The notes under the pieces: generated by a model | Database searches by the model: none | What the model saw: the letters and a program-made list of their open reading frames with translations, nothing else | Told to the model about the DNA's origin: nothing | Part shown: positions 1 to 64,000 of the stretch, piece by piece | Numbering within the stretch: the stretch's first letter is position 1 | How the letters are laid out: each line of letters starts with the position of its first letter | Program-made: the position numbers and the translations under genes | Assembly (NCBI GenBank): GCA_000004985.1 | Contig: GG738911.1 | Strand: one strand, 5' to 3' | Source: Naegleria gruberi | Taxonomy: Eukaryota | DNA: 64,000 nt

Positions 1-6
1 GAGAAT

Positions 7-609
7 ATGAAGGGAACTCTACGACATTATGGATATTCGAGGGATATGCATTCGATTGTGGAAGATGTGGAAACTAATTTAGTATTTCCATTAAATAGAA
101 TATTGGAGAGACATCAATTGATTAGTTCTCACTATGAAATGTATTTTAAAATGTTGCTAAATTCATTAATATTTATTGCAATCATTACTTTGGGATGTGG
201 ATTGGTGTTCTTTCCATGTTTGTTACTAATTCAATATTTACATTGGAAACATGTGAAAAATTATGATAAGAATGTGAAAGAGAGAATCCACAGAATTTTA
301 GAAAGAGAAAATAAGAAGTATCTTCCTTATGGTTTCGAATGGATTATCAAATATAGCATAATCAATTCTGACAAGAAGAGGACATGTGTAGGAATAAGGA
401 CAGAATTGGCATGTGTCCAAGAGGTTGTTCTTTCGCTCATCCATGTTCGATCTAATCCCTTCTCTTCCAAAATAGGGTCACCTCCATTGTCAAGTTTCAG
501 CTCTGTAATTTCATCTTCTTCAAGCATTGTGAAGGAAACACCATCGTCAATTAATGGAAATCCTGCTCTTTCAGAAGAAACCACTCCTTCAACAAGTAAT
601 CAACTTTAA
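7..609 (+). CDS. small single-pass membrane protein, lineage-specific family; paralogue of 724..1743. May extend upstream of the window.
   Basis: ORF with one hydrophobic helix (LIFIAIITLGCGLVFFPCLLL) followed by KERIHRILERENKKYLPYGFEWIIKY. The next gene shares this motif (KEKIRLLLERENQTKYLPYHMEWVIQY) and the YEM-Y/L element before the helix. An antisense ORF at 327..584 overlaps, so the C-terminal extent is uncertain. Confidence 0.4.
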   Translation: MKGTLRHYGYSRDMHSIVEDVETNLVFPLNRILERHQLISSHYEMYFKMLLNSLIFIAIITLGCGLVFFPCLLLIQYLHWKHVKNYDKNVKERIHRILERENKKYLPYGFEWIIKYSIINSDKKRTCVGIRTELACVQEVVLSLIHVRSNPFSSKIGSPPLSSFSSVISSSSSIVKETPSSINGNPALSEETTPSTSNQL

Positions 610-723
610 ACTTAATTCAAACATGTATTATATATCTCTTTGAAAAAAAAGCAATTGCTTGCTACAGGATTGTACTGTATCATGAATTCCCTCCAATAAA
701 TCTTTCTAAGAAATAATGAACGA

Positions 724-1743
724 ATGGTCGTATCCAAATATGGCAAATTACTTTCCATTCAAGATTGCAGCAATCCAACAAACGGCGCGCTCATTAATTA
801 TCAAACAATAAAAAAAACCACCACAACCTCCATCCCAAGAGGATTGCATCCCTACTACTCCTCGTTATCCTCATATTGTTGGATTCTCTTCAACTTGCTA
901 ACCTCCTCAACCACCCTTAATAACAGTAGAGCACAGAAACGTAAAATGCAGCAGAGGTCTTCATCAATATATTGTGTAAATTCAGTCTCAGTGATCTCTC
1001 CACAAACTACTAATCAGACAAATAATCAGAGTTTCAGATCTCCATCGCGGAATGTTTATAAAACTTCGTCATCTTCTTCTCCCTCAGTAAATCCACATCG
1101 ACACGAATCAACAATTCGAATACCAAAACCATCCTATGTGGTCGTTCAGCAACAGGATACGACCACCACAATTTTAACCGAGTCTCAATTTCCCAATGAT
1201 GGTCCTAAAGTGGAAGTTTTATTGCAAACGAAAATTGGAATGAAAGGTCCTAATTTTTCGATTAGTAATTCTGGGTCATTGATTGGGTGTTTGGAACAGT
1301 GTGGAATGTCAAATTCGATAGAAATGGTGACGGATATTGAGTCTTCTATTTTAAAACCTTTAAATTCTCTATTTTTGGAATACTATGCCAAATTTAGAAA
1401 ATATGAAATGCTGTATTTAATAATGATACTTGTAGCAGTAGGAATTATAATCATGACAATGGGATTAGGCCTTGCCTTTGCTTTAATAATATTCATCCCA
1501 AAAATTTTGAAAAATCGACAATTTGCCAATTTTGGAAAAATTAAAGAAAAAATTCGACTACTTTTAGAAAGAGAAAATCAAACCAAATATTTACCCTACC
1601 ACATGGAATGGGTTATTCAATACGGAATTTCTCCTCCAGAAAACAATCCAGACGATCAAACACTCGATGGAAGATGCATCCAAAATGCTACTTTACAATT
1701 ATTAAGAGTTAAAATCGAATCAGAATTGGAAGAAATTATTTAA
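724..1743 (+). CDS. S/T-rich N-terminus plus single TM helix, same small-protein family as 7..609
   Basis: ATG at 724. Low-complexity S/T/N-rich N-terminal half. TM helix LYLIMILVAVGIIIMTMGLGLAFALIIF followed by the conserved ERENxxYLPYxxEW motif. Tandem paralogue of the upstream gene. Confidence 0.5.
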   Translation: MVVSKYGKLLSIQDCSNPTNGALINYQTIKKTTTTSIPRGLHPYYSSLSSYCWILFNLLTSSTTLNNSRAQKRKMQQRSSSIYCVNSVSVISPQTTNQTNNQSFRSPSRNVYKTSSSSSPSVNPHRHESTIRIPKPSYVVVQQQDTTTTILTESQFPNDGPKVEVLLQTKIGMKGPNFSISNSGSLIGCLEQCGMSNSIEMVTDIESSILKPLNSLFLEYYAKFRKYEMLYLIMILVAVGIIIMTMGLGLAFALIIFIPKILKNRQFANFGKIKEKIRLLLERENQTKYLPYHMEWVIQYGISPPENNPDDQTLDGRCIQNATLQLLRVKIESELEEII

Positions 1744-1843
1744 TAAAAATTCTAAAACTATTTCAAAAATTATTTACTAAAAATTCTCAAAGTTTGTTTT
1801 CTATTTTTCTAGAAATAAGTTTAAAATTAATTTTTAAAAAAAA

Positions 1844-3439
1844 ATGGAATCACCTCTGAAAAAGAAGAAACTCAATCACGCTGCGGAAGAAAAAGAGAAA
1901 AATATTGATTCCGATGATGATGATCAGAATAATGATGAAAATGTAAAAATAATATTATCTAATGATGATGGTTTAATGGAAAGTATTCTATTGAAGAAGA
2001 AACTTGGAGGAAACAAAATTAGAACTCTCAATACAAAGATCACACTCTCCGAGGTTTCTATTGATTGTCTTGCAAATGATGATGTGCAGATTCGAATATG
2101 TCACCAGAAAAAGTTATTGTTTCTTAGTTGTTGCAAAAATATTCACATTTACAATTATGAGGAAGATTTGAAACTTGTTAGGAAAATTAATGTGAAATTT
2201 GATAGTTTTGAAGTCGATAGTGTTGGTGAACACTTGTTTGTAATCTCAATTAGTGGCATGTCAAAATATAGACTTGATGACATGTCAGAATTGTGGACTT
2301 TTAGAGAAAACGTGTATTGTTTTACTATTAGTGAATCCAGAAATGAAATTTTCATTCCCAATAATTTGGAAGTTAACGTTTTGGATATGAATGATGGCTC
2401 AGTCAAGAGGAAAATTCCATTTCAATTAAGCCAAGGTTATTGCGCAGATATTGTCTATGATGAAGAGGAGGAAACCATTTATCTATCAGTTAATGTTGAT
2501 AGTTTTGAAGTTTATGACTTCAAATTATTAATAGTTTCAGAAAAAACTAGAACACAAACTGAACTTGTTTGTGATCAGAGATTTAGCCATCTCTTCTTCT
2601 ATGAAAGATATCTTGTATATATCACAGTAGTGGAAGTAGTCTATCTTTTTGAAAAGAAAACTAATAATTTATTATTAACATTTAAATTGGATAAAATTAG
2701 ATATTACAATTCCTATTTTGATAGATTAACCAATACTTTAATATATCTAAATAGACAGAAAATATGTTTTAAAAAGTTACACATTGAGGAAAATATTATT
2801 GAAACTCCACTCAACAAGGAGATTTGTCTTGCACTTGAGAAATTTGGAGGCAAATTACCATCTTTCATTCCAAAAGTTCAAGTTTTAAACGAATTTGTTA
2901 TTCCAGAATGTTTACAATATCTATGGAGAGTTGAGTTTGAAAATTCAAAGTTTTGGTATATTGAGAAAGAGATTGCAAAATATGTTTCTTTTCGAGATTG
3001 TAACTTTGGATACATTACTGAAAGATGGATGGGAAAAGATGATATTCTCTTAATTGGAGATTGTCCAACAAGTTCAGAATTGGAAAATAACAAGTTTGCC
3101 CTCTGTATCTTTGTAAAGAAAGAGGAAGTTTCCAAGGTATCAAATGGCGACTTTTCAATTTATTTGCGTTACTTTGATGAATCTTCTTATGATTATATTA
3201 TTCAGAGTTTCAAATTTTCAGAATTTGTTTCAAAATTGAGTGTTGCAGAACTTGTAAAATTAGAAGACTTTTCAGAATATTTGATTCATTTTGAAAAGAN
3301 NNNNNNNNNNNNNNNNNNNNNNNNNNNNNNNNNNNNNNNNNNNNNNNNNNNNNNNNNNNNNNNNNNNNTAAGAAAGATTAACAATATACTGTTACAGATG
3401 GTTTGGCATCAAATAAAGAAAAATTGGAATGAAAATTGA
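1844..3439 (+). CDS. member of expanded paralogue family X (N-terminal K-rich NLS-like motif, beta-propeller-like middle, conserved C-terminal alpha region). 3' end interrupted by an assembly gap.
   Basis: MESPLKKKKL N-terminus and VKIIL.D..L...LLKKKLGGNKI, FEVDSVGEHL, LDMNDGS.KRKI, PLNKEICLALEKFGGKLPSFIPKVQ, IPECLQYL and FENSKFWYIEKEIAKY motifs are shared with the ORFs at 14395, 16179, 17911, 42604, 44577 and 46500. The X residues in the track are N bases; the tail after the gap is probably not real. Confidence 0.55.
   Translation: MESPLKKKKLNHAAEEKEKNIDSDDDDQNNDENVKIILSNDDGLMESILLKKKLGGNKIRTLNTKITLSEVSIDCLANDDVQIRICHQKKLLFLSCCKNIHIYNYEEDLKLVRKINVKFDSFEVDSVGEHLFVISISGMSKYRLDDMSELWTFRENVYCFTISESRNEIFIPNNLEVNVLDMNDGSVKRKIPFQLSQGYCADIVYDEEEETIYLSVNVDSFEVYDFKLLIVSEKTRTQTELVCDQRFSHLFFYERYLVYITVVEVVYLFEKKTNNLLLTFKLDKIRYYNSYFDRLTNTLIYLNRQKICFKKLHIEENIIETPLNKEICLALEKFGGKLPSFIPKVQVLNEFVIPECLQYLWRVEFENSKFWYIEKEIAKYVSFRDCNFGYITERWMGKDDILLIGDCPTSSELENNKFALCIFVKKEEVSKVSNGDFSIYLRYFDESSYDYIIQSFKFSEFVSKLSVAELVKLEDFSEYLIHFEKXXXXXXXXXXXXXXXXXXXXXXXXRKINNILLQMVWHQIKKNWNEN
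3300..3368. other. assembly gap (run of N)
   Basis: 69 consecutive n characters. Confidence 0.95.
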
Positions 3440-3577
3440 TTGTAAATTATTTATTGAAGATTATTGAAAGAACATGAGTGAATTTCAATTTTGAATTATA
3501 CATACGTTGAATTGAAAGAACTACGTTTATTGAAAGAGCAATGTGAAATCAATGTGAAATTAACGCTATGATAAATG

Positions 3578-3822
3578 GAGCTGAGAGTCATGTTACTAAC
3601 TTATGCTTCATAATTATGTGTTCTTGGAATAAACTATCATTGTTGCTCCACAAGGCTTTGCATAGGTGTCATATTTAGATATTACTGATGTCAAATTCAT
3701 AGAAACCTTGCTTTCAGTATCAGAAACGCTTTGCAAATTACTAGTTGGAGTTGACACATGAAACTAGAAACTGTAATATTAATGAGAAGATTTGTATGAA
3801 CTTGTTGGTAAATCGGTTGAAG
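3578..3822 (-). repeat. degenerate dispersed copy (~90% identical, small indels) of an internal coding segment of the receptor gene (original at about 33749..34006)
   Basis: Direct comparison of the two stretches, ggagctgag[a/g]gtcatgttactaac...tcatagaaaccttgctttcagtatcagaaacgctttgcaaattactagttggagtt...aatcggttgaag, shows co-linear near-identity over about 250 bp in the same orientation. No ORF is retained, so it is a gene fragment. Confidence 0.7.
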
Positions 3823-3957
3823 AATAACGATCTTACAGTATTAAATATAAATAATACCCAGACAATTAATTGAAAAGGTAAGCTGTATTTAAGGCTTATT
3901 TATTTTTATTTCAAGAACCCCTTACTGACAGAGTTCAGTAAATTTTTATAAGTGTAA

Positions 3958-4075
3958 GGGACCATGGTCTAGTGGTATGATTCTCGCTTTGGGTGCGAGA
4001 GGCCGTGGGAATCGATCTCCTGGGTGAGAGCCAGGTATCTTAGCCATTGGACCACACGGGTTAGACCAGTCTTTC
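3958..4075. pseudogene. inverted pair of tRNA-derived fragments. The + strand half resembles tRNA-Pro(UGG); the - strand half resembles tRNA-Glu(CUC). They are joined at an ATCGAT palindrome in the T-loop region. Neither folds into a complete cloverleaf by eye.
   Basis: The + strand GGTCTAGTGGTATGATTCTCGCTTTGGGTGCGAGAGGCC matches the conserved eukaryotic tRNA-Pro D-arm and anticodon arm (stem CTCGC/GCGAG, loop TTTGGGT, anticodon TGG), but no complementary 3' T-stem or acceptor strand follows. The reverse complement of about 4013-4075 gives GTGGTCCAATGGCTAAGATACCTGGCTCTCACCCAGG (stem CCTGG/CCAGG, loop CTCTCAC, anticodon CTC) and then runs straight into ATCGATTCCCACGG, lacking the variable region and 5' T-stem. 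Confidence 0.4.
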
Positions 4076-5400
4076 ACAAATATTTATTATTTTGGTTGTC
4101 CTTAAATAGATAAAAAGACTACAACACCACAGGTTCCCAAGTTGTCTCCAACCTCAGTACTGATGCTCGACGATGCTTAACTTCTCAAATCGGACGGGAT
4201 GAGGTGTATTCATCGTGATATGGCCGTAGCCATTCATTTAATGAAAATATGGACCATAAATCTAATATCAAACGTATTGCTAACTTTGGCAATAAAACAA
4301 CATAAGTAGTCAAAAATTCTATCATATCTTTTATACCATCTTAAAGATTTTCAACTATTCTAATTGCATGCACACGGCAATATTCATCATTCAGTGTTAC
4401 TCATTCAATAACAGTAAATAGCACCCAAATGGATACGAATCAAGAAAAACAATCCTACTGTAATGCATGTATTCCGTTACAATAGGTAAAATATCTAATA
4501 TTTCATTCTTGTCATTGTAAAATTAACTGTAATATGATTGTGATCTTGTAAGGTTGTTTTATGGGTAATAATCATGAAAAACTCCACATCTCCTATTATT
4601 GTAACCAACGTTTTATTCTCCCAGTTCCAAATCAAGAACTGTTTTATTAAGTCACTCACTTATTGACATTTAACATGTAGCAATTCAAAGAACACCAAAC
4701 TCAATTCCAATTCCTCTCCATTCCATTCCTTAATAACACACCTCAATAATTTCAATTTTTTATTGTAAATCTTTGTAAACTATTGAAAGATTCTCAAGCA
4801 AGGAATCTTTCCATACTGTAATTCAAAAGTAAAAACGCGAAACAGCAAAATTTCCAAAAGCAACAACGCGAATCACTATAAACAAGTTCACTCCCTTTGT
4901 TGAATGTGTTAAAATCGCCATATTTCAAAGACCCTGGACCAAAATCAAAGGATGGTTTGTTTGGCAATTCAACCAAACGCGAAAATCATTGCATGAAATG
5001 GAATCACCTTAATGGAGAGGAGTGTAGTGATTTACTGTTGAAATTTTTGGTAATTTTTCACATGAATTGAAGGGAATGAAAGGAGTGCAGTTGAAGAATT
5101 GAAGAAAAAGCCAACAATTTTCCAAGAAATGTCAATCAGTAAAAACAATCCTTACTTTTTCAGACACCTGTGCTACCAAATTTCATTTTCACTTTTCCTT
5201 TTCATCAAGTAATTGTGCTTTCCCGCTCCAGAAACCCAATCACACCTTCAAGCCAATCCATCCTGAAAATCTAAAGAGGAAACGGAAGAAGAACTCCGAT
5301 AAAAAAATGGGCGCTAAAAATAATGAGCCTTCACTTTGCTTGTCAAGACCTCATAAAAAACATCTTTTGATTTTTTTTAGCCTTTAAAAAAAATACAAAT

Positions 5401-7156
5401 ATGCAATTTAAATACGTTATTGCCGCCCTTATGGTGATGGTATGCCTCTTGGCTCCAACCATGATGGTTAAAGCTGAAAAGTCAGTTATGGGATGTGAAA
5501 TCTGTGAATGGTTGGTTGCTACCGCCGAAGGTGTAGGTATTTTCTTGTAATTTTTATGATCTCTAATGATGATGCTGATGAAATATTGTTGTATTATTAA
5601 TATCTTGGTGATGATGATGATTTTATTATAATGCGCAAAATATCTTCAGTTGGTTAACAAGACCAAGCCACAAATCGAACAAGAATTGTTGCAAGTCTGC
5701 TCCAAGTTGGGTCCATATGAACAACTCTGTGACCAAATGGTCTTGATGGAATTGCCAGATATTATCGATGCTATTATTGCTAAGGAACCACCAGCAATTG
5801 TCTGTGCTCAAGTTAAGATCTGTGCCAACTCTTCTGCTCCAGCTATTGCTACTGCTCCAAAGGACTCTGGTATCTGTAACATGTGTCAATTGGTTGTTAC
5901 TCAAGTTGGTATGTTTTATAACCGTTAATTGTTGTTTTTGTGTATTAACTAATTAATTCTTTTAATATTTGATAATGATGAAAATAATTATCACATGATT
6001 ATTCATGATTATTATCCAAACACTTGATGCGCTATTTGACGTTTTAAAAATCGATATCATTCACAATAATAGAAAACTGGGTTGAAAGCAATGATACTAT
6101 CATGACTTTGGAAAAGAAGTTGGAACAAGTCTGTAATGTTATTCCAGGACAATACTCCACTCTCTGTACTTATGCTGTTGAACAATACTTGCCAACTTTC
6201 ATTCACCAAGTTGAACAACAATACTCTCCATTGGTCATTTGTCAAGATGTTAGTTTGTGCTCAAAGCAAGAAGCTCCAAAGGTTGTTGCTCCACAACCAG
6301 CTGCTGCTGAATTGTGCCCAATCTGTAAGGCTGCTGTCGGTTTCTTGAAGTCCAAGATCTCCACTGTTGATGTCCCAACCATCAAGAAGCAATTGGAATT
6401 CGCTTGTACTTTCTTCCAAGTTGAAGATTGTCAACAATTGGTTGATAAGGCTGCTGATATTGCTCAAGCCATCCAAACTGAAGATGCTAATACCATCTGT
6501 TCATCTGTTGTTGATGTCTGCCCAAAGGAACAAGTTACCTTGAAGGCTCAATGGAATCCATTCAAGAAGTTCCTCGAAGCTAAGAATGCCAAGTATTGTC
6601 CAACTTGTTTGGCCATTACCCAATATTTGGAAAATGCCATCACTTCTGATGTTGCTGTTGCTGAACTCATCAAGATTGCTGACCTCGGTTGTGCCAAGTT
6701 GGGTTCTTTGGAATCTCTCTGTACCAAGTTTGTTCCTCTTGCTGTTGACGAATTGAAGAAGTCATCCTCGAAAAGGTTACCCCACAAAAGGTCTGTTCCA
6801 CTTTGAAGATGTGTGATGCTGCTGATAAGATGTCTCTTGCTGCTCCAGTTATTGCTGCTAAGGTTGAAGATTCCTCAATGTGTCTTGGTTGTGAATATGT
6901 TATTGGTGTTGCTGACAACTGGTTGATTGCTAACAATACTCAACAATCTGTTGAATCCACTTTGGATATGGTCTGTAACGACTTTGTTCCATCTGTCTAC
7001 AAGTCTCAATGTGTTGCTTTGGTTGCTCAATACACTCCACAACTCGTCCAACTCTTCGAAGCTAAGGTCTTTAACCCACAAACTGTCTGTAAGGCTATTG
7101 GTGTCTGTACCTCTGCTAAGAGACAAGCTATCAACAAGCAAATCCAAATGAACTAA
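5401..7156 (+). CDS. secreted multi-saposin (prosaposin/amoebapore-like) protein with five saposin-B-type domains. Exons 5401..5532, 5650..5908 and 6073..7156, with an apparent 1-nt frameshift near 6760-6790.
   Basis: Signal peptide MQFKYVIAALMVMVCLLAPTMMVKA. Each domain has the six-Cys saposin pattern C-x2-C ... C ... C ... C-x5-C (for example CEICEWLV...LQVCSKLGPYEQLCDQMV...IVCAQVKIC). Introns are GTAGGT..CAG (5533..5649, phase 0) and GTATGT..AATAG (5909..6072, phase 1), and both restore intact domains. The track ORFs 6102..6806 and 6803..7156 sit in different frames; domain 4 is only completed (VCSTLKMC) by shifting frame after DELKK. Codon usage is biased (ggt, cca, gct, aag, atc). Confidence 0.8.
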
Positions 7157-7234
7157 ATGTTTAGTTTTTAATTTATATTTTCATTCTATTTCTTCTTGAA
7201 GTGCATTTTACAAAATGAACAAATTGAAAAAAAT

Positions 7235-8590
7235 ATGAACAAATCTCAAGATATTCTTCATAAACAACATTCTGTGGTGGCGAATTTATTACAGAAAGCC
7301 TATCACCAGAGTAATAACAGCATTGGAGGAGGAGAATCGGAGAAGAATTGTTTTAAAAAGGTTTTAATGAATCATCATGATGAGAATTTCAAAAAGACTT
7401 GTGGAAATGATCAACAAGCAATATTTGAATTTAATTATGAATTTTATTTGGAAAGTGATGGTGTAATTAATGCAGTCTATTTTATATGGATCAAGAGGAA
7501 AGAAAATGATTCTTCATCTTTTCAATTTGACGATTGTTCATTCATTTACAATGAAAAATGTCAAGATAAAAGTGAAATGGAGCTAGTTCTTAAGGTGAAC
7601 ACTTTACATGATTCGTGGGCAAGGTCCAAAACAATGAATGAAGTTTCCATCATGCAATTTTTAAAGAGTGAAAACTTTCCAGTTCCTCAAATATTTGATT
7701 ACGAGCTGTCGTGTGAAAATCTGCTTGGATTTGAATATATTCTCATGGAGAAGGTGAAGGGAGTTCCATTGAGACAGCTCTGCACTCGAATGGATGTTGA
7801 TGAGAGGAGTTTTTGGATTGATGAGATTGGAAAATACTTGAAGGAAATTTACAAAATGAATTTTGTGATTGATTCAGTTTCTTTTGATTTATCAAATGAT
7901 GAAATGGATAGGAGTGAATATATTGTAAAGGAAGTGGATAATACTGATGCAGGTAAATTGTGGCTTGGTGGAAGTTTTCACAGTTTACAAAGGAGAGGCG
8001 ATGCAATTCATGTTAAAATTGGCCCCTATGTTGATAGTAAGAGAGGTCCATTTGAATCCATTGTTGATTATTGGAAATCTTTGGTAGAGTTTAGATATCC
8101 AATATTTGAAACTCTGGAAGAGGGTCGATTTGCTAAATACATTCCACTCATGAAAAAGTATGTGGATAAATATTTTGGAAATGAGTCACCTCTCAGAGAG
8201 GAGTGTAAAATGGAGAATTGCAAGTTATTCCTCTGTCATGGTGATTTATCAACAAGTAATGTCATTGTCTGTGCAGAAACGAAAACAATCAAAGCAATTA
8301 TTGATTTTGAATGGGCCAAGCTCTCTGTCATTGAGGAAGACATGAGAAATATATTGGAAGATTGGTGTCTTGGATTGCACTCACTCGAAGGTCATTTAAA
8401 AACATTAATGAAAGATCAAACATCCTCATTCTACGAGAGGGTTCTCTTCCATTTCAAATTTATTGACTTGTTGAGTTGTGTGGAAAATTACAAACAATTT
8501 CACTCACCTGAACAACAAGAGAACGATGCAAAGGAATTTATTGAGATGATCATTGATGAATTGGATGAGGTATTGGAGCAAAGATTATAG
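7235..8590 (+). CDS. phosphotransferase-family protein (aminoglycoside phosphotransferase / choline-kinase-like fold)
   Basis: Catalytic motifs LFLCHGDLSTSNVIV (HGDxxxxN) and AIIDFEWAKL (DFE), typical of APH/ChoK-like kinases. First in-frame ATG is at 7235; the track start at 7196 is a TTG. Confidence 0.65.
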   Translation: MNKSQDILHKQHSVVANLLQKAYHQSNNSIGGGESEKNCFKKVLMNHHDENFKKTCGNDQQAIFEFNYEFYLESDGVINAVYFIWIKRKENDSSSFQFDDCSFIYNEKCQDKSEMELVLKVNTLHDSWARSKTMNEVSIMQFLKSENFPVPQIFDYELSCENLLGFEYILMEKVKGVPLRQLCTRMDVDERSFWIDEIGKYLKEIYKMNFVIDSVSFDLSNDEMDRSEYIVKEVDNTDAGKLWLGGSFHSLQRRGDAIHVKIGPYVDSKRGPFESIVDYWKSLVEFRYPIFETLEEGRFAKYIPLMKKYVDKYFGNESPLREECKMENCKLFLCHGDLSTSNVIVCAETKTIKAIIDFEWAKLSVIEEDMRNILEDWCLGLHSLEGHLKTLMKDQTSSFYERVLFHFKFIDLLSCVENYKQFHSPEQQENDAKEFIEMIIDELDEVLEQRL

Positions 8591-8598
8591 AAATTTAT

Positions 8599-11500
8599 TT
8601 ATCGGTGATTTTTTGGGGCAGTCTTAGTTGGTGATGTTACTTTTCCTAACTGTGTAATTGGTGAGAGTGTTTCTGATAAATCTTCACAACTGACTCGTTT
8701 GATTGGAGCTGATTTAATTCTAGAACGCTCTCTTGCAGGTGATTTTGATTTGGAATGGGAAGTATGAGGAATTGGAGGAATGATTTTCTTAGGAGATTCA
8801 GTCTTTTCAGGCTTTTGATAGGCAAATACTTGGCTGTGATCGAGCTTGGAAAGTTCCTTTTCCATGAGATGAATTTTCTCTTCTTCCTTCCTTGCTCTCA
8901 TGTCGTTCTTTTCTCTTTCTTTTTGGTAGAGAGTTTTCTTAGGTATTTCAATGACTGGGAATAAATCCATATCAGATTGATTTGATGAATTCGTTGCTGT
9001 TGTATTTGAAGAACCAGAGTCAATGAATTTTTGAGTGACAGATTTCCTCTTGGTCTTTTTCTTTTCCTTCTTTGGTGAATTGTCGATTTCTATAGGTTGT
9101 TGAACAGGTTGAGGAACCTCCTTCTTGTAGTCCTCTTCCAACTTCCTTCTCACCTTCTTTTGCTTGCTGCTCGCATCCTTTTTCTTTCTATCTGGACTCT
9201 CCAACTTTTGTGGATCTTGTGGGTCGTACTCAGTTTTCATAGAACTCAGTCCACTAAAACCATCTTCCTCAAAATCATCATCGAAATAGTTGGTTATTTC
9301 TTCATCCTCAAAATCAGAAGAATCACTATGATTACTGTTTTGTTGTTGCTTTTCTGTTACAGGTTTCAAATTGATTTCTCCATTACTGAAGGAACGTGAT
9401 TGCCACATTGAATTCTTTCTTAAAAAGATGGAAATATCCTTCTGACTATTGTATCCCTTCTTTGGTTTTACAACATCCAATGGTTTCTTTTCCTTCATTT
9501 CTTGAGAGAGTTCAGTATGAATTTTTGGCCCACCATGTGGAGGCTCATCAAAACTCTCATCATACTTATGTTCTGGTTCAGGAGGGAAAGGAGAAGCAGA
9601 ACCAGAGGATGGAGTGAATGCATTGATACAATCATCGTCAGATGGACTGCAAACAGCAGGTGAGCTCACTGAATCTGTTCCTTCATCATCACTCTCATCT
9701 GTTTGTAGAATCCATGGATCATTTAATAGATCATCTACTGTTGCTCTCAGATTGGGATCTCTGATAAAGCATTTGTACAAGAACTTTTTACACCCTTCAG
9801 AAACAAACTCTGGGAAGGATGGCATCTCTGTCGATGCAGCAATATGGAACATGACTGCAGCTGCTGTTGTAAATTCAGTGAATGGTGGTTTACCAGTATA
9901 CATTTCAACAACTGTACAACCAATACTCCAAATATCCGCAGATCTACCATGACCAGTTTGCATGATAACTTCTGGAGCCATAAAGTGAGGAGTTCCCAGT
10001 AAACTCTTAAATTCAGTTGAGAGAGTCATGATATCTTGAATTTTCCTTGAAGCACCAAAGTCTGCCAATTTAATGGCTCCTTCCACACTCACTAGAATGT
10101 TTGCACCTTTAATATCACGATGGACAATTCTATTCTCATGCAAATATTTCAAACCTTTAAGAATTTGAGTGGTGTAGTGACGAACAACATCCTCTGACAA
10201 TCTGCCATATCTTCTCAGTAAGGAGGAAACAGAACCACCTGGAACATATTCCAAGAAGATGTTAAGGGTTGTTCCTGTCACTTCTGCTCCATAATATTGT
10301 ACAATATTTTCATGACAAAGTTCCTTCATCAAGTTAATTTCTCTTTGGAGACTTTCTAATTTCAATTCCAAAATGTCCTCAGGTACACTGTCGAAAGTAC
10401 ATTCCTTGATTGCAAAGAATTTACCATCGTCCAAATTATATCCCAAAAATACTTTTCCACTTGCTCCTGAACCAATAAAATCTCCCTTCTTGTAATTCTT
10501 GATTGTTTTTTCCTTCTTTTTAGCTGACTTGGATCCCTTTCTTGTTGAGCTAGAAGCTGTGCTAACTTTTGAGGATGGCTCGCTAGAATTTGATCTTTTG
10601 GAGGAGGCACTACTAACTTGAGAAACGAGAGTAGAACTAGTATCATTATTGGTCGTTGTTGTTGCTGTGGTGACGTTTGTTGAGACTGTCGATACTGCAG
10701 AGGAACCTGTTGATTCTTCAACTGTATTTGTGGCTTGTTTGGGAATTCTTGGACTATTGTGAGATTGGCTCGGATGTTCTTCTTTTCTTTGGATTGGAGG
10801 TAAATGTTTGTTTTGAGAAACATTAACCTTAGGTGTTGTTTCCTTTCCATATTTTGCGTCATTAACTGGCGTGTCATTGACCATGATTGCTGTTGGTGTT
10901 GGTGCTCTGGATATTTTACTCGAGTGTGATGGTGTGTTGACTTTCTTATTCTTGAAATACAAGTGATGAGATGGAGAAGGTTGAGAACTGAATGTATGAA
11001 TTGACATTGGCTGTGGAGTATTCTGCTGACTATTTACATTGGCAGAACCCTTATCGGAAGAAGCTGATGGAAGAAAGAAGACGTTTGAAACTCCAGTCAC
11101 CAATGAATTGTTTAAACTACTATTATTTGATGACGAAGAAAAGTTTGAACTTTGAGAATTGATCGGTGATGGTACTCTAAATGATGCTTGCTGGTTTTTA
11201 GCTGGTGAAGTGTTGAAATCGGTATGTGGTCCAACAAAATTATTAGATTGAGTAAGATCACTCTTATTGATACTAAGATTTTGTGGCCTTTTCTTTGCTA
11301 GATTAGATTGCCTATTGCTGTTGTTTCCTACAGAAAGGTGGTTACTAGAGGAAGCAGCGGCTGGATTTTTGGTAGGTGTTGATGAGAGAGAGTTTTGAGA
11401 GATAACACTGAGGTGTTTGATTGGTGAAGAAGAACCTGTGGAGGTTGGTGTATCTCTTGACTGTGTTGAGTAGCAGTGAAGAGCAACATCAATACATTTG

Positions 11501-11640
11501 ATGGCAGAAGATTGATGAGTAAGGACATGATGAAAATGATGATAATGGTTAAATTTGTGTTCAACATTGTGATAATATTCAATACATTTAAATTTGTGCA
11601 AATATTCAGTGTTGAAGTGTTTGGGTATTAAATAGATCAT
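8599..11640 (-). CDS. STE11/MEKK-like Ser/Thr protein kinase (MAP3K-type catalytic domain) with long S/T/N-rich and acidic flanks; main exon
   Basis: Kinase motifs GSGASGKVFLG, AIKE, HRDIKGANILV, LADFGAS, GTPHFMAPEV and DIWSIGCTVVEM. The N-terminal 60 residues of the track ORF (MIYLIPKHF...HCYSTQ) probably lie inside an intron (see next feature). Confidence 0.85.
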   Translation of the reverse strand: MIYLIPKHFNTEYLHKFKCIEYYHNVEHKFNHYHHFHHVLTHQSSAIKCIDVALHCYSTQSRDTPTSTGSSSPIKHLSVISQNSLSSTPTKNPAAASSSNHLSVGNNSNRQSNLAKKRPQNLSINKSDLTQSNNFVGPHTDFNTSPAKNQQASFRVPSPINSQSSNFSSSSNNSSLNNSLVTGVSNVFFLPSASSDKGSANVNSQQNTPQPMSIHTFSSQPSPSHHLYFKNKKVNTPSHSSKISRAPTPTAIMVNDTPVNDAKYGKETTPKVNVSQNKHLPPIQRKEEHPSQSHNSPRIPKQATNTVEESTGSSAVSTVSTNVTTATTTTNNDTSSTLVSQVSSASSKRSNSSEPSSKVSTASSSTRKGSKSAKKKEKTIKNYKKGDFIGSGASGKVFLGYNLDDGKFFAIKECTFDSVPEDILELKLESLQREINLMKELCHENIVQYYGAEVTGTTLNIFLEYVPGGSVSSLLRRYGRLSEDVVRHYTTQILKGLKYLHENRIVHRDIKGANILVSVEGAIKLADFGASRKIQDIMTLSTEFKSLLGTPHFMAPEVIMQTGHGRSADIWSIGCTVVEMYTGKPPFTEFTTAAAVMFHIAASTEMPSFPEFVSEGCKKFLYKCFIRDPNLRATVDDLLNDPWILQTDESDDEGTDSVSSPAVCSPSDDDCINAFTPSSGSASPFPPEPEHKYDESFDEPPHGGPKIHTELSQEMKEKKPLDVVKPKKGYNSQKDISIFLRKNSMWQSRSFSNGEINLKPVTEKQQQNSNHSDSSDFEDEEITNYFDDDFEEDGFSGLSSMKTEYDPQDPQKLESPDRKKKDASSKQKKVRRKLEEDYKKEVPQPVQQPIEIDNSPKKEKKKTKRKSVTQKFIDSGSSNTTATNSSNQSDMDLFPVIEIPKKTLYQKEREKNDMRARKEEEKIHLMEKELSKLDHSQVFAYQKPEKTESPKKIIPPIPHTSHSKSKSPARERSRIKSAPIKRVSCEDLSETLSPITQLGKVTSPTKTAPKNHR

Positions 11641-11786
11641 TATTAAGGGTATTAAAAGTAACGAAAATTAATCAGTTAATTTGGTCCATTCATAATTTGA
11701 ATCATAATATTATCAATTATAATTAATATTATTATTAATGATGAATATAATAATAATTAAATATTGTTATATTTCAAAAAACAAAC

Positions 11787-12732
11787 CTGTTCCAAAGAAT
11801 CAATACTTTCCATAATTTCATCACCCTCATAATCAGTCATGGGTGAACGTCCTACTTTATGTGGTGTTAATCCCTGCTCATCAGGCGTTAAATAGCCATT
11901 TGCATTATAATTATCCAAATCTTCAATATCTTCCTCAATATCAGTCGTTCCGGTACAACTCGTATCGACAGAATACCTCATATCATCATTACTAAACGAA
12001 CCTTTCGACTTCATGCCGCCTCCTGGTATAATAACTTTCAGATTTTGTTGTTGTTGTTGTTGTTGAGGTGTTTGCAAATAGCTGGCGAGAGAGAGGCTTG
12101 ATGGAACTTGTTGCTGCTTAATAAAAACTCCCCCAAAGTTTTGATTATTTTTTAGGGTAGAAGAAAAATTTTGTTGATTTCCCGCCAAAGAAGATGATGA
12201 TGAAGAAGACTGTGAGGAACAACTGCTTGGAGTTTGTAGGTGGATATTCGGAGGAGGATTTGAGTAATAGTTATTATTGTTATTGCTGTTATTATTATAA
12301 TTAGAGTTATTGTTGCTGTTGTTATTGAGGGAAGCTAAGGAAACGAGACTTCCTAATTGTTGCTGTTGTTGAATGTAATAATTATTTGATGATGATGATG
12401 ATGAATTTATATTATTATTATTATTATTATTATTCATATTATTATTTGAAAATATTATTAGTGAGGTTGATAGTGGCTGGAGGAGTAATAAGCAATGGCA
12501 AATTATTGCCATTATTATAATTATTATTATTATAATTATTAGTGTTTCCTCCTCCGAACATCATATTGTTTGTATTATTGGAAAGGTTTGAATAATTATT
12601 GTTGGGATTTCGTTCGCCAACGAGAATTATATTATTGGTGGCATTGGTCGTGCTGGTCATGTAATTGTTGTTATTGGTTTGTATGGGAGTGAGTCTCTTT
12701 TTAAAGAGTTGAGCTCGATTGTTATTGTTCAT
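11787..12732 (-). CDS. probable 5' exon(s) of the kinase gene: poly-N / poly-Q low-complexity N-terminus
   Basis: ATG at 12732 (MNNNNRAQLFKK...). Track ORFs 12442..12732 and 11757..12512 overlap in different frames inside an ATTTTCAAATAATAAT homopolymer context near 12440-12450, suggesting a 1-nt indel. The downstream ORF ends ...SIDSLEQ immediately before GTTTGT. The next 326 nt on this strand (11786 down to 11461) contain no AG dinucleotide until CACAG|TCAAGAGAT, which is in phase with the kinase ORF. Confidence 0.35.
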
Positions 12733-13062
12733 TTCTTCTAGTTTCGACGAAAGTATTCGAAAGATGAAGATGTGTAAGTGCGTTAAAGGTGTAGTACTTC
12801 AAGAATATATTAATGGGAGATGAAGGGTGTGAGCATGTTGCAATTTTTTTTAAAGTTGTAAATGACATTTGGCGGGCTGCTTGATTTTTATTCGAAAGTT
12901 TGTGAGAATTTGTCAACCCTTGTATTTGCTAGATCTTGATTCTAAAAACATAGTAATGGTTACTTAAGAAGAAGTAGCCGATACTTTCCCTACTAAGGTT
13001 GGAGATATTCAAAGTTTCATCTACATTCTTGCATCTCAATTATGCTCATTATTCAACATTTC

Positions 13063-14205
13063 TCAATATTCATCTGCATATTCTGTCTCATCAAATAAAT
13101 TTCCTTCACTTTCAACAGTGAATTTTCCCAATTCATGAATTGCCTGGACCATATCATACGAAATATTATTTCCTCTAATAGAAAGAACTTTCAAATTTTC
13201 CAATCCACAAAGGTCTTCAGCACCATCATCTCCAATTTCATTACTATCCATATAGAGGTGAGTTAATTGTTTCATTTGGCTAATGTGTTTGGCACCATCT
13301 GCATGTAAATAATTCACACAAAGGTTGAGACATGTGACTTTTTCCAATTGACTTATTGATTTTGCTCCTTCTTCTCTAATATTATTACTGCAACAATAGA
13401 GACATGTTAAATTGGTCAATTGGCTAATTGACTTGGCTCCTTCATTTCCAAAATCGCAACCACCAATATCAAGTTCAGTTAATTGACTCAATCCACTTAT
13501 ATTCTCGATTCCTTCATTTCCAATCCTGTTGGAACCTACATTAAGAATTATCAATTGTTTCATTTCTTTAAATGGAATCATTCCATTAGATGTGATTTGA
13601 TTATACGAAATATTGAGGTTGGTTAATTGTTTCAACTGACATATAATTTTGGCTCCTTCATCTCCTATATTATTAAGACTGATATCAAGGTGGGTTAGTC
13701 TTGTCATGTTGCTAATAGAATGAGCTCCCTCTACACCAACACTGTTATTTTTAATATTGAGACTGGTCAACTGTTTCATTGTACTAATAGATTTGGCACC
13801 AGTTGGACCAATTTCATTATTTTCAACTCCTAATGAAGTTAATTGTTTAAATTGACTTATTTTATGAGCACTTTCATCACCGAGTTGGTTACATTCAAGA
13901 GAAAGTTCAGTCAACTGGCTCATCATTTCAAGAATGGAAAACCACCTTTCATCATTCACAATACAATATCCGAAATTAACCTTTCGGAAATTATTTAAAA
14001 ATTCAGATTGGATCATTACATTCAACCTTTCCGAATCGAGTTTACTTTTAATTTCAATATCAAGTTTCGAATGGTTTTTAATAACATTTAAAAATTGTTT
14101 GGAAATTAACGATCAATTCAAGATAATAAATTTCCAATCTTGTTGATTATCCACAAAGGACAAGATTTCCCAACAAATGTCATCGGGAATTGTGGACCCC
14201 ATCAT
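13063..14205 (-). CDS. F-box / leucine-rich-repeat protein (RI-type LRRs) interrupted by one in-frame TGA at 14113..14115
   Basis: About 11 tandem ~28-residue LRRs (L..L.L..N.IGDEGAK.IS.LKQLT.L). Upstream in the same frame, an ATG at 14205 gives MMGSTIPDDICWEILSFVDNQQDWKFIILN, an F-box-like LP..I..IL motif, then TGA, then the frame continues into the LRR ORF. First ATG downstream of the stop is at 14016. Confidence 0.6.
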
Positions 14206-14270
14206 ATGATTTCAAATTTGTTATTTTTTTAAAAATAATAAATTCAAAAGTTCCCAAAGTTTAAAAGGAA

Positions 14271-14343
14271 TGCTGACGGACGGGATCGAACCGGCGACCA
14301 ATGGCTTATTAGACCAACGCTCTACCGACTGAGCTACGCCAGC
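14271..14343 (-). tRNA. tRNA-Ile (anticodon AAU)
   Basis: Reverse complement GCTGGCGTAGCTCAGTCGGTAGAGCGTTGGTCTAATAAGCCATTGGTCGCCGGTTCGATCCCGTCCGTCAGCA. Acceptor stem GCTGGCG/CGTCAGC has seven pairs. D arm GCTC..GAGC. Anticodon loop CTAATAA. T arm GGTTCGATCC. 73 nt, no intron. Lies 66 bp upstream of the F-box/LRR ATG. Confidence 0.85.
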
Positions 14344-14394
14344 TTCACATGGATATAAAGAAAAACATTAAGAATACACACACAACGTATATCT

Positions 14395-16092
14395 TTAGAT
14401 TTTTATAAGGCAATGCTCACTACATAATTCAGATAAAGTAATTAAATCAATCTTTTTGAAATCCATATTATCAAAAGTAATTGTTGAATTTTGGAAATGT
14501 TTCATTAAAGCTTCATATGTTATAGTTCTTCGATTAATAATGATTTGATAATGTTCCAATAGAATAGATTGATCAATTTCTCTCGTTTCTGGATTGATAA
14601 TTCTTTTCAATAATAATTCTTCATAAATCATTTCAAAGTTAATCAAATATTCGTATCTATCATTCACTTTGATATGCTCTGCAACTCTCAATTTAGAAAT
14701 AAACTCTGAGAGGTTAAAACTCTTAATTATATATTCATCTTTTGATTCGTTTTGATAGCGTAAATAAATTGAAAAATCATCATTTGAAATTTCTGATTTC
14801 TTGACAACCAGACAGTTTGAAAACTTGCCTTGATCTGAACCTCCAATCAAGAATGCCCCATTTTCTTCCATCCATGTAATATCAAGTGAACAGTCACATC
14901 CAAAAGAAAAGTATTTTGCAATGTTTTCATCAATATACCAAAATTTTGAATTTTCAAACTTAACACTCAATAGATATTGTAAACATTCTGGAATAACATA
15001 TTCGTTATCATTTTGAACCTTTGGAATGAAAGATGGTAATTTGCCTCCCAATTTCTCAAGTGCAAGACAAATCTCCTTGTTGAGTGGTCTTTCAATGATA
15101 TTTTCCTCAATGTCGTTGTGAAATGTTGTTAAATTAAATGTATTATGATAATATTGTTGAAATACATTAGTTGAGTTATCAAAATATGAAATACCACTAT
15201 ATCCAAGGCCATCTTTAAATTTAAACAATAAATCATTTGTTTTCTTATCATAAACAAATACTTCTCCAAATGTTGTTGAACAAATAAAGTAGTTTCGATA
15301 GGACAGAAAGAAACCAACTTGGTCCTCAACCCAGATACTAGACCTTGTGTCATTTTTTTCATCAATAATTACAACAATATGCTCTGAAGTATAAGTACAG
15401 TTCTCATCAATAATGGACACATAAACATGGTCCTCTTTTTCATTATAGGTAATGAACGATAACAAAGGTGAGTGGTAGAAGCTATATTCTCTTAGAATTG
15501 TCCTTTTGGTTGATCCATCATTCATATCCAAAATACTAACTTTCAAGTCAGTAGAGTTACACCAAGCAGTGTACAATTCATTCTTAGATTCACAAATTGT
15601 AAAACAACAACTATTATACCCAGACAATGAAACAGTCCACACTAATGATAAATCATCGAGTCTCTTTTTCCTCAATTCCTCATCACTAAATTCATACAAA
15701 TGCTCTCCAACACTGTCCACTTCAAAATAGTTATTACTATTTAGTTTAATTTTTCGAATCAAACTCGAACTCTTCATATCATAAATACGAATATGTTTTT
15801 CACCTCTACAATAAAGAAGAAGCCACTCTTTATGTGGACACACTCTTACTCGCTCCAAAGATTGATAGGGAGATAAATCTGGTACAGTAAACTCCGTAAG
15901 ACAAGTCCTTGTTTGAGAAATTAATTTAATTTTGTTTCCTCCTAGTTGTTTCTTCAACATTAAACTTTCCAACCTATCATCAAATATTATTTTTACATTT
16001 TCGTCATTGTGATGATTATTTTCTTCCTTCACAATGCTGCCAAAGCAGACATCATCATGGGGAATCTTTTTCTTCTTGCGAAGTGGTTCCAT
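14395..16092 (-). CDS. family X paralogue
   Basis: MEPLRKKKKIP start (first ATG at 16092; the track start at 16155 is upstream). Shares VKIIFDD..ESLMLKKQLGGNKIKL, FEVDSVGEHLY, LDMNDGSTKRTI, ERPLNKEICLALEKLGGKLPSFIPKVQ, IPECLQYLLSVKFENSKFWYI, DFSIYLRY, EFISKLRVAEH and YLINFEMIYEELL with the other members. Confidence 0.6.
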   Translation of the reverse strand: MEPLRKKKKIPHDDVCFGSIVKEENNHHNDENVKIIFDDRLESLMLKKQLGGNKIKLISQTRTCLTEFTVPDLSPYQSLERVRVCPHKEWLLLYCRGEKHIRIYDMKSSSLIRKIKLNSNNYFEVDSVGEHLYEFSDEELRKKRLDDLSLVWTVSLSGYNSCCFTICESKNELYTAWCNSTDLKVSILDMNDGSTKRTILREYSFYHSPLLSFITYNEKEDHVYVSIIDENCTYTSEHIVVIIDEKNDTRSSIWVEDQVGFFLSYRNYFICSTTFGEVFVYDKKTNDLLFKFKDGLGYSGISYFDNSTNVFQQYYHNTFNLTTFHNDIEENIIERPLNKEICLALEKLGGKLPSFIPKVQNDNEYVIPECLQYLLSVKFENSKFWYIDENIAKYFSFGCDCSLDITWMEENGAFLIGGSDQGKFSNCLVVKKSEISNDDFSIYLRYQNESKDEYIIKSFNLSEFISKLRVAEHIKVNDRYEYLINFEMIYEELLLKRIINPETREIDQSILLEHYQIIINRRTITYEALMKHFQNSTITFDNMDFKKIDLITLSELCSEHCLIKI

Positions 16093-16178
16093 TTTTTTTG
16101 GTTGTTGTTGCAGTTTAAAATTGAAAAGCGCGGGAATATTCAATATGAGGAACAATTTTTAAAAAAAAAATAAAAAAA

Positions 16179-17867
16179 ATGGAATCACCACTGAAGAAAA
16201 CCAAATTCAATCACCAGAAGTCTTGTGTTGTTCATCATGGGGAGGAGGAAGAGGCTGATCATCATACAATCATTTTATCGGATCATCTTTCGAATAATTT
16301 TTTAAAGCAACAATTAAGAGGAAAGACAATACGAAACTTTCAATTCCATATTTACTCTGAAAATAATGATTTGATGAATCCACAGTTTGATGAATTTGGG
16401 AGGGAAAATATATTTAGTGCTACGAGATGTGCGGAATTGGATTTATCATTTGTTGCTTTTCGAAATTTTAAAACTAATTCGATTGCAATATTCGAAAGGA
16501 ATCAATTATTGAAGATAATTAAAATGAATGATGATTTTGAATCATTTCAAGTGGATAGTACGGGAGAATTTGCTTTCTTATTGAATTCAAAAAGTGAATT
16601 GATTAAGGTGAAACTAGACGAATCTGCAAAATCTATTTGGAAAGTAAATGGTGTTTTACAATTTTGTTTGTGTAATTCAAAGAGTGAAATATACACAGTA
16701 AGCAAGTACGATAACAAAAATGTGACAGTAAGAATTTGGGAAGATTCTAATGGAATACTGAAGCGTGAATTAGTAATTAAAGATTGCAAAAAGTTGTCTG
16801 ATTTTGATTTGATAAATATGAAACGAGATGATAAGAAACGTTTACTATTTCTATTCAGAAATGATCTGAGAACAAGGTTAAACAGTAAGATCGTTTTGTA
16901 TGATGAGATAAGAAATCAGTCAATTAAGATGAAAATGACTGAAATATCTATGGTAGATTTCACAAAAGAAGGCTACTTGCTTTTTTATTCAGGCGTAGAT
17001 CTAGCATATATTTATGATGATAAGAGTGGACTTGTACTTTTGGAAATGTTATTGCCCTGTAGTTTCAATTCAGTTTCCTATTTTGAAACAATTTCGAATA
17101 CTCTCTGCCGCTTTGGTATTTGTCCAGTAGAAAAGGATAGGATTGAAATTTTATCAAATGTTGTTAACATGCCACTTAAAGAAGAAACATGCCAATCTTT
17201 ACAGAGGCTAGGATGCCAACTACCAATAAGCATTCAAGTCGATTTTGAATGGCTTGGCTTTTTCATTCCTGATTATTTACAAATGTTACTAACAACCAAC
17301 TATGGAAATATGCAATTTTGGTATCAAGATGATGAGCTAGCTGCACGATTCAAATTTATCACTACTCCACATTCTCTCAATTTTGAAGATCATGTCGTTA
17401 TAAGTGATTCAGATGATAACTTGACTGTGTCTGTAAAGAAATCAGACCTTTCAATTCATAATAATTTCAGTGGTGATTTTCCCATTTACTTGTCTTTTAT
17501 TGATTCTAAAAAGGGAATTTCGATCAAGAGTTTTACATTATCAGAATTTATTCCAAAATTGCTAATTGTAGAATGTGGTAAAAAAGTATTATCATTTACT
17601 ATTTGCTTTGCAAAGATATTTGAAGAATTATTAGAGATTGGAATAATCGATTCGAAAAGAAACATTAATCCTACCACTCTATTAGAAAGATATCAAGAAA
17701 TAATTTGTAGTTCCATGCAGGAAAATATGAATATTAATTTATTGGGAGAATACTTTGGACATTCAACTATTCGTCTTGACGAAAGAATATACAAAAAGAT
17801 GGATCTGATTGTATTGGCCAAATATTGTCCAAAGTATTTAAAATTATTTGGACAAATCATTTTTTGA
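16179..17867 (+). CDS. family X paralogue, head-to-head with 14395..16092
   Basis: MESPLKKTKF start at ATG 16179, only about 86 bp from the divergent paralogue's ATG. Conserved PLKEETCQSLQRLGCQLP, YLQMLLTTNYGNMQFWYQDDE, FPIYLSF and SEFIPKLLIVE blocks; more diverged than the others. Confidence 0.6.
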   Translation: MESPLKKTKFNHQKSCVVHHGEEEEADHHTIILSDHLSNNFLKQQLRGKTIRNFQFHIYSENNDLMNPQFDEFGRENIFSATRCAELDLSFVAFRNFKTNSIAIFERNQLLKIIKMNDDFESFQVDSTGEFAFLLNSKSELIKVKLDESAKSIWKVNGVLQFCLCNSKSEIYTVSKYDNKNVTVRIWEDSNGILKRELVIKDCKKLSDFDLINMKRDDKKRLLFLFRNDLRTRLNSKIVLYDEIRNQSIKMKMTEISMVDFTKEGYLLFYSGVDLAYIYDDKSGLVLLEMLLPCSFNSVSYFETISNTLCRFGICPVEKDRIEILSNVVNMPLKEETCQSLQRLGCQLPISIQVDFEWLGFFIPDYLQMLLTTNYGNMQFWYQDDELAARFKFITTPHSLNFEDHVVISDSDDNLTVSVKKSDLSIHNNFSGDFPIYLSFIDSKKGISIKSFTLSEFIPKLLIVECGKKVLSFTICFAKIFEELLEIGIIDSKRNINPTTLLERYQEIICSSMQENMNINLLGEYFGHSTIRLDERIYKKMDLIVLAKYCPKYLKLFGQIIF

Positions 17868-17910
17868 AAGAGTACATCAAAATTATTTATTTCCTTAATT
17901 TCCTAAAAAA

Positions 17911-19740
17911 ATGCCATCACAATACAATCAAAATCCCTTTGCTAATTATCCTAATGCTATCTTGGGGACTAGGGAAAATAATTCTCACGACGAAGAGCGC
18001 GTTAAATTAATACTTCTTGAAGGTCTTGATACAAATACTAAATTAATAAGGGAAAATAATTCATTAAGCAGAAAACTTTCTGAAGGACTGGAAGCGAAAC
18101 TTACAGGAAAGAAGGTAAGAAAGGTTAAAGGAATGTTTATCAACTCGGAAAGGTTGGTTGAATATGTAAACAAACAGGTATTGTGTATGGATACATGTCA
18201 TGCTTTGAATTTATTATTTGTTGGGTTGTATAGTTTGGGATTTTATATGATTTCCATATTCGAAAATGGTGTATTGAAGAGAACGATGGAAATTTCTGAT
18301 CGTTTTGTTTCGTTCCAAGTAGATGAACAAGCAGAGTTTATTTATCTATTAAGCAATGGTAATTGTGGAAGGTTAACGAAAATGAAACTTGACGATACTT
18401 CAATAGTTTGGCATTTTAATAGCATTAACAGTTTTTGCTTGGCTGGTAATGAGATTTATGTTGGATTCTCATGCAAAACATACTTGACAGTCCATATATT
18501 AGATACTATCGATGGTTCACAAAAAAAGCAATTCACAGTTGATAAGGGAATGAATACATTCATCTTGAAACAAATGAAATATTATGAAAGAAAGCTCTAT
18601 CTTCTATTTCACAAATGTGGAACAAGGAATATTGTTCATCACTCAAATCTTTTTATGATTGTTGATTTAATAACCGAAAAGACACAACCGATTAAGCTAG
18701 AGAAGACACTTTCGACTATTGGAATTACTACAGGAGGTCTTTTGATTTTTTTTGGTTTATGGGATGTAGACGTGTATGATATTAATAGCAGGTTGCTTCT
18801 TGGTATTAATTATTCTCAATTTCAGTCGAAATGTTTTTTGTCTGCTTGTGCCAATCACTTTGATAAACATTCGAATAGATACTACATTCATCAATTTGAA
18901 GAGCAAAAGAATCAAAAAGATGAAATTATTCAAATTAGTTCAAGCATAGTATCTGAACAATTGGAAATAAGTATGAATGTTGTAGATGCGCCACTGAATT
19001 CTAAAATATGGCAAGCAATTGAAAAATTGGGAGGTCAATTACCACAATATATTCCACAAGATAAGATTAGTTACAGAAATTTAAACTTTGAAGATTCACA
19101 ATATTCCATCTATCCAGACTGTTTAGAATATTTATTAAGGGTTGATTTTGGACAAGTTGGCTTTTGGTATAAAGATAAAGAAATTACCAAGAATTTCACA
19201 TTTGAAAAGGAAGCTTATGTAGATTGGGTACGAAAGAAAAGAGATAATGAACTTTTTTTTGCTACACCATTCTTTCACAATCAAGGAATGTTTCTTTATG
19301 TAAAGAAAGAAGAGCTTTCTAATAATGATGATTTTCCAGTACATCTCCTCTATCAGACTAACGATGAAAATAACCAACATGAAGAAAAGGTAATGAGTTT
19401 GCTTGAATTCCTTTCAAGATTGAGTCTTGCTGAACATGTCATTTTAAATACTGGTTTCGAATATTTCATCAACTTTGAAATGATTTGTAAGGAATTATTG
19501 GAAAAGAACATAATTGATCCAGAAACAAGACAATTAGATATCGAATATTTAATCAAAAATTTTGAGGGAGCTAATATGTATTTGAAAATTTATTTCAACA
19601 ATTCAAAATTCCGTTTTGGAAATTCCATTTATGAAAAGCTTTTTTTGATTCTAACAGCAAACGATTGTTCAAAAAATTGCCTTATTGAAATGGAATCAGA
19701 AGTTGATTCAGATGATGATGATGAATATTGTATTTTGTAA
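17911..19740 (+). CDS. family X paralogue (divergent N-terminus)
   Basis: Conserved ERVKLILLEGLDTN, FQVDEQAEF, LDTIDGSQKKQF, APLNSKIWQAIEKLGGQLPQYIPQ, YPDCLEYLLRVDFGQVGFWYKDKEI, FPVHLLYQ, EFLSRLSLAEHV and YFINFEMICKELLEKNIIDPETR blocks. Confidence 0.6.
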   Translation: MPSQYNQNPFANYPNAILGTRENNSHDEERVKLILLEGLDTNTKLIRENNSLSRKLSEGLEAKLTGKKVRKVKGMFINSERLVEYVNKQVLCMDTCHALNLLFVGLYSLGFYMISIFENGVLKRTMEISDRFVSFQVDEQAEFIYLLSNGNCGRLTKMKLDDTSIVWHFNSINSFCLAGNEIYVGFSCKTYLTVHILDTIDGSQKKQFTVDKGMNTFILKQMKYYERKLYLLFHKCGTRNIVHHSNLFMIVDLITEKTQPIKLEKTLSTIGITTGGLLIFFGLWDVDVYDINSRLLLGINYSQFQSKCFLSACANHFDKHSNRYYIHQFEEQKNQKDEIIQISSSIVSEQLEISMNVVDAPLNSKIWQAIEKLGGQLPQYIPQDKISYRNLNFEDSQYSIYPDCLEYLLRVDFGQVGFWYKDKEITKNFTFEKEAYVDWVRKKRDNELFFATPFFHNQGMFLYVKKEELSNNDDFPVHLLYQTNDENNQHEEKVMSLLEFLSRLSLAEHVILNTGFEYFINFEMICKELLEKNIIDPETRQLDIEYLIKNFEGANMYLKIYFNNSKFRFGNSIYEKLFLILTANDCSKNCLIEMESEVDSDDDDEYCIL

Positions 19741-20471
19741 ACATTGTTCAATCATTAATAGAACTTTAAAGTTAAATATTAAAATCTTCCATTTTGAGGA
19801 AATTTTAAAAATTGCAATTTTAAAAAAAATGTGTGATGACGATAAATTATTTATATGACAATTTTGCTTTTAGATGATAAATTTATTTCCAATATATGTA
19901 ACCTCAAAGGAAATTATTCGTAAAATTACTACATAATCTATATTTTAATTTTTTAATATTAAAGGAGGCTGAATACGGGTGATGATGCAAAGCCTTTGGT
20001 TCGGAATACAACAAAGGATGACGAAATCATGTTAATCACAATAATATAATTGCTATTATGGAAGCTCGACCGAATTATTCAACCTTTAAACTGTAGATGT
20101 TTTGTAAATATTATCTATTTGTACAAAGGGTTGTACGGACATGGATTTCCACACCTCCGTAATTGCAATCCAAAAGTTCTTGATGACATGAACTACTGCT
20201 GCTGCTAACACACTATGTTGTGATGACTTTTGATGAGATACTGTGTATGAATCTGCTCCTTCTAAATTGGTTTTTTGATGGTCAACCAATTACTCAATCT
20301 ACATACTCTTTTGGCAATTGAATTATCGACAAACACAATGCTACAAAATCATGATACAATAAGAGAATCTCCATTGTTCATGACTCTTAGCACTTAATAT
20401 TGTGTTTGGAAGGATGAGTTAATCAAGACACAGTTGACTAGGGGCGAAAAATACTTAATATTGGACTGGAC

Positions 20472-23400
20472 ATGCCATTTCAAACGATTCTTTTGACACT
20501 TTTCAAAATGGTAAAAGCGTTGCTTTTGAACATGAATTGTGGACTCCATCACTTTAAAAAAATGAAATCAGTTCTATCGTTTGAGCTTGGACTCTTACTG
20601 CTGATATTGGCATGTTTGATGAACTCTCAGTTTGTCAACACTCAAGCTATCAAATCTCGCATTGTTTCAACATTGATGAATAAGAAGGATGTGAATCGTC
20701 CACAAGATTTAATTGAAATGGGGCAAGTGTATGCAACTACATTTCGTAAAGGAAGTAATGGAGAAGAAGATTCTTTGTTGTTTATTGATTCAGGAAATTT
20801 GAAAATGTATGGATTGGTCAGCAAGAATTTCACAACTCTCTATTCATCTATTTATTACGTATCTTTTCAAATGCCTTTGAATCCATTGAACAACGACGAA
20901 TTGGTATTCCATCATAACGCTCAATTGTTAAAGTTGAATATCAAAACTTTGACAACTGAAAGATTGGCAGGTACAGGTGTATTTGGTTACAATGGAGACA
21001 ATATCAACGCTACATCCGCCCTCATTCAACCAGTTCAAGCCATTAATTACAATTCAAATAATGAGTTGGTCTTTGCAGGTAAGTTTTCATGTTAGAAATT
21101 GTTTTTGATTCACACAACAACAGACAGTTATAGAATCAGAAAAATTCTATTGAATGGTACCATTGTAACCATTGCTGGTCTTTCAACAGCATGTGATGGA
21201 GTGACTAGTGTTTTAAGCAATATTCCAGCAACATCAGCTTCTATTTGTTCTGTAACATCAATCCTTTTTGTGAAATTTGCAGGTTATCCAGAAGAGTGGC
21301 TCTATTTCAGAGATCAAGTTGGTGTGAAACGTATTGATCCAACCACTGGAGTATTATCCATTGTTTTTGTGTACTCTTCCTACTATGCCTTTTATTTGAA
21401 TCCTGTTCAATCTGACAGATCTAGGTTGATTCCAGATGATTTATGGCTTGGATATGGCTCGTATGCTGTTGAAATATTGAAAAATAATGGCCTTGGTCAG
21501 GTTATTATTGGTGGGGGTCAAAATCAGACCTTTTTAGTGGCAGACGCAAAGTCTGTTTCCTTGTCCACAATAACAAGTTTTGCCTACGATCAAGAAAAGA
21601 ACGAATTGTACATTGGTACTTATGGATCGGTTGTTAAATATGTTAGATCAGATAGAACTATTAGACATATTGTTGGTTGTGCATCAAGTAATTGCTTGTT
21701 GAGAGGAGTCAATATTGATGCTCAATATGCTAGTATGTCTTCCGCTAAACCAAGTGTATTTTTTGATAATGGTCAATTGTACTTAGCAGATAGCATAATC
21801 ATTAAGGGTATTGATTTGAAGAGTAGATTAATCAAGAATTATATTTCCCATGAATGTAAGTAGATGAGAAATCTTCATGTTCTAACAATATTATTTCAGC
21901 TATGGATTCTATCAATTACATGACCTACAAGAATGGTTTAATCTATTTACATGAGGGTTCTTACTCATCCACCTTGTTGAAATTTAATCAAACTTCTTCA
22001 GTTGTGGCTAAAATTGCTGGATATTATTATTACTCAGAAGGTGGTTTAGCAATGAGTAATTCTGTCGATTCACTTTCCTCCTTTTCCTTCAACTCAAAGA
22101 ATGAGATTATCATGTCAATTGGCGATCAAATTAAGACTATCAGAAATGATAGAATATACACAATTGTACCAAGCTCTTCATATTATGCATCTGCAGACAA
22201 TGCATCATTCGCAGAGGCAAGACTTTATGGACCTTCTCAATTAATTTCTCATCCAACAAGGGATAATGAAATGTATTTCATGGAAACAAGCAGAAATATC
22301 ATTAGAAAGATGGATTTTACAACTAGTAGAGTATTGACTGTTGCTGGTAAAAGTAATGGATTTGCAGGAGATGGATATTTGGCCACCGAGAGTGCCATTA
22401 AAGTTAACTGTTTTACTATGGATGAATACGGAAATATTTACTTTACTGATGGTGCCAAATTGAGAAAGATTGACCAATCAGATTCTAGAATTTCCACATT
22501 AACTTCGTCTACTTCGGGCTACAGTTCAGATGGTACTGATCTATCGTCTCTTTCGCTCTCAGCATCTAGCTGTGTCCTCTCTGTCAAGAATAATGTCATT
22601 TATTTTGTTGAGGATAAATCTGTTAGAAAGATTCATCCAACATGTGAAAGTGGTTACATTCTTAATACCAACAGCAATGGATGTGTTGCTTGTCCTTCAG
22701 GATTGACCAACGATGAATATTTTTATGAATGTGTTCCTCAATGCTTTGGAAAGATCAATCCAAATGCTTGCTCCAAGAACGGTAAATGTACATCTAACAA
22801 TGTCTGTACATGTAATCTAGGATGGACAGGAGCTGAATGTTCTCAGACTACCTGCTTTGGAATTACCAACTCTGATTCTAATGTTTGCTCAGGAAGAGGT
22901 TCATGTCAAGGATTAGACACATGTAAATGTTTGGATGGTTTCAGAGGAAGAAATTGTGAATTTACAGCTTGGAAAGATGGTGATGTGACTGTTCAAACAG
23001 ATCAGGATGAATATGTGTATCGTAGTACAGAGCCAATGGTCTATGTCAAATTCAATACTACTTATTCGAGATCAGTTACATTGAAAATGGAACAGAGATC
23101 ATCTTATTATAACATAATTAGAAGTACGATTTATAAGAATTTGACAGCTGCCGAGTTGACCACTGTTTATTCTCAAAAATTCATTAATTTCAACCTCCAA
23201 TATGGTCACATATTTGACGTTACAGTATTTGACGCTGAGACTGGTGTGCAATTATCAAACCCAGCTTCCAAAGATGTCAGTGTTATTACTTGTGCCACTT
23301 GTCAAGTTGCCAATCTAATTCCTCAATATTTACAAATGGCCTACAACAATACTAGACCAAATCCTGGAGATACAGTCAGTGTTAAGATTAGCATGTTGCA

Positions 23401-24670
23401 ATATTTCTATTATGTGTATACATTTGATATCACCGTTACGTTTAACAATGTCACCTATTACAAGCAAGCTATTTCAACAGTGGGTCAAGAAGTTACAATT
23501 TATATCCCTCCAGTTTTCGAAAATGGTACCTTTAGAACCTATGTTTCAGTATATGGCCAACCATATTACAAAAATTCAACCTATTTGATGCTTAGTGCTT
23601 CTACTAGTGAACTGGCAGTTTACAATCAAACTCTATTTGTTGAGGACAGTTGGATTAGTTCTAGTTTCAGTGTTGATAAGATCCCTTACAAGAGTACCTA
23701 CACTACTAGTACATTGGATATGAAAATTGCTCATATTGACTTCACATCTCTATTTAAATACAAGCAATTGACTGCCAATGTGAGCATATTCTTGATTGAT
23801 GAATTTGGAAATAGAAAAAATCAAATCTATGCTAATTCTCTTCAATTCTTGGGCAGTAATCCAGTTCTGTCAATTCAAGTTCCAAAAACCGCTTTCAGCA
23901 TTCGTTCTGATTGGACTTTGGATGGATTTATTACCATTCTCAATAATGGAACAATAGTTTCGAATGTGAAAAAGACAATCAAACCAATTACTTTTTATTG
24001 TCCGTCCTCTTACTTTGGACCTCAATGTGATTTGACAATTTGCAACGGAGTTTATTCCAATTCTACAAATGTTTGCTCTGGAAATGGTATTTGTTCTTAT
24101 TCCTATTGTTATTGTAATCAAAATTACAAGGGATCAAATTGTGAAATGCCAGCATTGAAATCCTCTTCTGTCATTACAAAACTCGATGCACCTTACAAAG
24201 TCAAAGGTTCACTTACATTATCCAACTTGACAATTGCTATTAATGCAAGTGATTCTGAATTCTTCTCCTATTATAGAAACAAATCGTTGATTTGCTATGT
24301 CTATGCTCAATCAACAACCTCAAATTATATTGGATATATTACATTGGACAAAACTAATGATTTTACTGTTTCCGTTAAACTTCCAGATACATTACTCCTT
24401 GGAACCTATACATTCAGACTCAACATTCAATCAAGTAGTGTAATAATCTTGGACACTGGCTCTTTTTATTATTCAACCATTTCGTATACAGTTGGTTCTC
24501 AACCGTTACCTCCTGCAGTGGTGAGCAACAATAACCAACCAAGCAAACCAAAAGTTTCGACTAATGGACCTAACAGAGAAACTACATTGAGTGAGGGTAC
24601 ACCTAACTCAGTAATGATTGGAATTAACTTGTGGATTTTACTCGTATTGACATTCTTAATAAATTATTAA
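20472..24670 (+). CDS. secreted protein with NHL-like beta-propeller repeats, tenascin-type EGF repeats and a C-terminal hydrophobic tail (GPI or TM). Three exons: 20472..21078, 21124..21855, 21900..24670.
   Basis: Signal-like hydrophobic N-terminus. Repeats GVFGYNGDNINATSALIQP...ELVFADSYRIRKILLNGTIVTIAG fit the NHL consensus. EGF modules C.NGKCTSNNVCTCNLGWTGAECS, CSGRGSCQGLDTCKCLDGFRGRNCE and CSGNGICSYSYCYCNQNYKGSNCE. C-terminus IGINLWILLVLTFLINY. Two very short introns (45 and 44 nt), both GTAAGT...CAG; each contains an in-frame TAG, and splicing joins the three track ORFs in frame. Confidence 0.65.
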
Positions 24671-24821
24671 CTGTAATGTTTTCTTTATTTAAACAGATGA
24701 AATGATTCAAAAACAGCTGATCTTGTTGTGGCGAGGTATTTCCTGTTAGGCCTAGTTGAATTGTGTGATGTGCAAATTACTAAATTTCCTAAATATTACC
24801 TCAACAAACACGCTTAAAAAA

Positions 24822-26501
24822 ATGAAACGAAATCCACATCCAAACCGTGACCGTTTTGAGGAAGAACCATTATCAAAGTCAATGTACCAGCCTCCTCAAC
24901 AAGAAACAATTCATTCCGAAAAGAGTGAAACAGAAGAAGAATATACAATTAGAAAATTTAATGAAAATTTTCATAATTTTGAGCTTGAGTCTATTGTTGG
25001 CGCTCAAGTAAAGTTTGTTAAGGCTGGTGCCTCCTCTGCTCTTTATTATTTTGTTAGCAAACCAAATGAATTGTTTCAGGTTAATAATTTCCCAGAATTG
25101 AACGCATTTGCCTCCCAATGTGCCGAACATTACCAAGGAGGTATTATTAAGTGTTTTTATCATGTTTTTATAACTGGATTCGTGAGAACAGGAAAGACAA
25201 CCACGGCTCGATATCTTTTCCCCTATCTCCATTCTATTCATTGCTGTAGGAGATTTAATTACATTGGCTATGAGGTTCAATATCTTGATATACAAGATTT
25301 TCCAAAGCACGAACAAGAAGAAGAATATTATTACGCTAATAGAATTATTAGAAGCTTTGTTGGTGAAGGAGCAACTGTAGTAGACTGTATGCAAGATTCA
25401 ACTCAATACAATCCCATCACTGAGTATTTGGAAAAAAGAAGCGATAAGATGGTATACTTTGTCTTGGACGAAATTCAACTATTATCTCCGACCACTTTGA
25501 ACTATCTCAAGAAGGTATTTAAATCACCTACTCTAAAGAGTTCTTCAAATTTCCTTAGTATTTGGACAGGAAGTACCCAATCACTTCTATTCAGAAAGTT
25601 GAGAGAAGTACTTCCATATGGATTCTCATTTTCGGATAATGAGATGACCTACAACATTCCACACTCGAGTGCAACTGCAAATTTAAGGGAGGTTGCCATA
25701 TTCCAAAACTACATTATGAAAAGAAAATTTGTCGACACACAAGTTCTAAGAACCATCAAGGATTCATTAGAGGTGCACCACTGCAGTTATGTTGACCAAA
25801 TTATTTCTCAACGCAAAACCAAGACTCTCCAACAATCCATTTCTCATCTCATTCAACAAATCTTCTCCATTTATGATAGAGATATTGGCAATATTGTTAA
25901 AGGACTAACGAGAGAGGAAGCTTGGATAATAATCAAAACCAAAGCTGTTCCAGCCTATATAACGAGTATAGCTCTGTGTGGCTCTGGGATTACTGATGGT
26001 TCTATGTTTGTAAAATTCAACCGAGAGACCCAAAAGTATGAGCTTAGAGACTCATTGCTCTGTTCTTATATCATGTTTAGATGGGATAGTCTTTGTAGCT
26101 CAATGAGAGCTGCTGATGTTGAGTATCATTTTCACTTATTGTTACCATTCCAATTTTTGGGTGAGTCCATCAATTTAATTGAATCATCACTCATTGAAAC
26201 TCTTGGAATGGCTGATCATGATCACAAACAGTTTGCTGCGGTACTTAATAATGGATTAATTGACAATTCTATTCAAAACAAAATTGAAATAATAGAGGAT
26301 GAGGAAAAACTTGTCAAAACAATCATCAAGGCAATCAGACATATTTCAAGTCAATCTTCTGATTGTAAAACCCTCTATCAAGAAATTGTAAAATATTGGT
26401 GCAACAATGAACCAAGAAATTTCATCAGAATTGCTGAGAAAATCAGGGAAGTGGTTGTTATTACAAACTGGAACCATGAATCAAAATTTGTAAAATATTA
26501 A
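24822..26501 (+). CDS. P-loop NTPase (AAA+ / archaeal-ATPase-like Walker A and B)
   Basis: Walker A ITGFVRTGKTTTARYL (G-x4-GKT). Walker B-like MVYFVLDEIQLL (hhhhDE.Q, as in arch-ATPase and ORC/Cdc6-type AAA+). First ATG at 24822, MKRNPHP. No introns detected. Confidence 0.6.
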   Translation: MKRNPHPNRDRFEEEPLSKSMYQPPQQETIHSEKSETEEEYTIRKFNENFHNFELESIVGAQVKFVKAGASSALYYFVSKPNELFQVNNFPELNAFASQCAEHYQGGIIKCFYHVFITGFVRTGKTTTARYLFPYLHSIHCCRRFNYIGYEVQYLDIQDFPKHEQEEEYYYANRIIRSFVGEGATVVDCMQDSTQYNPITEYLEKRSDKMVYFVLDEIQLLSPTTLNYLKKVFKSPTLKSSSNFLSIWTGSTQSLLFRKLREVLPYGFSFSDNEMTYNIPHSSATANLREVAIFQNYIMKRKFVDTQVLRTIKDSLEVHHCSYVDQIISQRKTKTLQQSISHLIQQIFSIYDRDIGNIVKGLTREEAWIIIKTKAVPAYITSIALCGSGITDGSMFVKFNRETQKYELRDSLLCSYIMFRWDSLCSSMRAADVEYHFHLLLPFQFLGESINLIESSLIETLGMADHDHKQFAAVLNNGLIDNSIQNKIEIIEDEEKLVKTIIKAIRHISSQSSDCKTLYQEIVKYWCNNEPRNFIRIAEKIREVVVITNWNHESKFVKY

Positions 26502-26553
26502 AAAGCAAAATGTTCCACACAAGTTCAATAGTTTACAAAAAACATCAAAAAAA

Positions 26554-28179
26554 ATGCCACAACAAGAAATCTTCTCCTCTCTCCCGCTCGCTCTTATTCT
26601 CCGACTTGAACGAGCAGAGCCTAAACTTGCCAAGTTTATTCTCTCATGTGATGACAATTTTTCTAGTCAATTATTGGAACACCGTAGAAAATATAAACCC
26701 TCTCATGTAGTTCTCCTATTAAAATATCATCATCGTCATGAGTATAGTTATGGAGGAGTGGCCATTTTGGAGTTGAATAGAATTGGAGTTGAATTAAAAT
26801 GTAAAAGTAATGAAACAAACAAGATGGATGATCAAGGAAGATTGATTAGAATTAATGATGAAAATGGAAAGCCACTTGGATTGTTTGCTGATGAGGGAAG
26901 TGTGAATGAAACTCATCAAGTGGTGATTAGTGAGTGGAATGATAGGGAAATGATTTTTTCACAATCGATGGATTTGAAGGAAAGAAAATTTTTGAAATTC
27001 AAGTTGAATCAGAAAAAGGTGGAAGAATCGTTTGTGGAAAGGGTTCATGTTGAAGTTTCTCATCAACTTTCGCATAGCCTTTATCGTGCTGATCATCCAT
27101 TGAATGTTCCTGTAATTGGTAAAGCTCAGAATGTTCTTTTAACACATCTGGCATTTGATAGATTTTCTCAAAAGAGTAATTTAGCAATTTTCAACATTGA
27201 AAAGAATGAAAATCATTCATTGAAAATTAGTCAAAAATTCTCCACCGAGGAAGACACCCACGCTTTCTATATTGCCCTCATGGAGAGTAATCTAGGTCAG
27301 AAATATATTCTAAAATATGCCTTTCAAAAACCTTCCTATTCATCCATTGGTTATGTGAGTTTGAATAACACCAAAAAGTTCTCATATACTCCAATACGAG
27401 TGGATGGTTTTGAGGGAATATTTCAGAAGAATACCTGCAAGATGAGCCAAATTTTGTGTCATACTCAATTGAGTGAAGGAAAGTATCTATTCATGACATA
27501 TTCGAAATCATCCAAAAGAATCAGTTCTGATTTCCAACATTATTTCACAAATGAAATTGTTTGGATATTAGTAGATGTCAATGAGAAGAGAACCAAAAGA
27601 GTTTATCCAAGAGTTTATAACATTGCAGCCAATACAACAACAGGTCACGAAAGAACATTTCTAAATCAGTCGAATCAAGACGAAACCAGCTTTCAAACAG
27701 TGCAAAAGAAGAAGAGAGGTGGAAAAATTCAAAAGAAATTCCACACTGATGAAGAACATTTATATTTGGACGGTGATTTGAATGGTGGCTATTCAGATTC
27801 TTCTCTTTTAAAGAAAATTAATGGAATTACAAATTCTTCAATTGACCAAACATCCACATCCGTCATGATTCCAATCTTGAAAGAAGATATCACCAATAAT
27901 GATGTAACCATGAGAGCGTTTAGACCATTTTTCAGTAATCCAGATATTTTCCAAGTATTAGTTTTCTTTTCCAAGGTTGTGGAAGATGGTGTTGATTTCA
28001 ATCCTCATTTTGGTAAAATGTTTAGTTACTTCTTCCAGTTCAAGAATGAAACTAAGGTAAAGGTAAGAAAGGTTGGAAGAAGATTCTCAGATGTTAATAT
28101 TATCACATGCTCAACAAGCAAAGTAGGAACAGCTGGTGGTAGTAATAGACAGTTTAGTAAAGTGTTGGCCTTTCAATGA
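26554..28179 (+). CDS. hypothetical protein (weak F-box-like N-terminus LPLALILRL...LAKF), 52 bp downstream of the NTPase gene
   Basis: Long ORF with normal codon usage and an ATG in good context. No recognisable domain by eye. Confidence 0.45.
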   Translation: MPQQEIFSSLPLALILRLERAEPKLAKFILSCDDNFSSQLLEHRRKYKPSHVVLLLKYHHRHEYSYGGVAILELNRIGVELKCKSNETNKMDDQGRLIRINDENGKPLGLFADEGSVNETHQVVISEWNDREMIFSQSMDLKERKFLKFKLNQKKVEESFVERVHVEVSHQLSHSLYRADHPLNVPVIGKAQNVLLTHLAFDRFSQKSNLAIFNIEKNENHSLKISQKFSTEEDTHAFYIALMESNLGQKYILKYAFQKPSYSSIGYVSLNNTKKFSYTPIRVDGFEGIFQKNTCKMSQILCHTQLSEGKYLFMTYSKSSKRISSDFQHYFTNEIVWILVDVNEKRTKRVYPRVYNIAANTTTGHERTFLNQSNQDETSFQTVQKKKRGGKIQKKFHTDEEHLYLDGDLNGGYSDSSLLKKINGITNSSIDQTSTSVMIPILKEDITNNDVTMRAFRPFFSNPDIFQVLVFFSKVVEDGVDFNPHFGKMFSYFFQFKNETKVKVRKVGRRFSDVNIITCSTSKVGTAGGSNRQFSKVLAFQ

Positions 28180-28251
28180 GTAAACTTAATTGTAATAGTT
28201 TCGAATAAAAAGTTACCAATCTTATAATTCCAAGACAAACAATGAATACAA

Positions 28252-29769
28252 TTAAGAGGACTCTGTAAATTGCCAATGATAATACTTTTGCAAAATATCT
28301 TGAGGTTTTCTAAATTGACATTCATCAACAAGGTGAAGAAAATATTTCACAAATTGAGGAATATTCTTAATAATCATATCATTGTCAAAGTTTACCATCT
28401 GTGCATAATAAACTCCATAAGTTTGTTCCAATAAACTTGCTTGTTCCCAGAAACCTTGATAGAAAAATCCACCACTCGGCAATATTTCCAAAACTGCCAA
28501 TTTTCTTGGTGCGAATCTAGAATTGTAAAAAGCTGCTCCATGTGGTCCAAATATTGCCTTTACATTGGCAAAGAATTTTACAATTTCACTCAAATTGGCG
28601 AAATCTCTGCTATCAAATGTCACCAATTCTTCATTCAAATTTCGTTTCAGCAATTCCACTTTTAAATGTTCCAAAACAGCATCCTCATTAAGTATCATTC
28701 TTCCTCCATTTTGACTGTCGCCATTACTTCTTGTAAAGTAGACAATTTTCTTTCTATCTTTGAATGGAATATCGAATGACAAGTTCAATTGAAAAAGTAT
28801 TTCATTTGAAATTCGTTGAGTGGTGAATGGATGAACGAGTGGACTTCTGCAGGAGTAGATTACTTTCTTGGCATAAATTGCACGTTTATGGAAATGATTG
28901 TGTGCAATAATTTGATAAATTTCATTGACAAATTGGTTGGTAGGCTCTTTTCCAGCAAGTATTGAAGATTTTCTTCCTGCTGTCTCAGAATTTTCCAATG
29001 TTGCTTGTCCCCATACTACAGTAACTCTATCCAGAAAGTGTTGGAAACTGAACGAATCTGGACTTGTTGAAATAATCAAAGAATCGACCGATTCATATGT
29101 TTGCAACGGAGTTGGATTCGTTTTTAGAAATTTTAAATGAGAATTCGATTGACCAACACAATTATTCTCACTCCATTCATCACTGTCAACAATTGGATCA
29201 ATATAAACATTATTAAAAACTAAAATTTGACCATTGATTGATGGGTAAATTGCCCATTCATTATCTGGACTCCATTTCATTAGAATAGAATCTCTAGATT
29301 GTTCCATCCATATTTTCTTTTGCTTTTCATTGAAAAATTTAGGAGCTTTGATTTTGAATGAGTGGTAGATTAGTTCAATTCCTTTTTCTATATTCGAATC
29401 TTGATTTTGTAAACATGGAGCTGAGAATTTGTACATTCCACTTTGACAATCCTCAATTTTAATTGGCATCCACTGCGAAATGGTCAATTCTTGATAATCT
29501 ACATCTTTTTCCAGCTCAAAATTCGTTTCTTCTAGTTTCGTATTCCACAGAAATTCATCACTTTCATAAAATAGGTCAGCATGTTTTGTCGAGTTGGATG
29601 GTGTTGGTGTAATCTTTCGTAATATCCTCAACAAAATCATTGTTGTCAACATGAACATCACAACACATATTAAAACTGCCAATTTAATTCTTCCATAACT
29701 TTTTGATGGACTGCTGACAGGTACATTGTAGATTGGAAGAGAGTAATGGTGAAGAGCTTGCTGTGCCAT
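28252..29769 (-). CDS. glycosyltransferase family 61 (DUF563/EOGT-XylT-like), type II membrane protein
   Basis: N-terminal signal anchor LAVLICVVMFMLTTMILLRIL. C-terminal GT61 hallmarks R.ILNEDAVLEHL...FDSRDF...VKFFANVKAIFGPHGAAFYNSRFAPRKLAVLEILP..GG.F...YGVYY. Confidence 0.7.
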   Translation of the reverse strand: MAQQALHHYSLPIYNVPVSSPSKSYGRIKLAVLICVVMFMLTTMILLRILRKITPTPSNSTKHADLFYESDEFLWNTKLEETNFELEKDVDYQELTISQWMPIKIEDCQSGMYKFSAPCLQNQDSNIEKGIELIYHSFKIKAPKFFNEKQKKIWMEQSRDSILMKWSPDNEWAIYPSINGQILVFNNVYIDPIVDSDEWSENNCVGQSNSHLKFLKTNPTPLQTYESVDSLIISTSPDSFSFQHFLDRVTVVWGQATLENSETAGRKSSILAGKEPTNQFVNEIYQIIAHNHFHKRAIYAKKVIYSCRSPLVHPFTTQRISNEILFQLNLSFDIPFKDRKKIVYFTRSNGDSQNGGRMILNEDAVLEHLKVELLKRNLNEELVTFDSRDFANLSEIVKFFANVKAIFGPHGAAFYNSRFAPRKLAVLEILPSGGFFYQGFWEQASLLEQTYGVYYAQMVNFDNDMIIKNIPQFVKYFLHLVDECQFRKPQDILQKYYHWQFTESS

Positions 29770-30197
29770 AGGTTGTGGTAGTTTTTTTTCGTTCTATTTC
29801 TTCTACTAAACCTTTCATCATGTCAATGAGACTTGACATTTGGCGTTTGAAAAGTGAAATATTGGTTTAGTAGGTGCGACAAAAAAGACGAACACAAATT
29901 CCAAACTCAGTCAATGGTTCCTATCAAGTAAATACTGTTCTTCTTTCCCAGAGATAAAATTTTAAACTATTTACCAGTTGAGTAGTTTGTAGAATAGAAG
30001 AAGATGAAACTCCAAAAACTTTACAGCATCATGTCAACATGACTTTCTTACTATTGCTAATTGCAATTTTCATTGGAGAATTCTCATTATGAAATTGGAG
30101 TTTATTTTTCATCTCAAATTTTATTGTAATCATCCAATTTATGATTCAAAATGTTTTTCTCAAGAAGAGAGGTAGATTTCGAAGAATTATCTGAAAA

Positions 30198-31553
30198 TTA
30201 CAAATTCGATTGAATAAATTCACCAAATTTTCTAATGAAAATTTCAGGATTTCTTAATAAGCCAATAGCTCTGTTTCTTCCCTTTTCGGTCATAATGTCC
30301 GCAGCTTTTTGTCCTTTAACCTCAATGATTTCCTTCTTTCCAATTAGACCATTAATACTTCCCAAACTCAATTCAAATTTTCCTGATTTTTCCTTATTTT
30401 TTAACATTGAGGCAGTTGAGGAAAATTGTGGAGCTACCTTTTTGATTTGCTGAATGAAATTTGACATTTTGACAATATTTGTACCAACAGTGATACCTTC
30501 TCTGACTGCTGAACCTGCCAATTTTTCGTATGGAAGATCTGTCACATCACCAAGTGAGAAAATATTTGGATGGTTGACAGTTTGATAGAAATCATTAACT
30601 TGAATGAAACCTTGAGAATTTCTTGCAATATGACTTCCTTCCAACCATTCAGTATTTGGAATCATGCCTCCACACCAAAATATCATACTTGCTTTTGGAA
30701 GTTCAATAACTTGTTCACTAGTCAATTCTGCATTTGGAATATTCGGTTTTAAAACAATTTCCTTCTTAATCAATGGATTAGTTTCCTCCCCAGACGAAAC
30801 CAATTGAGAAACATCCTTATAAAAAGCTCTCTTTCCCATAAAAACTTCAACTCCATTCTTCACCAAATGGTTATAGATATAATTGTGTGCAGTTTCAGAA
30901 TTTGATCGATCTCTCAACAACTTTCTACTATGAACGAGAGTTATTTTGAATGGTTCCAATCCGTGCTTTCCTCTCCATTGATTGACATCAATTAATTCAC
31001 CTGCCAATTGAATTCCCAAAGCTCCTCCTCCAACAATGACAACATGATCATTTTCCTTAGAGGTAATCTTGTCATAGAATTGATGAAATTCGTGTAATCT
31101 TGATTGAGGAGTGACAGATTCAATCTTTTCAATGTTTGCCTTAATATAGTCTGTCTTGTATCTGCAGCCATTTGCCAAGATTAGGTAATCGTATTCGATA
31201 GTTTCTTCTCCCTTAATGGAATTTCCATCCAATTGTTGAATTGTAATCTTGGAATGCTCGGTATCGAGTTTGGAAGCTTGGGAATGACTAATCATTTTGA
31301 CAGAATATCCATTTCTCTTGTCAAAAGTCTTTTCAAGTTCATCCAACAAGACATGTGAATTTTCATGATGATATTCTTGTGGATTGACCATATAACGTAA
31401 AGTAAAGATAGATGACTCGGTGAAATTCTTCTTTTCAATCAATGTAATGTTAAATGTTTGACTTTTGGCAACAAAATGTGAGGTCAAAGTTGATAGAACT
31501 GATAATCCAGCAACTCCTCCTCCAACAATAACTACTCTTGGTTGTGTACTCAT
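30198..31553 (-). CDS. AIF-like (AIFM2/FSP1/AMID-type) FAD-dependent pyridine nucleotide-disulfide oxidoreductase
   Basis: Two Rossmann dinucleotide-binding motifs, PRVVIVGGGVAGLS and DHVVIVGGGALGIQLAGEL. C-terminal IFSLGDVTDLPYEKLAGSAVREG aligns with the AIFM2 pattern AIGDCADV..PKMAYLAG. Probable start is MSTQPRVV; the track start is upstream. Confidence 0.8.
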   Translation of the reverse strand: MSTQPRVVIVGGGVAGLSVLSTLTSHFVAKSQTFNITLIEKKNFTESSIFTLRYMVNPQEYHHENSHVLLDELEKTFDKRNGYSVKMISHSQASKLDTEHSKITIQQLDGNSIKGEETIEYDYLILANGCRYKTDYIKANIEKIESVTPQSRLHEFHQFYDKITSKENDHVVIVGGGALGIQLAGELIDVNQWRGKHGLEPFKITLVHSRKLLRDRSNSETAHNYIYNHLVKNGVEVFMGKRAFYKDVSQLVSSGEETNPLIKKEIVLKPNIPNAELTSEQVIELPKASMIFWCGGMIPNTEWLEGSHIARNSQGFIQVNDFYQTVNHPNIFSLGDVTDLPYEKLAGSAVREGITVGTNIVKMSNFIQQIKKVAPQFSSTASMLKNKEKSGKFELSLGSINGLIGKKEIIEVKGQKAADIMTEKGRNRAIGLLRNPEIFIRKFGEFIQSNL

Positions 31554-31877
31554 GATGATGATGTATTCTTGATGTTTGAATATTTGTTTTTGAATTGGAA
31601 ACAATGTTGAGCTATGTGAAAGTGCGTTCTTAAAGAATTTAACATAATGGAGGAGGAATTTGCGCATATTTAAAGTTATTACCCCAATAATAACAATAGT
31701 GGGCCAAGGAGATCGTCATTATTAAATCACGCAATTCCTTGGTTACAAGGTTCACTCTTGTTTTAAATATCCTTCATTTTGTCCAATCGTCTTTTTTGTT
31801 ATAATTTCAAAAATGGTAATTTTCAAACTCTGTAATTTTAATGAGTATTCTTTGATGATGAAAATTGTGGAATGATA

Positions 31878-34800
31878 TTAAATACCATAGACAACGTTGG
31901 CCTTCTCAATGATTTGCATTTGAACATCTCTCACTGCCTTGAAATTAACATAATCTGGTGTGAAAACAAATCGAGAGAAGGTATCTCCCAAATTCATAAC
32001 CACCTGTCTCATCATTAATTCAAAACAATCCTTGACCATGCTATTTTCAATTCCAAGTTTTGATAGGGAATTTAAATCCAATAGCTCACAATTTGATTCG
32101 TCCAATTTCTTACATTTTTCATAGAGTTGAATGAATGCAGTTCTACTCTTTGATGGAATGTTAACTTCCATTTCTGCTCCAGTTTTGATGTACTTTTGGT
32201 AGATTCGGTCAGCAAAGAAGACTAATCCTCCAAGATTTTCACCAGATACCACATCTGTACTTGCTTTAATGTCAGAGAAGAGGAATAAATTTTCAGAGCT
32301 GAATTCCTTTTCACAAAAGTTTGCAAATAATTCATATCCTTCCTCAGATTCCAAAGTATTGTAAAGTTCTTGATTCATAATTTCATCGTTTTGCTTCTTT
32401 TGTTCTTCCTTTTTGGTTCTACGTTGTCTGAACTTGTAGACAAGAGCAACAATGAGTGCATAACCACCAAATACTAAAATATAGGAAATGACATAGAGTA
32501 CTTCAAAGATGAAGGAAATTGAATCAAATGTCAAGGCAAGTTTGAACATGGCCAAACTCTCAAATCTGTAAGACAAGCTGCTCAATCCAATAACTTGATT
32601 CAAGATGAGTAAAATGAAGGAAATAATATAAATGAACATTTCCATTCTGAAATAGAGAGGTCCATCCATTGAGGTAAACCAATGGAATGCTGTTAATAAA
32701 ATATTCTTATTGAGCTTCTTCTTTTCATTGATGTTTTCAGCATTATCAAGACTGAAAGTACTGGTAGGTTGTGAAAAGTTTACAGCTCTTCTTCTATTCT
32801 TCTTTTGATCAACTTCTTTCTTTGATGAGAGAATCATGTCAAGGATGGCGACAGCTGTAATAATCACACCAAATGTCAAAATACAAACTGTATAAGAAAC
32901 TGAAACAATGTAGGTATACTGTAATGAATCTAGAACTCCAGTTCTTCTCAAAATGACCCAAATAACCCAATAGACAACATTGACAGCAGCAAATATACCA
33001 ATCAATGAATAGAATAACACTTGTGAGGTTGCATACTTCAATGCTTTCAAAATTGTTGTACTTTGAGCTTGCGTTCTATTATCAGAGAGTTTCTTGTAGA
33101 GTAGTTTCATGAATTGGAATCTAAAAACTTGCATGACGTAACAGAAAATGGCTGTTAAATTGAGGGTGTTTACAATAATCATGACAATATTTGCAATGAT
33201 ATTGGCAGCAGCATCTCCACTTTCCCACATTTGACTATTTGCAGAATTCAATTGATCCACTAGAACAGATCTTTGTACAATATAAATCAATGTACATTCC
33301 ACAATTAATGCTATCAATCCAACATAAGGAGTAAGCAATCTAGAGCTCACAGGTTGAGACTTTCTCAAAACAATCAATCCAATCAAAATTGCACTTGCTG
33401 CAATCAAATAAATAATACCAAATGATATTTGGGCATAGTATAATGATGAAACTTGATCCTTGAGTTGAACGGTAAATGTTGTTGTCTTGGATTCAAGGAA
33501 AGTTGTAAACATGGTTGTGTGAGAACAAGCACATTCAATTGAGTTAGATGAAACTCTATGCAATGAACATCCATAACTGCTCCACATTTTGAGTTTCTCA
33601 TCCCAATACTTGCAATGATACGTACTGTTGGTAACAGTCGAATTGGAGATTATTGAGCTTGGAATAGTGGCAGCATTGAATGAAAGAATAAGAGGTGAAT
33701 CTAAATTATCCAAAACCAAGACATCTGTCTTTTTCATGAATTTGAAATCAGTAACAGAGGAGCTGAGGGTCATGTTACTAACTGAAGCATCATAATTTGT
33801 GTTCTTTGAATAAACTATCATTGTTGCTCCACAAGTCATTGAATAGGTGCCATATTTGGACATCACTGATGTCAAATTCATAGAAACCTTGCTTTCAGTA
33901 TCAGAAACGCTTTGCAAATTACTAGTTGGAGTTGGCACATTGAAACTAGAAACTGTAATATTAATGAGAGAAGATTTGTATGAACTTGTTGGTAAATCGG
34001 TTGAAGTAGAACTAACAACAGTTGGGATAGTTCCATAATAAATCAGAACAGTGACAAGACTAGCTGTCGATTTGGTTTTTTCAGAATCATATGAAGTAGA
34101 GAAGCAGTTTGAAATAACTTGAATTGTTTTGGAGATATCTGCACTGGAGAGGGATGATTTCACATAGCCATACAGAGCAAGTTCACTCAAATAAATGTCT
34201 GTCAAATTTGAAACAAATGAATCCACTTTGTTGATGACTAGACTGACGGTATCAGCTGTTAGTGTTTCATTATTGGATGTTAGTGTTTCCAAGCTTGATA
34301 AAGATGATGAAGGGTTCTTTGGATCAATTACTACATTAGAAATGAGGGCAGAGACCAATGATGACGATGCTGAACTTGTTGTAAAGGTTTGATCTACAGA
34401 GGCACCTAATAGCGACTCTCCACTCAAAGATTTTACAACTTCAATGTATTGCTCTTGAGTTCCATTAAATGGAGAGACTGTTACATTTGCTGATGCTTCA
34501 GTTTCCACATTTCCGAGGGCGTCCTTGACAAAGACAACCAGTGAGATTGTTTCTGTTGTTTCTAAAATACTTCTTGATTTGGTGGAAGAGCTTTCCGACC
34601 TAATGTAAGGTAAATAAGATGAGAAGGTAGTGTTGAGACTGTATTCAGTCAATCTAACAGACTCTGCCTTTGATTTATCATAATAACCAAATGCATATTT
34701 GAGTGGCAATAGTTCAGGTGATGTTGCAACCCATTCAGAAACCTGAATTGTAAACTTGTCATTCATTGAAATACCAGAGATTGGAGAAACGCTAACAAGA

Positions 34801-37800
34801 TTGGAAACACGTGTTGGAGGACTTGCAGAGGAGATAATTTGAATTTGAACAGAAGAGCTAATGTTTTGCTGCTTGCTATTGATAACTGTGAATGTGAACA
34901 AGACAGTCTCATTCAAATAGTTGGATGGAATGCTTGCTTGAATTGGAACTGATGGAGAAAATGATAATAGGTTAGTATTATCATATTTGGCCAAGACTGA
35001 ACCTGACCTTTTGTAAGAGAATACTCCTGCACTAACTTTCCATTCATAGGAAACCAAAGTTGAGCAATTTTTTCCACAACCTAAAAAGTATCTAATAGTA
35101 GTTGTGTTCAGAGTGATACTGTTAATAACAGTTGAAATGGTTTGATCTTGAGTACCTGAAACTAGAACAGATGGTAAACCAAAGCTTCCCAAAGTTGGCT
35201 CATTCAATTCATACTTGACTACTAATTTGAATTGTTGCAGGTTGGATTTTCTGCTTTGGAATGGTTGAATATTAGCAATGGATGCATTTGCAATGAAAGT
35301 GTAATTGCCTGCTTGAGTAACATCAGTTAATGTAGAGTTGATTAACAAACGATTGGATTCCACATAGAAAACCACATTTTGTCCATCACATTCAACACAT
35401 GACCAGGTGTAGGAAATATTTGGACTTTGGCTTAATACTTGATCTATTAATTGAATTTCCACACTGACAGTCTTGTTATCAAATTCCAAATAGACAACCT
35501 CTTCATATTTTGTAATGTTAATTTGGAATGGACTAATATTCACTGAACAATCCTTATTGGTGAATCCTTCAACACAAGAACAGTAATTTGGTGATACACA
35601 TTGTCCCTTTCCTGAGCAAACACTCGATTCGTTGAACAAGGTACCAAAGCAATTGTGCAATTCACATGTTTGGCCATAATATCCTGGTTGACATGTGCAG
35701 TTATCTGGAACAAAGCATGAACCATGACTTGAGCAAACGTTGGTATCATTAAAAAGAATTCCAAAGCAATTATGATTTGAACAATCAAATGAAAAATATC
35801 CTTCTTGGCATGAACAGTTATTTGGACTCAGACAAGTTCCATGTTTGAAACAAACATTTGAAGAATTCTTATGAACTCCAAAGCAATCATGTTCAGAACA
35901 TTCAGGTCCATAATACCCAGCTTCACAGAAGCAATTATTTGGAGATAAACATTGTCCATGAGTGGAACAAACATTAGAATTGTTAAATAAAGTGCCATAG
36001 CATTGGTGAGCTTCACACTGATATCCATAATATCCTGGTTGACATGTACAATTATTTGGAACTGGACATGAACCATGGCCACTACAAACATTCATTGTAT
36101 CATTGAATAAATGGCCATAACATTCATGGTTGGAACAATCAAATGAAAAATAACCGGTCTGACATGAACAATTATTTGGACTCTAACAAGTTCCATGCTG
36201 GAAGCACACATTCGAAGAATTCTTATGAACTCCAAAGCAATCATGTTCAGAACATTCAGCTCCATAATATCCAGCTTCACAGAAGCAATTATTTGGAGAT
36301 AAACATTGTCCATGAGTGGAACAAACACTTGAACTATTGAATAGAGTACCATAACAGTTGTGCAATTCACATGTTTGCCCATAATATCCAGCTTGACATG
36401 TGCAGATATTTGGTGAGTCACATGAACCGTGAGATGAGCAAGTACTACTATTTAAATGTTCCACTCCAAAGCAATTGTACAATCCACAATCAGATCCATA
36501 GAAAGGAACTAAACAACTACAATTATTATAGGCTGTACATGATCCTCGTCCTGAACAGACAGTTGAGGAATTCCTAGAAGCACCATAACAATCATAAATT
36601 TCACAATTCTATTTTCATCACATGTACAATTATTGAATGAATGACATTGACCGTGTGAGGAACAAATATTTGGATTGTTTGAGAGAACTCCATTACAAAT
36701 ATTAATTTCACAGAATTTGCCAGTATGTTGCTCATCACACTGACAAGTATCGAATGCTGTACAATTACCAAATCCAGTACACACATTTGTTTCATTTTTC
36801 AATATTCCACTACATTCGAATAATTCACAATCTTCTCCATAATAACCCTCTTGACAGGTACAATTTTCTGGTGAAGAACATGATCCATGTCCTGAACAAA
36901 CCATTGAAGAATTATTGATAATTCCATTACACATATAATTTTCACAATTATCTCCAAAGTATAACTCTGGACAAGTGCAATTATTCTTTGAATCACATGA
37001 TCCTACTCGAGAGCATACATTTGGTTGATCGAATCTAATTCCACCACAGTCATAGTACTGGCATTCAGATCCATATCTTCCTGCTTGACAATTACTACAT
37101 GTATTTGGTGAAGAACATGTTCCAAATCCACTGCAAACATTTGGATCACTTGGTGCAAGGCCATTACAATAATACAATTCACAAAATGTTCCTGAATATC
37201 CTGTTTGACATGAGCAAGTATTTGGACCAGTACATGTTCCACGACCATTGCAAACAGTACCAACTTGAGAATAGAGAATACTATTGCAATAGTAATTTGA
37301 ACACGTACTTCCTGAATATCCAGAATAGCATGAGCAACTATCTCGAGCATTACATGATCCATGTCCACTACAAGCACTCGATCCATATAATCCATAACAG
37401 AGATATTCATTACACTGAGAACCAGACCAAGTGTAGGTCAGTGAATTTCCAAAATACTGATTGGCTGTCCAGCAAACTTCCTTCTGGGCACCATAGAGTA
37501 CCAAATTACCATCTGATATTATCATTGATGATGTTGATGTTGATGGAATAAACAACTCACTCCATCATAACAATTCAATAGAAACTTACCTGATTGCATG
37601 ACTAATCTGAAAGGGGCTGTACCAGAGGTGCATGCAGAAGAAATTGTCTTTAAAACACCTCCCTGGTCTCGTATCTCAAGAGTGCCATCCAATGACAATA
37701 CTAAATTATACGGAGCTGTTCCTTGTCCATTAGTATCAGATGCCCAATAGGCAACCAATCCAGGTTTATAAAGCACCAAATTGCCATCCACTTGTTGTTT

Positions 37801-38088
37801 CAATTGGTAAATTCCATTCGATGAGTAAATAGAATTTGATTGATAGAGGTTGTTGGTTCCACCCGATGAATACAGAGTGTTACCACTTGTTGAATCCACA
37901 CAATAGCAATTATTTGACCCAGCACAGAAGCCATGTCCACCGCATGAGTTCAAATCTGTGGCCGAATAGCCATAACATGTATTGACAGCCAAAACTGAGA
38001 GTTGTTGTTGATGGTTGTGAAAACATGTCTGTACCACAAATGCAAAGACAAAATAGAGAAATAATGTGGAAGGTGCTTGGTGTTGCAT
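31878..38088 (-). CDS. giant receptor: signal peptide, bulb-type (mannose-binding) lectin domain, more than 25 tenascin-type EGF repeats, S/T-rich mucin-like stalk, GPS/GAIN-like motif, seven TM helices and a C-terminal RGS domain. The reading frame is disrupted in several places in this assembly.
   Basis: N-terminal MQHQAPSTLFLYFVFAFVVQTC. B-lectin motifs QQVDGNLVLY...AYWASDT and LSLDGTLEIRD. EGF units CSxHGxCxxPNNCTCQxGYYGxxCExHxCYG repeated many times. GPS-like C.YWDEKLKMWSSYGCSL......CACSHTTMFTTFL. Seven hydrophobic helices between about aa 890 and 1210 of the main ORF. RGS motif EGYELFANFCEKEFSSENLFLFSDIKA. The frame joins across about 37484-37560 by a short intron (two alternative acceptors), across about 36600 by a shift consistent with a 10-bp direct-repeat deletion, and across an in-frame TAG at 36183..36185. 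Confidence 0.7.
35550..36480 (-). repeat. recent tandem duplication (unit about 390 bp, 2-2.5 copies) of a four-EGF-module block inside the receptor gene
   Basis: Near-identical nucleotide stretches, for example gaactccaaagcaatcatgttcagaacattcag...ccagcttcacagaagcaattatttggagataaacattgtccatgagtggaacaaaca, occur at about 35880 and 36230. The protein blocks CSTHGQCLSPNNCFCEAGYYG[P/A]ECSEHDCFGVHKNSSNVCF[K/Q]HGTC are almost identical. Confidence 0.6.
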
Positions 38089-39107
38089 GTTTTTTTTGTT
38101 GTGTTGTTGGTAAAATTAATGTTCCTGGCAGATGACATGTCTGAAACTCAATTTGTTTCTGGTGACACTTTCTTGAAGATGGATGACACTTCAGACAACA
38201 GGTCCTTTTAGCCAAATTGTGTTACTGTTTTGCAAGTATGCACATGTACACTACCATCTGTGTAATGAAATAAATTTCATTATTTGGTCAACGGACAGTT
38301 CACTGAAGATCAGCTGAAGGATTTGAAGAGGCCTTTTCAGCTGGTAGTGTTACTTGACTTGTTGGATATGTTTCTAATTCCGATAATCAGTTTGATGGAT
38401 TCAAATATTAATAAGCACCCGATGAAGGAAAATCCTTTTTGATGATTATTTTTATTTTTTTGTGTTTTTGAGTGTTAATTTTTTTAACGGTAACAATTTT
38501 AAAAATATGAAAGAACAACCAAAGGTGCTGCTCACTCTTGAATGATAATACTTCATCAGAATCATCATTGGATTGTTCTCTGCATTTTGGATGAATTTTA
38601 GAAACATCTTCCGGTGAGGAAACATCATTTTGTTAAGAGTTAGTTGGTATTGAAAAAGAAGAAGAATATATTATGATGATTATCAAACGATTTACGGAAG
38701 ATGGAGGAGGATTACTGTTAGGAAATAGAGGAAAATTAATAAATTATCTGATGATGATGATGATGAATATTATCCGTAGTGATTGAGGAATTATCAGATA
38801 ATATTACAACATAATAATAATAATAATAACAATATTTCCAACAAGAAGGAAGATTATATTATCAGAACCATTGTAGATGGAAACAATGCAAAGGTCTACG
38901 AAAAATTACTGACTATTCTAGCTCAGATAATACATATCAGATTCTTCCTTAAATTATTTGGAATTCACTGAAACCAGAAATATTCAATCATTATTGAATA
39001 GGAGTTGTTATATCACTTACTAATTTTGGTAAAAGACATTCCACAATTGAAATGTACACACTGAATAATAACTGAAAAGATTCTAAACACAAATTACAAT
39101 TATTGAA

Positions 39108-41021
39108 TTATGGAAGAGGTGAATTTTGAGAGGAAACTAAATTGTTTGTACTTGATATTGTCGACAATAGTTCAGAAGTTGATTCATTATTCACCACTGA
39201 TTGATCAATTGGATAGGCCATTTGTGAATTCTTGATAGAAGGCCTTCTGCTAGATTTCTCTTCCTTCTTCTCATCCCTCATTCCTTTCCATGTACATTTC
39301 ATCAATTCATAACATTTCATCACTCTATCAGTTATTCGATCTCCGTACATTATTCTAAACGATTCCTCATTCAAGGTAATGTAAGTACACGAACTGATGA
39401 GTGTTATCAAACTGGTATCGAGAAAGATATTTCTTGTAATTCCCCAAAATAATCCTAAAATGTCATAACCAAGAATGAATGTGAACAAGTTCAGGAAACA
39501 AACAATCAAGACACCAATTGACAAGATGGAAACAAGGAGAATAAACTTGGTGAAACGATATTCGAGAATTCCAGCATTCGAATCTCGTTTTCTCAAAGTT
39601 AAAAAGATTTTGAATCCATAAAACATAAAACCAATGACAAATGTCAATAAAAATAATGGAACTGAAGCTCCAAGTACAATCCATGCATAACCATAATCTG
39701 AAACTGTGGCGTAAACTATTCCAGAAATAATCAAAACTAAAATGACTCCCAAATAGAAAGCAATTAAAATTGCCTTATTAAGTTTGGACAAACCTTTGGA
39801 TCCTTGGTCTTTCCTTGTGGATATGTCAATCACGTGTGACCATGAAATAACCAATGAACTGTAGGCACAAACAACAAAGACTGCGGAGATTCCTCGGAAT
39901 AATCCAGAAAAGTAGCGATCATTGAAATCTTTGGTTTGGGAAAAGTTAAAAACAAATCGGAAAAGATTTTCTAAGCCACCACATAGACAACTCATACTTA
40001 ACATGATTGGAGGATGCATGACAATGTCAAAAAAGTGTTTCATCGTCTTTCTAAATTTGGAAAATAAAGCTGCTCCAGAAAAGGAAATATCTCTCATGGC
40101 CATTTGTCTAAATTTCTTAATTCTCTCAATCAACCTTGGTAGAAGAATAGCCCAAACAATGAACATGAACAATCCCTCGAAAATTATAAAGAAAATCCAC
40201 TGAACAGCTCTATAACTCAATGGAATAAAGAATAAATGATAAGCATCATTACAGTAGAAAGCAAACGAAAGTGAATTTGGATTTTGGTAATTACACCAAC
40301 ATAGAACAGGTAAGTGAAAAGGTCCTTGTCTTTTCAAATCAGCCAAATCTTCCCTAGAAATGCTATTGAAAAAGGAAAACATTTCGTATAGAGAAACATA
40401 TTTCGTATTCACAGTTTCGTTTCGACTTTTCTTATAATCTCCCAATTTTCCAACAAAGAACGGAGTAGTCAACATTTCATAATCAAACAATGGCAAATCC
40501 ACCATCTCCTCTCCAGTATTACATTGTCGTTTCAGAACCATTGTAAACTCAATCTCTGAAAATATTTGATTCACATCAAAACATGTTCCATTATTGTAAA
40601 TCTCCACAAATTCACCTCTATTTTCCATATGTTTACAATAAAGACAAGCATTCACAGCCGAATCCACCTGATCCAATTGTTCAATATTAGTCAAGTTCAG
40701 TAAAACTTGATTCATCTTGTTACAAAGAAGATCAGAACAAGAATTAATATCAAACTCTCCTAAAAGTTGAAATCTTTGCGAAAAACTTGCGTTTGTTGAA
40801 CAATATTCAAAAATTGTCGAGTCGAGTGAAAATAATCTTGGAAAATAGGATTGACTGACAGGTGGCAGACGCATTACTTCATCGACAGCCACAAGAACAT
40901 GATCAAGTTGTGGTAGCTGTCCTAGATGTTGTGTTTCGAAAGTTTGGCTTGTTGAGCTGTAACTGTCACTGATCAAGAGTGAAATGATTAACAGGACAAG
41001 TGTCAATGCAAATCGTGACAT
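39108..41021 (-). CDS. 7TM receptor-like membrane protein with a ~270-aa N-terminal ectodomain (GPCR-like; family not assignable by eye)
   Basis: Signal peptide MSRFALTLVLLIISLLISDS. Cys-containing, N-glycosylation-rich ectodomain. Seven hydrophobic helices (VQWIFFIIFEGLFMFIVWAILL ... LFWGITRNIFLDTSLITLISSCTYITL). Cytoplasmic S-rich tail. Confidence 0.6.
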   Translation of the reverse strand: MSRFALTLVLLIISLLISDSYSSTSQTFETQHLGQLPQLDHVLVAVDEVMRLPPVSQSYFPRLFSLDSTIFEYCSTNASFSQRFQLLGEFDINSCSDLLCNKMNQVLLNLTNIEQLDQVDSAVNACLYCKHMENRGEFVEIYNNGTCFDVNQIFSEIEFTMVLKRQCNTGEEMVDLPLFDYEMLTTPFFVGKLGDYKKSRNETVNTKYVSLYEMFSFFNSISREDLADLKRQGPFHLPVLCWCNYQNPNSLSFAFYCNDAYHLFFIPLSYRAVQWIFFIIFEGLFMFIVWAILLPRLIERIKKFRQMAMRDISFSGAALFSKFRKTMKHFFDIVMHPPIMLSMSCLCGGLENLFRFVFNFSQTKDFNDRYFSGLFRGISAVFVVCAYSSLVISWSHVIDISTRKDQGSKGLSKLNKAILIAFYLGVILVLIISGIVYATVSDYGYAWIVLGASVPLFLLTFVIGFMFYGFKIFLTLRKRDSNAGILEYRFTKFILLVSILSIGVLIVCFLNLFTFILGYDILGLFWGITRNIFLDTSLITLISSCTYITLNEESFRIMYGDRITDRVMKCYELMKCTWKGMRDEKKEEKSSRRPSIKNSQMAYPIDQSVVNNESTSELLSTISSTNNLVSSQNSPLP

Positions 41022-41489
41022 TTTTTTAAATTATGAAAAAGTTCGGTTTGACCTTTCGGATATGTTAGCGAGATCAAAGAATCCAAATGCCAAAACTTGG
41101 CAAGACGAAACTTGCAATTTTCATGGACACAAAAGTTTTTCTTCATGAAAAGTTGAGTCAGCTCAACTACTACATTGTGGACTGTGTGGTGAAACTAATT
41201 GTATTCTAATCTAAAGTTATTCGAAAGTTTCGAATAGTTACAATTAGAAGAACACAGAATAATCTTTGTAAGAATTCGAAATAGCATTTATTTACATTTC
41301 TGCAAATTTTCTCCTTTTCGTTCTCATCCAAATTTAGAAACATGATTATTTCAAATTTTACAATTTTGGAAATTTACATTAAGGTCATGTTTCTTCAATT
41401 GTAAACTTTCTCCATTCATTTCAGATAACAAACGAAATAAATTCGAATAGTTTGTTATCAATTCCTTTCCAATAACAAAAAAAAACAAA

Positions 41490-42443
41490 ATGAAAAAACA
41501 AATCATTGCAATCGCATTAATTCTCCTCTTGGCTTCAGTCTTTGTCTTGGCAGGTGACGTTGACAGTACAAGTGATAGCTCAGATTCTGTTGCTACCACC
41601 AAACCAGCAGAAATTCCAGTTGGTGAAAATTCTGAGAAGAAACAAGACGAAAGTTCTAAAAAGGAAAATCACAAGAGAGACGAAACTAATGGAAAAGACG
41701 ACTTTAAGGAAACCAAGTTTGATGAAGATAAGAAGAAGGATTCTGAAGAGAAGAAATCAGACGAAACTCATAAGAAATGCAAACTCGTTTGTGTTAAATT
41801 CAAGACTGAAAAGGGAAAGTGTTTGAAACACGAAATGAAAGATCAAGAAAAGGTTTGCATCAAACACAAGACAGAAGGTGAAGGTACATGTTTAGAATAC
41901 AAGCATTCCAAAAGTTGTGAAAAGTATTCGAAACCAACCAAGAAATGTATCAAGCACAAGAGCGAGAAAGTTTGTCAAAAGAAGAAAACTGAAAAGGTCT
42001 GCGATGAATATACCACCAAAAAAGTTTGTACTCGTCATGCTACTGAATGCGACCAATACACCACCAAGAAGAAATGCGAAACAGTTTCGTCCACAGATTC
42101 GTATTCCAAAAGTGGAAAATCTTGTAAGAATGTCAAAGTTTGTGCAAAGGAAAAGAAGGTCTGCAAGCACTACAAGAAGGAACAAGTTTGTAAGAAACAT
42201 AAGAAAGTTTCCAAATGTATCAAATTCAAGACTGAGAAGAAATGCATCAAGCACGAGCAAACCAAGAAGAAATGTTTAAAGTTTAAGAAATTGAAGAAAT
42301 GTATTAGAAAGTCAAAGGGAAAGAAGGTTTGCATCAAGCATAAACTTGTCGGTGGTAAGAAGGTCTGTAAGGAATATGAAAAGAAGAAAGTTTGTGAAAA
42401 GAAAGCTTGTGAAAAGAAGGAAGCAGATTCCTATTTAATGTAG
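41490..42443 (+). CDS. secreted, highly basic Lys/Cys-periodic repeat protein
   Basis: Signal peptide MKKQIIAIALILLLASVFVLA, then an acidic K/D/E/S-rich stretch, then about 20 Cys spaced every 10-13 residues in K-rich repeats of the form KxxCxKHKxEKxC (VCIKHKTEGEGTCLEYKHSKSCEKYSKPTKKCIKHKSEKVCQKKKTEKVCDEY...). No intron. Confidence 0.55.
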   Translation: MKKQIIAIALILLLASVFVLAGDVDSTSDSSDSVATTKPAEIPVGENSEKKQDESSKKENHKRDETNGKDDFKETKFDEDKKKDSEEKKSDETHKKCKLVCVKFKTEKGKCLKHEMKDQEKVCIKHKTEGEGTCLEYKHSKSCEKYSKPTKKCIKHKSEKVCQKKKTEKVCDEYTTKKVCTRHATECDQYTTKKKCETVSSTDSYSKSGKSCKNVKVCAKEKKVCKHYKKEQVCKKHKKVSKCIKFKTEKKCIKHEQTKKKCLKFKKLKKCIRKSKGKKVCIKHKLVGGKKVCKEYEKKKVCEKKACEKKEADSYLM

Positions 42444-42603
42444 ACGAAAGGTCAGCGAAAGTTCTGCAATTTTTGTAAATTTTGCACGATATGAAATTGT
42501 GTGTGATTCATACGAGTGAGTTCCATCAATAAATTTTGTAAACACATTTCCAAAAATAGCAAATTTATATATAGAAAATATTTAAAACAATTAGAATTTG
42601 AAA

Positions 42604-44352
42604 TTATTCTAAATATCTAAATAAAAAATCCAATTCCAATAAACCTCTTCCAAAGCACATAATAATCAAGTCAGCAATCAAATATTTCTTCTTTCCAATT
42701 TCCACAACTTCGTCTCTAATATCATTAACAATAAGACTCAGAATAGATTCGCCTTCTTTTCTCATAGTGACAACTCTATACGATTCCACTAGCATTTGAG
42801 GATCAAGCTCTAAATTTTCCTTATCCATCAGACCTTTCTCCAACAATTGGCTGACGATAGAGTTTGCATTGAATGGCAACCATTTTTTGATTACTTCAAA
42901 AGATGAGGCAGTATGCCCTAAGGAGGTATGTTCAAATTTCAATCGGCATTCAAGGGAGCTTAGGAAATCAGAGAACTTGCACTTGAGAGAGCGATCAGGT
43001 TTTTGGAGCATTACGTGAACCGGAAAGTCAAATGCCAATTGACCATTCTTGCTCAATTCTGAGGGATCCAACAAGATATGGAAATCACCAAAAGAAAAAT
43101 ACTCTGCATATCTGCTTGCGCCCAAAGGTGGTTCCAATTGGAACAAACAATCTTGAGAATCATTATTGTTGAGAGCTTCTTTCAATGAGGAATTCATCTC
43201 GAATTTAGAAAAACTCTTCCATGCAATATGAGACAAATAATTGACCGTAATTGATTCGTACTCTCTTCTCTTGATAACATTGGGAAATCTAGCACCAAGG
43301 TCCTTCAATTGAGAATAAACCTTACGTGTTAGAGGTAGGTCAATTGAATGAGTTTCTAATACCAAGGAACAAACATAAATATCGTCTGAAGATATGTACA
43401 TAGTCTTTGAAACCTTGTCAAGAAACACATCTCCTGCTTTAAAGCAAATATCTCCAATCCAGATTTTCTTGATAATTGCATGAGTTGTCTTATCATAAAG
43501 AAACATATAGGTACTATCCCTCAAAACAAGATAATGATCCAATTCACCAACAAAACGCAACCAACACTGAAATTTGACTCGTTGTTCACAATTTGAGAAG
43601 TTTCTACCAGTGAATAATCTGAGCTCTGATGTTTTGTCCTCAGTTCTAGTATTAATCCACAATGCATCTCTATTAGAATCATAGGTTATAGAATATGTGT
43701 TTTCTAACCTCAAAGTATCAACAAAGTATTTGTGTTGTAAAGTACTTCCATCCAAAACATGAATCTGTCTATCATTCGAAAGAATGACTTCATTTCTGGG
43801 AAGTGAATATTCCAACAAATCAGCTTCCAGATTTGTAATTCCCAAATTCCTTCTTTGCAAAACGGTGAATTTCCCATTGGGATCGATTTTAGCCTTCACC
43901 AAGTCCTACACGATTAAATCATCTGGACTTTCGTCTGGAGGATTCTCCTGAACAATACACATTGGATAGAATGCAATAAGATCACCCAAATCACACCGAT
44001 GAATAAATTTCTTACTGTCCATGTCGAAGACATGCAGAAAACAATTCGAGTTTGGTCTATCACTACTTTCGGAAACTATTATCAATCGTTTCTTCATGTG
44101 GATTCTAAGGTCGAGGGTTGTCTCGATTTCTATTTGAAAAGTGTTCAGGTGAGATAGAAAAGCCTTCTCCAAGCATAGAAGAGTTGGAGTGGAAAGTTTC
44201 TTCTCCAACCATAAATGTGTGAAATGTTTCTCCAAGATTCCATCAATGAAAACTAAACGGACTGGTGCGTGAGAGTCAAGGCTTTTTTCAATGTTTCTGT
44301 ATTTAGCTTTAGGTTCGTAATCATTCACCTCAAAGATATGCTTTGTTTTCAT
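42604..44352 (-). pseudogene. family X paralogue with an in-frame TAG (43906..43908) splitting it into two same-frame ORFs; either a pseudogene or an assembly error
   Basis: ORFs 43906..44352 and 42604..43902 are in the same frame, separated only by TAG (...PDDLIV*DLVKAKIDPNGKF...). ATG at 44352. Conserved family blocks (YEPKAKY, VRLVFIDGILEKHF...KLSTPTLLCLE, LEPPLGAS and others) are present in both halves. Confidence 0.5.
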
Positions 44353-44576
44353 TTTTTTTGTATTCGAAACTAGCCTTTATTTCTGCCTCTTTCAGTTTCA
44401 CAATACGAATCACAAACAAGCCTTCGTTTTAAATTGAATGAGAAACTAACATGGCAGGATGTTCCGTTATGGAAACATGGAAATATTGGGATGAACTAAT
44501 CACACAACATTGATCACTAAACTTGCCTAATTGAATCGAATATAATCACTCCATAGTATGCACTAATAAATTCTTC

Positions 44577-46391
44577 CTAATCCTCGTAAATGTCATTGTG
44601 GAAACTAAATACTTCTTTTTCGATAGCCAATGCCAATAAATCCATTAATAAATATTCCTTATTATTAAAGATCACCACATTCTTCCTGAACTTTTTCAAA
44701 ACCTTTAGCAAGTCTCCAAAATTAGGTGACAATGTAATATTTCTATAAACGTCCAATAACTTTCCAGAATCGAGCTCAAGAGTTTGTGGATCAATTAATG
44801 AATTATTATTTAAAGATTTGTACATTTCTTGCAAGTTAAATTTGATCTCTTTTGTATAATAATCATTTTCAAGACCCACACTAACGCATGGTTTTAAAGT
44901 GTCCAGAAAATCTGATAATTTACATTTGACAGTGAACTCTTGTGGTACACAAAGATACACTGGGAAATCTGTCAAATTCTTTCCGTTTTGTTGCAAATCT
45001 GATTGCAATACTGCTAAATGGTAATCATCGGGACTAATTGAGTTTGCACCAATAATGTGAACTTGATCAATTGGCAAATAATCGGATAAATACTCTAAAT
45101 CTGGTTTGATATTTTGCAATGCAATAGTAAAATCTATAGATTTTAGCTCGTCAACTACTTGCTTAAGGTCACAATCCACAAACTCGGAAATTACTGAAAC
45201 ATCCTTAAACCCCTTAAATTCTACAAGTTGTTTAAATCCAAAGTTCATATTTGCTAGAAAGCTCACAACGTTTGGCACATTATTTTCCCTCACAATCACT
45301 TGGGGTAACTTTGCTCCAAGTCTTTCCAATTGCAAACATATTTCCTCACCCAAAGGTTTATCTATAGAGTAAGTGTCTAATTTCAATTCTAATTGATACA
45401 CTTGCTCCTTACCACATGAAAATATGGTTTTAGAAACTCTATCGTATGCGTAAGCCTCCATCAGTACATCATCTCCAATTTTTTTGATAACCATGTGACT
45501 GGATTTGTCAATTAGATACAGACCGTCCTCATATCTAAGGACATGAAACTTATCAAGCTCCATTTCAAACATTAATTCCACCATCCCAATACGATCATCT
45601 TGTTCTACAGAAAATAATATTTCACTCTTTGCAAAGGTTGGACCATAATATTTTCTCACATAATGCTCCGAACTATGGCCATTACCAAACACTAACAAAT
45701 AATCAGAATGGGGATAATAACGAACAACATATTGTGCGTCATCATCAATAAATGTATACTTGAACACCAAGCTATCTCCATCAAATACTAGAATTTTTCC
45801 AAAGTTCACAACCATTAACTCATTTCTAGGTCCAATAAATTCCAAATTTGCACAAGTAAAGCTATCTGCATCCATTACTGGTTCTACTTCTTTCATAATT
45901 GGGAACTTCTGATCTGGATCAAGTAGAATTTTCATCAAACAATAATCTTGCGAAATAGTATACAAGATTTCTTTCCCATCACCATTTTCTACAATGTGCA
46001 TTGCTATCACATTTCCATGGAAATGATTAATATCATATAGAACATTTCCACTCTCTAAACAAACAATAAGAATTGAAGCCTTGTTGTTGGCGGCAAGTAG
46101 CCACCTTTTGGTGGGATGTATTGTTATGGATGGTATGCCATAGTCTTCTTCCGATAATTTAAAGGTTTTAAGAGTGATGAGACTAGTCTCTTCCAAACAA
46201 GTTATTGTTGGAGTGTGGAGTTTCTCCCGAAGCATTGAATTCGTATAATGATTCTCCACTCCATCAAGAAATACCAATCTTGTGAGATTTTCAGAGTCAT
46301 CATTCTCTTCATCATGAAGGCTTTCAATTTTCTTCTTTTTTAATTTTGGTTCGTGTTCGCTGATAGTTTCTTCAAGAAGCCTTGATTTCAT
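44577..46391 (-). CDS. family X paralogue
   Basis: Probable start MKSRLLEETISEHEPKLKKKKIESL, matching the MKS...EPKLKKKKIE start of the neighbouring paralogue. Conserved RLVFLDGVENHY...KLHTPTITCLEE, PLGEEICLQLERLGAKLPQVIV, YLLMDLLALA and other blocks. Confidence 0.6.
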   Translation of the reverse strand: MKSRLLEETISEHEPKLKKKKIESLHDEENDDSENLTRLVFLDGVENHYTNSMLREKLHTPTITCLEETSLITLKTFKLSEEDYGIPSITIHPTKRWLLAANNKASILIVCLESGNVLYDINHFHGNVIAMHIVENGDGKEILYTISQDYCLMKILLDPDQKFPIMKEVEPVMDADSFTCANLEFIGPRNELMVVNFGKILVFDGDSLVFKYTFIDDDAQYVVRYYPHSDYLLVFGNGHSSEHYVRKYYGPTFAKSEILFSVEQDDRIGMVELMFEMELDKFHVLRYEDGLYLIDKSSHMVIKKIGDDVLMEAYAYDRVSKTIFSCGKEQVYQLELKLDTYSIDKPLGEEICLQLERLGAKLPQVIVRENNVPNVVSFLANMNFGFKQLVEFKGFKDVSVISEFVDCDLKQVVDELKSIDFTIALQNIKPDLEYLSDYLPIDQVHIIGANSISPDDYHLAVLQSDLQQNGKNLTDFPVYLCVPQEFTVKCKLSDFLDTLKPCVSVGLENDYYTKEIKFNLQEMYKSLNNNSLIDPQTLELDSGKLLDVYRNITLSPNFGDLLKVLKKFRKNVVIFNNKEYLLMDLLALAIEKEVFSFHNDIYED

Positions 46392-46499
46392 TTTTTTGTA
46401 AAATATTTCCATTCCATTTAGGTAATTAATGGATGTTAATGTTTGATTGATGGACCATTTAAACAAGCTTTACCAATTACTGTTAAATAATAAATTGAA

Positions 46500-48368
46500 C
46501 TATTCATCATTCTCAGAGTCATAAAAAGTTTCAGTTTGGAATTGTATCAATTCTCTTTTTCCACTAGCTTGTGCCATGACTAATAAATCTACCAATAAAT
46601 ATTCCGTCTTGTTGATTGTTACAATATGTTCCTTGAGTTCTTGATTAACCTGGAGCAAAGTACTAAACTGAGGTTTAGTTGCTACATTTCTGTAAGATTT
46701 TAATAATATGGTAGGGTTGAGCTCTAAAGAAATTTGAGAAATTAATGAATTATTCTTTAAAGCTTCGTACACTTCTTGCAACTTGAACTTGAACTCTTTG
46801 GTATCGTCATCCCTTTTAAGTTTCACACTAATGCATGGTTTTAGAGTGCCAAGGAAATCTGATAATTTACATTTAAATATATTCTTTTCTCGAATAACTA
46901 AGATTGGAAAATCTGTTAAATACTGTCCATTTTGATGCAAATCTGATAGTAATACTCCTATACAATACTTATCGCACCGAACTGAGTGACCACCAATAAG
47001 AAACACTTCGTCGTTTGGAAATTTGGTTGGAAAAAGGCCCTTTAAATCTTCCTGTACAATTGTTTTAAAACTAAAAGAGAAATCATAATGTACACCTCTA
47101 ACCTTGTCAAGTCTAACAGGCTTGTTTTCAATTATTTCATAATACTCAGAAATTAGTGATTGGTTCGCAACCCCTTCAAATTGAAGTTCAGCGAACGGCT
47201 TTGGTTCCGACCTCATTTGTTTCAAAAAGCTCACTGCATTTGGTGTATTGCTTTCCTTAACAATTACTCGAGGTAAATTTAATCCAAGTTTTTCCAATTT
47301 TAAACAAACATCCTCTTCCAAAGGTTTATCAATAGAGTAAGTGTCTAATTGTAATTCTAATTGATAGACTTTCCTCTCCCTAGTATATCCAAATATTGTT
47401 TTTGAAGCTCTATCGTAAGAATAGTTTTCTATCAGCAAATCAGTCTCAATTTTTTGGAGAAGTAAATGGTTTGATTTTTCGATAAGAAACAAGTCGTCTT
47501 CTACTCTCATTACGTAAAACTTATCAAGCTCCATTTCGAACAGTAATTCCGCAAGCCCAATACTATCATCCAGGTCAACGTACATTACCATTTCACTTTC
47601 TGAAAAGTTTGGTCCATAGTATTTCCTTAACACATGTTCCGGGTAATTATTAGAAAATACGAATAATTGATCATGAATTGGATTATAATGAGTGTAGTAT
47701 GTTCGATACAATTCACTTTCACTTGCAAACTTCGTCTTCACGAAAAATTCACCGTCAAATACTAATAATTGGTTTGTAAAACCCACAAATAACTCATTCC
47801 TAGATTCAATAAATTTCAAATCTGTAATATCACCAAACTGTAAGAATGATCTATGGTTCAAAATTGGTAAATCCCTCTCTGTATCAAGTTTGATTTTTAG
47901 TACTTCTCTATGGCTATACAAGAAGACAATATCATTATCCCCATGCTCACTCTCCACAATACACATTCCATAAACATCATTATCAATTTCTAATCTAAAA
48001 CTGTGCAATGTTACTCCACTCTCCAAACTGATAATTTTAAAACCAATATGATCAGAATCATCTTTTAAACAAGTAACAACAAGCAACCATTGCTTTTTTT
48101 GATGTATTTGAATGCATGATATTCCATCCGATATTTCAAATGTTCTACGAACAACAAGTTTAGCCCCCTCCAAACAAGTCATCGTGGATGGATTGCAAAG
48201 TTTCTTACAAAGCAATGAATTCATATAATGTTTCTCAATTCCATCAAGAAACACCAATCGGGTGCGATCGTCATCATTATTTAGATGATCTTCAATCTTC
48301 TTCTTTTTTAATTTTGGTTCATACTCGTATTGACCATCATTCATTTCCTCATCATTGTGTGATTTCAT
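46500..48368 (-). CDS. family X paralogue
   Basis: MKSHNDEEMNDGQYEYEPKLKKKKIEDH start. Strong co-linear similarity to 44577..46391 (for example VFDGE, RKYYGPNFSESE, ELLFEMELDKFYVMR, YQLELQLDTYSIDKPLEEDVCLKLEKLG, FKCKLSDFLGTLKPC). Confidence 0.6.
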   Translation of the reverse strand: MKSHNDEEMNDGQYEYEPKLKKKKIEDHLNNDDDRTRLVFLDGIEKHYMNSLLCKKLCNPSTMTCLEGAKLVVRRTFEISDGISCIQIHQKKQWLLVVTCLKDDSDHIGFKIISLESGVTLHSFRLEIDNDVYGMCIVESEHGDNDIVFLYSHREVLKIKLDTERDLPILNHRSFLQFGDITDLKFIESRNELFVGFTNQLLVFDGEFFVKTKFASESELYRTYYTHYNPIHDQLFVFSNNYPEHVLRKYYGPNFSESEMVMYVDLDDSIGLAELLFEMELDKFYVMRVEDDLFLIEKSNHLLLQKIETDLLIENYSYDRASKTIFGYTRERKVYQLELQLDTYSIDKPLEEDVCLKLEKLGLNLPRVIVKESNTPNAVSFLKQMRSEPKPFAELQFEGVANQSLISEYYEIIENKPVRLDKVRGVHYDFSFSFKTIVQEDLKGLFPTKFPNDEVFLIGGHSVRCDKYCIGVLLSDLHQNGQYLTDFPILVIREKNIFKCKLSDFLGTLKPCISVKLKRDDDTKEFKFKLQEVYEALKNNSLISQISLELNPTILLKSYRNVATKPQFSTLLQVNQELKEHIVTINKTEYLLVDLLVMAQASGKRELIQFQTETFYDSENDE

Positions 48369-48650
48369 TTTTTAAATAATTTACAATTAATTCTTCATCA
48401 TCAATAATATATTTTCATCAATTTTTCTGAGCATCGGAATGCACACACTCTTTCATGGGAACCATCATCCTTACAAATTGTTGAAAAAGATGTTGTTGTG
48501 TCGCCTCTTTAATTTATTGTAAATTCCGTTTAATAATTTGCCCAAAAAAGTCGTCCAGCAAAAAACACTCGACACCTCTTTGTGTTGTATCGACTTGGCT
48601 TCACTTTAAGGCTTAAAAAACAACACGTTGCGTCGAGTTTACAATTTTTT

Positions 48651-48677
48651 TATGGCGCGCAACTTCACTTTCGCGAG
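48651..48677. promoter_or_regulatory. GC-rich palindromic E2F-like element (TATGGCGCGCAACTTCACTTTCGCGAG) about 70-95 bp upstream of the eL41 gene
   Basis: GGCGCGC and TTTCGCGAG are conspicuous in otherwise AT-rich intergenic DNA. A near-identical TATGGCGCGCAAGTT lies at 54727-54741. Confidence 0.25.
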
Positions 48678-48746
48678 AAAATAAGCTTAAATTGATTGAC
48701 GCTGTTGAATATTGGAGTTTTCATCTGCAAAAAAAATACAATAACC

Positions 48747-48887
48747 ATGAGAGAAAAGTGGAAGAAGAAGCGTATGCGTAGACTTAAGAAAAAGAGAAGG
48801 AAGGTAAGTGAATATTCATAGTATGGTGTGGTTTCTTAAACTGTTATTTTAATATTATTATTACAGATGAAGCAACGTGCCAAGTAA
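48747..48887 (+). CDS. rpl41: ribosomal protein eL41 (RPL41), 25 aa, two exons (48747..48803, 48867..48887)
   Basis: Exon 1 encodes [19 protein letters not shown], exon 2 MKQRAK then stop; together almost identical to the universal eL41 peptide ([25 protein letters not shown]). The intron is 63 nt, GTAAGT...TTACAG. Confidence 0.85.
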
Positions 48888-49292
48888 ATTAACTTGAATT
48901 GTTTTGCTCTTTCGTAAGAAGACTTGCACCTTTGTGCAACCAATTTTGTTCCGAGAGAATTTTCAATAAAAGTACAAAGTTTCGAAACGTAATTGTCCAG
49001 CTATTGTACAGAAAACTAATCGATAATTTTACAGCATGACGATGAGCCAATTTATCAAAATTTAGTAACCGAACAGCTGCAACGACGAAGTGTTGTCCAG
49101 AGACTGGGGAATATTTATGCTTTGCTTTAAATTACTGTGATGATACTATTTATCTGCACAAATTCATCAAGTAATGCTCCATCTTGTTACTTCACAACAT
49201 CAAGTGCTCCGACTGCATTTCAAATTCCTTCCCAGCACAGCCAACAATAATTTCATTCTTTAAAGCCTAACGTTCATTACGCTCAAGTTTAT

Positions 49293-52200
49293 TTAATGTA
49301 AAGTTTCATCTTCTGGTTGAATTTCACTAGATACATCTTCACCAATGAAATTATCAGCATTTGCATTCAATTCTTCACTGGTCAAGACAGCAGATTCGTG
49401 ATGCTTTGCAGAGAGGAGGTAAGTTTGTGTCATTCCCTTGCCCTTAACTTCAATCATTCTCTCTTCGAATGAAAAGCCCAAGTCATATACTCTCTCATAG
49501 GTAGACCGAGAAACTTGAATTCTTCCTGGCTTGGAATTTGATTCCATTCGAGAGGCTGTATTGATTGAATCACCCCATAAATCATAGGCAAACTTCTTAC
49601 GTCCAATGACACCTGCTACAACTGGTCCAGTGTTGATACCAATTCTAATGTTAACTTGTTCTTCAAATCTTCCCTTTCTAAAGTTGGAATTGAAAGAACG
49701 AATCACTCCAAAGGTATCAATGGCAAACTTTAAGACTCTTTCAGGATGGTCTGATTGAGCATTCAAATCATGCAAACCACCTGCTGCAAAGTAAGCATCA
49801 CCAATTGTCTTGATCTTTTCCAAATGATAACGATCTGTCAAATCGTCAAAGCCCATAACAATTTGATTCAACATTTGAACCAATTCATTAGGAGCTAATT
49901 TTGAAGATAAACTAGTAAATCCAACCATATCTGAGAAAAAGCAAGTGATATCAGCAAATTTCTCGGCAATCAATGATGTGCCATTTTTAAGTTTTGCTGC
50001 CACTGCTCCTGGTAGAATGTTCAATAATAAAGTTTCAGAGTTTTTCTTCTCCTCAGCAAGGAGAGCATTATGCTATATTATTGTAAGGTTTTAAGATGAT
50101 TATTATAGAATAGAACATGTAAAAAAACTAATAAAAAGAAAACAAACCTTCTTTTCTGATGTAATATCCTTAATAAAGCATGTGATAATTGGTTTCTTCT
50201 CAAAGAGAGTTACAAAAATATTCATTTTGGCTGGGAATGTAGTTTGATTCTTTCTAATACATTCCACGTCAAAGGATTCACCCTTTGGATCAAATTCTGT
50301 GACAGTTTGTTTCATACTGTCTACAGCTTTTCTAATTTCATCATGATGTTGTGGACACAGGAGTGTAAACAGCAATTTACCAATTACATCTTCCTGTTGA
50401 TTTCCAAACATTCTTTGAGCTGCTGGATTGAAAATTTCAATATCACCACGATGGCTACACAAAATGACGCCATCAACAGCAGCATTTAAGATATTTCTAA
50501 CTTTGGCATCTTCTCCCCCAACATTTCTCTTCTTGACAAATAATCGAGATAGGGCACCATCGCTGAGAGAGTGATAAAGAGCATAATTTCTCAATTGTTC
50601 ATTATTTTCAAATGTTTCAATTGATAAATAATTGAATAAGGACCTTAGAGAAAAGACATTCTTCCAGTGTATCCTTAAAAAGTAGTACATAATTACACAA
50701 CCAATAAGGTTGACTGTAAATCCAACAATGGCCAAAGCTGTTATTTGAGTTACCATTGGAGTTGAGGATTTAACAGCAAAAATAAGTGAAAAGTCAATCA
50801 ACTTGAACGATGCAGTATTAGCCAAAAAAGCAACTGCATAAAATTCTTGCAAGATAACAAGCAAGTCTTGATAGTTGGAAGTTTTGGTTGTTGCAACCAA
50901 ATCTTCGATAATTCTTGAGGATTTGAGAATAGTATCCTGAACCATATAATCAATACCAAAATCACATTGTGTGTAATTGTCTGGTTTGTATCCTTTTGGA
51001 ATGACCATGGCATTGTATATTGAAGAGACAGATTCAATTGTACAATTCAAATCCCCACGAATCATGTGATCAGTTTCTGGAAACATACCGACAACTAGAG
51101 TTTCGTACGCCTTAACAGCAGAACCATACATACACAAATTCCAAAAGTATCTCAATTTGAAAACAACATAGTCAAAGTTAGTCCTTAGCACTTTGATATC
51201 AGATTCTGCGAGTATGGGTATTTCATCTAGTCCATAATTGTTCAACATATTTGTGGAAGAATGATAGAATTGTTCTGCAACATTGAAAGACAATCGTTGT
51301 AAGAATGCCATTGCATCAAAACCATCTTCCATGGTAATGTAAGATTCAAAACTGTACTTGGAATTTCCAAGAGTTTCTTTAAGGAAAATACCCAAACTGA
51401 CAGACACAGCAATCATTACAAAAATACCAATAATGATAAAGATATTCTTCGGTTTAAGAATGGAGGTCTTGGGAATATGAATAGAAACTTCATCACCAAC
51501 TTTCTTACCAAGATCATGGAAGAGTTTACCAACTTCATTCTTTGACACATGGGTGTGAATTAGTTTGATTTGCTGTTTCATTGTAGAGAGTTCAAATCTA
51601 CTATATAGCAGGTAAATTGTTGCATAAACCACATAGAACGCAAGAACAACAGATGTAAATATGGTAAAGGTGTCGTTAATTCTTAGGGCATCCTCCTTTG
51701 CAGAATCTGTAAAAACTCTGCAAAACTTTTGATAGGCATAAGTGATGGTTTCTTGATTTCTGTACATGAGCATAAACCCATAACTATTTAAACTATTCAT
51801 TAATTGGTCGTCTCCACTGTTAACCATTTGATCAGAAAGCTTTACAAGAACATTGGTAATATCAGTAATGGTCACATTTTCTGCCATGGTTTCGTTGTAA
51901 AACTTGGTTTCCATTGTTGCATCTGATTGCATTTTTGGAACATAGAAAGGATAGTAAAATTCATGGTAATGTGAGTAAACTGATGGATTGAATTTGGCAT
52001 CATAGGCCTTTTGTTGTAAATTAACCAAGATTTGTCTCAATTTTACAATGTTCTGTTTCAGCAATTTAGGGCTAAGGAACATTTCACTGGTCATTGTTTT
52101 TGGAATTGAAGAAGACGTGGAATTCATTAAATTTACAGTAGATTGATAGGCACGAACTGTTACCAACATATTTGACAATGCAGCTATTGGCGAACAAGCA

Positions 52201-54500
52201 TCAATCACGTTAATAACATTCAATGTAACGACATCTGAAAAGTTGAGGGCAATTACGATACCAGCAATTAAAAAGGCAAATCCCAACCCAGCAAATAAGA
52301 AAAAGATGGTCATTTGAATATTTCTTGGTGCTGGCACAGAAAGCGCATTTCTAAATACCATTTCTCTCTTTTGTTCGCCAGAAACAGTATTTTCAATACC
52401 GTTGAAATTGTCAAAACTATCCTCAATACTACTCATTGTTTCATAATTCATTTGTGAAAAGGATTGAGGGTTTTCTACGGTAAAATTGATAGCATTAACG
52501 GAGGCTTGAATCAACTTTCTAGAGTTATCAACTGTCTCAGCTGTTCCAACAGAATTAGAGTCTGGATGTACTCTATTCTTTCTTGCTAGTTTGGCTTTGA
52601 AAGCAGCACCTCTTTTTTGGAAGTTACCTTCATCTTCCTCAAGAGTCATTGCTTCATTAAAGTATTCACTGGCAAGGTCCTTATTAAACTTGATATTCTC
52701 CAAATAGTTAGCATACATTCTCAAGACAGTCTTGTCGTTATAGTAGAGCGATAGTAAGCTGTTGAACATGTTATCACACTCCTCAATGAGAACGGCATTA
52801 CGAGAAGCAATGCTTTCAATCTTTTCATAGTTCACTATCTCTTGCATTTGCTCCTTCCAAAAATGGCGATGGAGAGATGTAATCTCAAGCATGGATTTTT
52901 CAATCTTTGAAAAGGTAGCTTTAAGATCGATTGCATTCTTTTGTCCCCTTATTCCCTCAGTAGTAGAAGTTTCAACTTCTTTCAATCGTTGACCCAGTAA
53001 AAATCTCATGTACAAATTTGGTCGTTGCTTGATAGCCTTTTTAAGGAGAGCAAGTGCAAACGTGGACGCGTTCAATTCTTCTCCCATAAAGTAGGCAGCA
53101 ATGCATGCAGAGCTGTTCAAAATGTTTTGGTCACTGAAACCCTTCTGAGAGGAAATAGCCCTGATGAATGAAATGATAAACATCAAGTCTGCATTTTCTT
53201 CTTCATCCTTTAGCATTACTTCCACTCCCATTGTAAACCTCATGTACATGTCCATCTTGGAAAGGTTTCCATCGTCCTCAAGCTGTTGATAAATATTAAG
53301 GGCCTCTCTTTCAATGTTTTTATCTTGAATTGCTGTAATAAACTTCTTTCTCAGCTTTTTTACAATGATTCTTGAGTATATTTCTGCAATGACGCCTCCT
53401 AGAATTCCAAGAAGAACCACCAAAGCAAGAGTCATCATTGATAACCCCACACCCATAACATTATCATTGGTTGGATTAGCCAAACTTGTCACGAGACCAC
53501 CAATACTGGCACCAATACGAGCGCTTATTACCCCAGCCACTATTGAGTTCTCAAACCTTCTCATCATTGGGAAAATCTTGAATAGCAAGACTAATAATAT
53601 GAAGGAACACACCAGATGCACAATCGATCTAATGAATGCATAGTTGGCTGGTATTAAAAAGTGTACAAGCATGCCCAAAATGTTGCAAATAACTCCCAAA
53701 AGAGGAAGAATGGCACTATCTCCGATCATTGGGGTTGTGCTTAAGGGATGAGAATTTGGAAGCATGATTACAGTCAGTAACGCCTCAACTTGTAAGAGGA
53801 CAATGAATATTAAGGAGAGGGCCATCATGACAATGTTCCTCGTTTCAAAACATGTAACTGAATCAAATCTATTCAAATAGGATGTCGTAGTGGTCGTGGA
53901 GTTACTCAGCAGTGAACCAACAGCCACACTTGTAGATCCTTGTTGTTGCACCAAATTGTTGGTATTGTATCCATAGTCACAATCAACAAAGCTCGTGAAG
54001 ATGTAGGTCATTGGTGCAGAGAGAATAAGGAGAGCAAACAAGGAAATGTGAAACACATACTTCACATAGGGAATAAACTTGGAAGTGGATCTCACAGCTC
54101 TAATGGTGAGTGCAAAGGCTCCAAGAGCGAAAAGCACGAAAAACATTGAAATACTAGCAAGAGCAATGGCTCCATCATATGGAATAAGATCCAACGATAA
54201 ACTTGTTGTATAGTTCAATACTGTGAAAATCCAAGATCCCCAAACACCAAAGTTAAAGTGATGTGGACTCAGTAAGGGCATCCAAATAAAACTCCAAAAC
54301 AAGAGAATGTATAATGTAAGGGTCATGACAAATGTACGTGTTCCATGTCTTCTTGATGTGTTTTGTGCAGTGAATACAAAGGAAAGAAATTCAGTTCTAA
54401 CCTTGACTTGGAGAGAACTTGCCGACTCTGAGACAATGCTTTCAGAGTTTTGAGAACTATCCGAGCCAATAAAAGAGGCTCCAGCAATAGAACTTCTCAT
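49293..54500 (-). CDS. multi-pass membrane class III adenylyl cyclase with a PAS domain and a single C-terminal catalytic domain; two exons (50148..54500 and 49293..50072), 75-nt intron
   Basis: N-terminal about 1200 aa with many hydrophobic helices. PAS-like segment NILNAAVDGVILCSHRGDIEIFNPAAQRMFG. Cyclase domain FADITCFFSDMVGFTSLSS ... LEKIKTIGDAYFAAGG ... FAYDLWGDSINTASRMES. The Lys in EKIKTIGD and the Asp in YDLWGD are the ATP-specifying pair rather than the Glu/Cys of guanylyl cyclases. Intron is GTTTGT...ATATAG in phase 0; the track ORF tail VCFLFISFFTCSIL is intron read-through. Confidence 0.8.
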
Positions 54501-54715
54501 CTTGTTCTGATGATATTAACCGGAAAATCAAAATATCTATTACTAAGGCTTTAAAATTAAAGCCCAAGCAATCACTATTAAACAATGTTGTTGTATTGTT
54601 CTTGTTGTTCTTGGTGAAGGTGAAACCAAAATAACAATCGGTATTATCGTTAGAGTTGAACCGGTTTTTAAGGAAGGAGGAGAGGTAAGGCGTTTTTTTC
54701 TGTTCTGAAAACAAG

Positions 54716-54744
54716 TGGCGTATTATGGCGCGCAAGTTGTGTGG
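54716..54744. promoter_or_regulatory. second copy of the GGCGCGC (E2F-like) element, about 220-240 bp upstream of the cyclase ATG
   Basis: tggcgtattatggcgcgcaagttgtgtgg shares the motif with 48651-48665. Confidence 0.2.
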
Positions 54745-54917
54745 TTCAACAGCGAGTTTTGTGAGTGAAGTGTCAAGCTACTATTAGGGAAGGTTAATCG
54801 ATACAGCTGTTCTCATCTCTTTTTGGCCTTCCTCTTCCATTAAGGGATGTCTTTTGTGGAATGGATTCTTGTTTTGTGGATCAAGTAAACTCCTCTTCTT
54901 TTGAAATACTATACAAT

Positions 54918-57900
54918 TTATTGGTATTCTTCTTCTTCGACTTCAATATATTCAACCTCTTCACCTTCAGCAAGTGTGATTGGTTCTCCATTTTCGTCAA
55001 CATACTCATACTCGACTTGTTCTTCCACTTCTTCCTGTTGTTGTTGTTGCTGTTGTGGAGTGTTAGCCGTTGTTGTCGGTTTTTGTGTTGGTGAAGATAC
55101 CTCTGGTTTAATGTCGCTCTTCTTAATACTTGCTCTCGAGTTTCTGACATTTCTGGAATTTGGTGTTGAAGATCCTGATGAACCTGTATCGGAACTTTCA
55201 GTGGTGTTTGGACTAGTAGAAGCAATTGGAGCCAGTGGTTTCTTTGGATTGAACTCGACAGACATGTAATCTTGATCCAAGAAGAAGGTCTTGATAAAAT
55301 CAATGTTAGAAGTAGATTGGGCCTTGTGTCTTTGAATAATTTCATTAATGTGGCTTCTTCTGGTTGGGAATGGCTTTCTGTATTGCTTTTGCTTATATCT
55401 CACAGCCTTGTTAGCATTAATGGCAGTCATTCTCACCAGTGGTCCCAAGTTCTTCTTATCCACAATCATTCCATCAAGGAGAGGTCCGAAAAGTGGAACT
55501 TCTGGCTTTGTATAAATTCTTACCCTAAATAAATATGTTTCCTTATGTCTTTGATATGGATAAACACAGATGTGAACAAAGTTAAATTGAGAAGGAATTG
55601 TCCATGGTTTGTAATCTCTGTCGTGCTCGCTCCAAACAATGTGGACAAAATCGTTACCGACGTGACGTTTCTTTTGGATTTGTTGCGAGTCATTGACCTT
55701 AGTTGGCATTCTTGTAACATCGTGGAAAATCACCTCAGTTGTTGCGTTTGAGTAATATGGAGCAGTATTACCAGTAGTCAAATTTTCATCTAAACCTCCC
55801 ATAAAACCACCATGAGTTCTCATATCAGCATCCCAACCAAGAGATTGAACAAATTCCTTGTAGATTCTAGAGCCTGATGTTTCATCATTTTTCAAAATAT
55901 CCTTTTGGGCTTCTTGTTGATTGGCAACATAGATGAGACCAACCTTGATGGTTTCTCTTTCAGTTAACTTGTCGAGTTGTTTAAGAGATCTGTAGAATCT
56001 ACCGTTGGCATTTACCAAACTGAAAGAAGCTCTACTGGTACCAGAGAGGAAACCAATATTATTGAGGAGGGATCTAAATGCCTTATGTACAGATTTGGTT
56101 AAATTATCATTTTCATAATCTGGCTTCTTTGGAGCATGAGCTTCGTTGAAACCAAGTGCTGGTGTATCCTNNNNNNNNNNNNNNNNNNNNNNNNNNNNNN
56201 NNNNNNNNNNNNNNNNNNNNNNNNNNNNNNNNNNNNNNNNNNNNNNNNNNNNNNNNNNNNNNNNNNNNNNNNNNNNNNNNNNNNNNNNNNNNNNNNNNNN
56301 NNNNNNNNNNNNNNNNNNNNNNNNNNNNNNNNNNNNNNNNNNNNNNNNNNNNNNNNNNNNNNNNNNNNNNNNNNNNNNNNNNNNNCGGCACATTCTGGGA
56401 AAACTTGAGTAACATAGTGTTGCAAAACTTCAAGCATATCAGTCTTATCAGTATCAATTTCAATATCATAGTGAGGATAATCGAGTTCTTCAGCACCTTC
56501 ATCTCCAGCCATTTGGCTTTCTTGTTCTTCAACCTTGATGGCTTCTTCTTCTTCATGATTTTCTTCGTCATCATCAGAATCTTCCTTAGTTTCTTGTTGG
56601 GCAGTTACTGGAACCTTGATATCTGGTGTTTCGAATGATTCCTTATCTACCTTCAAACCACCTGTTTGGTCGATATCAGCTGGCAGATCAACTGCTGCCA
56701 AATCTTGTCTGACAATTGGTTCAGCACGAGGATCATCAGCATCAAACAATTCTTCGTCACCACGATTAACAATGCTTGATACATAGAATGAGGCTCTATC
56801 TTCTTCTGGAGAACCAGGGCTATCAAAACCAGCTTTGGAAGCTCTTGGAGCATTTGAATTCTTGGCACCAGACTTGGATTCATCATCTACCAATTCATCG
56901 AATTCCAAATGGTCAATTCTAACCATGTTATCCTTCTTGAAGGTCATTGTTTCTGGAGAGTAAACTTGCTTGAATTCCCAACAATATTTACCAGTCATGT
57001 CACGTAAAATTACAACACAAGATTCAGTCTTGTTTGGATTTTCCATAATTGTCAACAAGGTATAATTGTTGAAAACAAAGTGGTGAACCTTTGGAGAAGT
57101 TACATACAAGCCATTTTCTTCTTGCAAGACATCAAATTCGGAAATTTCAGTACTCATTCTAGCAGCACCAATAGGAGTTGGGAATTGACTGAAAACGTTC
57201 AAAGCATAACACAACAAGCTTTCGGCAGCAGTAGCAATTTCCAAAGCACTGTCTTCCTTGCTGAGTGTATAATTTTCGAAAGAATACATCTTGGCTCCTC
57301 TATCAGCTGAGTCTTCAGTGGCAGCTTCAGTTACAGTATCCTTTTGTGGAGTCAACAATACACTCAATGAAACAACAGATAAACCTCTATTGATAGCACT
57401 GAAAAGCATTGAGGCAACTTCCTTGCTTTCCAAAACCTTCATTGGAATGTATTGCAAAATTTCAACAATGGAATAGAACAAGTGTTTGAAAATGCTCCAT
57501 TGTGCCAAGGCAGAATCAGAATCCTTCAACTGAGAGGACAAGGCAGTACAGATGGTCAACAAGAATGTACGAATGGTTGGAACACCTAACTTGGTGAATA
57601 AACCTAAATGAGCCAATGTAACTACAGCATCGTGAGCAGCACAGGCAACATCAGCATTCTTGTCAACAAAGAACTTGATGAACATTTCAACAATTTGTCT
57701 GGATGGATTAGATCTTCCGTTAACTCCTTCAAGTTGGAGCTCATTGTGGAGAATAGCATAGAGACCCCAAATACACTTGATTTGAACATCAACAAATCTG
57801 TCATCTTGAACACAAGATTGAAGTGTTTGAACAATACGACCTCTGAGTTTGGTGAAGGTGGTTACAGTTTCTGGGTTCAAATTTTCCAACTTGGCTTGTT

Positions 57901-60216
57901 TGAGTTTCAAAACTGTTTCAACGTGAGGAAGAGGACGATCTCCATAGAAGTAGCAAATAGGAATGAGGGAGGTAAGACCTTGTACAGCAGCAATACGCAA
58001 TTCTTGAGTTTCTGGTCCAATTGTAGCACTTGATTCCTTAAGAACCTTTTGACATGCTTGAACAAAGTATGGAACAAGAATATTCAAACCCATGTGACCC
58101 ATACTGAAAATGTTCCAGCCGTGTTTGATGATTGCTTCGATAGTACGATCAGTGGCTGTATATTCTGGAACCAATCCCTTGAAAAGAGCTCTATAACAAT
58201 TGGCAAGGTATTGAACATTCAAAGGTTGACTGAATTGTGTGACCAAGATTTGACACATCATGGTATAAGCAATAACACGTCCAGATTCGAATTGATCATC
58301 AGTTCTATCACAAGCTTCAATAATCCATTCCAAAAGGATGGCAAATAACTTGTTACCTTCTGGTGAGTGAAGGAATGTAACACTGTTGGTAGAACCTCTG
58401 ACAGCCTTGACTTCAGTAATTTCAATATCCAAGAAAAGATCCAAAACTTCCTTCAAAACAACCATTTTCTTTGCATGCAAGGCTCCGTTAGTGAGTTGTG
58501 TATTCTCATTACCGAACATGTTCAAAAACTTGTGGAAAAGATGCAAAACAGTATCAATAGAAATACTCTTTGACATGTAAGTATCCATTCCTTGGAAAAT
58601 GTGTTGTTTCTTTTCAGTTTTGGCCTTCTTCTTTACAACTGTTACAGTATACATATCAGTTGTATATTCAATAAAACCAACTCTCATTCTATCTGTTGGC
58701 ATTTCAAAGATTTGTTCACAAACAATACGAGCAAGATTGAGAACAGTAGCACGCCATAAACCAAAAGCAGATGGCATGTGAGCATAACTTTGCATTAATT
58801 CGTATAATTCTTCCCACAATTTAGGATATTGATCTGTTGGGTGAGACTTGATCCATATTATGTACAAATTTCTAAAGCAGGTCTTTTCTAAAATATCGCT
58901 ATACATGACGTCGTAGTTATCACCTCCTTTAGTCTTTCTATCAACCACAGTAGAACAGATACGTTTGTGAGCAGAAAGTAAATCACTCCATGTTTCAAAG
59001 TCAATCTTGTCAGAAATTTGTGTAAAGAACATGAACATTTCCAAAACTTCATAACTCATAGTGATATGCAAATCAATATATTGTTCATCTCCTTTCATGT
59101 AGAAAATTTGACTCAAATTATCAATGAAAATACGGAAGTAGAGATTTCTGTTTCTTTCCATAATTTCAGGCCAGTTGTATAAAAAGTAATCTCTACAAAT
59201 CCATGAACGATAAGTCTTCATCATCTTGGCTAACTGTTCGTAGTGTTGTGGTGGGAGGAGGAAACTTTGTCTGAAAATCATCAAGAAGAGATAAATATCT
59301 TTATCACTTTGATAAAGAATAGTAGAATTCTTTGGACTTTCCAAGCCAGACATGATAACATCAAGAATTAACAAGTGAATTCTTGTTGGAGCTTTTTCTG
59401 TGAAACCCATATCGTCCATTTTGTTTAAAAGATCTAAACTCTTACATTCATTAGGATAAAAGATTGGTGCAAGACGAAGTTTAAAGAATTTCCACCAATA
59501 ATCAAAGTGATCAGATTCCTTCATAAATGTGAAAAAGAATGTGAAAAGTTGATAATCTTCTTCAACTGTCAAATCATTTGTAGATGTGGCAACTGCCAAC
59601 TTTTCATCAGTATTCAAGGCACGTTGACCAAATGATGGGAGCTTGATATCACGTGAATCCTCTGTCAATGGTTTAAATTTAAGAGCATTCATAATCATAT
59701 CAAGAACTTGATTATCAACATTGTCTTGCATAATATCTACAAATCTTACAATCAATTCGAACCCCTTGAAACGAATTTGGAAGATGTTTTGCTCATCCAA
59801 TAACAGTTCAAGAGTGTGAATGATGGAACGTTGTTGCCACTTTTTTTGAATGATGTTCGAAGAGTGTGCAAACAAGTTGAGTAAAATATCAGTAAGTCCT
59901 AAAACATCACTTGTTGGAATAGTTTTAGCTATTAGAAATAGGTTATTATTAGTAAAACATGAAAAAACATTAATAACAACTCACATTTCTTCTTTGCTTC
60001 TGAATTCATAGAATTCAGAGTATCCAAAAAGATGTTATAAACAATAGAATAATTCTTTTGATAGAACGCCCGTAACTCTGTATCTGCACCATCCTTGTTA
60101 AATGATGCAAGACATTTGTATCTTTTCAAAGGTTGTTCAGTATCGTCGAGAATTTTCTTCTCATCCTTTGGATTTAAAGTTCCATTGGAACCTATTCTAA
60201 ATAAAGACATTGACAT
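54918..60216 (-). CDS. tsc2: tuberin (TSC2) homologue: large N-terminal region plus C-terminal Rap/Rheb-GAP domain and acidic/poly-Q tail. Exon 1 59995..60216, 56-nt intron, exon 2 from 59938; interrupted by the N-gap 56171..56385.
   Basis: The GAP domain (KKRHVGNDFVHIVWSEHDRDYKPWTIPSQFNFVHICVYP, then ...GPLVRMTAINANKAV.......P...RRSHINEIIQRHK) aligns motif-for-motif with human tuberin ([39 protein letters not shown] ... VARQMALHANMA ... RLRHIKRLRQR). The upstream block VGLIYVANQQ matches VLYVGEGQ. The 5' intron is GTGAGT..TAATAG in phase 1 and joins MSMSLF... to the main ORF in frame. Confidence 0.8.
56171..56385. other. assembly gap (run of N) inside the TSC2 gene
   Basis: 215 consecutive n characters. 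Confidence 0.95.
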
Positions 60217-61065
60217 TAAATAATAAATTAAATATGATGATCGAAAAACTTCTTTTTAAACAATATTGTACCAATTCCAACTACTATCATCACACATAAT
60301 AATAAATATAATTATTATATCATTATTATATTATATCATCATCATTCCACTCTTCATTACTTACTATTATACAAGCAATCAGAAAGTTGTTTATACGGAT
60401 ATATAAACTAGCACAGAGAGAGAAAAACGGAAGGCCTGTTGTTATCGTTGATGTTATTGTTGTTGTTATTGGGTGCTCTTCACAAGTAAAATCTGCAGCA
60501 GACGTCGACTTGGTGTAGACTTGACGAGTGTGTGAGTCTCCAAAATGCGATGAGAAATTTTTTAAAGTGAAAAAGAAGAAGGCTTTGATGGCTCGTCATG
60601 CAAAGAGTACAAAGTCTTCTGTGTGGTGAAAAAAGCTGATTCGCTTGCTTTTGATGATCGGAGAAAGATGATGGATGATTGGTTTAGCTTGTGTGTTTGA
60701 CGACTTTGTAAACCTGTAGGAAGACGATTAGAAATGTTTTTGTTGTTCATGAATAAGAAGAATACTGTATTATTGTTATTTACTGTAAAGAGCGTCGATT
60801 AGTACATCTTGTGTTGGAGAAGAAGCTTGAAAGAATTCATCCACATTGATCTTTAATGAAGTGAAACCAAATTGAGAAGACTCTTGGGAAGGAACAATGT
60901 GAAAAAAATGTTCTCCAAGCATTCGTCACTATTAGCCGTTTGAATCGTCATCAAATTGCTATGAATATTTCTGTTAGAGAGAACAATAAGTAACATCAGC
61001 TAACCAAATGCTATTTTAATACGTAGGATGAACGTTTGAATTCATTACCATCAAAAAAGAAAAAA

Positions 61066-62554
61066 ATGTCAACAACAGAAAGAAAGATTGTCGATTTGGG
61101 TATGTAAGGAAGAAGTAACATGATCACTGATATTAAAAACATTTGTGCGGAAATGATGAATATGCTATTCAATGCAAATTTGATTTATAAAATGTATAGT
61201 AATTATTGGAGTTGGTCAAAGAGGGCAAAACTATTCAAGATATGCAAGGGAATTTCCAGATCATTGCCGAGTTGTGGCCATTGCTGAGCCTAGAAAAGCT
61301 GTAAGAGCCAAAATGATCAAGTTGTACAATTTATCGGAGGATGTTTGTTTTACTGATTGGCAAACATTGTATCACACTTTGAAAAAGAATAATAATAAGG
61401 CTACATTCTTGGATGAGAGCCATGAACGTGCTGTAGTGATTGCTACACAGGATCAGTATCACGTTGAGCCAGCAATTGCCTTTGCTCACTTAAAGTTTAA
61501 CATTTTACTTGAAAAACCAATGGCTGTAAATGAGGAAGATTGTAAAAGAATTACCAAAGCTGTGGAGGAGAATAATGTCAAACTTGCTGTTTGCCATGTA
61601 CTGAGATATTCCATCTATACTCAAAAATTGAAGGAACTTCTCAAGAGTGGACTCATTGGAAATATTATCAATATTCAACATTTGGAACCTGTTGGTTACT
61701 TCCACTATGCACATTCATATGTGAGAGGAAAGTGGGCAAATGAAAACACTTCCTCACCAATGCTTCTTGCCAAATCTTGTCACGACATTGATTGGATTAG
61801 TTATGTCATGCAACCAGCAAAGGTTGTGAATGTATCATCATTTGGATCATTGATTCATTGCAGAAAAGAGAATAAGCCAGAGGGAGCAGCCAGTAGATGT
61901 TTGGATTGCCCATCTTCTATTGAGGAAAATTGCTGTTACTCAGCCAAGAAAATTTACTTGGATCAAGTCAAGATGGGAGAAACTGGATGGCCTGTTTCAG
62001 TTATAGTAGAAAGTGGTGAAGAGCCAACTGTTGAAAATGTTATTAATTCTTTAAAGACTAATAATTACGGTAGATGTGTCTATGATTCAGATAATAATGT
62101 TGTTGATAATCAAGTTGTTTCTCTTCAATTCGATAATGGTGCCACTTGCACCTTTACAATGATTGCCTACTCGAAGGAAATTTGCGAAAGAAAGAGTAGA
62201 ATTTATGGAACTAAGGGAGAAATTGAAGTTATTGGAAATGAAATCAAACACTTTGATTTTTTAACAGGATCCTACAAGACTATCGATTTGAATCAAGAAC
62301 TTCCAAATACTTCATTGAGAGGACATGGTTTTGCTGACTTTTACTTGATGAATCACTTTATTGACGCTGTTGGATTGAATGATTCTGCCAAACTTGTTTC
62401 CAATGCAAGAGAAACTCTCAATTCTCACCTTTTAGTTTTTGAAGCAGAAAAAGCCAGACATTCCAACACTGTTTTGAAATTCAATCACAATGTTGACTTG
62501 ACCAATGTAGTTGCTACTCCAATCCAAGATAACACCAAGTGTGAATTAATATAA
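61066..62554 (+). CDS. Gfo/Idh/MocA-family NAD(P)-dependent oxidoreductase; two exons (61066..61099, 61200..62554)
   Basis: Exon 1 MSTTERKIVDLG plus exon 2 VIIGVGQRGQNYSRYAREFPDHCRVVAIAEP gives the N-terminal Rossmann GxGxxG of the family. The EKP motif (LLEKPMAVNEED) and the downstream dimerisation region are present. The intron is 100 nt, GTATGT..TATAG, phase 1. The track ORF starts mid-exon at a GTG. Confidence 0.8.
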
Positions 62555-63305
62555 CAGTTATATGATACTCAATTTCATTATGAAAATCCACTCGAAATAA
62601 TTTTCAAAAAGTAAAAAATTCAAAAAAATGCAACCATAATTTTTAAACAAGGAAATTGCAACATTCTTCATCACGATTAAAAAGCCTCCCAATTCCTAGA
62701 ATTCTTAACGACAATCTATTAGAGTCACCAGAAGATATAATGGGCGTCTATGTGGTACTGTCTGATTGTCCATAGGGAACTTACACTATACATTGCCAGA
62801 CACGATTCTGCTGCTTGGCGATTACCACGTAAGGAACACTCTTTTACTTTTAAATTCAAAATGAATATTTAATAAAAAGAAAATGATGAAATGTTTGATT
62901 TGAATAATTGATTTTGTTGTTGAATTAATCATATGAAAACAGATAAATTTTCTAATAAGAAGGAATTAAATCAATTGGCTCTTTAATATCTTTATTCGTA
63001 ATTGGCATTTGAAAGGTTCAAAACAGTAATACAAATATATTGACAGGTAGATTTTATATAAATGATTGTTTATTGGAAAAAAGGAACTATTTTGACCAAT
63101 TTTGGACGATGTAAACTTATTTCAGAAGACATTTATTCGAAATGCCAGCAACCTTAGGTTTTGTTGTATGCACAGTTGGATTTCTAACCAATAGAGAACA
63201 TGTGTGGTGTGCATCATTAGTAATCAACATTCGAAAAATTGCCTCAACACTCAACATACAACAGATCTTTAAATTCTATTCTAAACAATTCATCCTCTCA
63301 TCAGA

Positions 63306-64000
63306 ATGTCTGCCACCAATTTCGATCCGAGAAACTACCTCATCTACTATGAACAAGCCATACAATCGAAGGATTTCATGAATGTTTTCTCAGAATATCT
63401 AAAAGAAAGGTTTGGAGATGAAATTATCAGATTCATGAGACGAGTTGAATCCTATTCGAAAGATTATCACGATTCAGATATGCATACGTTCAATCAAATC
63501 ACTTCTCCAACCTCACCAACCCTCTCTGTAAATACATCAACCATCTCCACAACCAATGTAAATACTAAACAACAACAACGAAACGAAAGACAGCTCAGAA
63601 GATCGCTTAAGCATCTTGTCCTCAAAGCAAAGGAAATTATTGACGAATTTGTAGAATTGGAATCGAATAGTGAGTTAAATCTTGGTGCAACAGTACAGAG
63701 TAAAACATTAGAAAAATGGGATTCAATACTCACTTTGTTCAATAATTATCTGAAAGATTCTGGAAGAGCTAGCGAAATGATCAGACACAGTGGAGAATCA
63801 GATACATTATCCTCAGGTTCTGGAAAGGATCTCAATAACATTCAATCTCCAGACACTTTGACAATCAGTTCTGGATCTCTGTCATCCAGCTCAACATGCA
63901 GCAGCGGCTCTGCAAGTAATAGTGGATCAGGTGGCAGTGGAAACTTTGATTCGACACCACACGACAAATCGGCGCAGGGAATGTCAATACTGACCACTAT
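63306..64000 (+). CDS. RGS-like domain protein, 5' part only (runs off the window end; no stop reached, so it is absent from the ORF track)
   Basis: The ATG at 63306 opens a frame that stays open to position 64000: MSATNFDPRNYLIYYEQAIQSKDFMNVFSEYLKERFGDEIIRFMRRVESY... resembles the start of an RGS domain, followed by an S/T/N-rich low-complexity region. Confidence 0.45.
   Translation, partial: MSATNFDPRNYLIYYEQAIQSKDFMNVFSEYLKERFGDEIIRFMRRVESYSKDYHDSDMHTFNQITSPTSPTLSVNTSTISTTNVNTKQQQRNERQLRRSLKHLVLKAKEIIDEFVELESNSELNLGATVQSKTLEKWDSILTLFNNYLKDSGRASEMIRHSGESDTLSSGSGKDLNNIQSPDTLTISSGSLSSSSTCSSGSASNSGSGGSGNFDSTPHDKSAQGMSILTT

Follow-up and report, generated by a model that had tools for sequence, protein, structure and literature searches.

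A heterolobosean AAA+ ATPase gene of Naegleria gruberi and its close downstream neighbour are probably adjacent by chance

In the 64,000-nucleotide stretch of Naegleria gruberi nuclear DNA that we analysed (the window), two genes, both deposited as 'predicted protein', follow one another closely on the plus strand. Gene 1 (NAEGRDRAFT_74127) extends from the ATG at 24822 to the stop at 26501 and encodes a AAA+ ATPase of 559 aa, which matches N. gruberi XP_002670808 with 100% identity over 100% coverage. Gene 2 (NAEGRDRAFT_53266) extends from the ATG at 26554 to the stop at 28179 and was read here as an ORF of 541 aa. They are separated by an A-rich spacer of 52 bp (26502-26553), which leads into the second start codon as aaaaaaaATG. 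Both ORFs were uninterrupted, and the first-pass annotation of two intronless same-strand genes 52 bp apart was confirmed together with its coordinates. A literature search by locus tags and accessions found no paper that mentions either gene. Gaps of 8-116 bp are frequent across the window: when ORFs of 150 aa or more are considered, 10 of the 29 gaps measure 116 bp or less, and the same-strand gaps include 43, 52, 87, 97, 100, 114 and 116 bp. At two related loci (L001 and L003) the annotated gaps are 72-106 bp. The 52-bp gap is ordinary for the compact N. gruberi genome. Intronless genes make up about half of the genes in Naegleria, and 53% in N. lovaniensis (PMC6125883).

The deposited model of gene 2 (XP_002670809) has 451 aa and starts at M91 (nt 26824), which would give a gap of 322 bp. 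The protein sequence of the first 90 codons of our reading is conserved in P0003, the closest homologue (identity at 27 of 76 aligned positions), and the ATG at 26554 stands in an A-run context common to many likely starts in the window. Because of this conservation and this context, gene 2 probably does encode 541 aa and begin 52 bp after gene 1. In the public model the first 90 codons appear to be missing, and a correction of the annotated start is suggested as a by-product of this study.

The product of gene 1 had been called a P-loop NTPase, and this was borne out by a Walker A motif (GFVRTGKTT, aa 119-127, 25176-25202), a Walker B motif (VLDEIQ, aa 214-219, 25461-25478) and a match to Pfam AAA_14 (PF13173), which was marginal, at 29.8 bits against a cut-off of 27 (E 6.8e-7). 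Since AAA_22 (PF13401, E 1.7e-5) matched as well, the P-loop is more than a chance motif. As in AAA+ proteins generally, both motifs lie on a RecA-like alpha/beta core that is followed by a helical lid. The AF2 model (pLDDT 69, pTM 0.72) and the family alignment suggest that a small N-terminal alpha/beta domain precedes the nucleotide-binding core, and that the helical lid after the core leads into a winged-helix-like module and finally a helical tail, all encoded on the plus strand. The N-terminal domain (aa 38-104, 24933-25133) matches no known family; it belongs to a block at aa 31-110 modelled with pLDDT of about 62-92, exceeding 80 at aa 41-100, and carries a conserved 'NNFPE' stretch. 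Within the core (aa 110-280, 25149-25661), every family member that spans Walker A has RTGKT or one of the variants GTGKT, KSGKT and HTGKT, and Q219 of Walker B is nearly invariant. The strand after Walker B carries IWTGSTQ (aa 247-253, 25560-25580), of which TGSTQ is conserved in the family (modelled strand E244-249) and which we regard as a candidate sensor 1. The lid (aa 285-375, 25674-25946) contains the invariant IYDRD motif (aa 350-354, 25869-25883). Its R353 is the sole nearly invariant arginine of the family, none being conserved just past the TGSTQ strand, and is a candidate sensor-2-type arginine. A helix, a beta-hairpin and a further helix in the modelled secondary structure form the winged-helix-like module (aa 378-421, 25953-26084), and the top fold matches of gene 1 are proteins that pair AAA+ with a winged helix. 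The long helical C-terminal region noted earlier was also modelled as helical (aa 435-556, 26124-26489), with low confidence, and Pfam detected no repeats in it.

Both Walker motifs are intact, and ATP binding and hydrolysis by the gene 1 product are therefore most likely. If its nearest structural relatives are a guide, the protein is probably a nucleotide-dependent switch or an assembly factor, and the lid and winged-helix part would engage a partner, either DNA or protein. In a Foldseek comparison the predicted fold was nearest to the archaeal 'Walker-type' arch-ATPases PABY2304 (PDB 2qen) and SSO1545 (PDB 2fna), including their C-terminal winged helix, followed by archaeal Orc/Cdc6 and by CED-4/NLR proteins. 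Together with the AAA_14 score above the Pfam threshold, this agrees with the earlier description of gene 1 as AAA+/arch-ATPase-like. The two archaeal proteins share only 10-16% identity with gene 1, with no significant sequence match. Unlike them, gene 1 is eukaryotic, is restricted to Heterolobosea and carries two additions, the alpha/beta domain at its N-terminus and a tail of helices some 120 aa long. In prokaryotes DUF4143 often accompanies AAA_14; it was not found in gene 1 (Pfam, E <= 0.1), and PF01637 was not among the Pfam matches listed. Searches of PDB sequences with gene 1, both as a single sequence and as a profile, gave nothing significant.

Among 1.84 billion representative proteins, a filter-only HMMER scan found nine matches to gene 1, and all the named ones were from N. 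gruberi, N. lovaniensis, N. fowleri and Willaertia magna. The family has multiple paralogues, found in Naegleria, Willaertia and amoeba-like metagenome contigs, and its members differ in their N-terminal extensions. Among 11 members, AAA_22 matched 8 and AAA_14 matched 7, and the paralogue P0007 scored 32.1 bits with AAA_16, slightly below the cut-off of 32.6. A metagenome scan with the gene 1 sub-family profile yielded no confirmed relatives, and searches of NCBIfam and of PADLOC, which covers defence systems, gave no meaningful match. Judged by sequence, gene 1 defines an uncharacterised AAA+ family detected solely in Heterolobosea. N. gruberi itself carries the paralogues P0005 (NAEGRDRAFT_47503) and P0006 (NAEGRDRAFT_61937), and a truncated gene 1 duplicate occurs there.

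The gene 2 family comprises four proteins from Naegleria and one metagenome. A gene 2 profile search found no relatives beyond these four, a metagenome scan with the profile gave no confirmed ones, and PDB sequence searches with the single sequence and the profile returned nothing significant. The earlier statement that gene 2 has no recognisable domain held in the Pfam and PDB searches. The weak F-box-like N-terminus that it made an exception for did not hold up, as F-box models matched none of the four proteins at E <= 10. One Pfam match, 'Centro_C10orf90' (E 6e-4, 19.1 bits against a cut-off of 25), spans 50 residues of a K/E-rich stretch in one of the four members and was judged spurious. 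The protein is predicted to be beta-rich; structure prediction from the four-sequence alignment was unusable (pLDDT 36). The C-terminal half is strongly conserved, most of all at 27595-27957 (plus strand), where the invariant columns include KRVYPRVY (27595-27618), DGDLNGGYSD (27769-27798), FRPFFSNPDIFQV (27919-27957) and a basic patch, QKKKRGGKIQKK, which may be a nuclear-targeting signal.

To see the pair in context, we compared five places with a gene 1 relative, fetched as seven loci (L003, L004/L005, L006/L007, L008 and L009), and two gene 2 family loci (L001 and L002). The DNA around the gene 1 relatives covered about 1-10 kb on each side, bounded by contig ends, and the loci of P0005 and P0006 lay outside the comparison. 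None of the five gene 1 places had a gene 2 relative in the fetched flanks, and neither gene 2 locus had a gene 1 relative in the fetched DNA. Within the limits of these data, the two were thus adjacent at 0 of 5 and 0 of 2 places, respectively, which is what would be expected of orthologues that are never linked. The relatives compared may be paralogues and not orthologues, as identity was 27-29% for P0007 or P0008 and 39% for P0003. Other genes were found as neighbours: a 2301-aa KNTC1-like gene lies 77 bp downstream of the gene 1 relative at L003, the gene 2 relative at L001 adjoins MCM5 and EXOSC1, and that at L002 adjoins DNA ligase. P0003 and P0008 come from one metagenome sample, on different contigs and with other neighbours on each.

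These observations are best explained by two separate, fast-evolving, lineage-specific nuclear genes, which we propose are transcribed independently and which probably became adjacent by chance; genome compactness would have made them neighbours, with no joint function. For Naegleria, tight spacing and intronlessness would then be no sign of an operon-like or transferred cassette, and the unlinked pair could serve as a useful calibration for scanning other compact protist genomes.

The first-pass annotation had instead found the spacing and the missing introns suggestive of STAND-NTPase sensor modules. In its strongest form, this would be a two-gene module specific to N. gruberi, in which the 52-bp spacer co-regulates a STAND/NLR-like NTPase switch and a downstream sensor or effector. 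The other sequenced Naegleria species are only distantly related to N. gruberi, and the window showed no synteny with the related loci, so the absence of linkage elsewhere is compatible with a young, species-specific association. The gap also leaves scant space for a promoter of gene 2, and read-through or overlapping transcription may therefore occur. However, the spacing is typical, the pair is unlinked at all the related loci compared, Pfam found no sensor repeats in gene 1 and no effector or sensor domain in gene 2, and we know of no case of polycistronic transcription in Naegleria. We consider such a module very unlikely.

A sensor function could also be sought in the gene 1 family itself. 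Its fold is similar to those of CED-4 and NLRs, but in comparison with STAND NTPases (CED-4/Apaf-1, plant and animal NLRs, Avs) gene 1 lacks both sensor repeats (LRR, WD40, TPR) and any recognisable effector domain, and the Pfam models NB-ARC, NACHT and AAA_16 did not match it. The family might be an undescribed eukaryotic branch of the arch-ATPase/ORC-Cdc6/STAND assemblage, acting as a nucleotide-gated sensor with separately encoded partners, to which we likewise give only a small chance. The partners would be RNI-type LRR proteins, encoded near several family members, or gene 2 in N. gruberi, and one such role could be to protect amoebae from giant viruses or intracellular bacteria. The family may be of use to studies of lineage-specific innovation or amoebal immunity.

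In a narrower version, the partner would be the LRR gene and not gene 2, the two products forming a split NLR-like sensor. At four of six family places (the window and the five others), the distance to an LRR_6-type gene is no more than about 11 kb. Such a gene lies at 13063-14199 on the minus strand in the window, at 6691-7749 on the minus strand at L003, directly divergent from the NTPase gene at L004/L005, and at 15424-16407 on the plus strand at L008. Against this, the LRR gene lies anywhere from next to the NTPase gene to 10.8 kb away, with several genes intervening, its orientation varies, L006/L007 and L009 have no LRR_6-type gene, and four of six is only marginally unusual by a rough estimate. 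We regard this arrangement as quite improbable.

Equally doubtful is the idea that gene 1 is a divergent replication-initiator paralogue. Like Orc1/Cdc6, it combines a AAA+ domain and a lid with a C-terminal winged helix, but the resemblance is confined to the fold and comes with no significant sequence relationship: the PDB E-values of the gene 1 profile were 0.056 and 0.46, the Pfam ORC and Cdc6 models did not match the family, and no other eukaryote's ORC or Cdc6 was among the HMMER matches. Foldseek, moreover, placed non-replicative archaeal ATPases on top. Orc1/Cdc6 is universal and single-copy, whereas the gene 1 family is lineage-specific, being known from Heterolobosea only, and comprises several paralogues that differ in their N-terminal extensions. 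Gene 1 thus does not resolve as a standard ORC/Cdc6 paralogue.

The idea that the pair was taken up as a cassette from a bacterium, an archaeon or a giant virus, which spells out the horizontal acquisition raised earlier, is the least credible reading and can practically be set aside: AAA_14 and arch-ATPase-type domains are mainly prokaryotic, archaeal proteins are the best fold matches of gene 1 and neither gene has introns, but those archaeal structures are remote in sequence, no prokaryotic or viral protein matched at E <= 0.001 in the 1.84 billion scanned, collections of viral and prokaryotic genomes gave nothing in motif scans, and a BFVD search gave generic AAA+ matches only. The composition is native, as GC3 is 0.305 for gene 1 and 0.303 for gene 2 against a window mean of 0.300 (sd 0.043), and the codon-usage distances are 0.060 and 0.078 against a mean of 0.095. 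The gene 1 family also occurs across several heterolobosean genera and has therefore resided in the lineage for a long time.

Both open reading frames match, with 100% identity, 'predicted proteins' deposited for a 261-kb scaffold of nuclear DNA from the amoeboflagellate Naegleria gruberi. Gene 1 (NAEGRDRAFT_74127, XP_002670808) is an uninterrupted ORF of 559 aa at window positions 24822-26501 on the + strand, with the Walker A motif GFVRTGKTT at residues 119-127 and the Walker B motif VLDEIQ at residues 214-219. Gene 2 (NAEGRDRAFT_53266, XP_002670809) is an uninterrupted ORF of 541 aa at 26554-28179, also on the + strand, and the spacer between the two is 52 bp. The ORF coordinates and motif positions thus agreed with the first-pass annotation, which had described two intronless, closely spaced ORFs, the first with both Walker motifs. 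Its further proposal, a coupled sensor module or a horizontally acquired cassette, found no support in four tests (spacing, linkage, composition and donors). The two are already deposited but uncharacterised lineage-specific genes, adjacent within a compact genome.

With regard to spacing, 10 of the 29 gaps between long ORFs in the window are ≤116 bp; same-strand gaps include 43, 52, 87 and 97 bp, and one convergent gap is 8 bp. The annotated loci of N. lovaniensis have intergenic gaps of 72-106 bp, and the genome of that species is 77% coding, with an intron in only 47% of genes (PMC6125883). The EGF/NHL gene upstream of gene 1 contains two GTAAGT...CAG introns. Given these gene statistics and the introns in the adjoining gene, the intronless form is the usual state and no sign of foreign origin; neither tight spacing nor missing introns marks coupling or transfer in Naegleria.

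No donor for a horizontal acquisition was found: neither the HMMER scan nor motif searches through collections of viral, bacterial and archaeal sequences returned prokaryotic or viral relatives, and a viral structure library gave only generic AAA+ matches. The composition is also native to the window: GC3 is 0.305 for gene 1 and 0.303 for gene 2 (window mean 0.300, sd 0.043), and the codon-usage distance of both is below the window mean.

We inspected gene 1 relatives at five places outside the window (seven loci: L003; L004/L005; L006/L007; L008; L009), and at none of the five was a gene 2 relative found in the fetched flanks of ~1-10 kb per side, set by contig ends. In L003, which carries the N. 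lovaniensis relative P0007, a gene for a KNTC1-like protein of 2301 aa lies 77 bp downstream. No gene 1 relative was found in the fetched DNA of L001 and L002, where the gene 2 relative is flanked by MCM5 and EXOSC1 and adjoins DNA ligase, respectively. P0003, the closest gene 2 relative, and P0008, a gene 1 relative, come from one metagenome sample, on separate contigs with different neighbours. The two families were not adjacent at any of the examined loci. A young, N. gruberi-specific functional association of the two genes is still conceivable, since N. gruberi is distant from other sequenced species, none of the related loci showed synteny with the window, and the relatives, at 27-39% identity, may be paralogues; proximity is, however, its only positive support. 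Low synteny with N. gruberi was also noted earlier (PMC6125883), and the species was left out of another synteny analysis as more distant (PMC9928731).

Gene 1 matched Pfam AAA_14 (29.8 bits, cut-off 27) and AAA_22 (25.5 bits). When 1.84 billion representative proteins were scanned exhaustively with HMMER, only nine relatives reached E ≤ 0.001; those named belong to N. gruberi, N. lovaniensis, N. fowleri and Willaertia magna, and the remainder lie on metagenome or read-archive contigs of amoeba-like gene content. The family alignment keeps the P-loop, hhhLDEIQ, TGSTQ, NG[FL]S...IP, IYDRD and [FL]RD, and some paralogues carry N-terminal extensions of ~200-320 residues without a Pfam match. An AlphaFold2 model built from this alignment (pLDDT 69, pTM 0.72) comprises a confident N-terminal alpha/beta domain (residues 38-104), an AAA+ core (~110-280), a helical lid (285-375), a winged-helix-like element of helix, hairpin and helix (378-421) and a poorly defined C-terminal helical tail. 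The label 'AAA+/arch-ATPase-like' is therefore right at the fold level, and it is at this level only that the heterolobosean AAA+ family is placed beside archaeal Walker-type ATPases, which is mildly new. Gene 1 shares the NOD-like fold with STAND NTPases but lacks their sensor repeats, effector domain and NB-ARC or NACHT signature in Pfam, and is at most a candidate member of that class. A standard ORC/Cdc6 identity was rejected: there was no ORC or Cdc6 Pfam match, profile comparison with Cdc6 and ORC5 gave non-significant E-values, and ORC/Cdc6 proteins of other eukaryotes were absent among the HMMER matches.

On a separate 1.0-Mb N. gruberi scaffold we noticed a predicted protein of 197 aa (NAEGRDRAFT_61937), which is ~75% identical to gene 1 residues 1-180, then departs and ends, probably representing a truncated copy of gene 1 that arose recently, or a pseudogene of it.

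The gene 2 family has only four members, profile search included: gene 2, an N. gruberi paralogue (26% identical) and single proteins from N. lovaniensis and from a metagenome (the latter 39% identical). Gene 2 had no credible match in Pfam, NCBIfam, PADLOC or PDB, in agreement with the earlier reading of no recognisable domain; the suggested weak F-box-like N-terminus was not supported, as none of the four members matched any F-box profile. The structure model (pLDDT 36) was unusable. The C-terminal half is well conserved across the family (KRVYPRVY, a basic patch, DGDLNGGYSD, FRPFxSNPDLFQV), and the basic patch may point to a nuclear location of the product.

The deposited gene 2 model (451 aa) starts at M91, nt 26824. 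Codons 1-90 (26554-26823, +) align with P0003 (27 of 76 aligned positions identical), the tblastn alignment begins at P0003 residue 1 and nt 26554, and the ATG there is preceded by an A-run common to many likely starts within the window. These three features favour the longer reading, so the public model is probably N-terminally truncated, omitting 90 codons conserved in its closest homologue; this is among the few mildly new points.

At four of six places (the window and five others) an RNI-type LRR gene (Pfam LRR_6) lies within ~11 kb of a gene 1 family member: window 13063-14199 (-), L003 6691-7749 (-), L004 1897-3657/L005 285-2045 (-; metagenome contigs, directly divergent from the NTPase gene) and L008 15424-16407 (+). 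The L008 and window LRR proteins are 39% identical (E 1e-61), and their alignment continues past the ORF start (14025), suggesting a further exon upstream. This weak tendency, another mildly new point, may be due to chance.

Elsewhere in the window, the 922-aa EGF/teneurin-like ORF preceding gene 1 is probably just the final exon of a larger gene (20472-24670, +); short GTAAGT...CAG introns at ~21080-21124 and ~21857-21900 would connect the ORFs 20472-21095, 21099-21863 and 21902-24670, two of which have weak, sub-threshold TEN_NHL matches. Four clustered paralogous genes of ~530-610 aa, 26-29% mutually identical (1844-3439, +; 14395-16092, -; 16179-17867, +; 17911-19740, +), look like a lineage-specific family expanded through local duplication, with weaker similarity at 42763-43368 and 44952-45527; the last three were scanned and had no credible Pfam match. 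Assembly gaps (N runs) occur at 3300-3368 and 56171-56385, and ORFs across or beside them (1844-3439; 54918-56393/56099-59875) are unreliable there. A very long EGF-repeat region occupies 31878-38088 (-), where a 1405-aa ORF and ORFs upstream of it share repeated EGF-like units, adjoining copies being up to 77% identical; at 3617-3823 (-), a 70-residue fragment shares 77% identity with a portion of the 1405-aa product. Downstream of gene 2 the neighbours are ordinary genes: a GT61-family glycosyltransferase (28252-29769, -; Pfam E 6.9e-19), which faces gene 2 in convergent orientation across a 72-bp gap, and a pyridine nucleotide-disulphide oxidoreductase (30198-31667, -; E 1.1e-35).

Follow-up and report, generated by a model that had tools for sequence, protein, structure and literature searches.

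The window analysed here, a stretch of 64,000 nucleotides of the Naegleria gruberi contig GG738911.1, contains on its minus strand a receptor gene running from 38088 down to 31878, with its ATG at 38088 and its stop codon at 31880-31878, as delimited by six-frame translation and reconstruction. Its 6.1-kb coding sequence is split by a single intron of 77 nt (37513-37589, minus strand, phase 1), with GTAAGT...CAG borders and a strong donor; removal of this intron joins ...RLVMQS to DGNLVLYGAQ..., and the spliced junction agrees with that of an intact paralogue (LLVQNDGNIVLYGAQ). GTAAGT also occurs at two ORF junctions (21079 and 21856) of a neighbouring EGF gene (20472-24670), which are presumed introns. 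The reading frame of the receptor gene is interrupted by two lesions, and its conceptual product reaches 2,047 amino acids once 10 nt are added and an in-frame TAG is read as Leu.

The domain composition of this conceptual product is that of a large modular receptor. The N-terminus read from the ATG is hydrophobic, and the N-terminal domain is lectin-like, with a Pfam B_lectin score of 20.9 bits that stays under its cut-off of 32.4. An array of 16 EGF-like modules, as counted by the cysteine pattern, occupies residues 200-825 (35550-37414, minus strand), and Pfam EGF_2 recognizes 11 stretches of it (2e-60). The GPS (GPCR proteolysis site) motif HCKYWDEK...CACSHTTMFT lies at 33504-33617 on the minus strand (Pfam PF01825, 32.8 bits, cut-off 22.5). 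The 7TM block (residues 1534-1859; 32445-33422, minus strand) consists of seven hydrophobic segments, which appear as seven peaks above 1.6 in a Kyte-Doolittle scan; no Pfam 7tm match to this block was found at E ≤ 1. The C-terminus is formed by an RGS domain (residues 1888-2025; 31947-32360, minus strand; Pfam PF00615, 35.9 bits, cut-off 23.9). The window contains only two runs of N (3300-3368 and 56171-56385). Each is separated from the lesions by about 20 kb or more, and these assembly gaps mark the window as part of a draft scaffold.

The intact paralogue is the N. gruberi protein XP_002672594.1 (UniProt D2VTE9), of 2,047 amino acids and 82% identical over 99% of the query. Its source names it “B-lectin domain-containing protein.” It possesses the same 16 EGF modules with their three-module duplication, together with the GPS, 7TM and RGS parts, and the global alignment of the two proteins shows 12 single-residue gaps only, with no module missing or extra. 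From about residue 300 on, identity amounts to 85-97% over most 100-residue windows, whereas the lectin-like N-terminus is far more diverged (51-59%). Unlike the gene in the window, the paralogue is intact, and it lies on another scaffold (331,721 bp vs. 261,328 bp). The FAD-oxidoreductase gene that flanks the window copy has no duplicate alongside the paralogue. A haplotig or a large segmental duplication was considered and rejected: a protein identity of 82% is too low for a haplotig, and the downstream FAD-oxidoreductase gene (30198-31667) found only its own 100% match and no ~80% twin. More distantly, N. fowleri and N. lovaniensis have orthologue-like proteins, which the protein search retrieved at 41-43% identity. 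A scan of metagenomes with a 336-aa query spanning the lesions gave 16 pattern matches, none of which (0/16) was a relative.

Part of the EGF array is internally repetitive. Tandem Repeats Finder (TRF) reports a 354-nt (three-module) tandem repeat of 2.2 copies with 80% matches over 35641-36432. By TRF and alignment, the first copy (354 nt, three modules; 36018-36371, minus strand) holds the premature TAG, whereas the second, delimited by alignment (351 nt; 35667-36017, minus strand), is intact and carries CTG at the matching codon. The copies are 80% identical overall, with a 114-nt core that is 98% identical. The initial annotation had described a duplicated block with an “older copy,” a wording that is only loosely right: the internal repeat exists, but both copies also occur in the paralogue, and the internal duplication therefore predates the gene duplication. 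The presence of this repeat, with its nearly identical core, speaks for another of its suggestions, namely that the defects arose when near-identical tandem repeats collapsed in assembly, to which a chimeric join of repeat copies may be added as a variant. We reject this explanation as extremely improbable, as the number of modules (16) and the total length equal those of the paralogue with no block missing, the copies share only 80% of their positions overall, the frameshift is situated in module 7, outside the repeat defined by TRF, and the gaps are far away.

The first lesion met in the direction of transcription is the frameshift. A frame switch near 36600 had been proposed, and it is indeed found at about 36611|36610, where the junction reads GAT GAA AAT / AG / AAT TGT GAA ATT (36606-36613, minus strand) and comparison with the homologues places 10 missing nucleotides between 36611 and 36608. 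The upstream frame reads ...CTCDENRIVKFMIV... / ...QCHSFNNCTCDENRIVKFMIVMVLLGIP... and ends at the stop at 36511-36509, so that translation from the native ATG would give 467 native and 33 aberrant residues, the latter forming the out-of-frame tail RIVKFMIVMVLLGIPQLSVQDEDHVQPIIIVVV that leads into the premature stop (36509-36610, minus strand). The downstream frame is closed by TGA TGA AAA TAG up to 36609, and then opens with NCEIYDCYGASRNSSTVCSGRGSC... (NCEIYDCYG...). The 10-nt size given to the deficit in the initial annotation holds, since with 10 nt inserted and Leu in place of the TAG the gene counts 2,047 codons, precisely the length of the intact paralogue.

The identity of the lost bases is another matter. 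It had been suggested that slippage removed the second tandem copy of TTGTGAAATT(T), which is contradicted by three homologues at the junction: the N. gruberi paralogue reads SFNNCTC DENYSGQN CEIYDC, the N. fowleri protein SFNNCTC RAGYYGNN CELYDC and the N. lovaniensis protein SFNNCTC NTGYYGTN CEFYDC (homologue readings DENYSGQNCEIYDC, RAGYYGNNCELYDC and NTGYYGTNCEFYDC), following the pattern ...CTCxxxYxGxN-CE[ILF]YDC. The window copy retains DEN (GAT GAA AAT) in the upstream frame and N-C-E-I (AAT TGT GAA ATT) in the downstream frame, with only AG in between. Judged by these homologues, the upstream-frame DEN and the downstream-frame N-CEIYDC are both ancestral; as both are kept with only AG between them, the loss lies between 36611 and 36608 and took the codons for Tyr-Ser-Gly-(Gln). 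The window copy lacks Y-S-G and a part of Q, which amounts to 12 nt minus the two retained bases, or 10 nt. The exact bases, deduced from protein comparison, would be TATAGTGGTC: if an ancestor ...AAT TAT AGT GGT CAG AAT TGT... is assumed (the codons being an assumption), its subtraction reproduces the observed string exactly. The suggested reconstruction of the junction, RIVKF-CEIYDC with a lost second copy of TTGTGAAATT, was discarded: RIVKF is an out-of-frame reading and no remnant of coding sequence, and the model would put Val at the position of the Gly that is conserved in 12 of 15 modules, and Phe at that of the Asn shared by the three homologues.

The second lesion is the in-frame TAG at 36183-36185 (minus strand; plus-strand CTA), codon 613, in EGF module 11. 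It had been pointed out beforehand and is present in the minus-strand reading ...VCFQHGTC*SPNNCSCQTGYFSFDC... (...VCFQHGTC*SPNNCSC...), as is the matching CTG in the other repeat copy (TGT CTG AGT vs. TGT TAG AGT). The paralogue carries Leu at this position in the global alignment (HGACLSPNN). The accompanying argument, that such a stop takes two substitutions, is sound only when the CTG of the other repeat copy is taken as the starting point; if the Leu codon was TTG, a single change is enough, and thus the two-substitution argument alone does not exclude a base-call error.

Neither lesion is removed by splicing, nor is the stop explained by a different genetic code. A total of 226 GT..AG pairs would restore the frame, and were rejected as rescuing introns because none has a GTAAGT-type donor and all of them remove sequence that is coding in the paralogue; in contrast to the real intron, the surroundings of the frameshift contain no strong donor. 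A variant code was also discarded: the TAG is the sole in-frame stop over a length of more than 2,000 codons, the same frame runs for more than 1,400 codons free of any other, and the ORFs of the neighbouring genes are long and clean.

Apart from these two positions, the gene has the appearance of a constrained one. All paralogue cysteines are conserved in the window copy (121/121). After polarization with four outgroups, 37 lineage-specific changes fall on the window copy vs. 55 on the paralogue, a difference (binomial p = 0.08) whose direction is opposite to relaxation. Changes are in excess neither on the 5' side of the lesions, nor on the 3' side, nor in the stretch that separates them, where identity to the paralogue (85.6%) is as elsewhere. 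The coding sequence is AT-rich, and 5.9% of single-base changes in it give rise to a stop, so ~3.6 new stops are expected per 1% of neutral divergence; one is seen, and the probability of at most one stop is 0.13 at 1% divergence and 0.006 at 2%. Relaxed constraint in the window copy, in the form of faster or unbiased substitution or of loss of key residues, was not found. The complete set of cysteines, the lack of acceleration and the lack of further stops together limit the neutral time to less than about 1.3% divergence, vs. a protein divergence of 17% between the paralogues. The absence of relaxation is compatible only with a very recent inactivation or with an artefact.

The second of these possibilities, that the gene is intact in the organism and that at least one of the lesions is confined to the draft assembly (by low coverage, a deletion in a clone or a consensus of mixed reads), is the main rival, although we regard it as unlikely. 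The full set of cysteines, the lack of acceleration and the absence of further stops would look no different if the gene were intact and its sequence contained two errors. In the same direction, a span of 430 nt holds both lesions in a gene of 6.1 kb (a chance of ~0.14), a possible hint of local low quality, assembly gaps elsewhere in the window mark a draft scaffold, and a TTG ancestor would need just one wrong base to become TAG. On the other hand, two independent disabling errors in one gene are improbable, and the lesion region lies inside a contig. The stretch around and between the lesions contains no 1-nt indels, as a poor-quality one would, and the reads of the paralogue, at 82% identity, are too divergent to merge into the consensus. 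A clean loss of 10 nt is atypical of read errors, and a deletion of this size is not a typical base-calling error of Sanger sequencing.

We therefore favour the first possibility, namely that a duplicated 7TM-RGS receptor gene has probably become, very lately, a pseudogene or null allele. Among the readings proposed in the initial annotation, three in number, “recently inactivated gene” is thus the one retained: two disabling lesions of defined size and position sit in an otherwise conserved coding sequence, and an intact sister exists elsewhere. The gene is homologous to this intact gene, its disabling lesions cannot be removed by splicing, and the homologues, whose frame runs through both sites with sense codons, support the pseudogene reading. 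The lesions would then belong to the DNA of the organism and the locus would be functionally null, maybe as one allele of a heterozygous locus. In mechanistic terms, a duplicated member of the Naegleria lectin-EGF-GPS-7TM-RGS receptors would have lost its reading frame very recently in strain NEG-M. The deletion of 10 nt, which falls in the last loop of EGF module 7 (36611/36608), would shift the frame, with translation from the native ATG halting at 36511-36509 after ~500 residues; the nonsense change of a Leu codon to TAG (36185-36183) lies some 425 nt downstream of the deletion. With frameshift and stop combined, the native ATG would yield only a secreted lectin-EGF stub, devoid of the membrane and RGS parts, and the function would presumably be covered by the intact sister XP_002672594.1.

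It could alternatively be argued that the lesions are real and the locus is still in use, either as a split gene, in which the native ATG would serve a secreted lectin-EGF fragment and Met643 an N-terminally truncated EGF-GPS-7TM-RGS protein, or by recoding (frameshift and TAG readthrough) into the full-length protein; taken jointly, these options are very unlikely. The 3' 1,435 codons are open and have a public model, and the lectin-EGF protein expected from the 5' ORF, which retains its hydrophobic N-terminus, would be soluble; recency, however, explains the open 3' ORF equally well. The product starting at Met643 has no hydrophobic N-terminal segment ahead of ~890 residues of ectodomain, which makes a correct topology unlikely. 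Regarding recoding, no slippery heptamer (X XXY YYZ) is seen by inspection at GAA AAT AGA ATT GTG, and the downstream frame is closed by stops as far as the junction. The TAG stands in the context TAG AGT CCA, and TAG-AGT is not known as a leaky context. Nor is either feature common to the homologues, which have Leu and ordinary in-frame sequence; for readthrough, another reading of the initial annotation, we find nothing in favour. The more far-reaching version, in which the gene would be undergoing fission or neofunctionalization into a 5' secreted lectin-EGF protein of 500 aa and an independently initiated 3' EGF-GPS-7TM-RGS protein, or would use a frameshift plus TAG readthrough new to Naegleria, is highly improbable.

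Reading the locus as a young pseudogene or null allele has a direct bearing on its annotation. The public model NAEGRDRAFT_74131 / XP_002670859.1 (strain NEG-M; 1,405 aa) is 100% identical to the gene in the window and begins MNVCSGHGSC, that is, at the first ATG after the TAG (36093-36095, minus strand), and no public model was found for the 5' part of the gene. This annotated protein, with an internal Met as its start and no signal peptide, is probably not a real product but a by-product of gene prediction. None of the papers searched mentions NAEGRDRAFT_74131 or its accessions. The main value of the analysis is consequently an annotation fix: the entry deserves a flag that marks it as a disrupted member of the XP_002672594.1-like 7TM-RGS receptors, and counts of N. 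gruberi receptors would then not list it as a separate architecture with a short N-terminus. Real lesions would make the locus a datable case in which a free-living amoeba has very recently lost a gene of an expanded family of sensory receptors; to link this loss to heterozygosity or to the long laboratory culture of NEG-M is speculation. The finding itself is ordinary and touches no open question; duplicated genes commonly end in this way.

The receptor family to which the locus belongs, with lectin, EGF, GPS, 7TM and RGS parts, is already described in Naegleria. Bosch et al. (2022, J Biol Chem, PMC9283941) report 28 7TM-RGS genes in N. fowleri, several of which also encode EGF repeats, lectin domains and GPS motifs, and with a family of this size the loss of one copy is unsurprising. 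As in the Naegleria 7TM-RGS receptors (PMC9283941), whose prototype is the plant AtRGS1, seven putative TM segments are followed by a C-terminal RGS domain in the window gene, and its ectodomain matches the lectin-bearing subset in its EGF-like repeats and GPS, next to a lectin-like N-terminus. The RGS domain, the seven hydrophobic segments and the ectodomain with EGF and GPS of this subtype are all found in it; unlike working Naegleria 7TM-RGS receptors, however, the full protein cannot be made, and because its frame is interrupted we file it as a disabled copy of the family and not as a working member. The metazoan adhesion GPCRs (GPS/GAIN) also display a large adhesive ectodomain (EGF, lectin) with a GPS right before TM1, but the RGS C-terminus and the lack of a Pfam 7tm match set the window gene apart from them, and the likeness concerns the logic of the ectodomain only. 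With respect to its decay, the gene differs from young duplicated (non-processed) pseudogenes and null alleles of multigene families in that no relaxation of constraint is measurable so far, and it resembles them in its retained intron, its intact paralogue and its combination of one frameshift and one nonsense mutation.

Within the internal tandem repeat of the receptor (a 354-nt unit encoding three EGF modules), alignment of the two copies delimits a 114-nt core, 36214-36327 against 35860-35973 on the minus strand, with only 2 mismatches (98% identity), whereas identity is 80% over the whole repeat and approximately 75% in the regions flanking the core. The intact N. gruberi paralogue, P0001 (XP_002672594.1), likewise carries two repeat copies that are near-identical over the peptide matching this core. 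Either modules 10/13-11/14 are very strongly constrained or, as the pattern would also suggest, gene conversion has acted within the gene. The premature stop codon (TAG) of the receptor lies some 30 nt outside the core.

Over the lectin-like N-terminal residues 1-200 (37414-38088), the two N. gruberi paralogues share only 51-59% identity, compared with 82-97% over most of the remaining receptor and 74% at residues 1001-1100; polarised changes in this segment are found on both paralogue lineages (7 vs. 16). Judging from these comparisons, the putative ligand-binding end of the receptor looks to be diversifying rapidly. The intergenic sequence upstream of the receptor ATG (38089-39107) is of low complexity, with runs translating to poly-Y, poly-H and poly-I.

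Elsewhere in the window, a family of seven ORFs, of 430-630 amino acids each and with pairwise identities of 22-45%, occurs in a dispersed and tandem arrangement (1844-3439, 16179-17867 and 17911-19740 on the plus strand; 14395-16155, 42604-43902, 44577-46466 and 46500-48368 on the minus strand). A Pfam scan of three of the seven returned a match for none (0/3), and the family appears to be a lineage-specific expansion of unassigned function. Assembly gaps are present as runs of N at 3300-3368 and 56171-56385; the latter falls inside the overlap of the minus-strand ORFs 54918-56393 and 56099-59875, and the gene spanning them is thus broken by a scaffold gap, making any model of it unreliable.

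Ordinary neighbours, all on the minus strand, are a GT61 glycosyltransferase (28252-29769), a protein of 1,465 amino acids that combines TPR_TmcB with a PAS domain at its C-terminus (50103-54500), and an FAD-dependent pyridine-nucleotide oxidoreductase (AIF/NDH-2-like; 30198-31667), whose ORF comprises 489 amino acids vs. 451 in the public model. On the plus strand, three successive ORFs at 20472-24670, spaced by 3-38 nt and containing GTAAGT donors at 21079 and 21856, probably constitute a single multi-exon gene, the last exon of which displays EGF-like similarity to the receptor (38-45%).

Follow-up and report, generated by a model that had tools for sequence, protein, structure and literature searches.

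The 64,000-nt stretch of Naegleria gruberi DNA analysed here (hereafter, the window) carries a genuine gene for a predicted secreted, Lys-rich protein whose 24 Cys residues form a regularly spaced ladder, and this gene belongs to a multigene family that is so far known only from Naegleria and from environmental sequences resembling it. In its mature form, the protein is a polycation of about 24 short units of ~9 residues each, and the units are individually conserved among the family members. We tentatively regard the family as structural components of an extracellular matrix, most plausibly the cyst wall.

Gene structure and codon usage

The features of the locus are listed in Table 1. The ORF scored +0.36 bits per codon in its own frame and ≤0.08 in the other five frames, and this frame-specific score is higher than those of the neighbouring ORFs. 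Its preference for C/G-ending codons (0.50) is the highest among the 29 ORFs of the window, the others ranging from 0.17 to 0.47. Values of 0.47–0.48 were obtained for the family genes in L002–L005, and the corresponding figure for the ribosomal protein S24 of N. fowleri was 0.66 (versus 0.35–0.39). This codon bias, the strongest in the window, suggests high expression, and the gene is probably well expressed.

Exact-sequence look-ups with the protein and three neighbouring ORFs gave no match, and nothing identical or near-identical to the protein was present in a collection of 15 billion sequences that includes the annotated N. gruberi proteome. From the absence of an identical entry, this paralogue appears to be missing from the published N. 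gruberi gene set, having seemingly been left unannotated, and the reference annotation probably lacks members of this low-complexity family. That annotators skipped the ORF would also fit an ORF that arose by chance in low-complexity DNA rich in AAG/AAA, or a pseudogene copy in decay, but such an origin is extremely improbable: the frame is intact from ATG to TAG and opens with a canonical signal peptide, the codon score exceeds those of the neighbours, a candidate AATAAA signal lies downstream of the stop codon, the Cys spacing and flanking residues are conserved in homologues that share 31–47% identity with the protein, and the periodicity is not explained by a tandem DNA repeat. A DNA-level tandem-repeat search detected trivial short arrays only, which argues that no recent repeat expansion has occurred, and no further paralogue was found within the window.

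Table 1. Features of the cysteine-ladder gene and its surroundings (positions in the window).
Feature	Position	Strand	Description or basis
Divergent 7TM-like neighbour	39108-41021	-	Signal peptide; roughly 270-aa N-terminal domain
AT-rich intergenic region	41022..41489	.	468 bp, between the ladder gene and the divergent 7TM-like gene
Complete intronless CDS, secreted Lys-rich cysteine-ladder protein	41490..42443	+	317 codons + TAG; ORF listing, translation and phmmer homologues
Signal peptide, residues 1-22 (MKKQIIAIALILLLASVFVLAG)	41490..41555	+	Sequence and hydropathy scan; predicted cleavage after VLA
Acidic mixed-charge spacer, residues 23-95	41556..41774	+	23 D/E, net charge -7, pI 4.8
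N-terminal cysteine-ladder module, residues 96-196	41775..42077	+	12 Cys, net charge +16; every family member has a collinear N-module
Linker, residues 197-211 (ETVSSTDSYSKSGKS)	42078..42122	+	Conserved D-S-Y motif; family alignment
C-terminal cysteine-ladder module, residues 212-307	42123..42410	+	12 Cys, 40 Lys, net charge +34; family signature KGKKVCIKHKLVGGKKVCKEYEKKKVC
C-terminal tail EKKEADSYLM and stop codon	42411..42443	+	One copy of the D-S/T-Y tail motif
Candidate polyadenylation signal AATAAA	42528..42533	+	85 nt past the stop codon; read from sequence
Convergent next gene	42604-44352	-	160 nt beyond the stop codon of the ladder gene

Cysteine periodicity and organization of the protein

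The Cys residues lie between residues 97 and 307 and are separated by gaps of 4, 10, 12, 11, 9, 10, 9, 9, 9, 7, 9, 16, 6, 7, 9, 9, 9, 10, 9, 10, 12, 9, and 5. The initial annotation had described about 20 cysteines, one strictly every 10–13 residues. The ladder is indeed present, but it contains 24 Cys; 17 of the 23 gaps fall within 9–12 (median 9), which is the same range when both Cys residues are counted, but the six outliers show that 'strictly' was an overstatement. The coefficient of variation of the spacing is 0.27 versus a mean of 0.91 after shuffling. In 100,000 shuffles of this region, neither that coefficient nor the 14 gaps of 9–10 was ever reached, so that the regularity lies well outside chance expectation.

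The repeat unit reads K-[V/K]-C-[I/L]-K-[H/Y/F]-K-T-E. Among the 24 units, Lys occupies Cys-2 in 18, Val occupies Cys-1 in 11 (P = 9e-7), and His, Tyr, or Phe occupies Cys+3 in 16 (P = 4e-11). Positions -1, +1, +3, and +5 are thus beta-branched or aromatic (V, I/L, H/Y/F, and T), and positions -2, 0, +2, and +4 are Lys, Cys, Lys, and Lys. The protein contains 11 His and 2.5% Tyr, has no Trp, and contains neither C-x-C nor C-C.

The signal peptide consists of MKK, an 18-residue hydrophobic core, and a VLA|GD junction. No hydrophobic segment follows it (the maximum 19-residue Kyte–Doolittle mean past residue 30 is -0.35), and the C-terminus has neither a GPI-like hydrophobic tail nor KDEL. The protein is therefore predicted to enter the secretory pathway without a membrane anchor. 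The acidic spacer, recognized behind the signal peptide already in the initial annotation, begins with a Ser/Asp-rich stretch and contains one KR site at residues 62–63. Its 73 residues are unique to this paralogue and are missing in all homologues in the three alignments made (A1, A2, and fam.aln); with 0.47 bits per codon, its coding score makes an unspliced intron unlikely.

The whole protein has a pI of 9.5, a net charge of +44, and 28% Lys. The part following the spacer (residues 96–317; 222 aa), which holds all the Cys residues, has a pI of 9.7, 33% Lys, and 11% Cys; the initial annotation had predicted a pI near 10. The positions of the N-module that are invariant in alignment A2 are C123, G130, G132, C134, Y137, K138, C143, C153, C162, C171, C180, C187, and C196. 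The linker takes the place of a long central region found in the larger paralogues; its DSY motif has aligned counterparts (DSY/DKY) in P0009 and P0002, and the same motif occurs in the L004 protein. The C-module can be aligned to those of P0003, P0004, P0008, P0009, P0010, P0012, and others. The DSY motifs of the protein lie at residues 204–206 (linker) and 313–315 (tail); towards the N-terminus, the motif has degenerated to VDST, and the tail shows no array of repeats.

A multigene family of Naegleria

An exhaustive phmmer search of 1.84 billion representative sequences yielded 13 relatives. The named ones come from N. gruberi, N. fowleri, and N. lovaniensis only and are all labelled 'hypothetical', and the remainder are unnamed environmental proteins. 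The best E-value was 9e-16 (N. lovaniensis XP_044544590), with 5.6e-11 for the soil sequence P0002 and 8e-10 for N. fowleri FDP41_004030; tblastn of the protein against L004 gave 3e-32. A family profile search reached E-values down to 1e-93 and again returned only Naegleria and environmental matches. With the single protein as query, a word-index homology search gave no match, though one phmmer relative shares a 9-residue word with it, and a metagenome search gave no close relative.

The members include NAEGRDRAFT_67458 (XP_002677436), NAEGRDRAFT_66117, and NAEGRDRAFT_64508/48501/71888/74241/64980 in N. gruberi, FDP41_004030 and FDP41_003065 in N. fowleri, and C9374_009239/000273/012983 in N. 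lovaniensis. At least seven annotated paralogues are present in N. gruberi (five of them known solely through their membership in 90%-identity clusters), at least two (2–3) in N. fowleri, and at least three in N. lovaniensis. A dictyostelid context, assumed in the initial annotation with its proposal to search dictyostelid proteomes, does not apply: all named homologues are from Naegleria, and a neighbouring ORF in the window is 100% identical to N. gruberi NAEGRDRAFT_74130.

All 24 Cys residues of the protein fall in Cys columns of the family (A1, A2, and fam.aln), 13 Cys being invariant in A2, and both signature blocks, K-C-x-K-Y-S-K-P/S-x-x-x-C and G-x-K-V/I-C-x-K-x-x-x-V-G-G-K-K-x-C, are present in it. 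Across the family, the modal Cys gap is 9 (167 of 345 gaps), and aromatic residues occupy Cys+3 in 54% of cases versus a background of 16%. The members have a pI of 9.2–10.7, 20–28% Lys, and 9–11% Cys, with Tyr up to 11.6% in paralogues, and the full-length members open with a signal peptide. A further mark of the family is the D-S/T-Y(-K-P) motif, which flanks the Cys modules on both sides and also separates them, a pattern that the present protein retains only in part; tail repeats of the KVDTYKPP type vary among paralogues from one to four copies. The N. gruberi protein shares with its named homologues the signal peptide, the collinear N- and C-modules, the invariant Cys residues, the period of 9, the aromatic residues at Cys+3, the basic pI, and, in part, the D-S/T-Y motifs. 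It differs from them in lacking the central region of about 100–150 aa, in carrying the acidic spacer, and in being richer in Lys and poorer in Tyr/Trp, with only one tail motif.

The protein had at first been taken for a simple repeat protein, which does not agree with the collinear family alignment, in which each unit is conserved individually. Such unit-specific conservation (e.g. KCDKYSKPTKKC and KGxKVCxKxxxVGGKKxC) points to a conserved multi-unit domain rather than a recent tandem array. The spacing had also been judged to be neither EGF-like nor follistatin-like, and no Pfam family matched the protein at E ≤ 1, although EGF models readily match other ORFs in the same window. The Pfam matches of 15 homologues were scattered, unrelated, and sub-threshold (E = 0.05–0.4). 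Profile and single-sequence searches of the PDB gave no match at E ≤ 1 or E ≤ 10. All homologues found are uncharacterized, and no characterized family with the same repeat unit came to light. The family was not mentioned in the literature on the Naegleria locus tags, on cysteine- or lysine-rich proteins of Naegleria, or on its cyst wall, and a literature search for expression, localization, biochemical, or proteomic records of its members found none. The family would serve as a specific marker of Naegleria.

Structure prediction and a proposed disulfide-ladder model

AlphaFold2 gave no fold, with a pLDDT of 40 without an alignment and 39 with a 10-sequence alignment (pTM about 0.15). Both models are unreliable and cannot be used for fold searching, and a Foldseek search of the PDB with a low-confidence model gave no match. 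In both of these low-confidence models, beta-hairpins place C153/C162 and C171/C180 opposite each other across two-residue turns.

We propose a model in which each unit would form a short beta-strand and cross-strand disulfides of the type Cys(i)–Cys(i+9) would join neighbouring strands; 12 disulfides are proposed because the Cys count is even. The result would be a ladder that resists proteases, Lys-rich on one face and aromatic/beta-branched on the other. This hairpin and disulfide pattern is a hypothesis, in favour of which speak the facing Cys pairs of the two low-confidence models, the alternating residue pattern and the paired loss of two Cys columns, which are consecutive and are missing together in a short subfamily. 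Several paralogues have an odd number of Cys residues (counted from the sequences after removal of the signal peptide), which leaves at least one Cys in each of them with no intramolecular partner. Cys columns that were gained or lost together across the family hint at disulfide partners, e.g. the 'CC' doublet of the N-module and that of the C-module, but they reflect only one or two evolutionary events and are not counted in favour of the model.

The one-Cys-per-9-residue ladder with its C-x-K-aromatic register has no solved representative and cannot be modelled by AlphaFold, which marks a gap in fold space. A bolder version of the model, which we consider quite unlikely, is that the family has an undescribed architecture, a beta-meander with one central Cys per strand forming a continuous 'disulfide ladder' between a Lys face and an aromatic face, and that it serves as the main protein building block of the cyst wall, or as its glycopolymer-binding lectin, in Naegleria, including N. 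fowleri. If true, this would open the Naegleria cyst wall to molecular study for the first time and offer a possible target for diagnosis or disinfection.

Possible functions

Naegleria withstands environmental stress in the form of cysts, and one species, N. fowleri, is a lethal pathogen. Very little has been described of the molecules that make up the cyst wall and extracellular matrix of Naegleria. A secreted, probably abundant multigene family that is specific to this genus and has no relatives elsewhere may reasonably be considered as a source of wall or matrix components, or else as a new kind of multi-hairpin polycation; taken in isolation, the present gene is an uncharacterized paralogue whose function can only be inferred. 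Our preferred reading, held tentatively, is that the protein has a structural or matrix role outside the cell, most plausibly in the cyst wall, and that it is stapled by disulfides and can be cross-linked. Wall glycopolymers or acidic partners would be bound through the aromatic face and the positive charge, and disulfide exchange together with oxidative Tyr cross-linking at the D-S/T-Y(-K-P) motifs would lock the protein in place. The variable copy number of the KVDTYKPP tail among paralogues favours a structural protein, and the unit-specific conservation makes a polyprotein that yields interchangeable peptides less likely. The paralogue described here has lost most Tyr/Trp residues and the central region and has gained the Ser/Asp-rich acidic spacer, and it may be a specialized variant, e.g. 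a charge-masked or phospho/glyco-modified one. With its few aromatic residues and two D-S-Y motifs, the arguments from cross-linking and glycan binding fit the other paralogues better.

Comparable proteins are known from other systems. In the oocyst wall proteins of Cryptosporidium and coccidia (the COWP family), Cys residues are regularly spaced about 10–12 residues apart, and the wall matrix is believed to be held together by disulfides between these arrays. The COWPs and the ladder protein are alike in being secreted and in their long arrays of regularly spaced Cys, but the repeats of the COWPs are composite units of greater length that contain His and are not rich in Lys; neither the phmmer search (1.84 billion representatives) nor Pfam revealed homology to the type I or type II Cys repeats of COWPs. 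Oxidatively cross-linked proteins rich in Tyr, Lys, and Pro include the plant PPVYK repeat proteins and mussel foot protein 1 (AKPSYPPTYK), together with the Cys/Tyr/Lys-rich mfp-6. The paralogues, with the KVDTYKPP repeats of their tails in variable copy number and a basic composition high in Lys, Tyr, and Cys, resemble these by analogy only. The present protein differs in that it lacks a repeat array and has just two D-S-Y motifs, and any DOPA or dityrosine in proteins of Naegleria would be hypothetical.

In another free-living amoeba, Acanthamoeba castellanii, the Jonah-1 and Leo lectins are extracellular wall components that bind glycopolymers; the cyst-wall proteins of Acanthamoeba include a Thr/Lys/Cys-rich domain (Jonah-1) and Thr/Lys/His-rich basic spacers, and Leo has lineage-unique Cys domains and is encoded by multigene families (PMC6541295). 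Like the ladder family, these wall proteins are lineage-restricted and Cys-rich, carry a signal peptide, are encoded by multiple genes, and contain T/K/C/H-rich basic low-complexity sequence. No homology between the two groups was detected by phmmer or profile search, and a wall location of the Naegleria family is hypothetical. The Cys patterns also differ, with two 8-Cys domains in Leo versus a C-x8-C ladder of 24–40 Cys in Naegleria.

Of the three functions offered in the initial annotation (matrix cross-linker, metal binder, and antimicrobial polycation), the last, extended to prey binding, is the main rival of the structural reading, although unlikely. The protein would then be a string of cationic beta-hairpins, each stapled by a disulfide, that reaches phagosomes or is secreted and that binds and permeabilizes or agglutinates negatively charged food bacteria, intact or as hairpin peptides, with the acidic spacer as a charge-masking pro-region. 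Tachyplesin, protegrin, arenicin, and thanatin are cationic, disulfide-stapled beta-hairpin antimicrobial peptides of 17–25 residues that are cut from precursors. Units such as KKCIKHKSEKVCQKK match single-disulfide hairpins of this kind in size, charge, and the C-x8-C bracket flanked by Lys, and the high net charge of the protein (+44 in all, and +34 in the C-module) would suit such a role, as would the single KR site in an acidic region preceding the cationic part. The family is larger in the bacterivorous N. gruberi (at least eight copies) than in N. fowleri (2–3), and the codon bias is close to that of saposin-like (naegleriapore-like) ORFs of the same window. Here, however, about 12 hairpins, themselves only predicted, would be concatenated, each of them conserved, with no regularly spaced or conserved processing sites between units, and conservation of the units in order along the full length is typical of one folded or ordered protein. 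The spacer, at -7, cannot offset a charge of +50 and is absent from every other family member, and the Tyr-Lys-Pro tail repeats of the paralogues are alien to antimicrobial peptides. Neither FDP41_004030 nor FDP41_003065 was found in supplementary tables accompanying three studies of N. fowleri trophozoites, which would count weakly against this function and weakly in favour of the cyst-wall reading, but missing proteomic matches are uninformative because a protein with 33% Lys gives very short tryptic peptides.

By analogy with underwater adhesive proteins, the family might instead provide a Lys/Tyr/Cys-rich attachment cement or extracellular coat of trophozoites. We consider this very unlikely. 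The Lys, Cys, and Tyr contents of the paralogues and their KVDTYKPP tail repeats would suit an adhesive, as would a protein that appears secreted, soluble, and anchor-free and whose codon bias indicates high expression, but the protein studied here is Tyr-poor, and the two N. fowleri members checked are missing from the same trophozoite tables.

Metal binding by a secreted, metallothionein-like Cys/His chelator with C-x-K-H units is the least likely of the three initial proposals and highly improbable: His occurs at Cys+3 in seven of the 24 units, and the 24 Cys and 11 His could provide ligands, but Cys+3 is Tyr, Trp, or Phe in most homologue units so that His is not conserved, C-x-C and C-C clusters are absent, the signal peptide leads to an oxidizing compartment where an even number of Cys would be expected to form disulfides, and the aromatic residues and length of 317 aa are atypical of metallothioneins.

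Genomic context

As proposed initially, the gene is divergent from a 7TM-like gene, which begins 468 bp away. The product of the latter has five strong hydrophobic segments detected by scanning and two weaker candidates picked by eye; a 7TM topology is plausible on this basis, and no Pfam family matched. The intergenic region presumably holds the promoters of both genes. A scan of the locus for bacterial-consensus promoters and terminators was uninformative, as the host is eukaryotic. In N. fowleri and in a Naegleria-like metagenome contig, the homologue is followed by an ankyrin-repeat gene and not a 7TM gene, indicating that the 7TM-like neighbour is not a conserved partner. A ciliate source such as Stentor or Blepharisma, with an alternative genetic code or 15-nt introns, was rejected: all three stop codons are in use, and GTA-N9-TAG motifs are not enriched. 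The saposin-like (naegleriapore-like) ORFs mentioned above are also located in this window.

Layout and cysteine periodicity

The protein encoded by the target ORF (the query) consists of a signal peptide, a net-acidic spacer, and a Lys/Cys-rich region, and the first two of these are as proposed in the initial annotation. The spacer has a Ser/Asp-rich start and a single KR site, and a hydropathy scan revealed no second hydrophobic segment after the signal peptide. The query contains 24 Cys residues, more than the 'about 20' previously estimated for the ladder, with successive position differences of 4, 10, 12, 11, 9, 10, 9, 9, 9, 7, 9, 16, 6, 7, 9, 9, 9, 10, 9, 10, 12, 9, and 5. The earlier spacing of 10-13 corresponds to differences of 9-12 once both cysteines are counted. 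None of 100,000 shuffles equalled the regularity of this region (coefficient of variation of the gaps, 0.27; shuffles, mean 0.91 and minimum 0.39). The pattern is periodic but not 'strictly' so, with 17 of the 23 differences falling within 9-12. Val is enriched at Cys-1 (P = 9e-7) and Lys at Cys-2 (P = 2e-4), I/L/V are found at Cys+1, and 16 of the 20 His/Tyr/Phe residues of the region lie exactly at Cys+3 (P = 4e-11). The unit can therefore be written as K-[V/K]-C-[I/L]-K-[H/Y/F]-K-T-E, in which Lys and Cys alternate with beta-branched or aromatic residues. No tandem repeat was found at the DNA level beneath the Cys pattern.

Features of the query protein and of the window
Feature	Position	Strand	Remarks
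Target ORF	41490-42443	+	317 codons without interruption, TAG stop
Signal peptide	query residues 1-22	+	MKKQIIAIALILLLASVFVLAG; read from sequence
Mixed-charge, net-acidic spacer	query residues 23-95	+	pI 4.8, net charge -7
Lys/Cys-rich region	query residues 96-317	+	33% Lys, 11% Cys, pI 9.7
N-module	query residues 97-196		conserved across family alignments
C-module	query residues 212-307		conserved; includes KGxKVCxKxxxVGGKKxC
7TM-like gene with signal peptide	39108-41021	-	637 aa; divergent from target across 468 bp
Adjacent saposin B-type ORFs	6102-6806, 6809-7156	+	SapB_1, SapB_2, Saposin; one stop codon between
Orphan ~600-aa family, first cluster	42604-44352, 44577-46466, 46500-48368	all -	three copies
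Orphan ~600-aa family, second cluster	14395-16155, 16179-17867, 17911-19740	-, +, +	three copies
EGF/RGS gene	31878-36095	-	1405 aa; N-terminal EGF/teneurin-type repeats, C-terminal RGS domain
EGF-rich ORF	36509-37555	-	12.7% Cys; directly upstream of EGF/RGS gene
Further EGF protein	21902-24670		
TPR/PAS protein	50103-54500	-	1465 aa; TmcB-type TPR repeats, C-terminal PAS domain
Candidate intron start, GTAAGTTTTCATGTTAG	21079-21095	+	GTAAGT donor; junction of ORFs 20472-21095 and 21099-21863
Assembly gaps (N runs)	3300-3368, 56171-56385		69 and 215 bases

A cysteine-ladder family in Naegleria

A Pfam scan of the query returned nothing at E <= 1. A word-index protein search gave no match at E <= 0.01, whereas phmmer, run exhaustively against 1.84 billion cluster representatives, detected 13 proteins at E <= 1e-3 (best, 9e-16), one of which (P0002) has the 9-mer KYSKPTKKC in common with the query; word-index negatives obtained with Lys-rich, low-complexity queries should therefore not be trusted. 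A profile search strengthened the family matches to 1e-93. By cluster look-up, relatives were identified in N. lovaniensis (C9374_009239, C9374_000273, and C9374_012983/013759), N. fowleri (FDP41_004030 and FDP41_003065), and N. gruberi (NAEGRDRAFT_66117, 67458, 64508, 48501, 71888, 74241, and 64980), the remainder coming from metagenomes of soil and other environments. Four contigs of transcript size (L004-L007), each with one complete intronless member, were added by a metagenome scan.

The family alignments are collinear. Between the N- and C-modules lies a variable centre, most of which is lacking from the query. Invariant N-module positions in the family alignment A2 are C123, G130, G132, C134, Y137, K138, C143, C153, C162, C171, C180, C187, and C196. 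Individual units retain their own identity between species, e.g. KCDKYSKPTKKC, and thus form an ordered multi-unit domain rather than an array of interchangeable repeats. The finding is real and the original description was largely right, but rather than as a 'repeat protein' the query is better regarded as belonging to a conserved cysteine-ladder family restricted to Naegleria. In 11 family members, Cys gaps of 9 are the most frequent (167/345), and 54% of units have an aromatic residue at Cys+3, versus a background of 16%. The pI is 9.2-10.7 in all members checked, and every full-length member checked begins with a signal peptide. A D-S/T-Y motif precedes the first Cys and recurs between the two modules and in the tail, where up to four copies are present as KVDTYKPP. 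The query is nearest to a short subfamily (P0002, P0004, NAEGRDRAFT_67458, and L004; 36-44% identity), is alone in the family in having a 73-aa acidic spacer, and is poor in Tyr and Trp.

In two metagenome proteins of 713-742 aa (P0011 and P0015), the cysteine-ladder domain lies behind a different, Cys/Pro-rich N-terminal region of ~375 aa, in which units of the C-P-x-x-x-x-C / CPAGKKR type recur and for which Pfam gave no match. Contigs L004-L007 (Ga0115593; 1.1-1.3 kb) derive from one environmental sample and have short flanks around the family gene, and the 3' end of L004 is A-rich. These contigs look like transcripts, and family members would thus be expressed in nature.

No Pfam family was found at threshold for the query or the 15 homologues scanned, and no PDB sequence matched the family at E <= 10. 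AlphaFold2 modelled the query with a pLDDT of 40 (single sequence) or 39 (10-sequence alignment), and Foldseek found nothing with this low-confidence model. None of 16 family locus tags/accessions was mentioned in the literature searched, and the two N. fowleri members are missing from the supplements of three N. fowleri omics studies. Homology to a characterised family, which would have refuted the initial reading, was thus not found, and we regard the family as uncharacterised. It can be placed in the broad class of secreted structural proteins with periodic cysteines and lacks homology to any described family. The finding would be weightier should the family turn out to form the scaffold of the Naegleria cyst wall or to adopt a new disulfide-ladder fold.

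Proposed structure

The alternation around each Cys would correspond to a beta-strand pattern: hydrophobic or aromatic residues take up unit positions -1, +1, +3, and +5, and Lys fills -2, +2, and +4 around the Cys at 0. With a period of 9 and a two-residue turn, Cys(i) would lie opposite Cys(i+9) at a non-hydrogen-bonded site, an arrangement that cross-strand disulfides favour. Such hairpins are drawn for C153/C162 and C171/C180 by both AlphaFold models, which are unreliable. The even count of 24 Cys would allow full pairing, and two consecutive Cys columns have been lost together in the short subfamily. From the alternating residues, the period of 9, the modelled hairpins, the even Cys count, and the paired column loss, we infer that the mature query is a chain of ~12 disulfide-stapled hairpins with one Lys face and one aromatic/beta-branched face.

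Expression and possible function

The preference for C/G-ending synonymous codons is highest in the target among 29 window ORFs (0.50, or 0.42 without Lys; others, 0.17-0.47) and is 0.47-0.48 in family members at other loci; in N. fowleri, ribosomal protein S24 scores 0.66 versus 0.35-0.39 for ordinary genes. This strong preference suggests that the target gene is substantially expressed. Since no protein identical or near-identical to the query is present in a collection of 15 billion sequences that includes the annotated N. gruberi proteome, this paralogue has apparently not been annotated.

We tentatively favour an extracellular structural protein, most plausibly of the cyst wall, on the basis of the signal peptide without an anchor, the codon bias suggesting high expression, the lineage-specific multigene family with conserved unit order, and the Tyr-Lys-Pro tail repeats of the paralogues, whose copy number is variable. 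Repeats of this type recall oxidatively cross-linked wall and adhesive proteins. The Acanthamoeba cyst wall provides a parallel, in that the proteins abundant in it are lectins with lineage-unique Cys domains; they come from multigene families and bear Thr/Lys/Cys-rich or Thr/Lys/His-rich basic segments (PMC6541295).

An antibacterial or prey-binding polycation, the main alternative, would fit the charge, hairpin-like units, and acidic pro-region of the query and the expansion of the family in the bacterivore N. gruberi, but appears unlikely given that processing sites are absent, the units are conserved one by one, and the paralogue tails are of the structural type. We consider a trophozoite adhesive improbable. 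Metal binding is very improbable, as His is not conserved and the query is directed into the secretory pathway, an oxidising environment.

A non-functional ORF is likewise scarcely credible. Against codon usage tabulated from 16 long window ORFs, the annotated target frame scores +0.36 bits per codon, and the other five frames score <=0.08. The acidic spacer scores 0.47, above the whole ORF, and is therefore coding rather than an unspliced intron. An AATAAA hexamer lies 85 nt beyond the stop codon. The target is a real gene.

Genomic context

The window (34% GC) is gene-dense, with long ORFs, and uses all three stop codons; the domains encoded are eukaryotic (kinase, EGF, RGS, PAS, TmcB-TPR, saposin, and GT61). 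ORF 30198-31667 matches NAEGRDRAFT_74130 ('predicted protein [Naegleria gruberi]'), which sits on a 261,328-bp N. gruberi scaffold, with 100% identity over 92% of its length; the window is therefore from N. gruberi, a heterolobosean, and the dictyostelid setting first assumed must be abandoned. The divergent 7TM receptor-like neighbour was found as described. The N. fowleri homologue, like the family gene on a Naegleria-like contig, is instead followed by an ankyrin-repeat gene; the pairing with the 7TM-like gene is not conserved, and a functional link between the two is not supported.

The two saposin ORFs, which probably encode a single naegleriapore-type precursor with several saposin domains, are second only to the target in C/G-ending codon preference. 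The six orphan ~600-aa copies share 21-45% pairwise identity and have no significant Pfam match. The copy beside the target is broken by a TAG in frame at 43903-43905, and no tiny intron is obvious there; this may reflect pseudogene status, an error in the sequence, or splicing of an unusual kind. GTAAGTTTTCATGTTAG resembles the beginning of a short spliceosomal intron that would unite the two ORFs meeting there into one gene, and a longer form could end in ...CAACAACAG. The larger N run breaks long minus-strand ORFs at 54918-59875.
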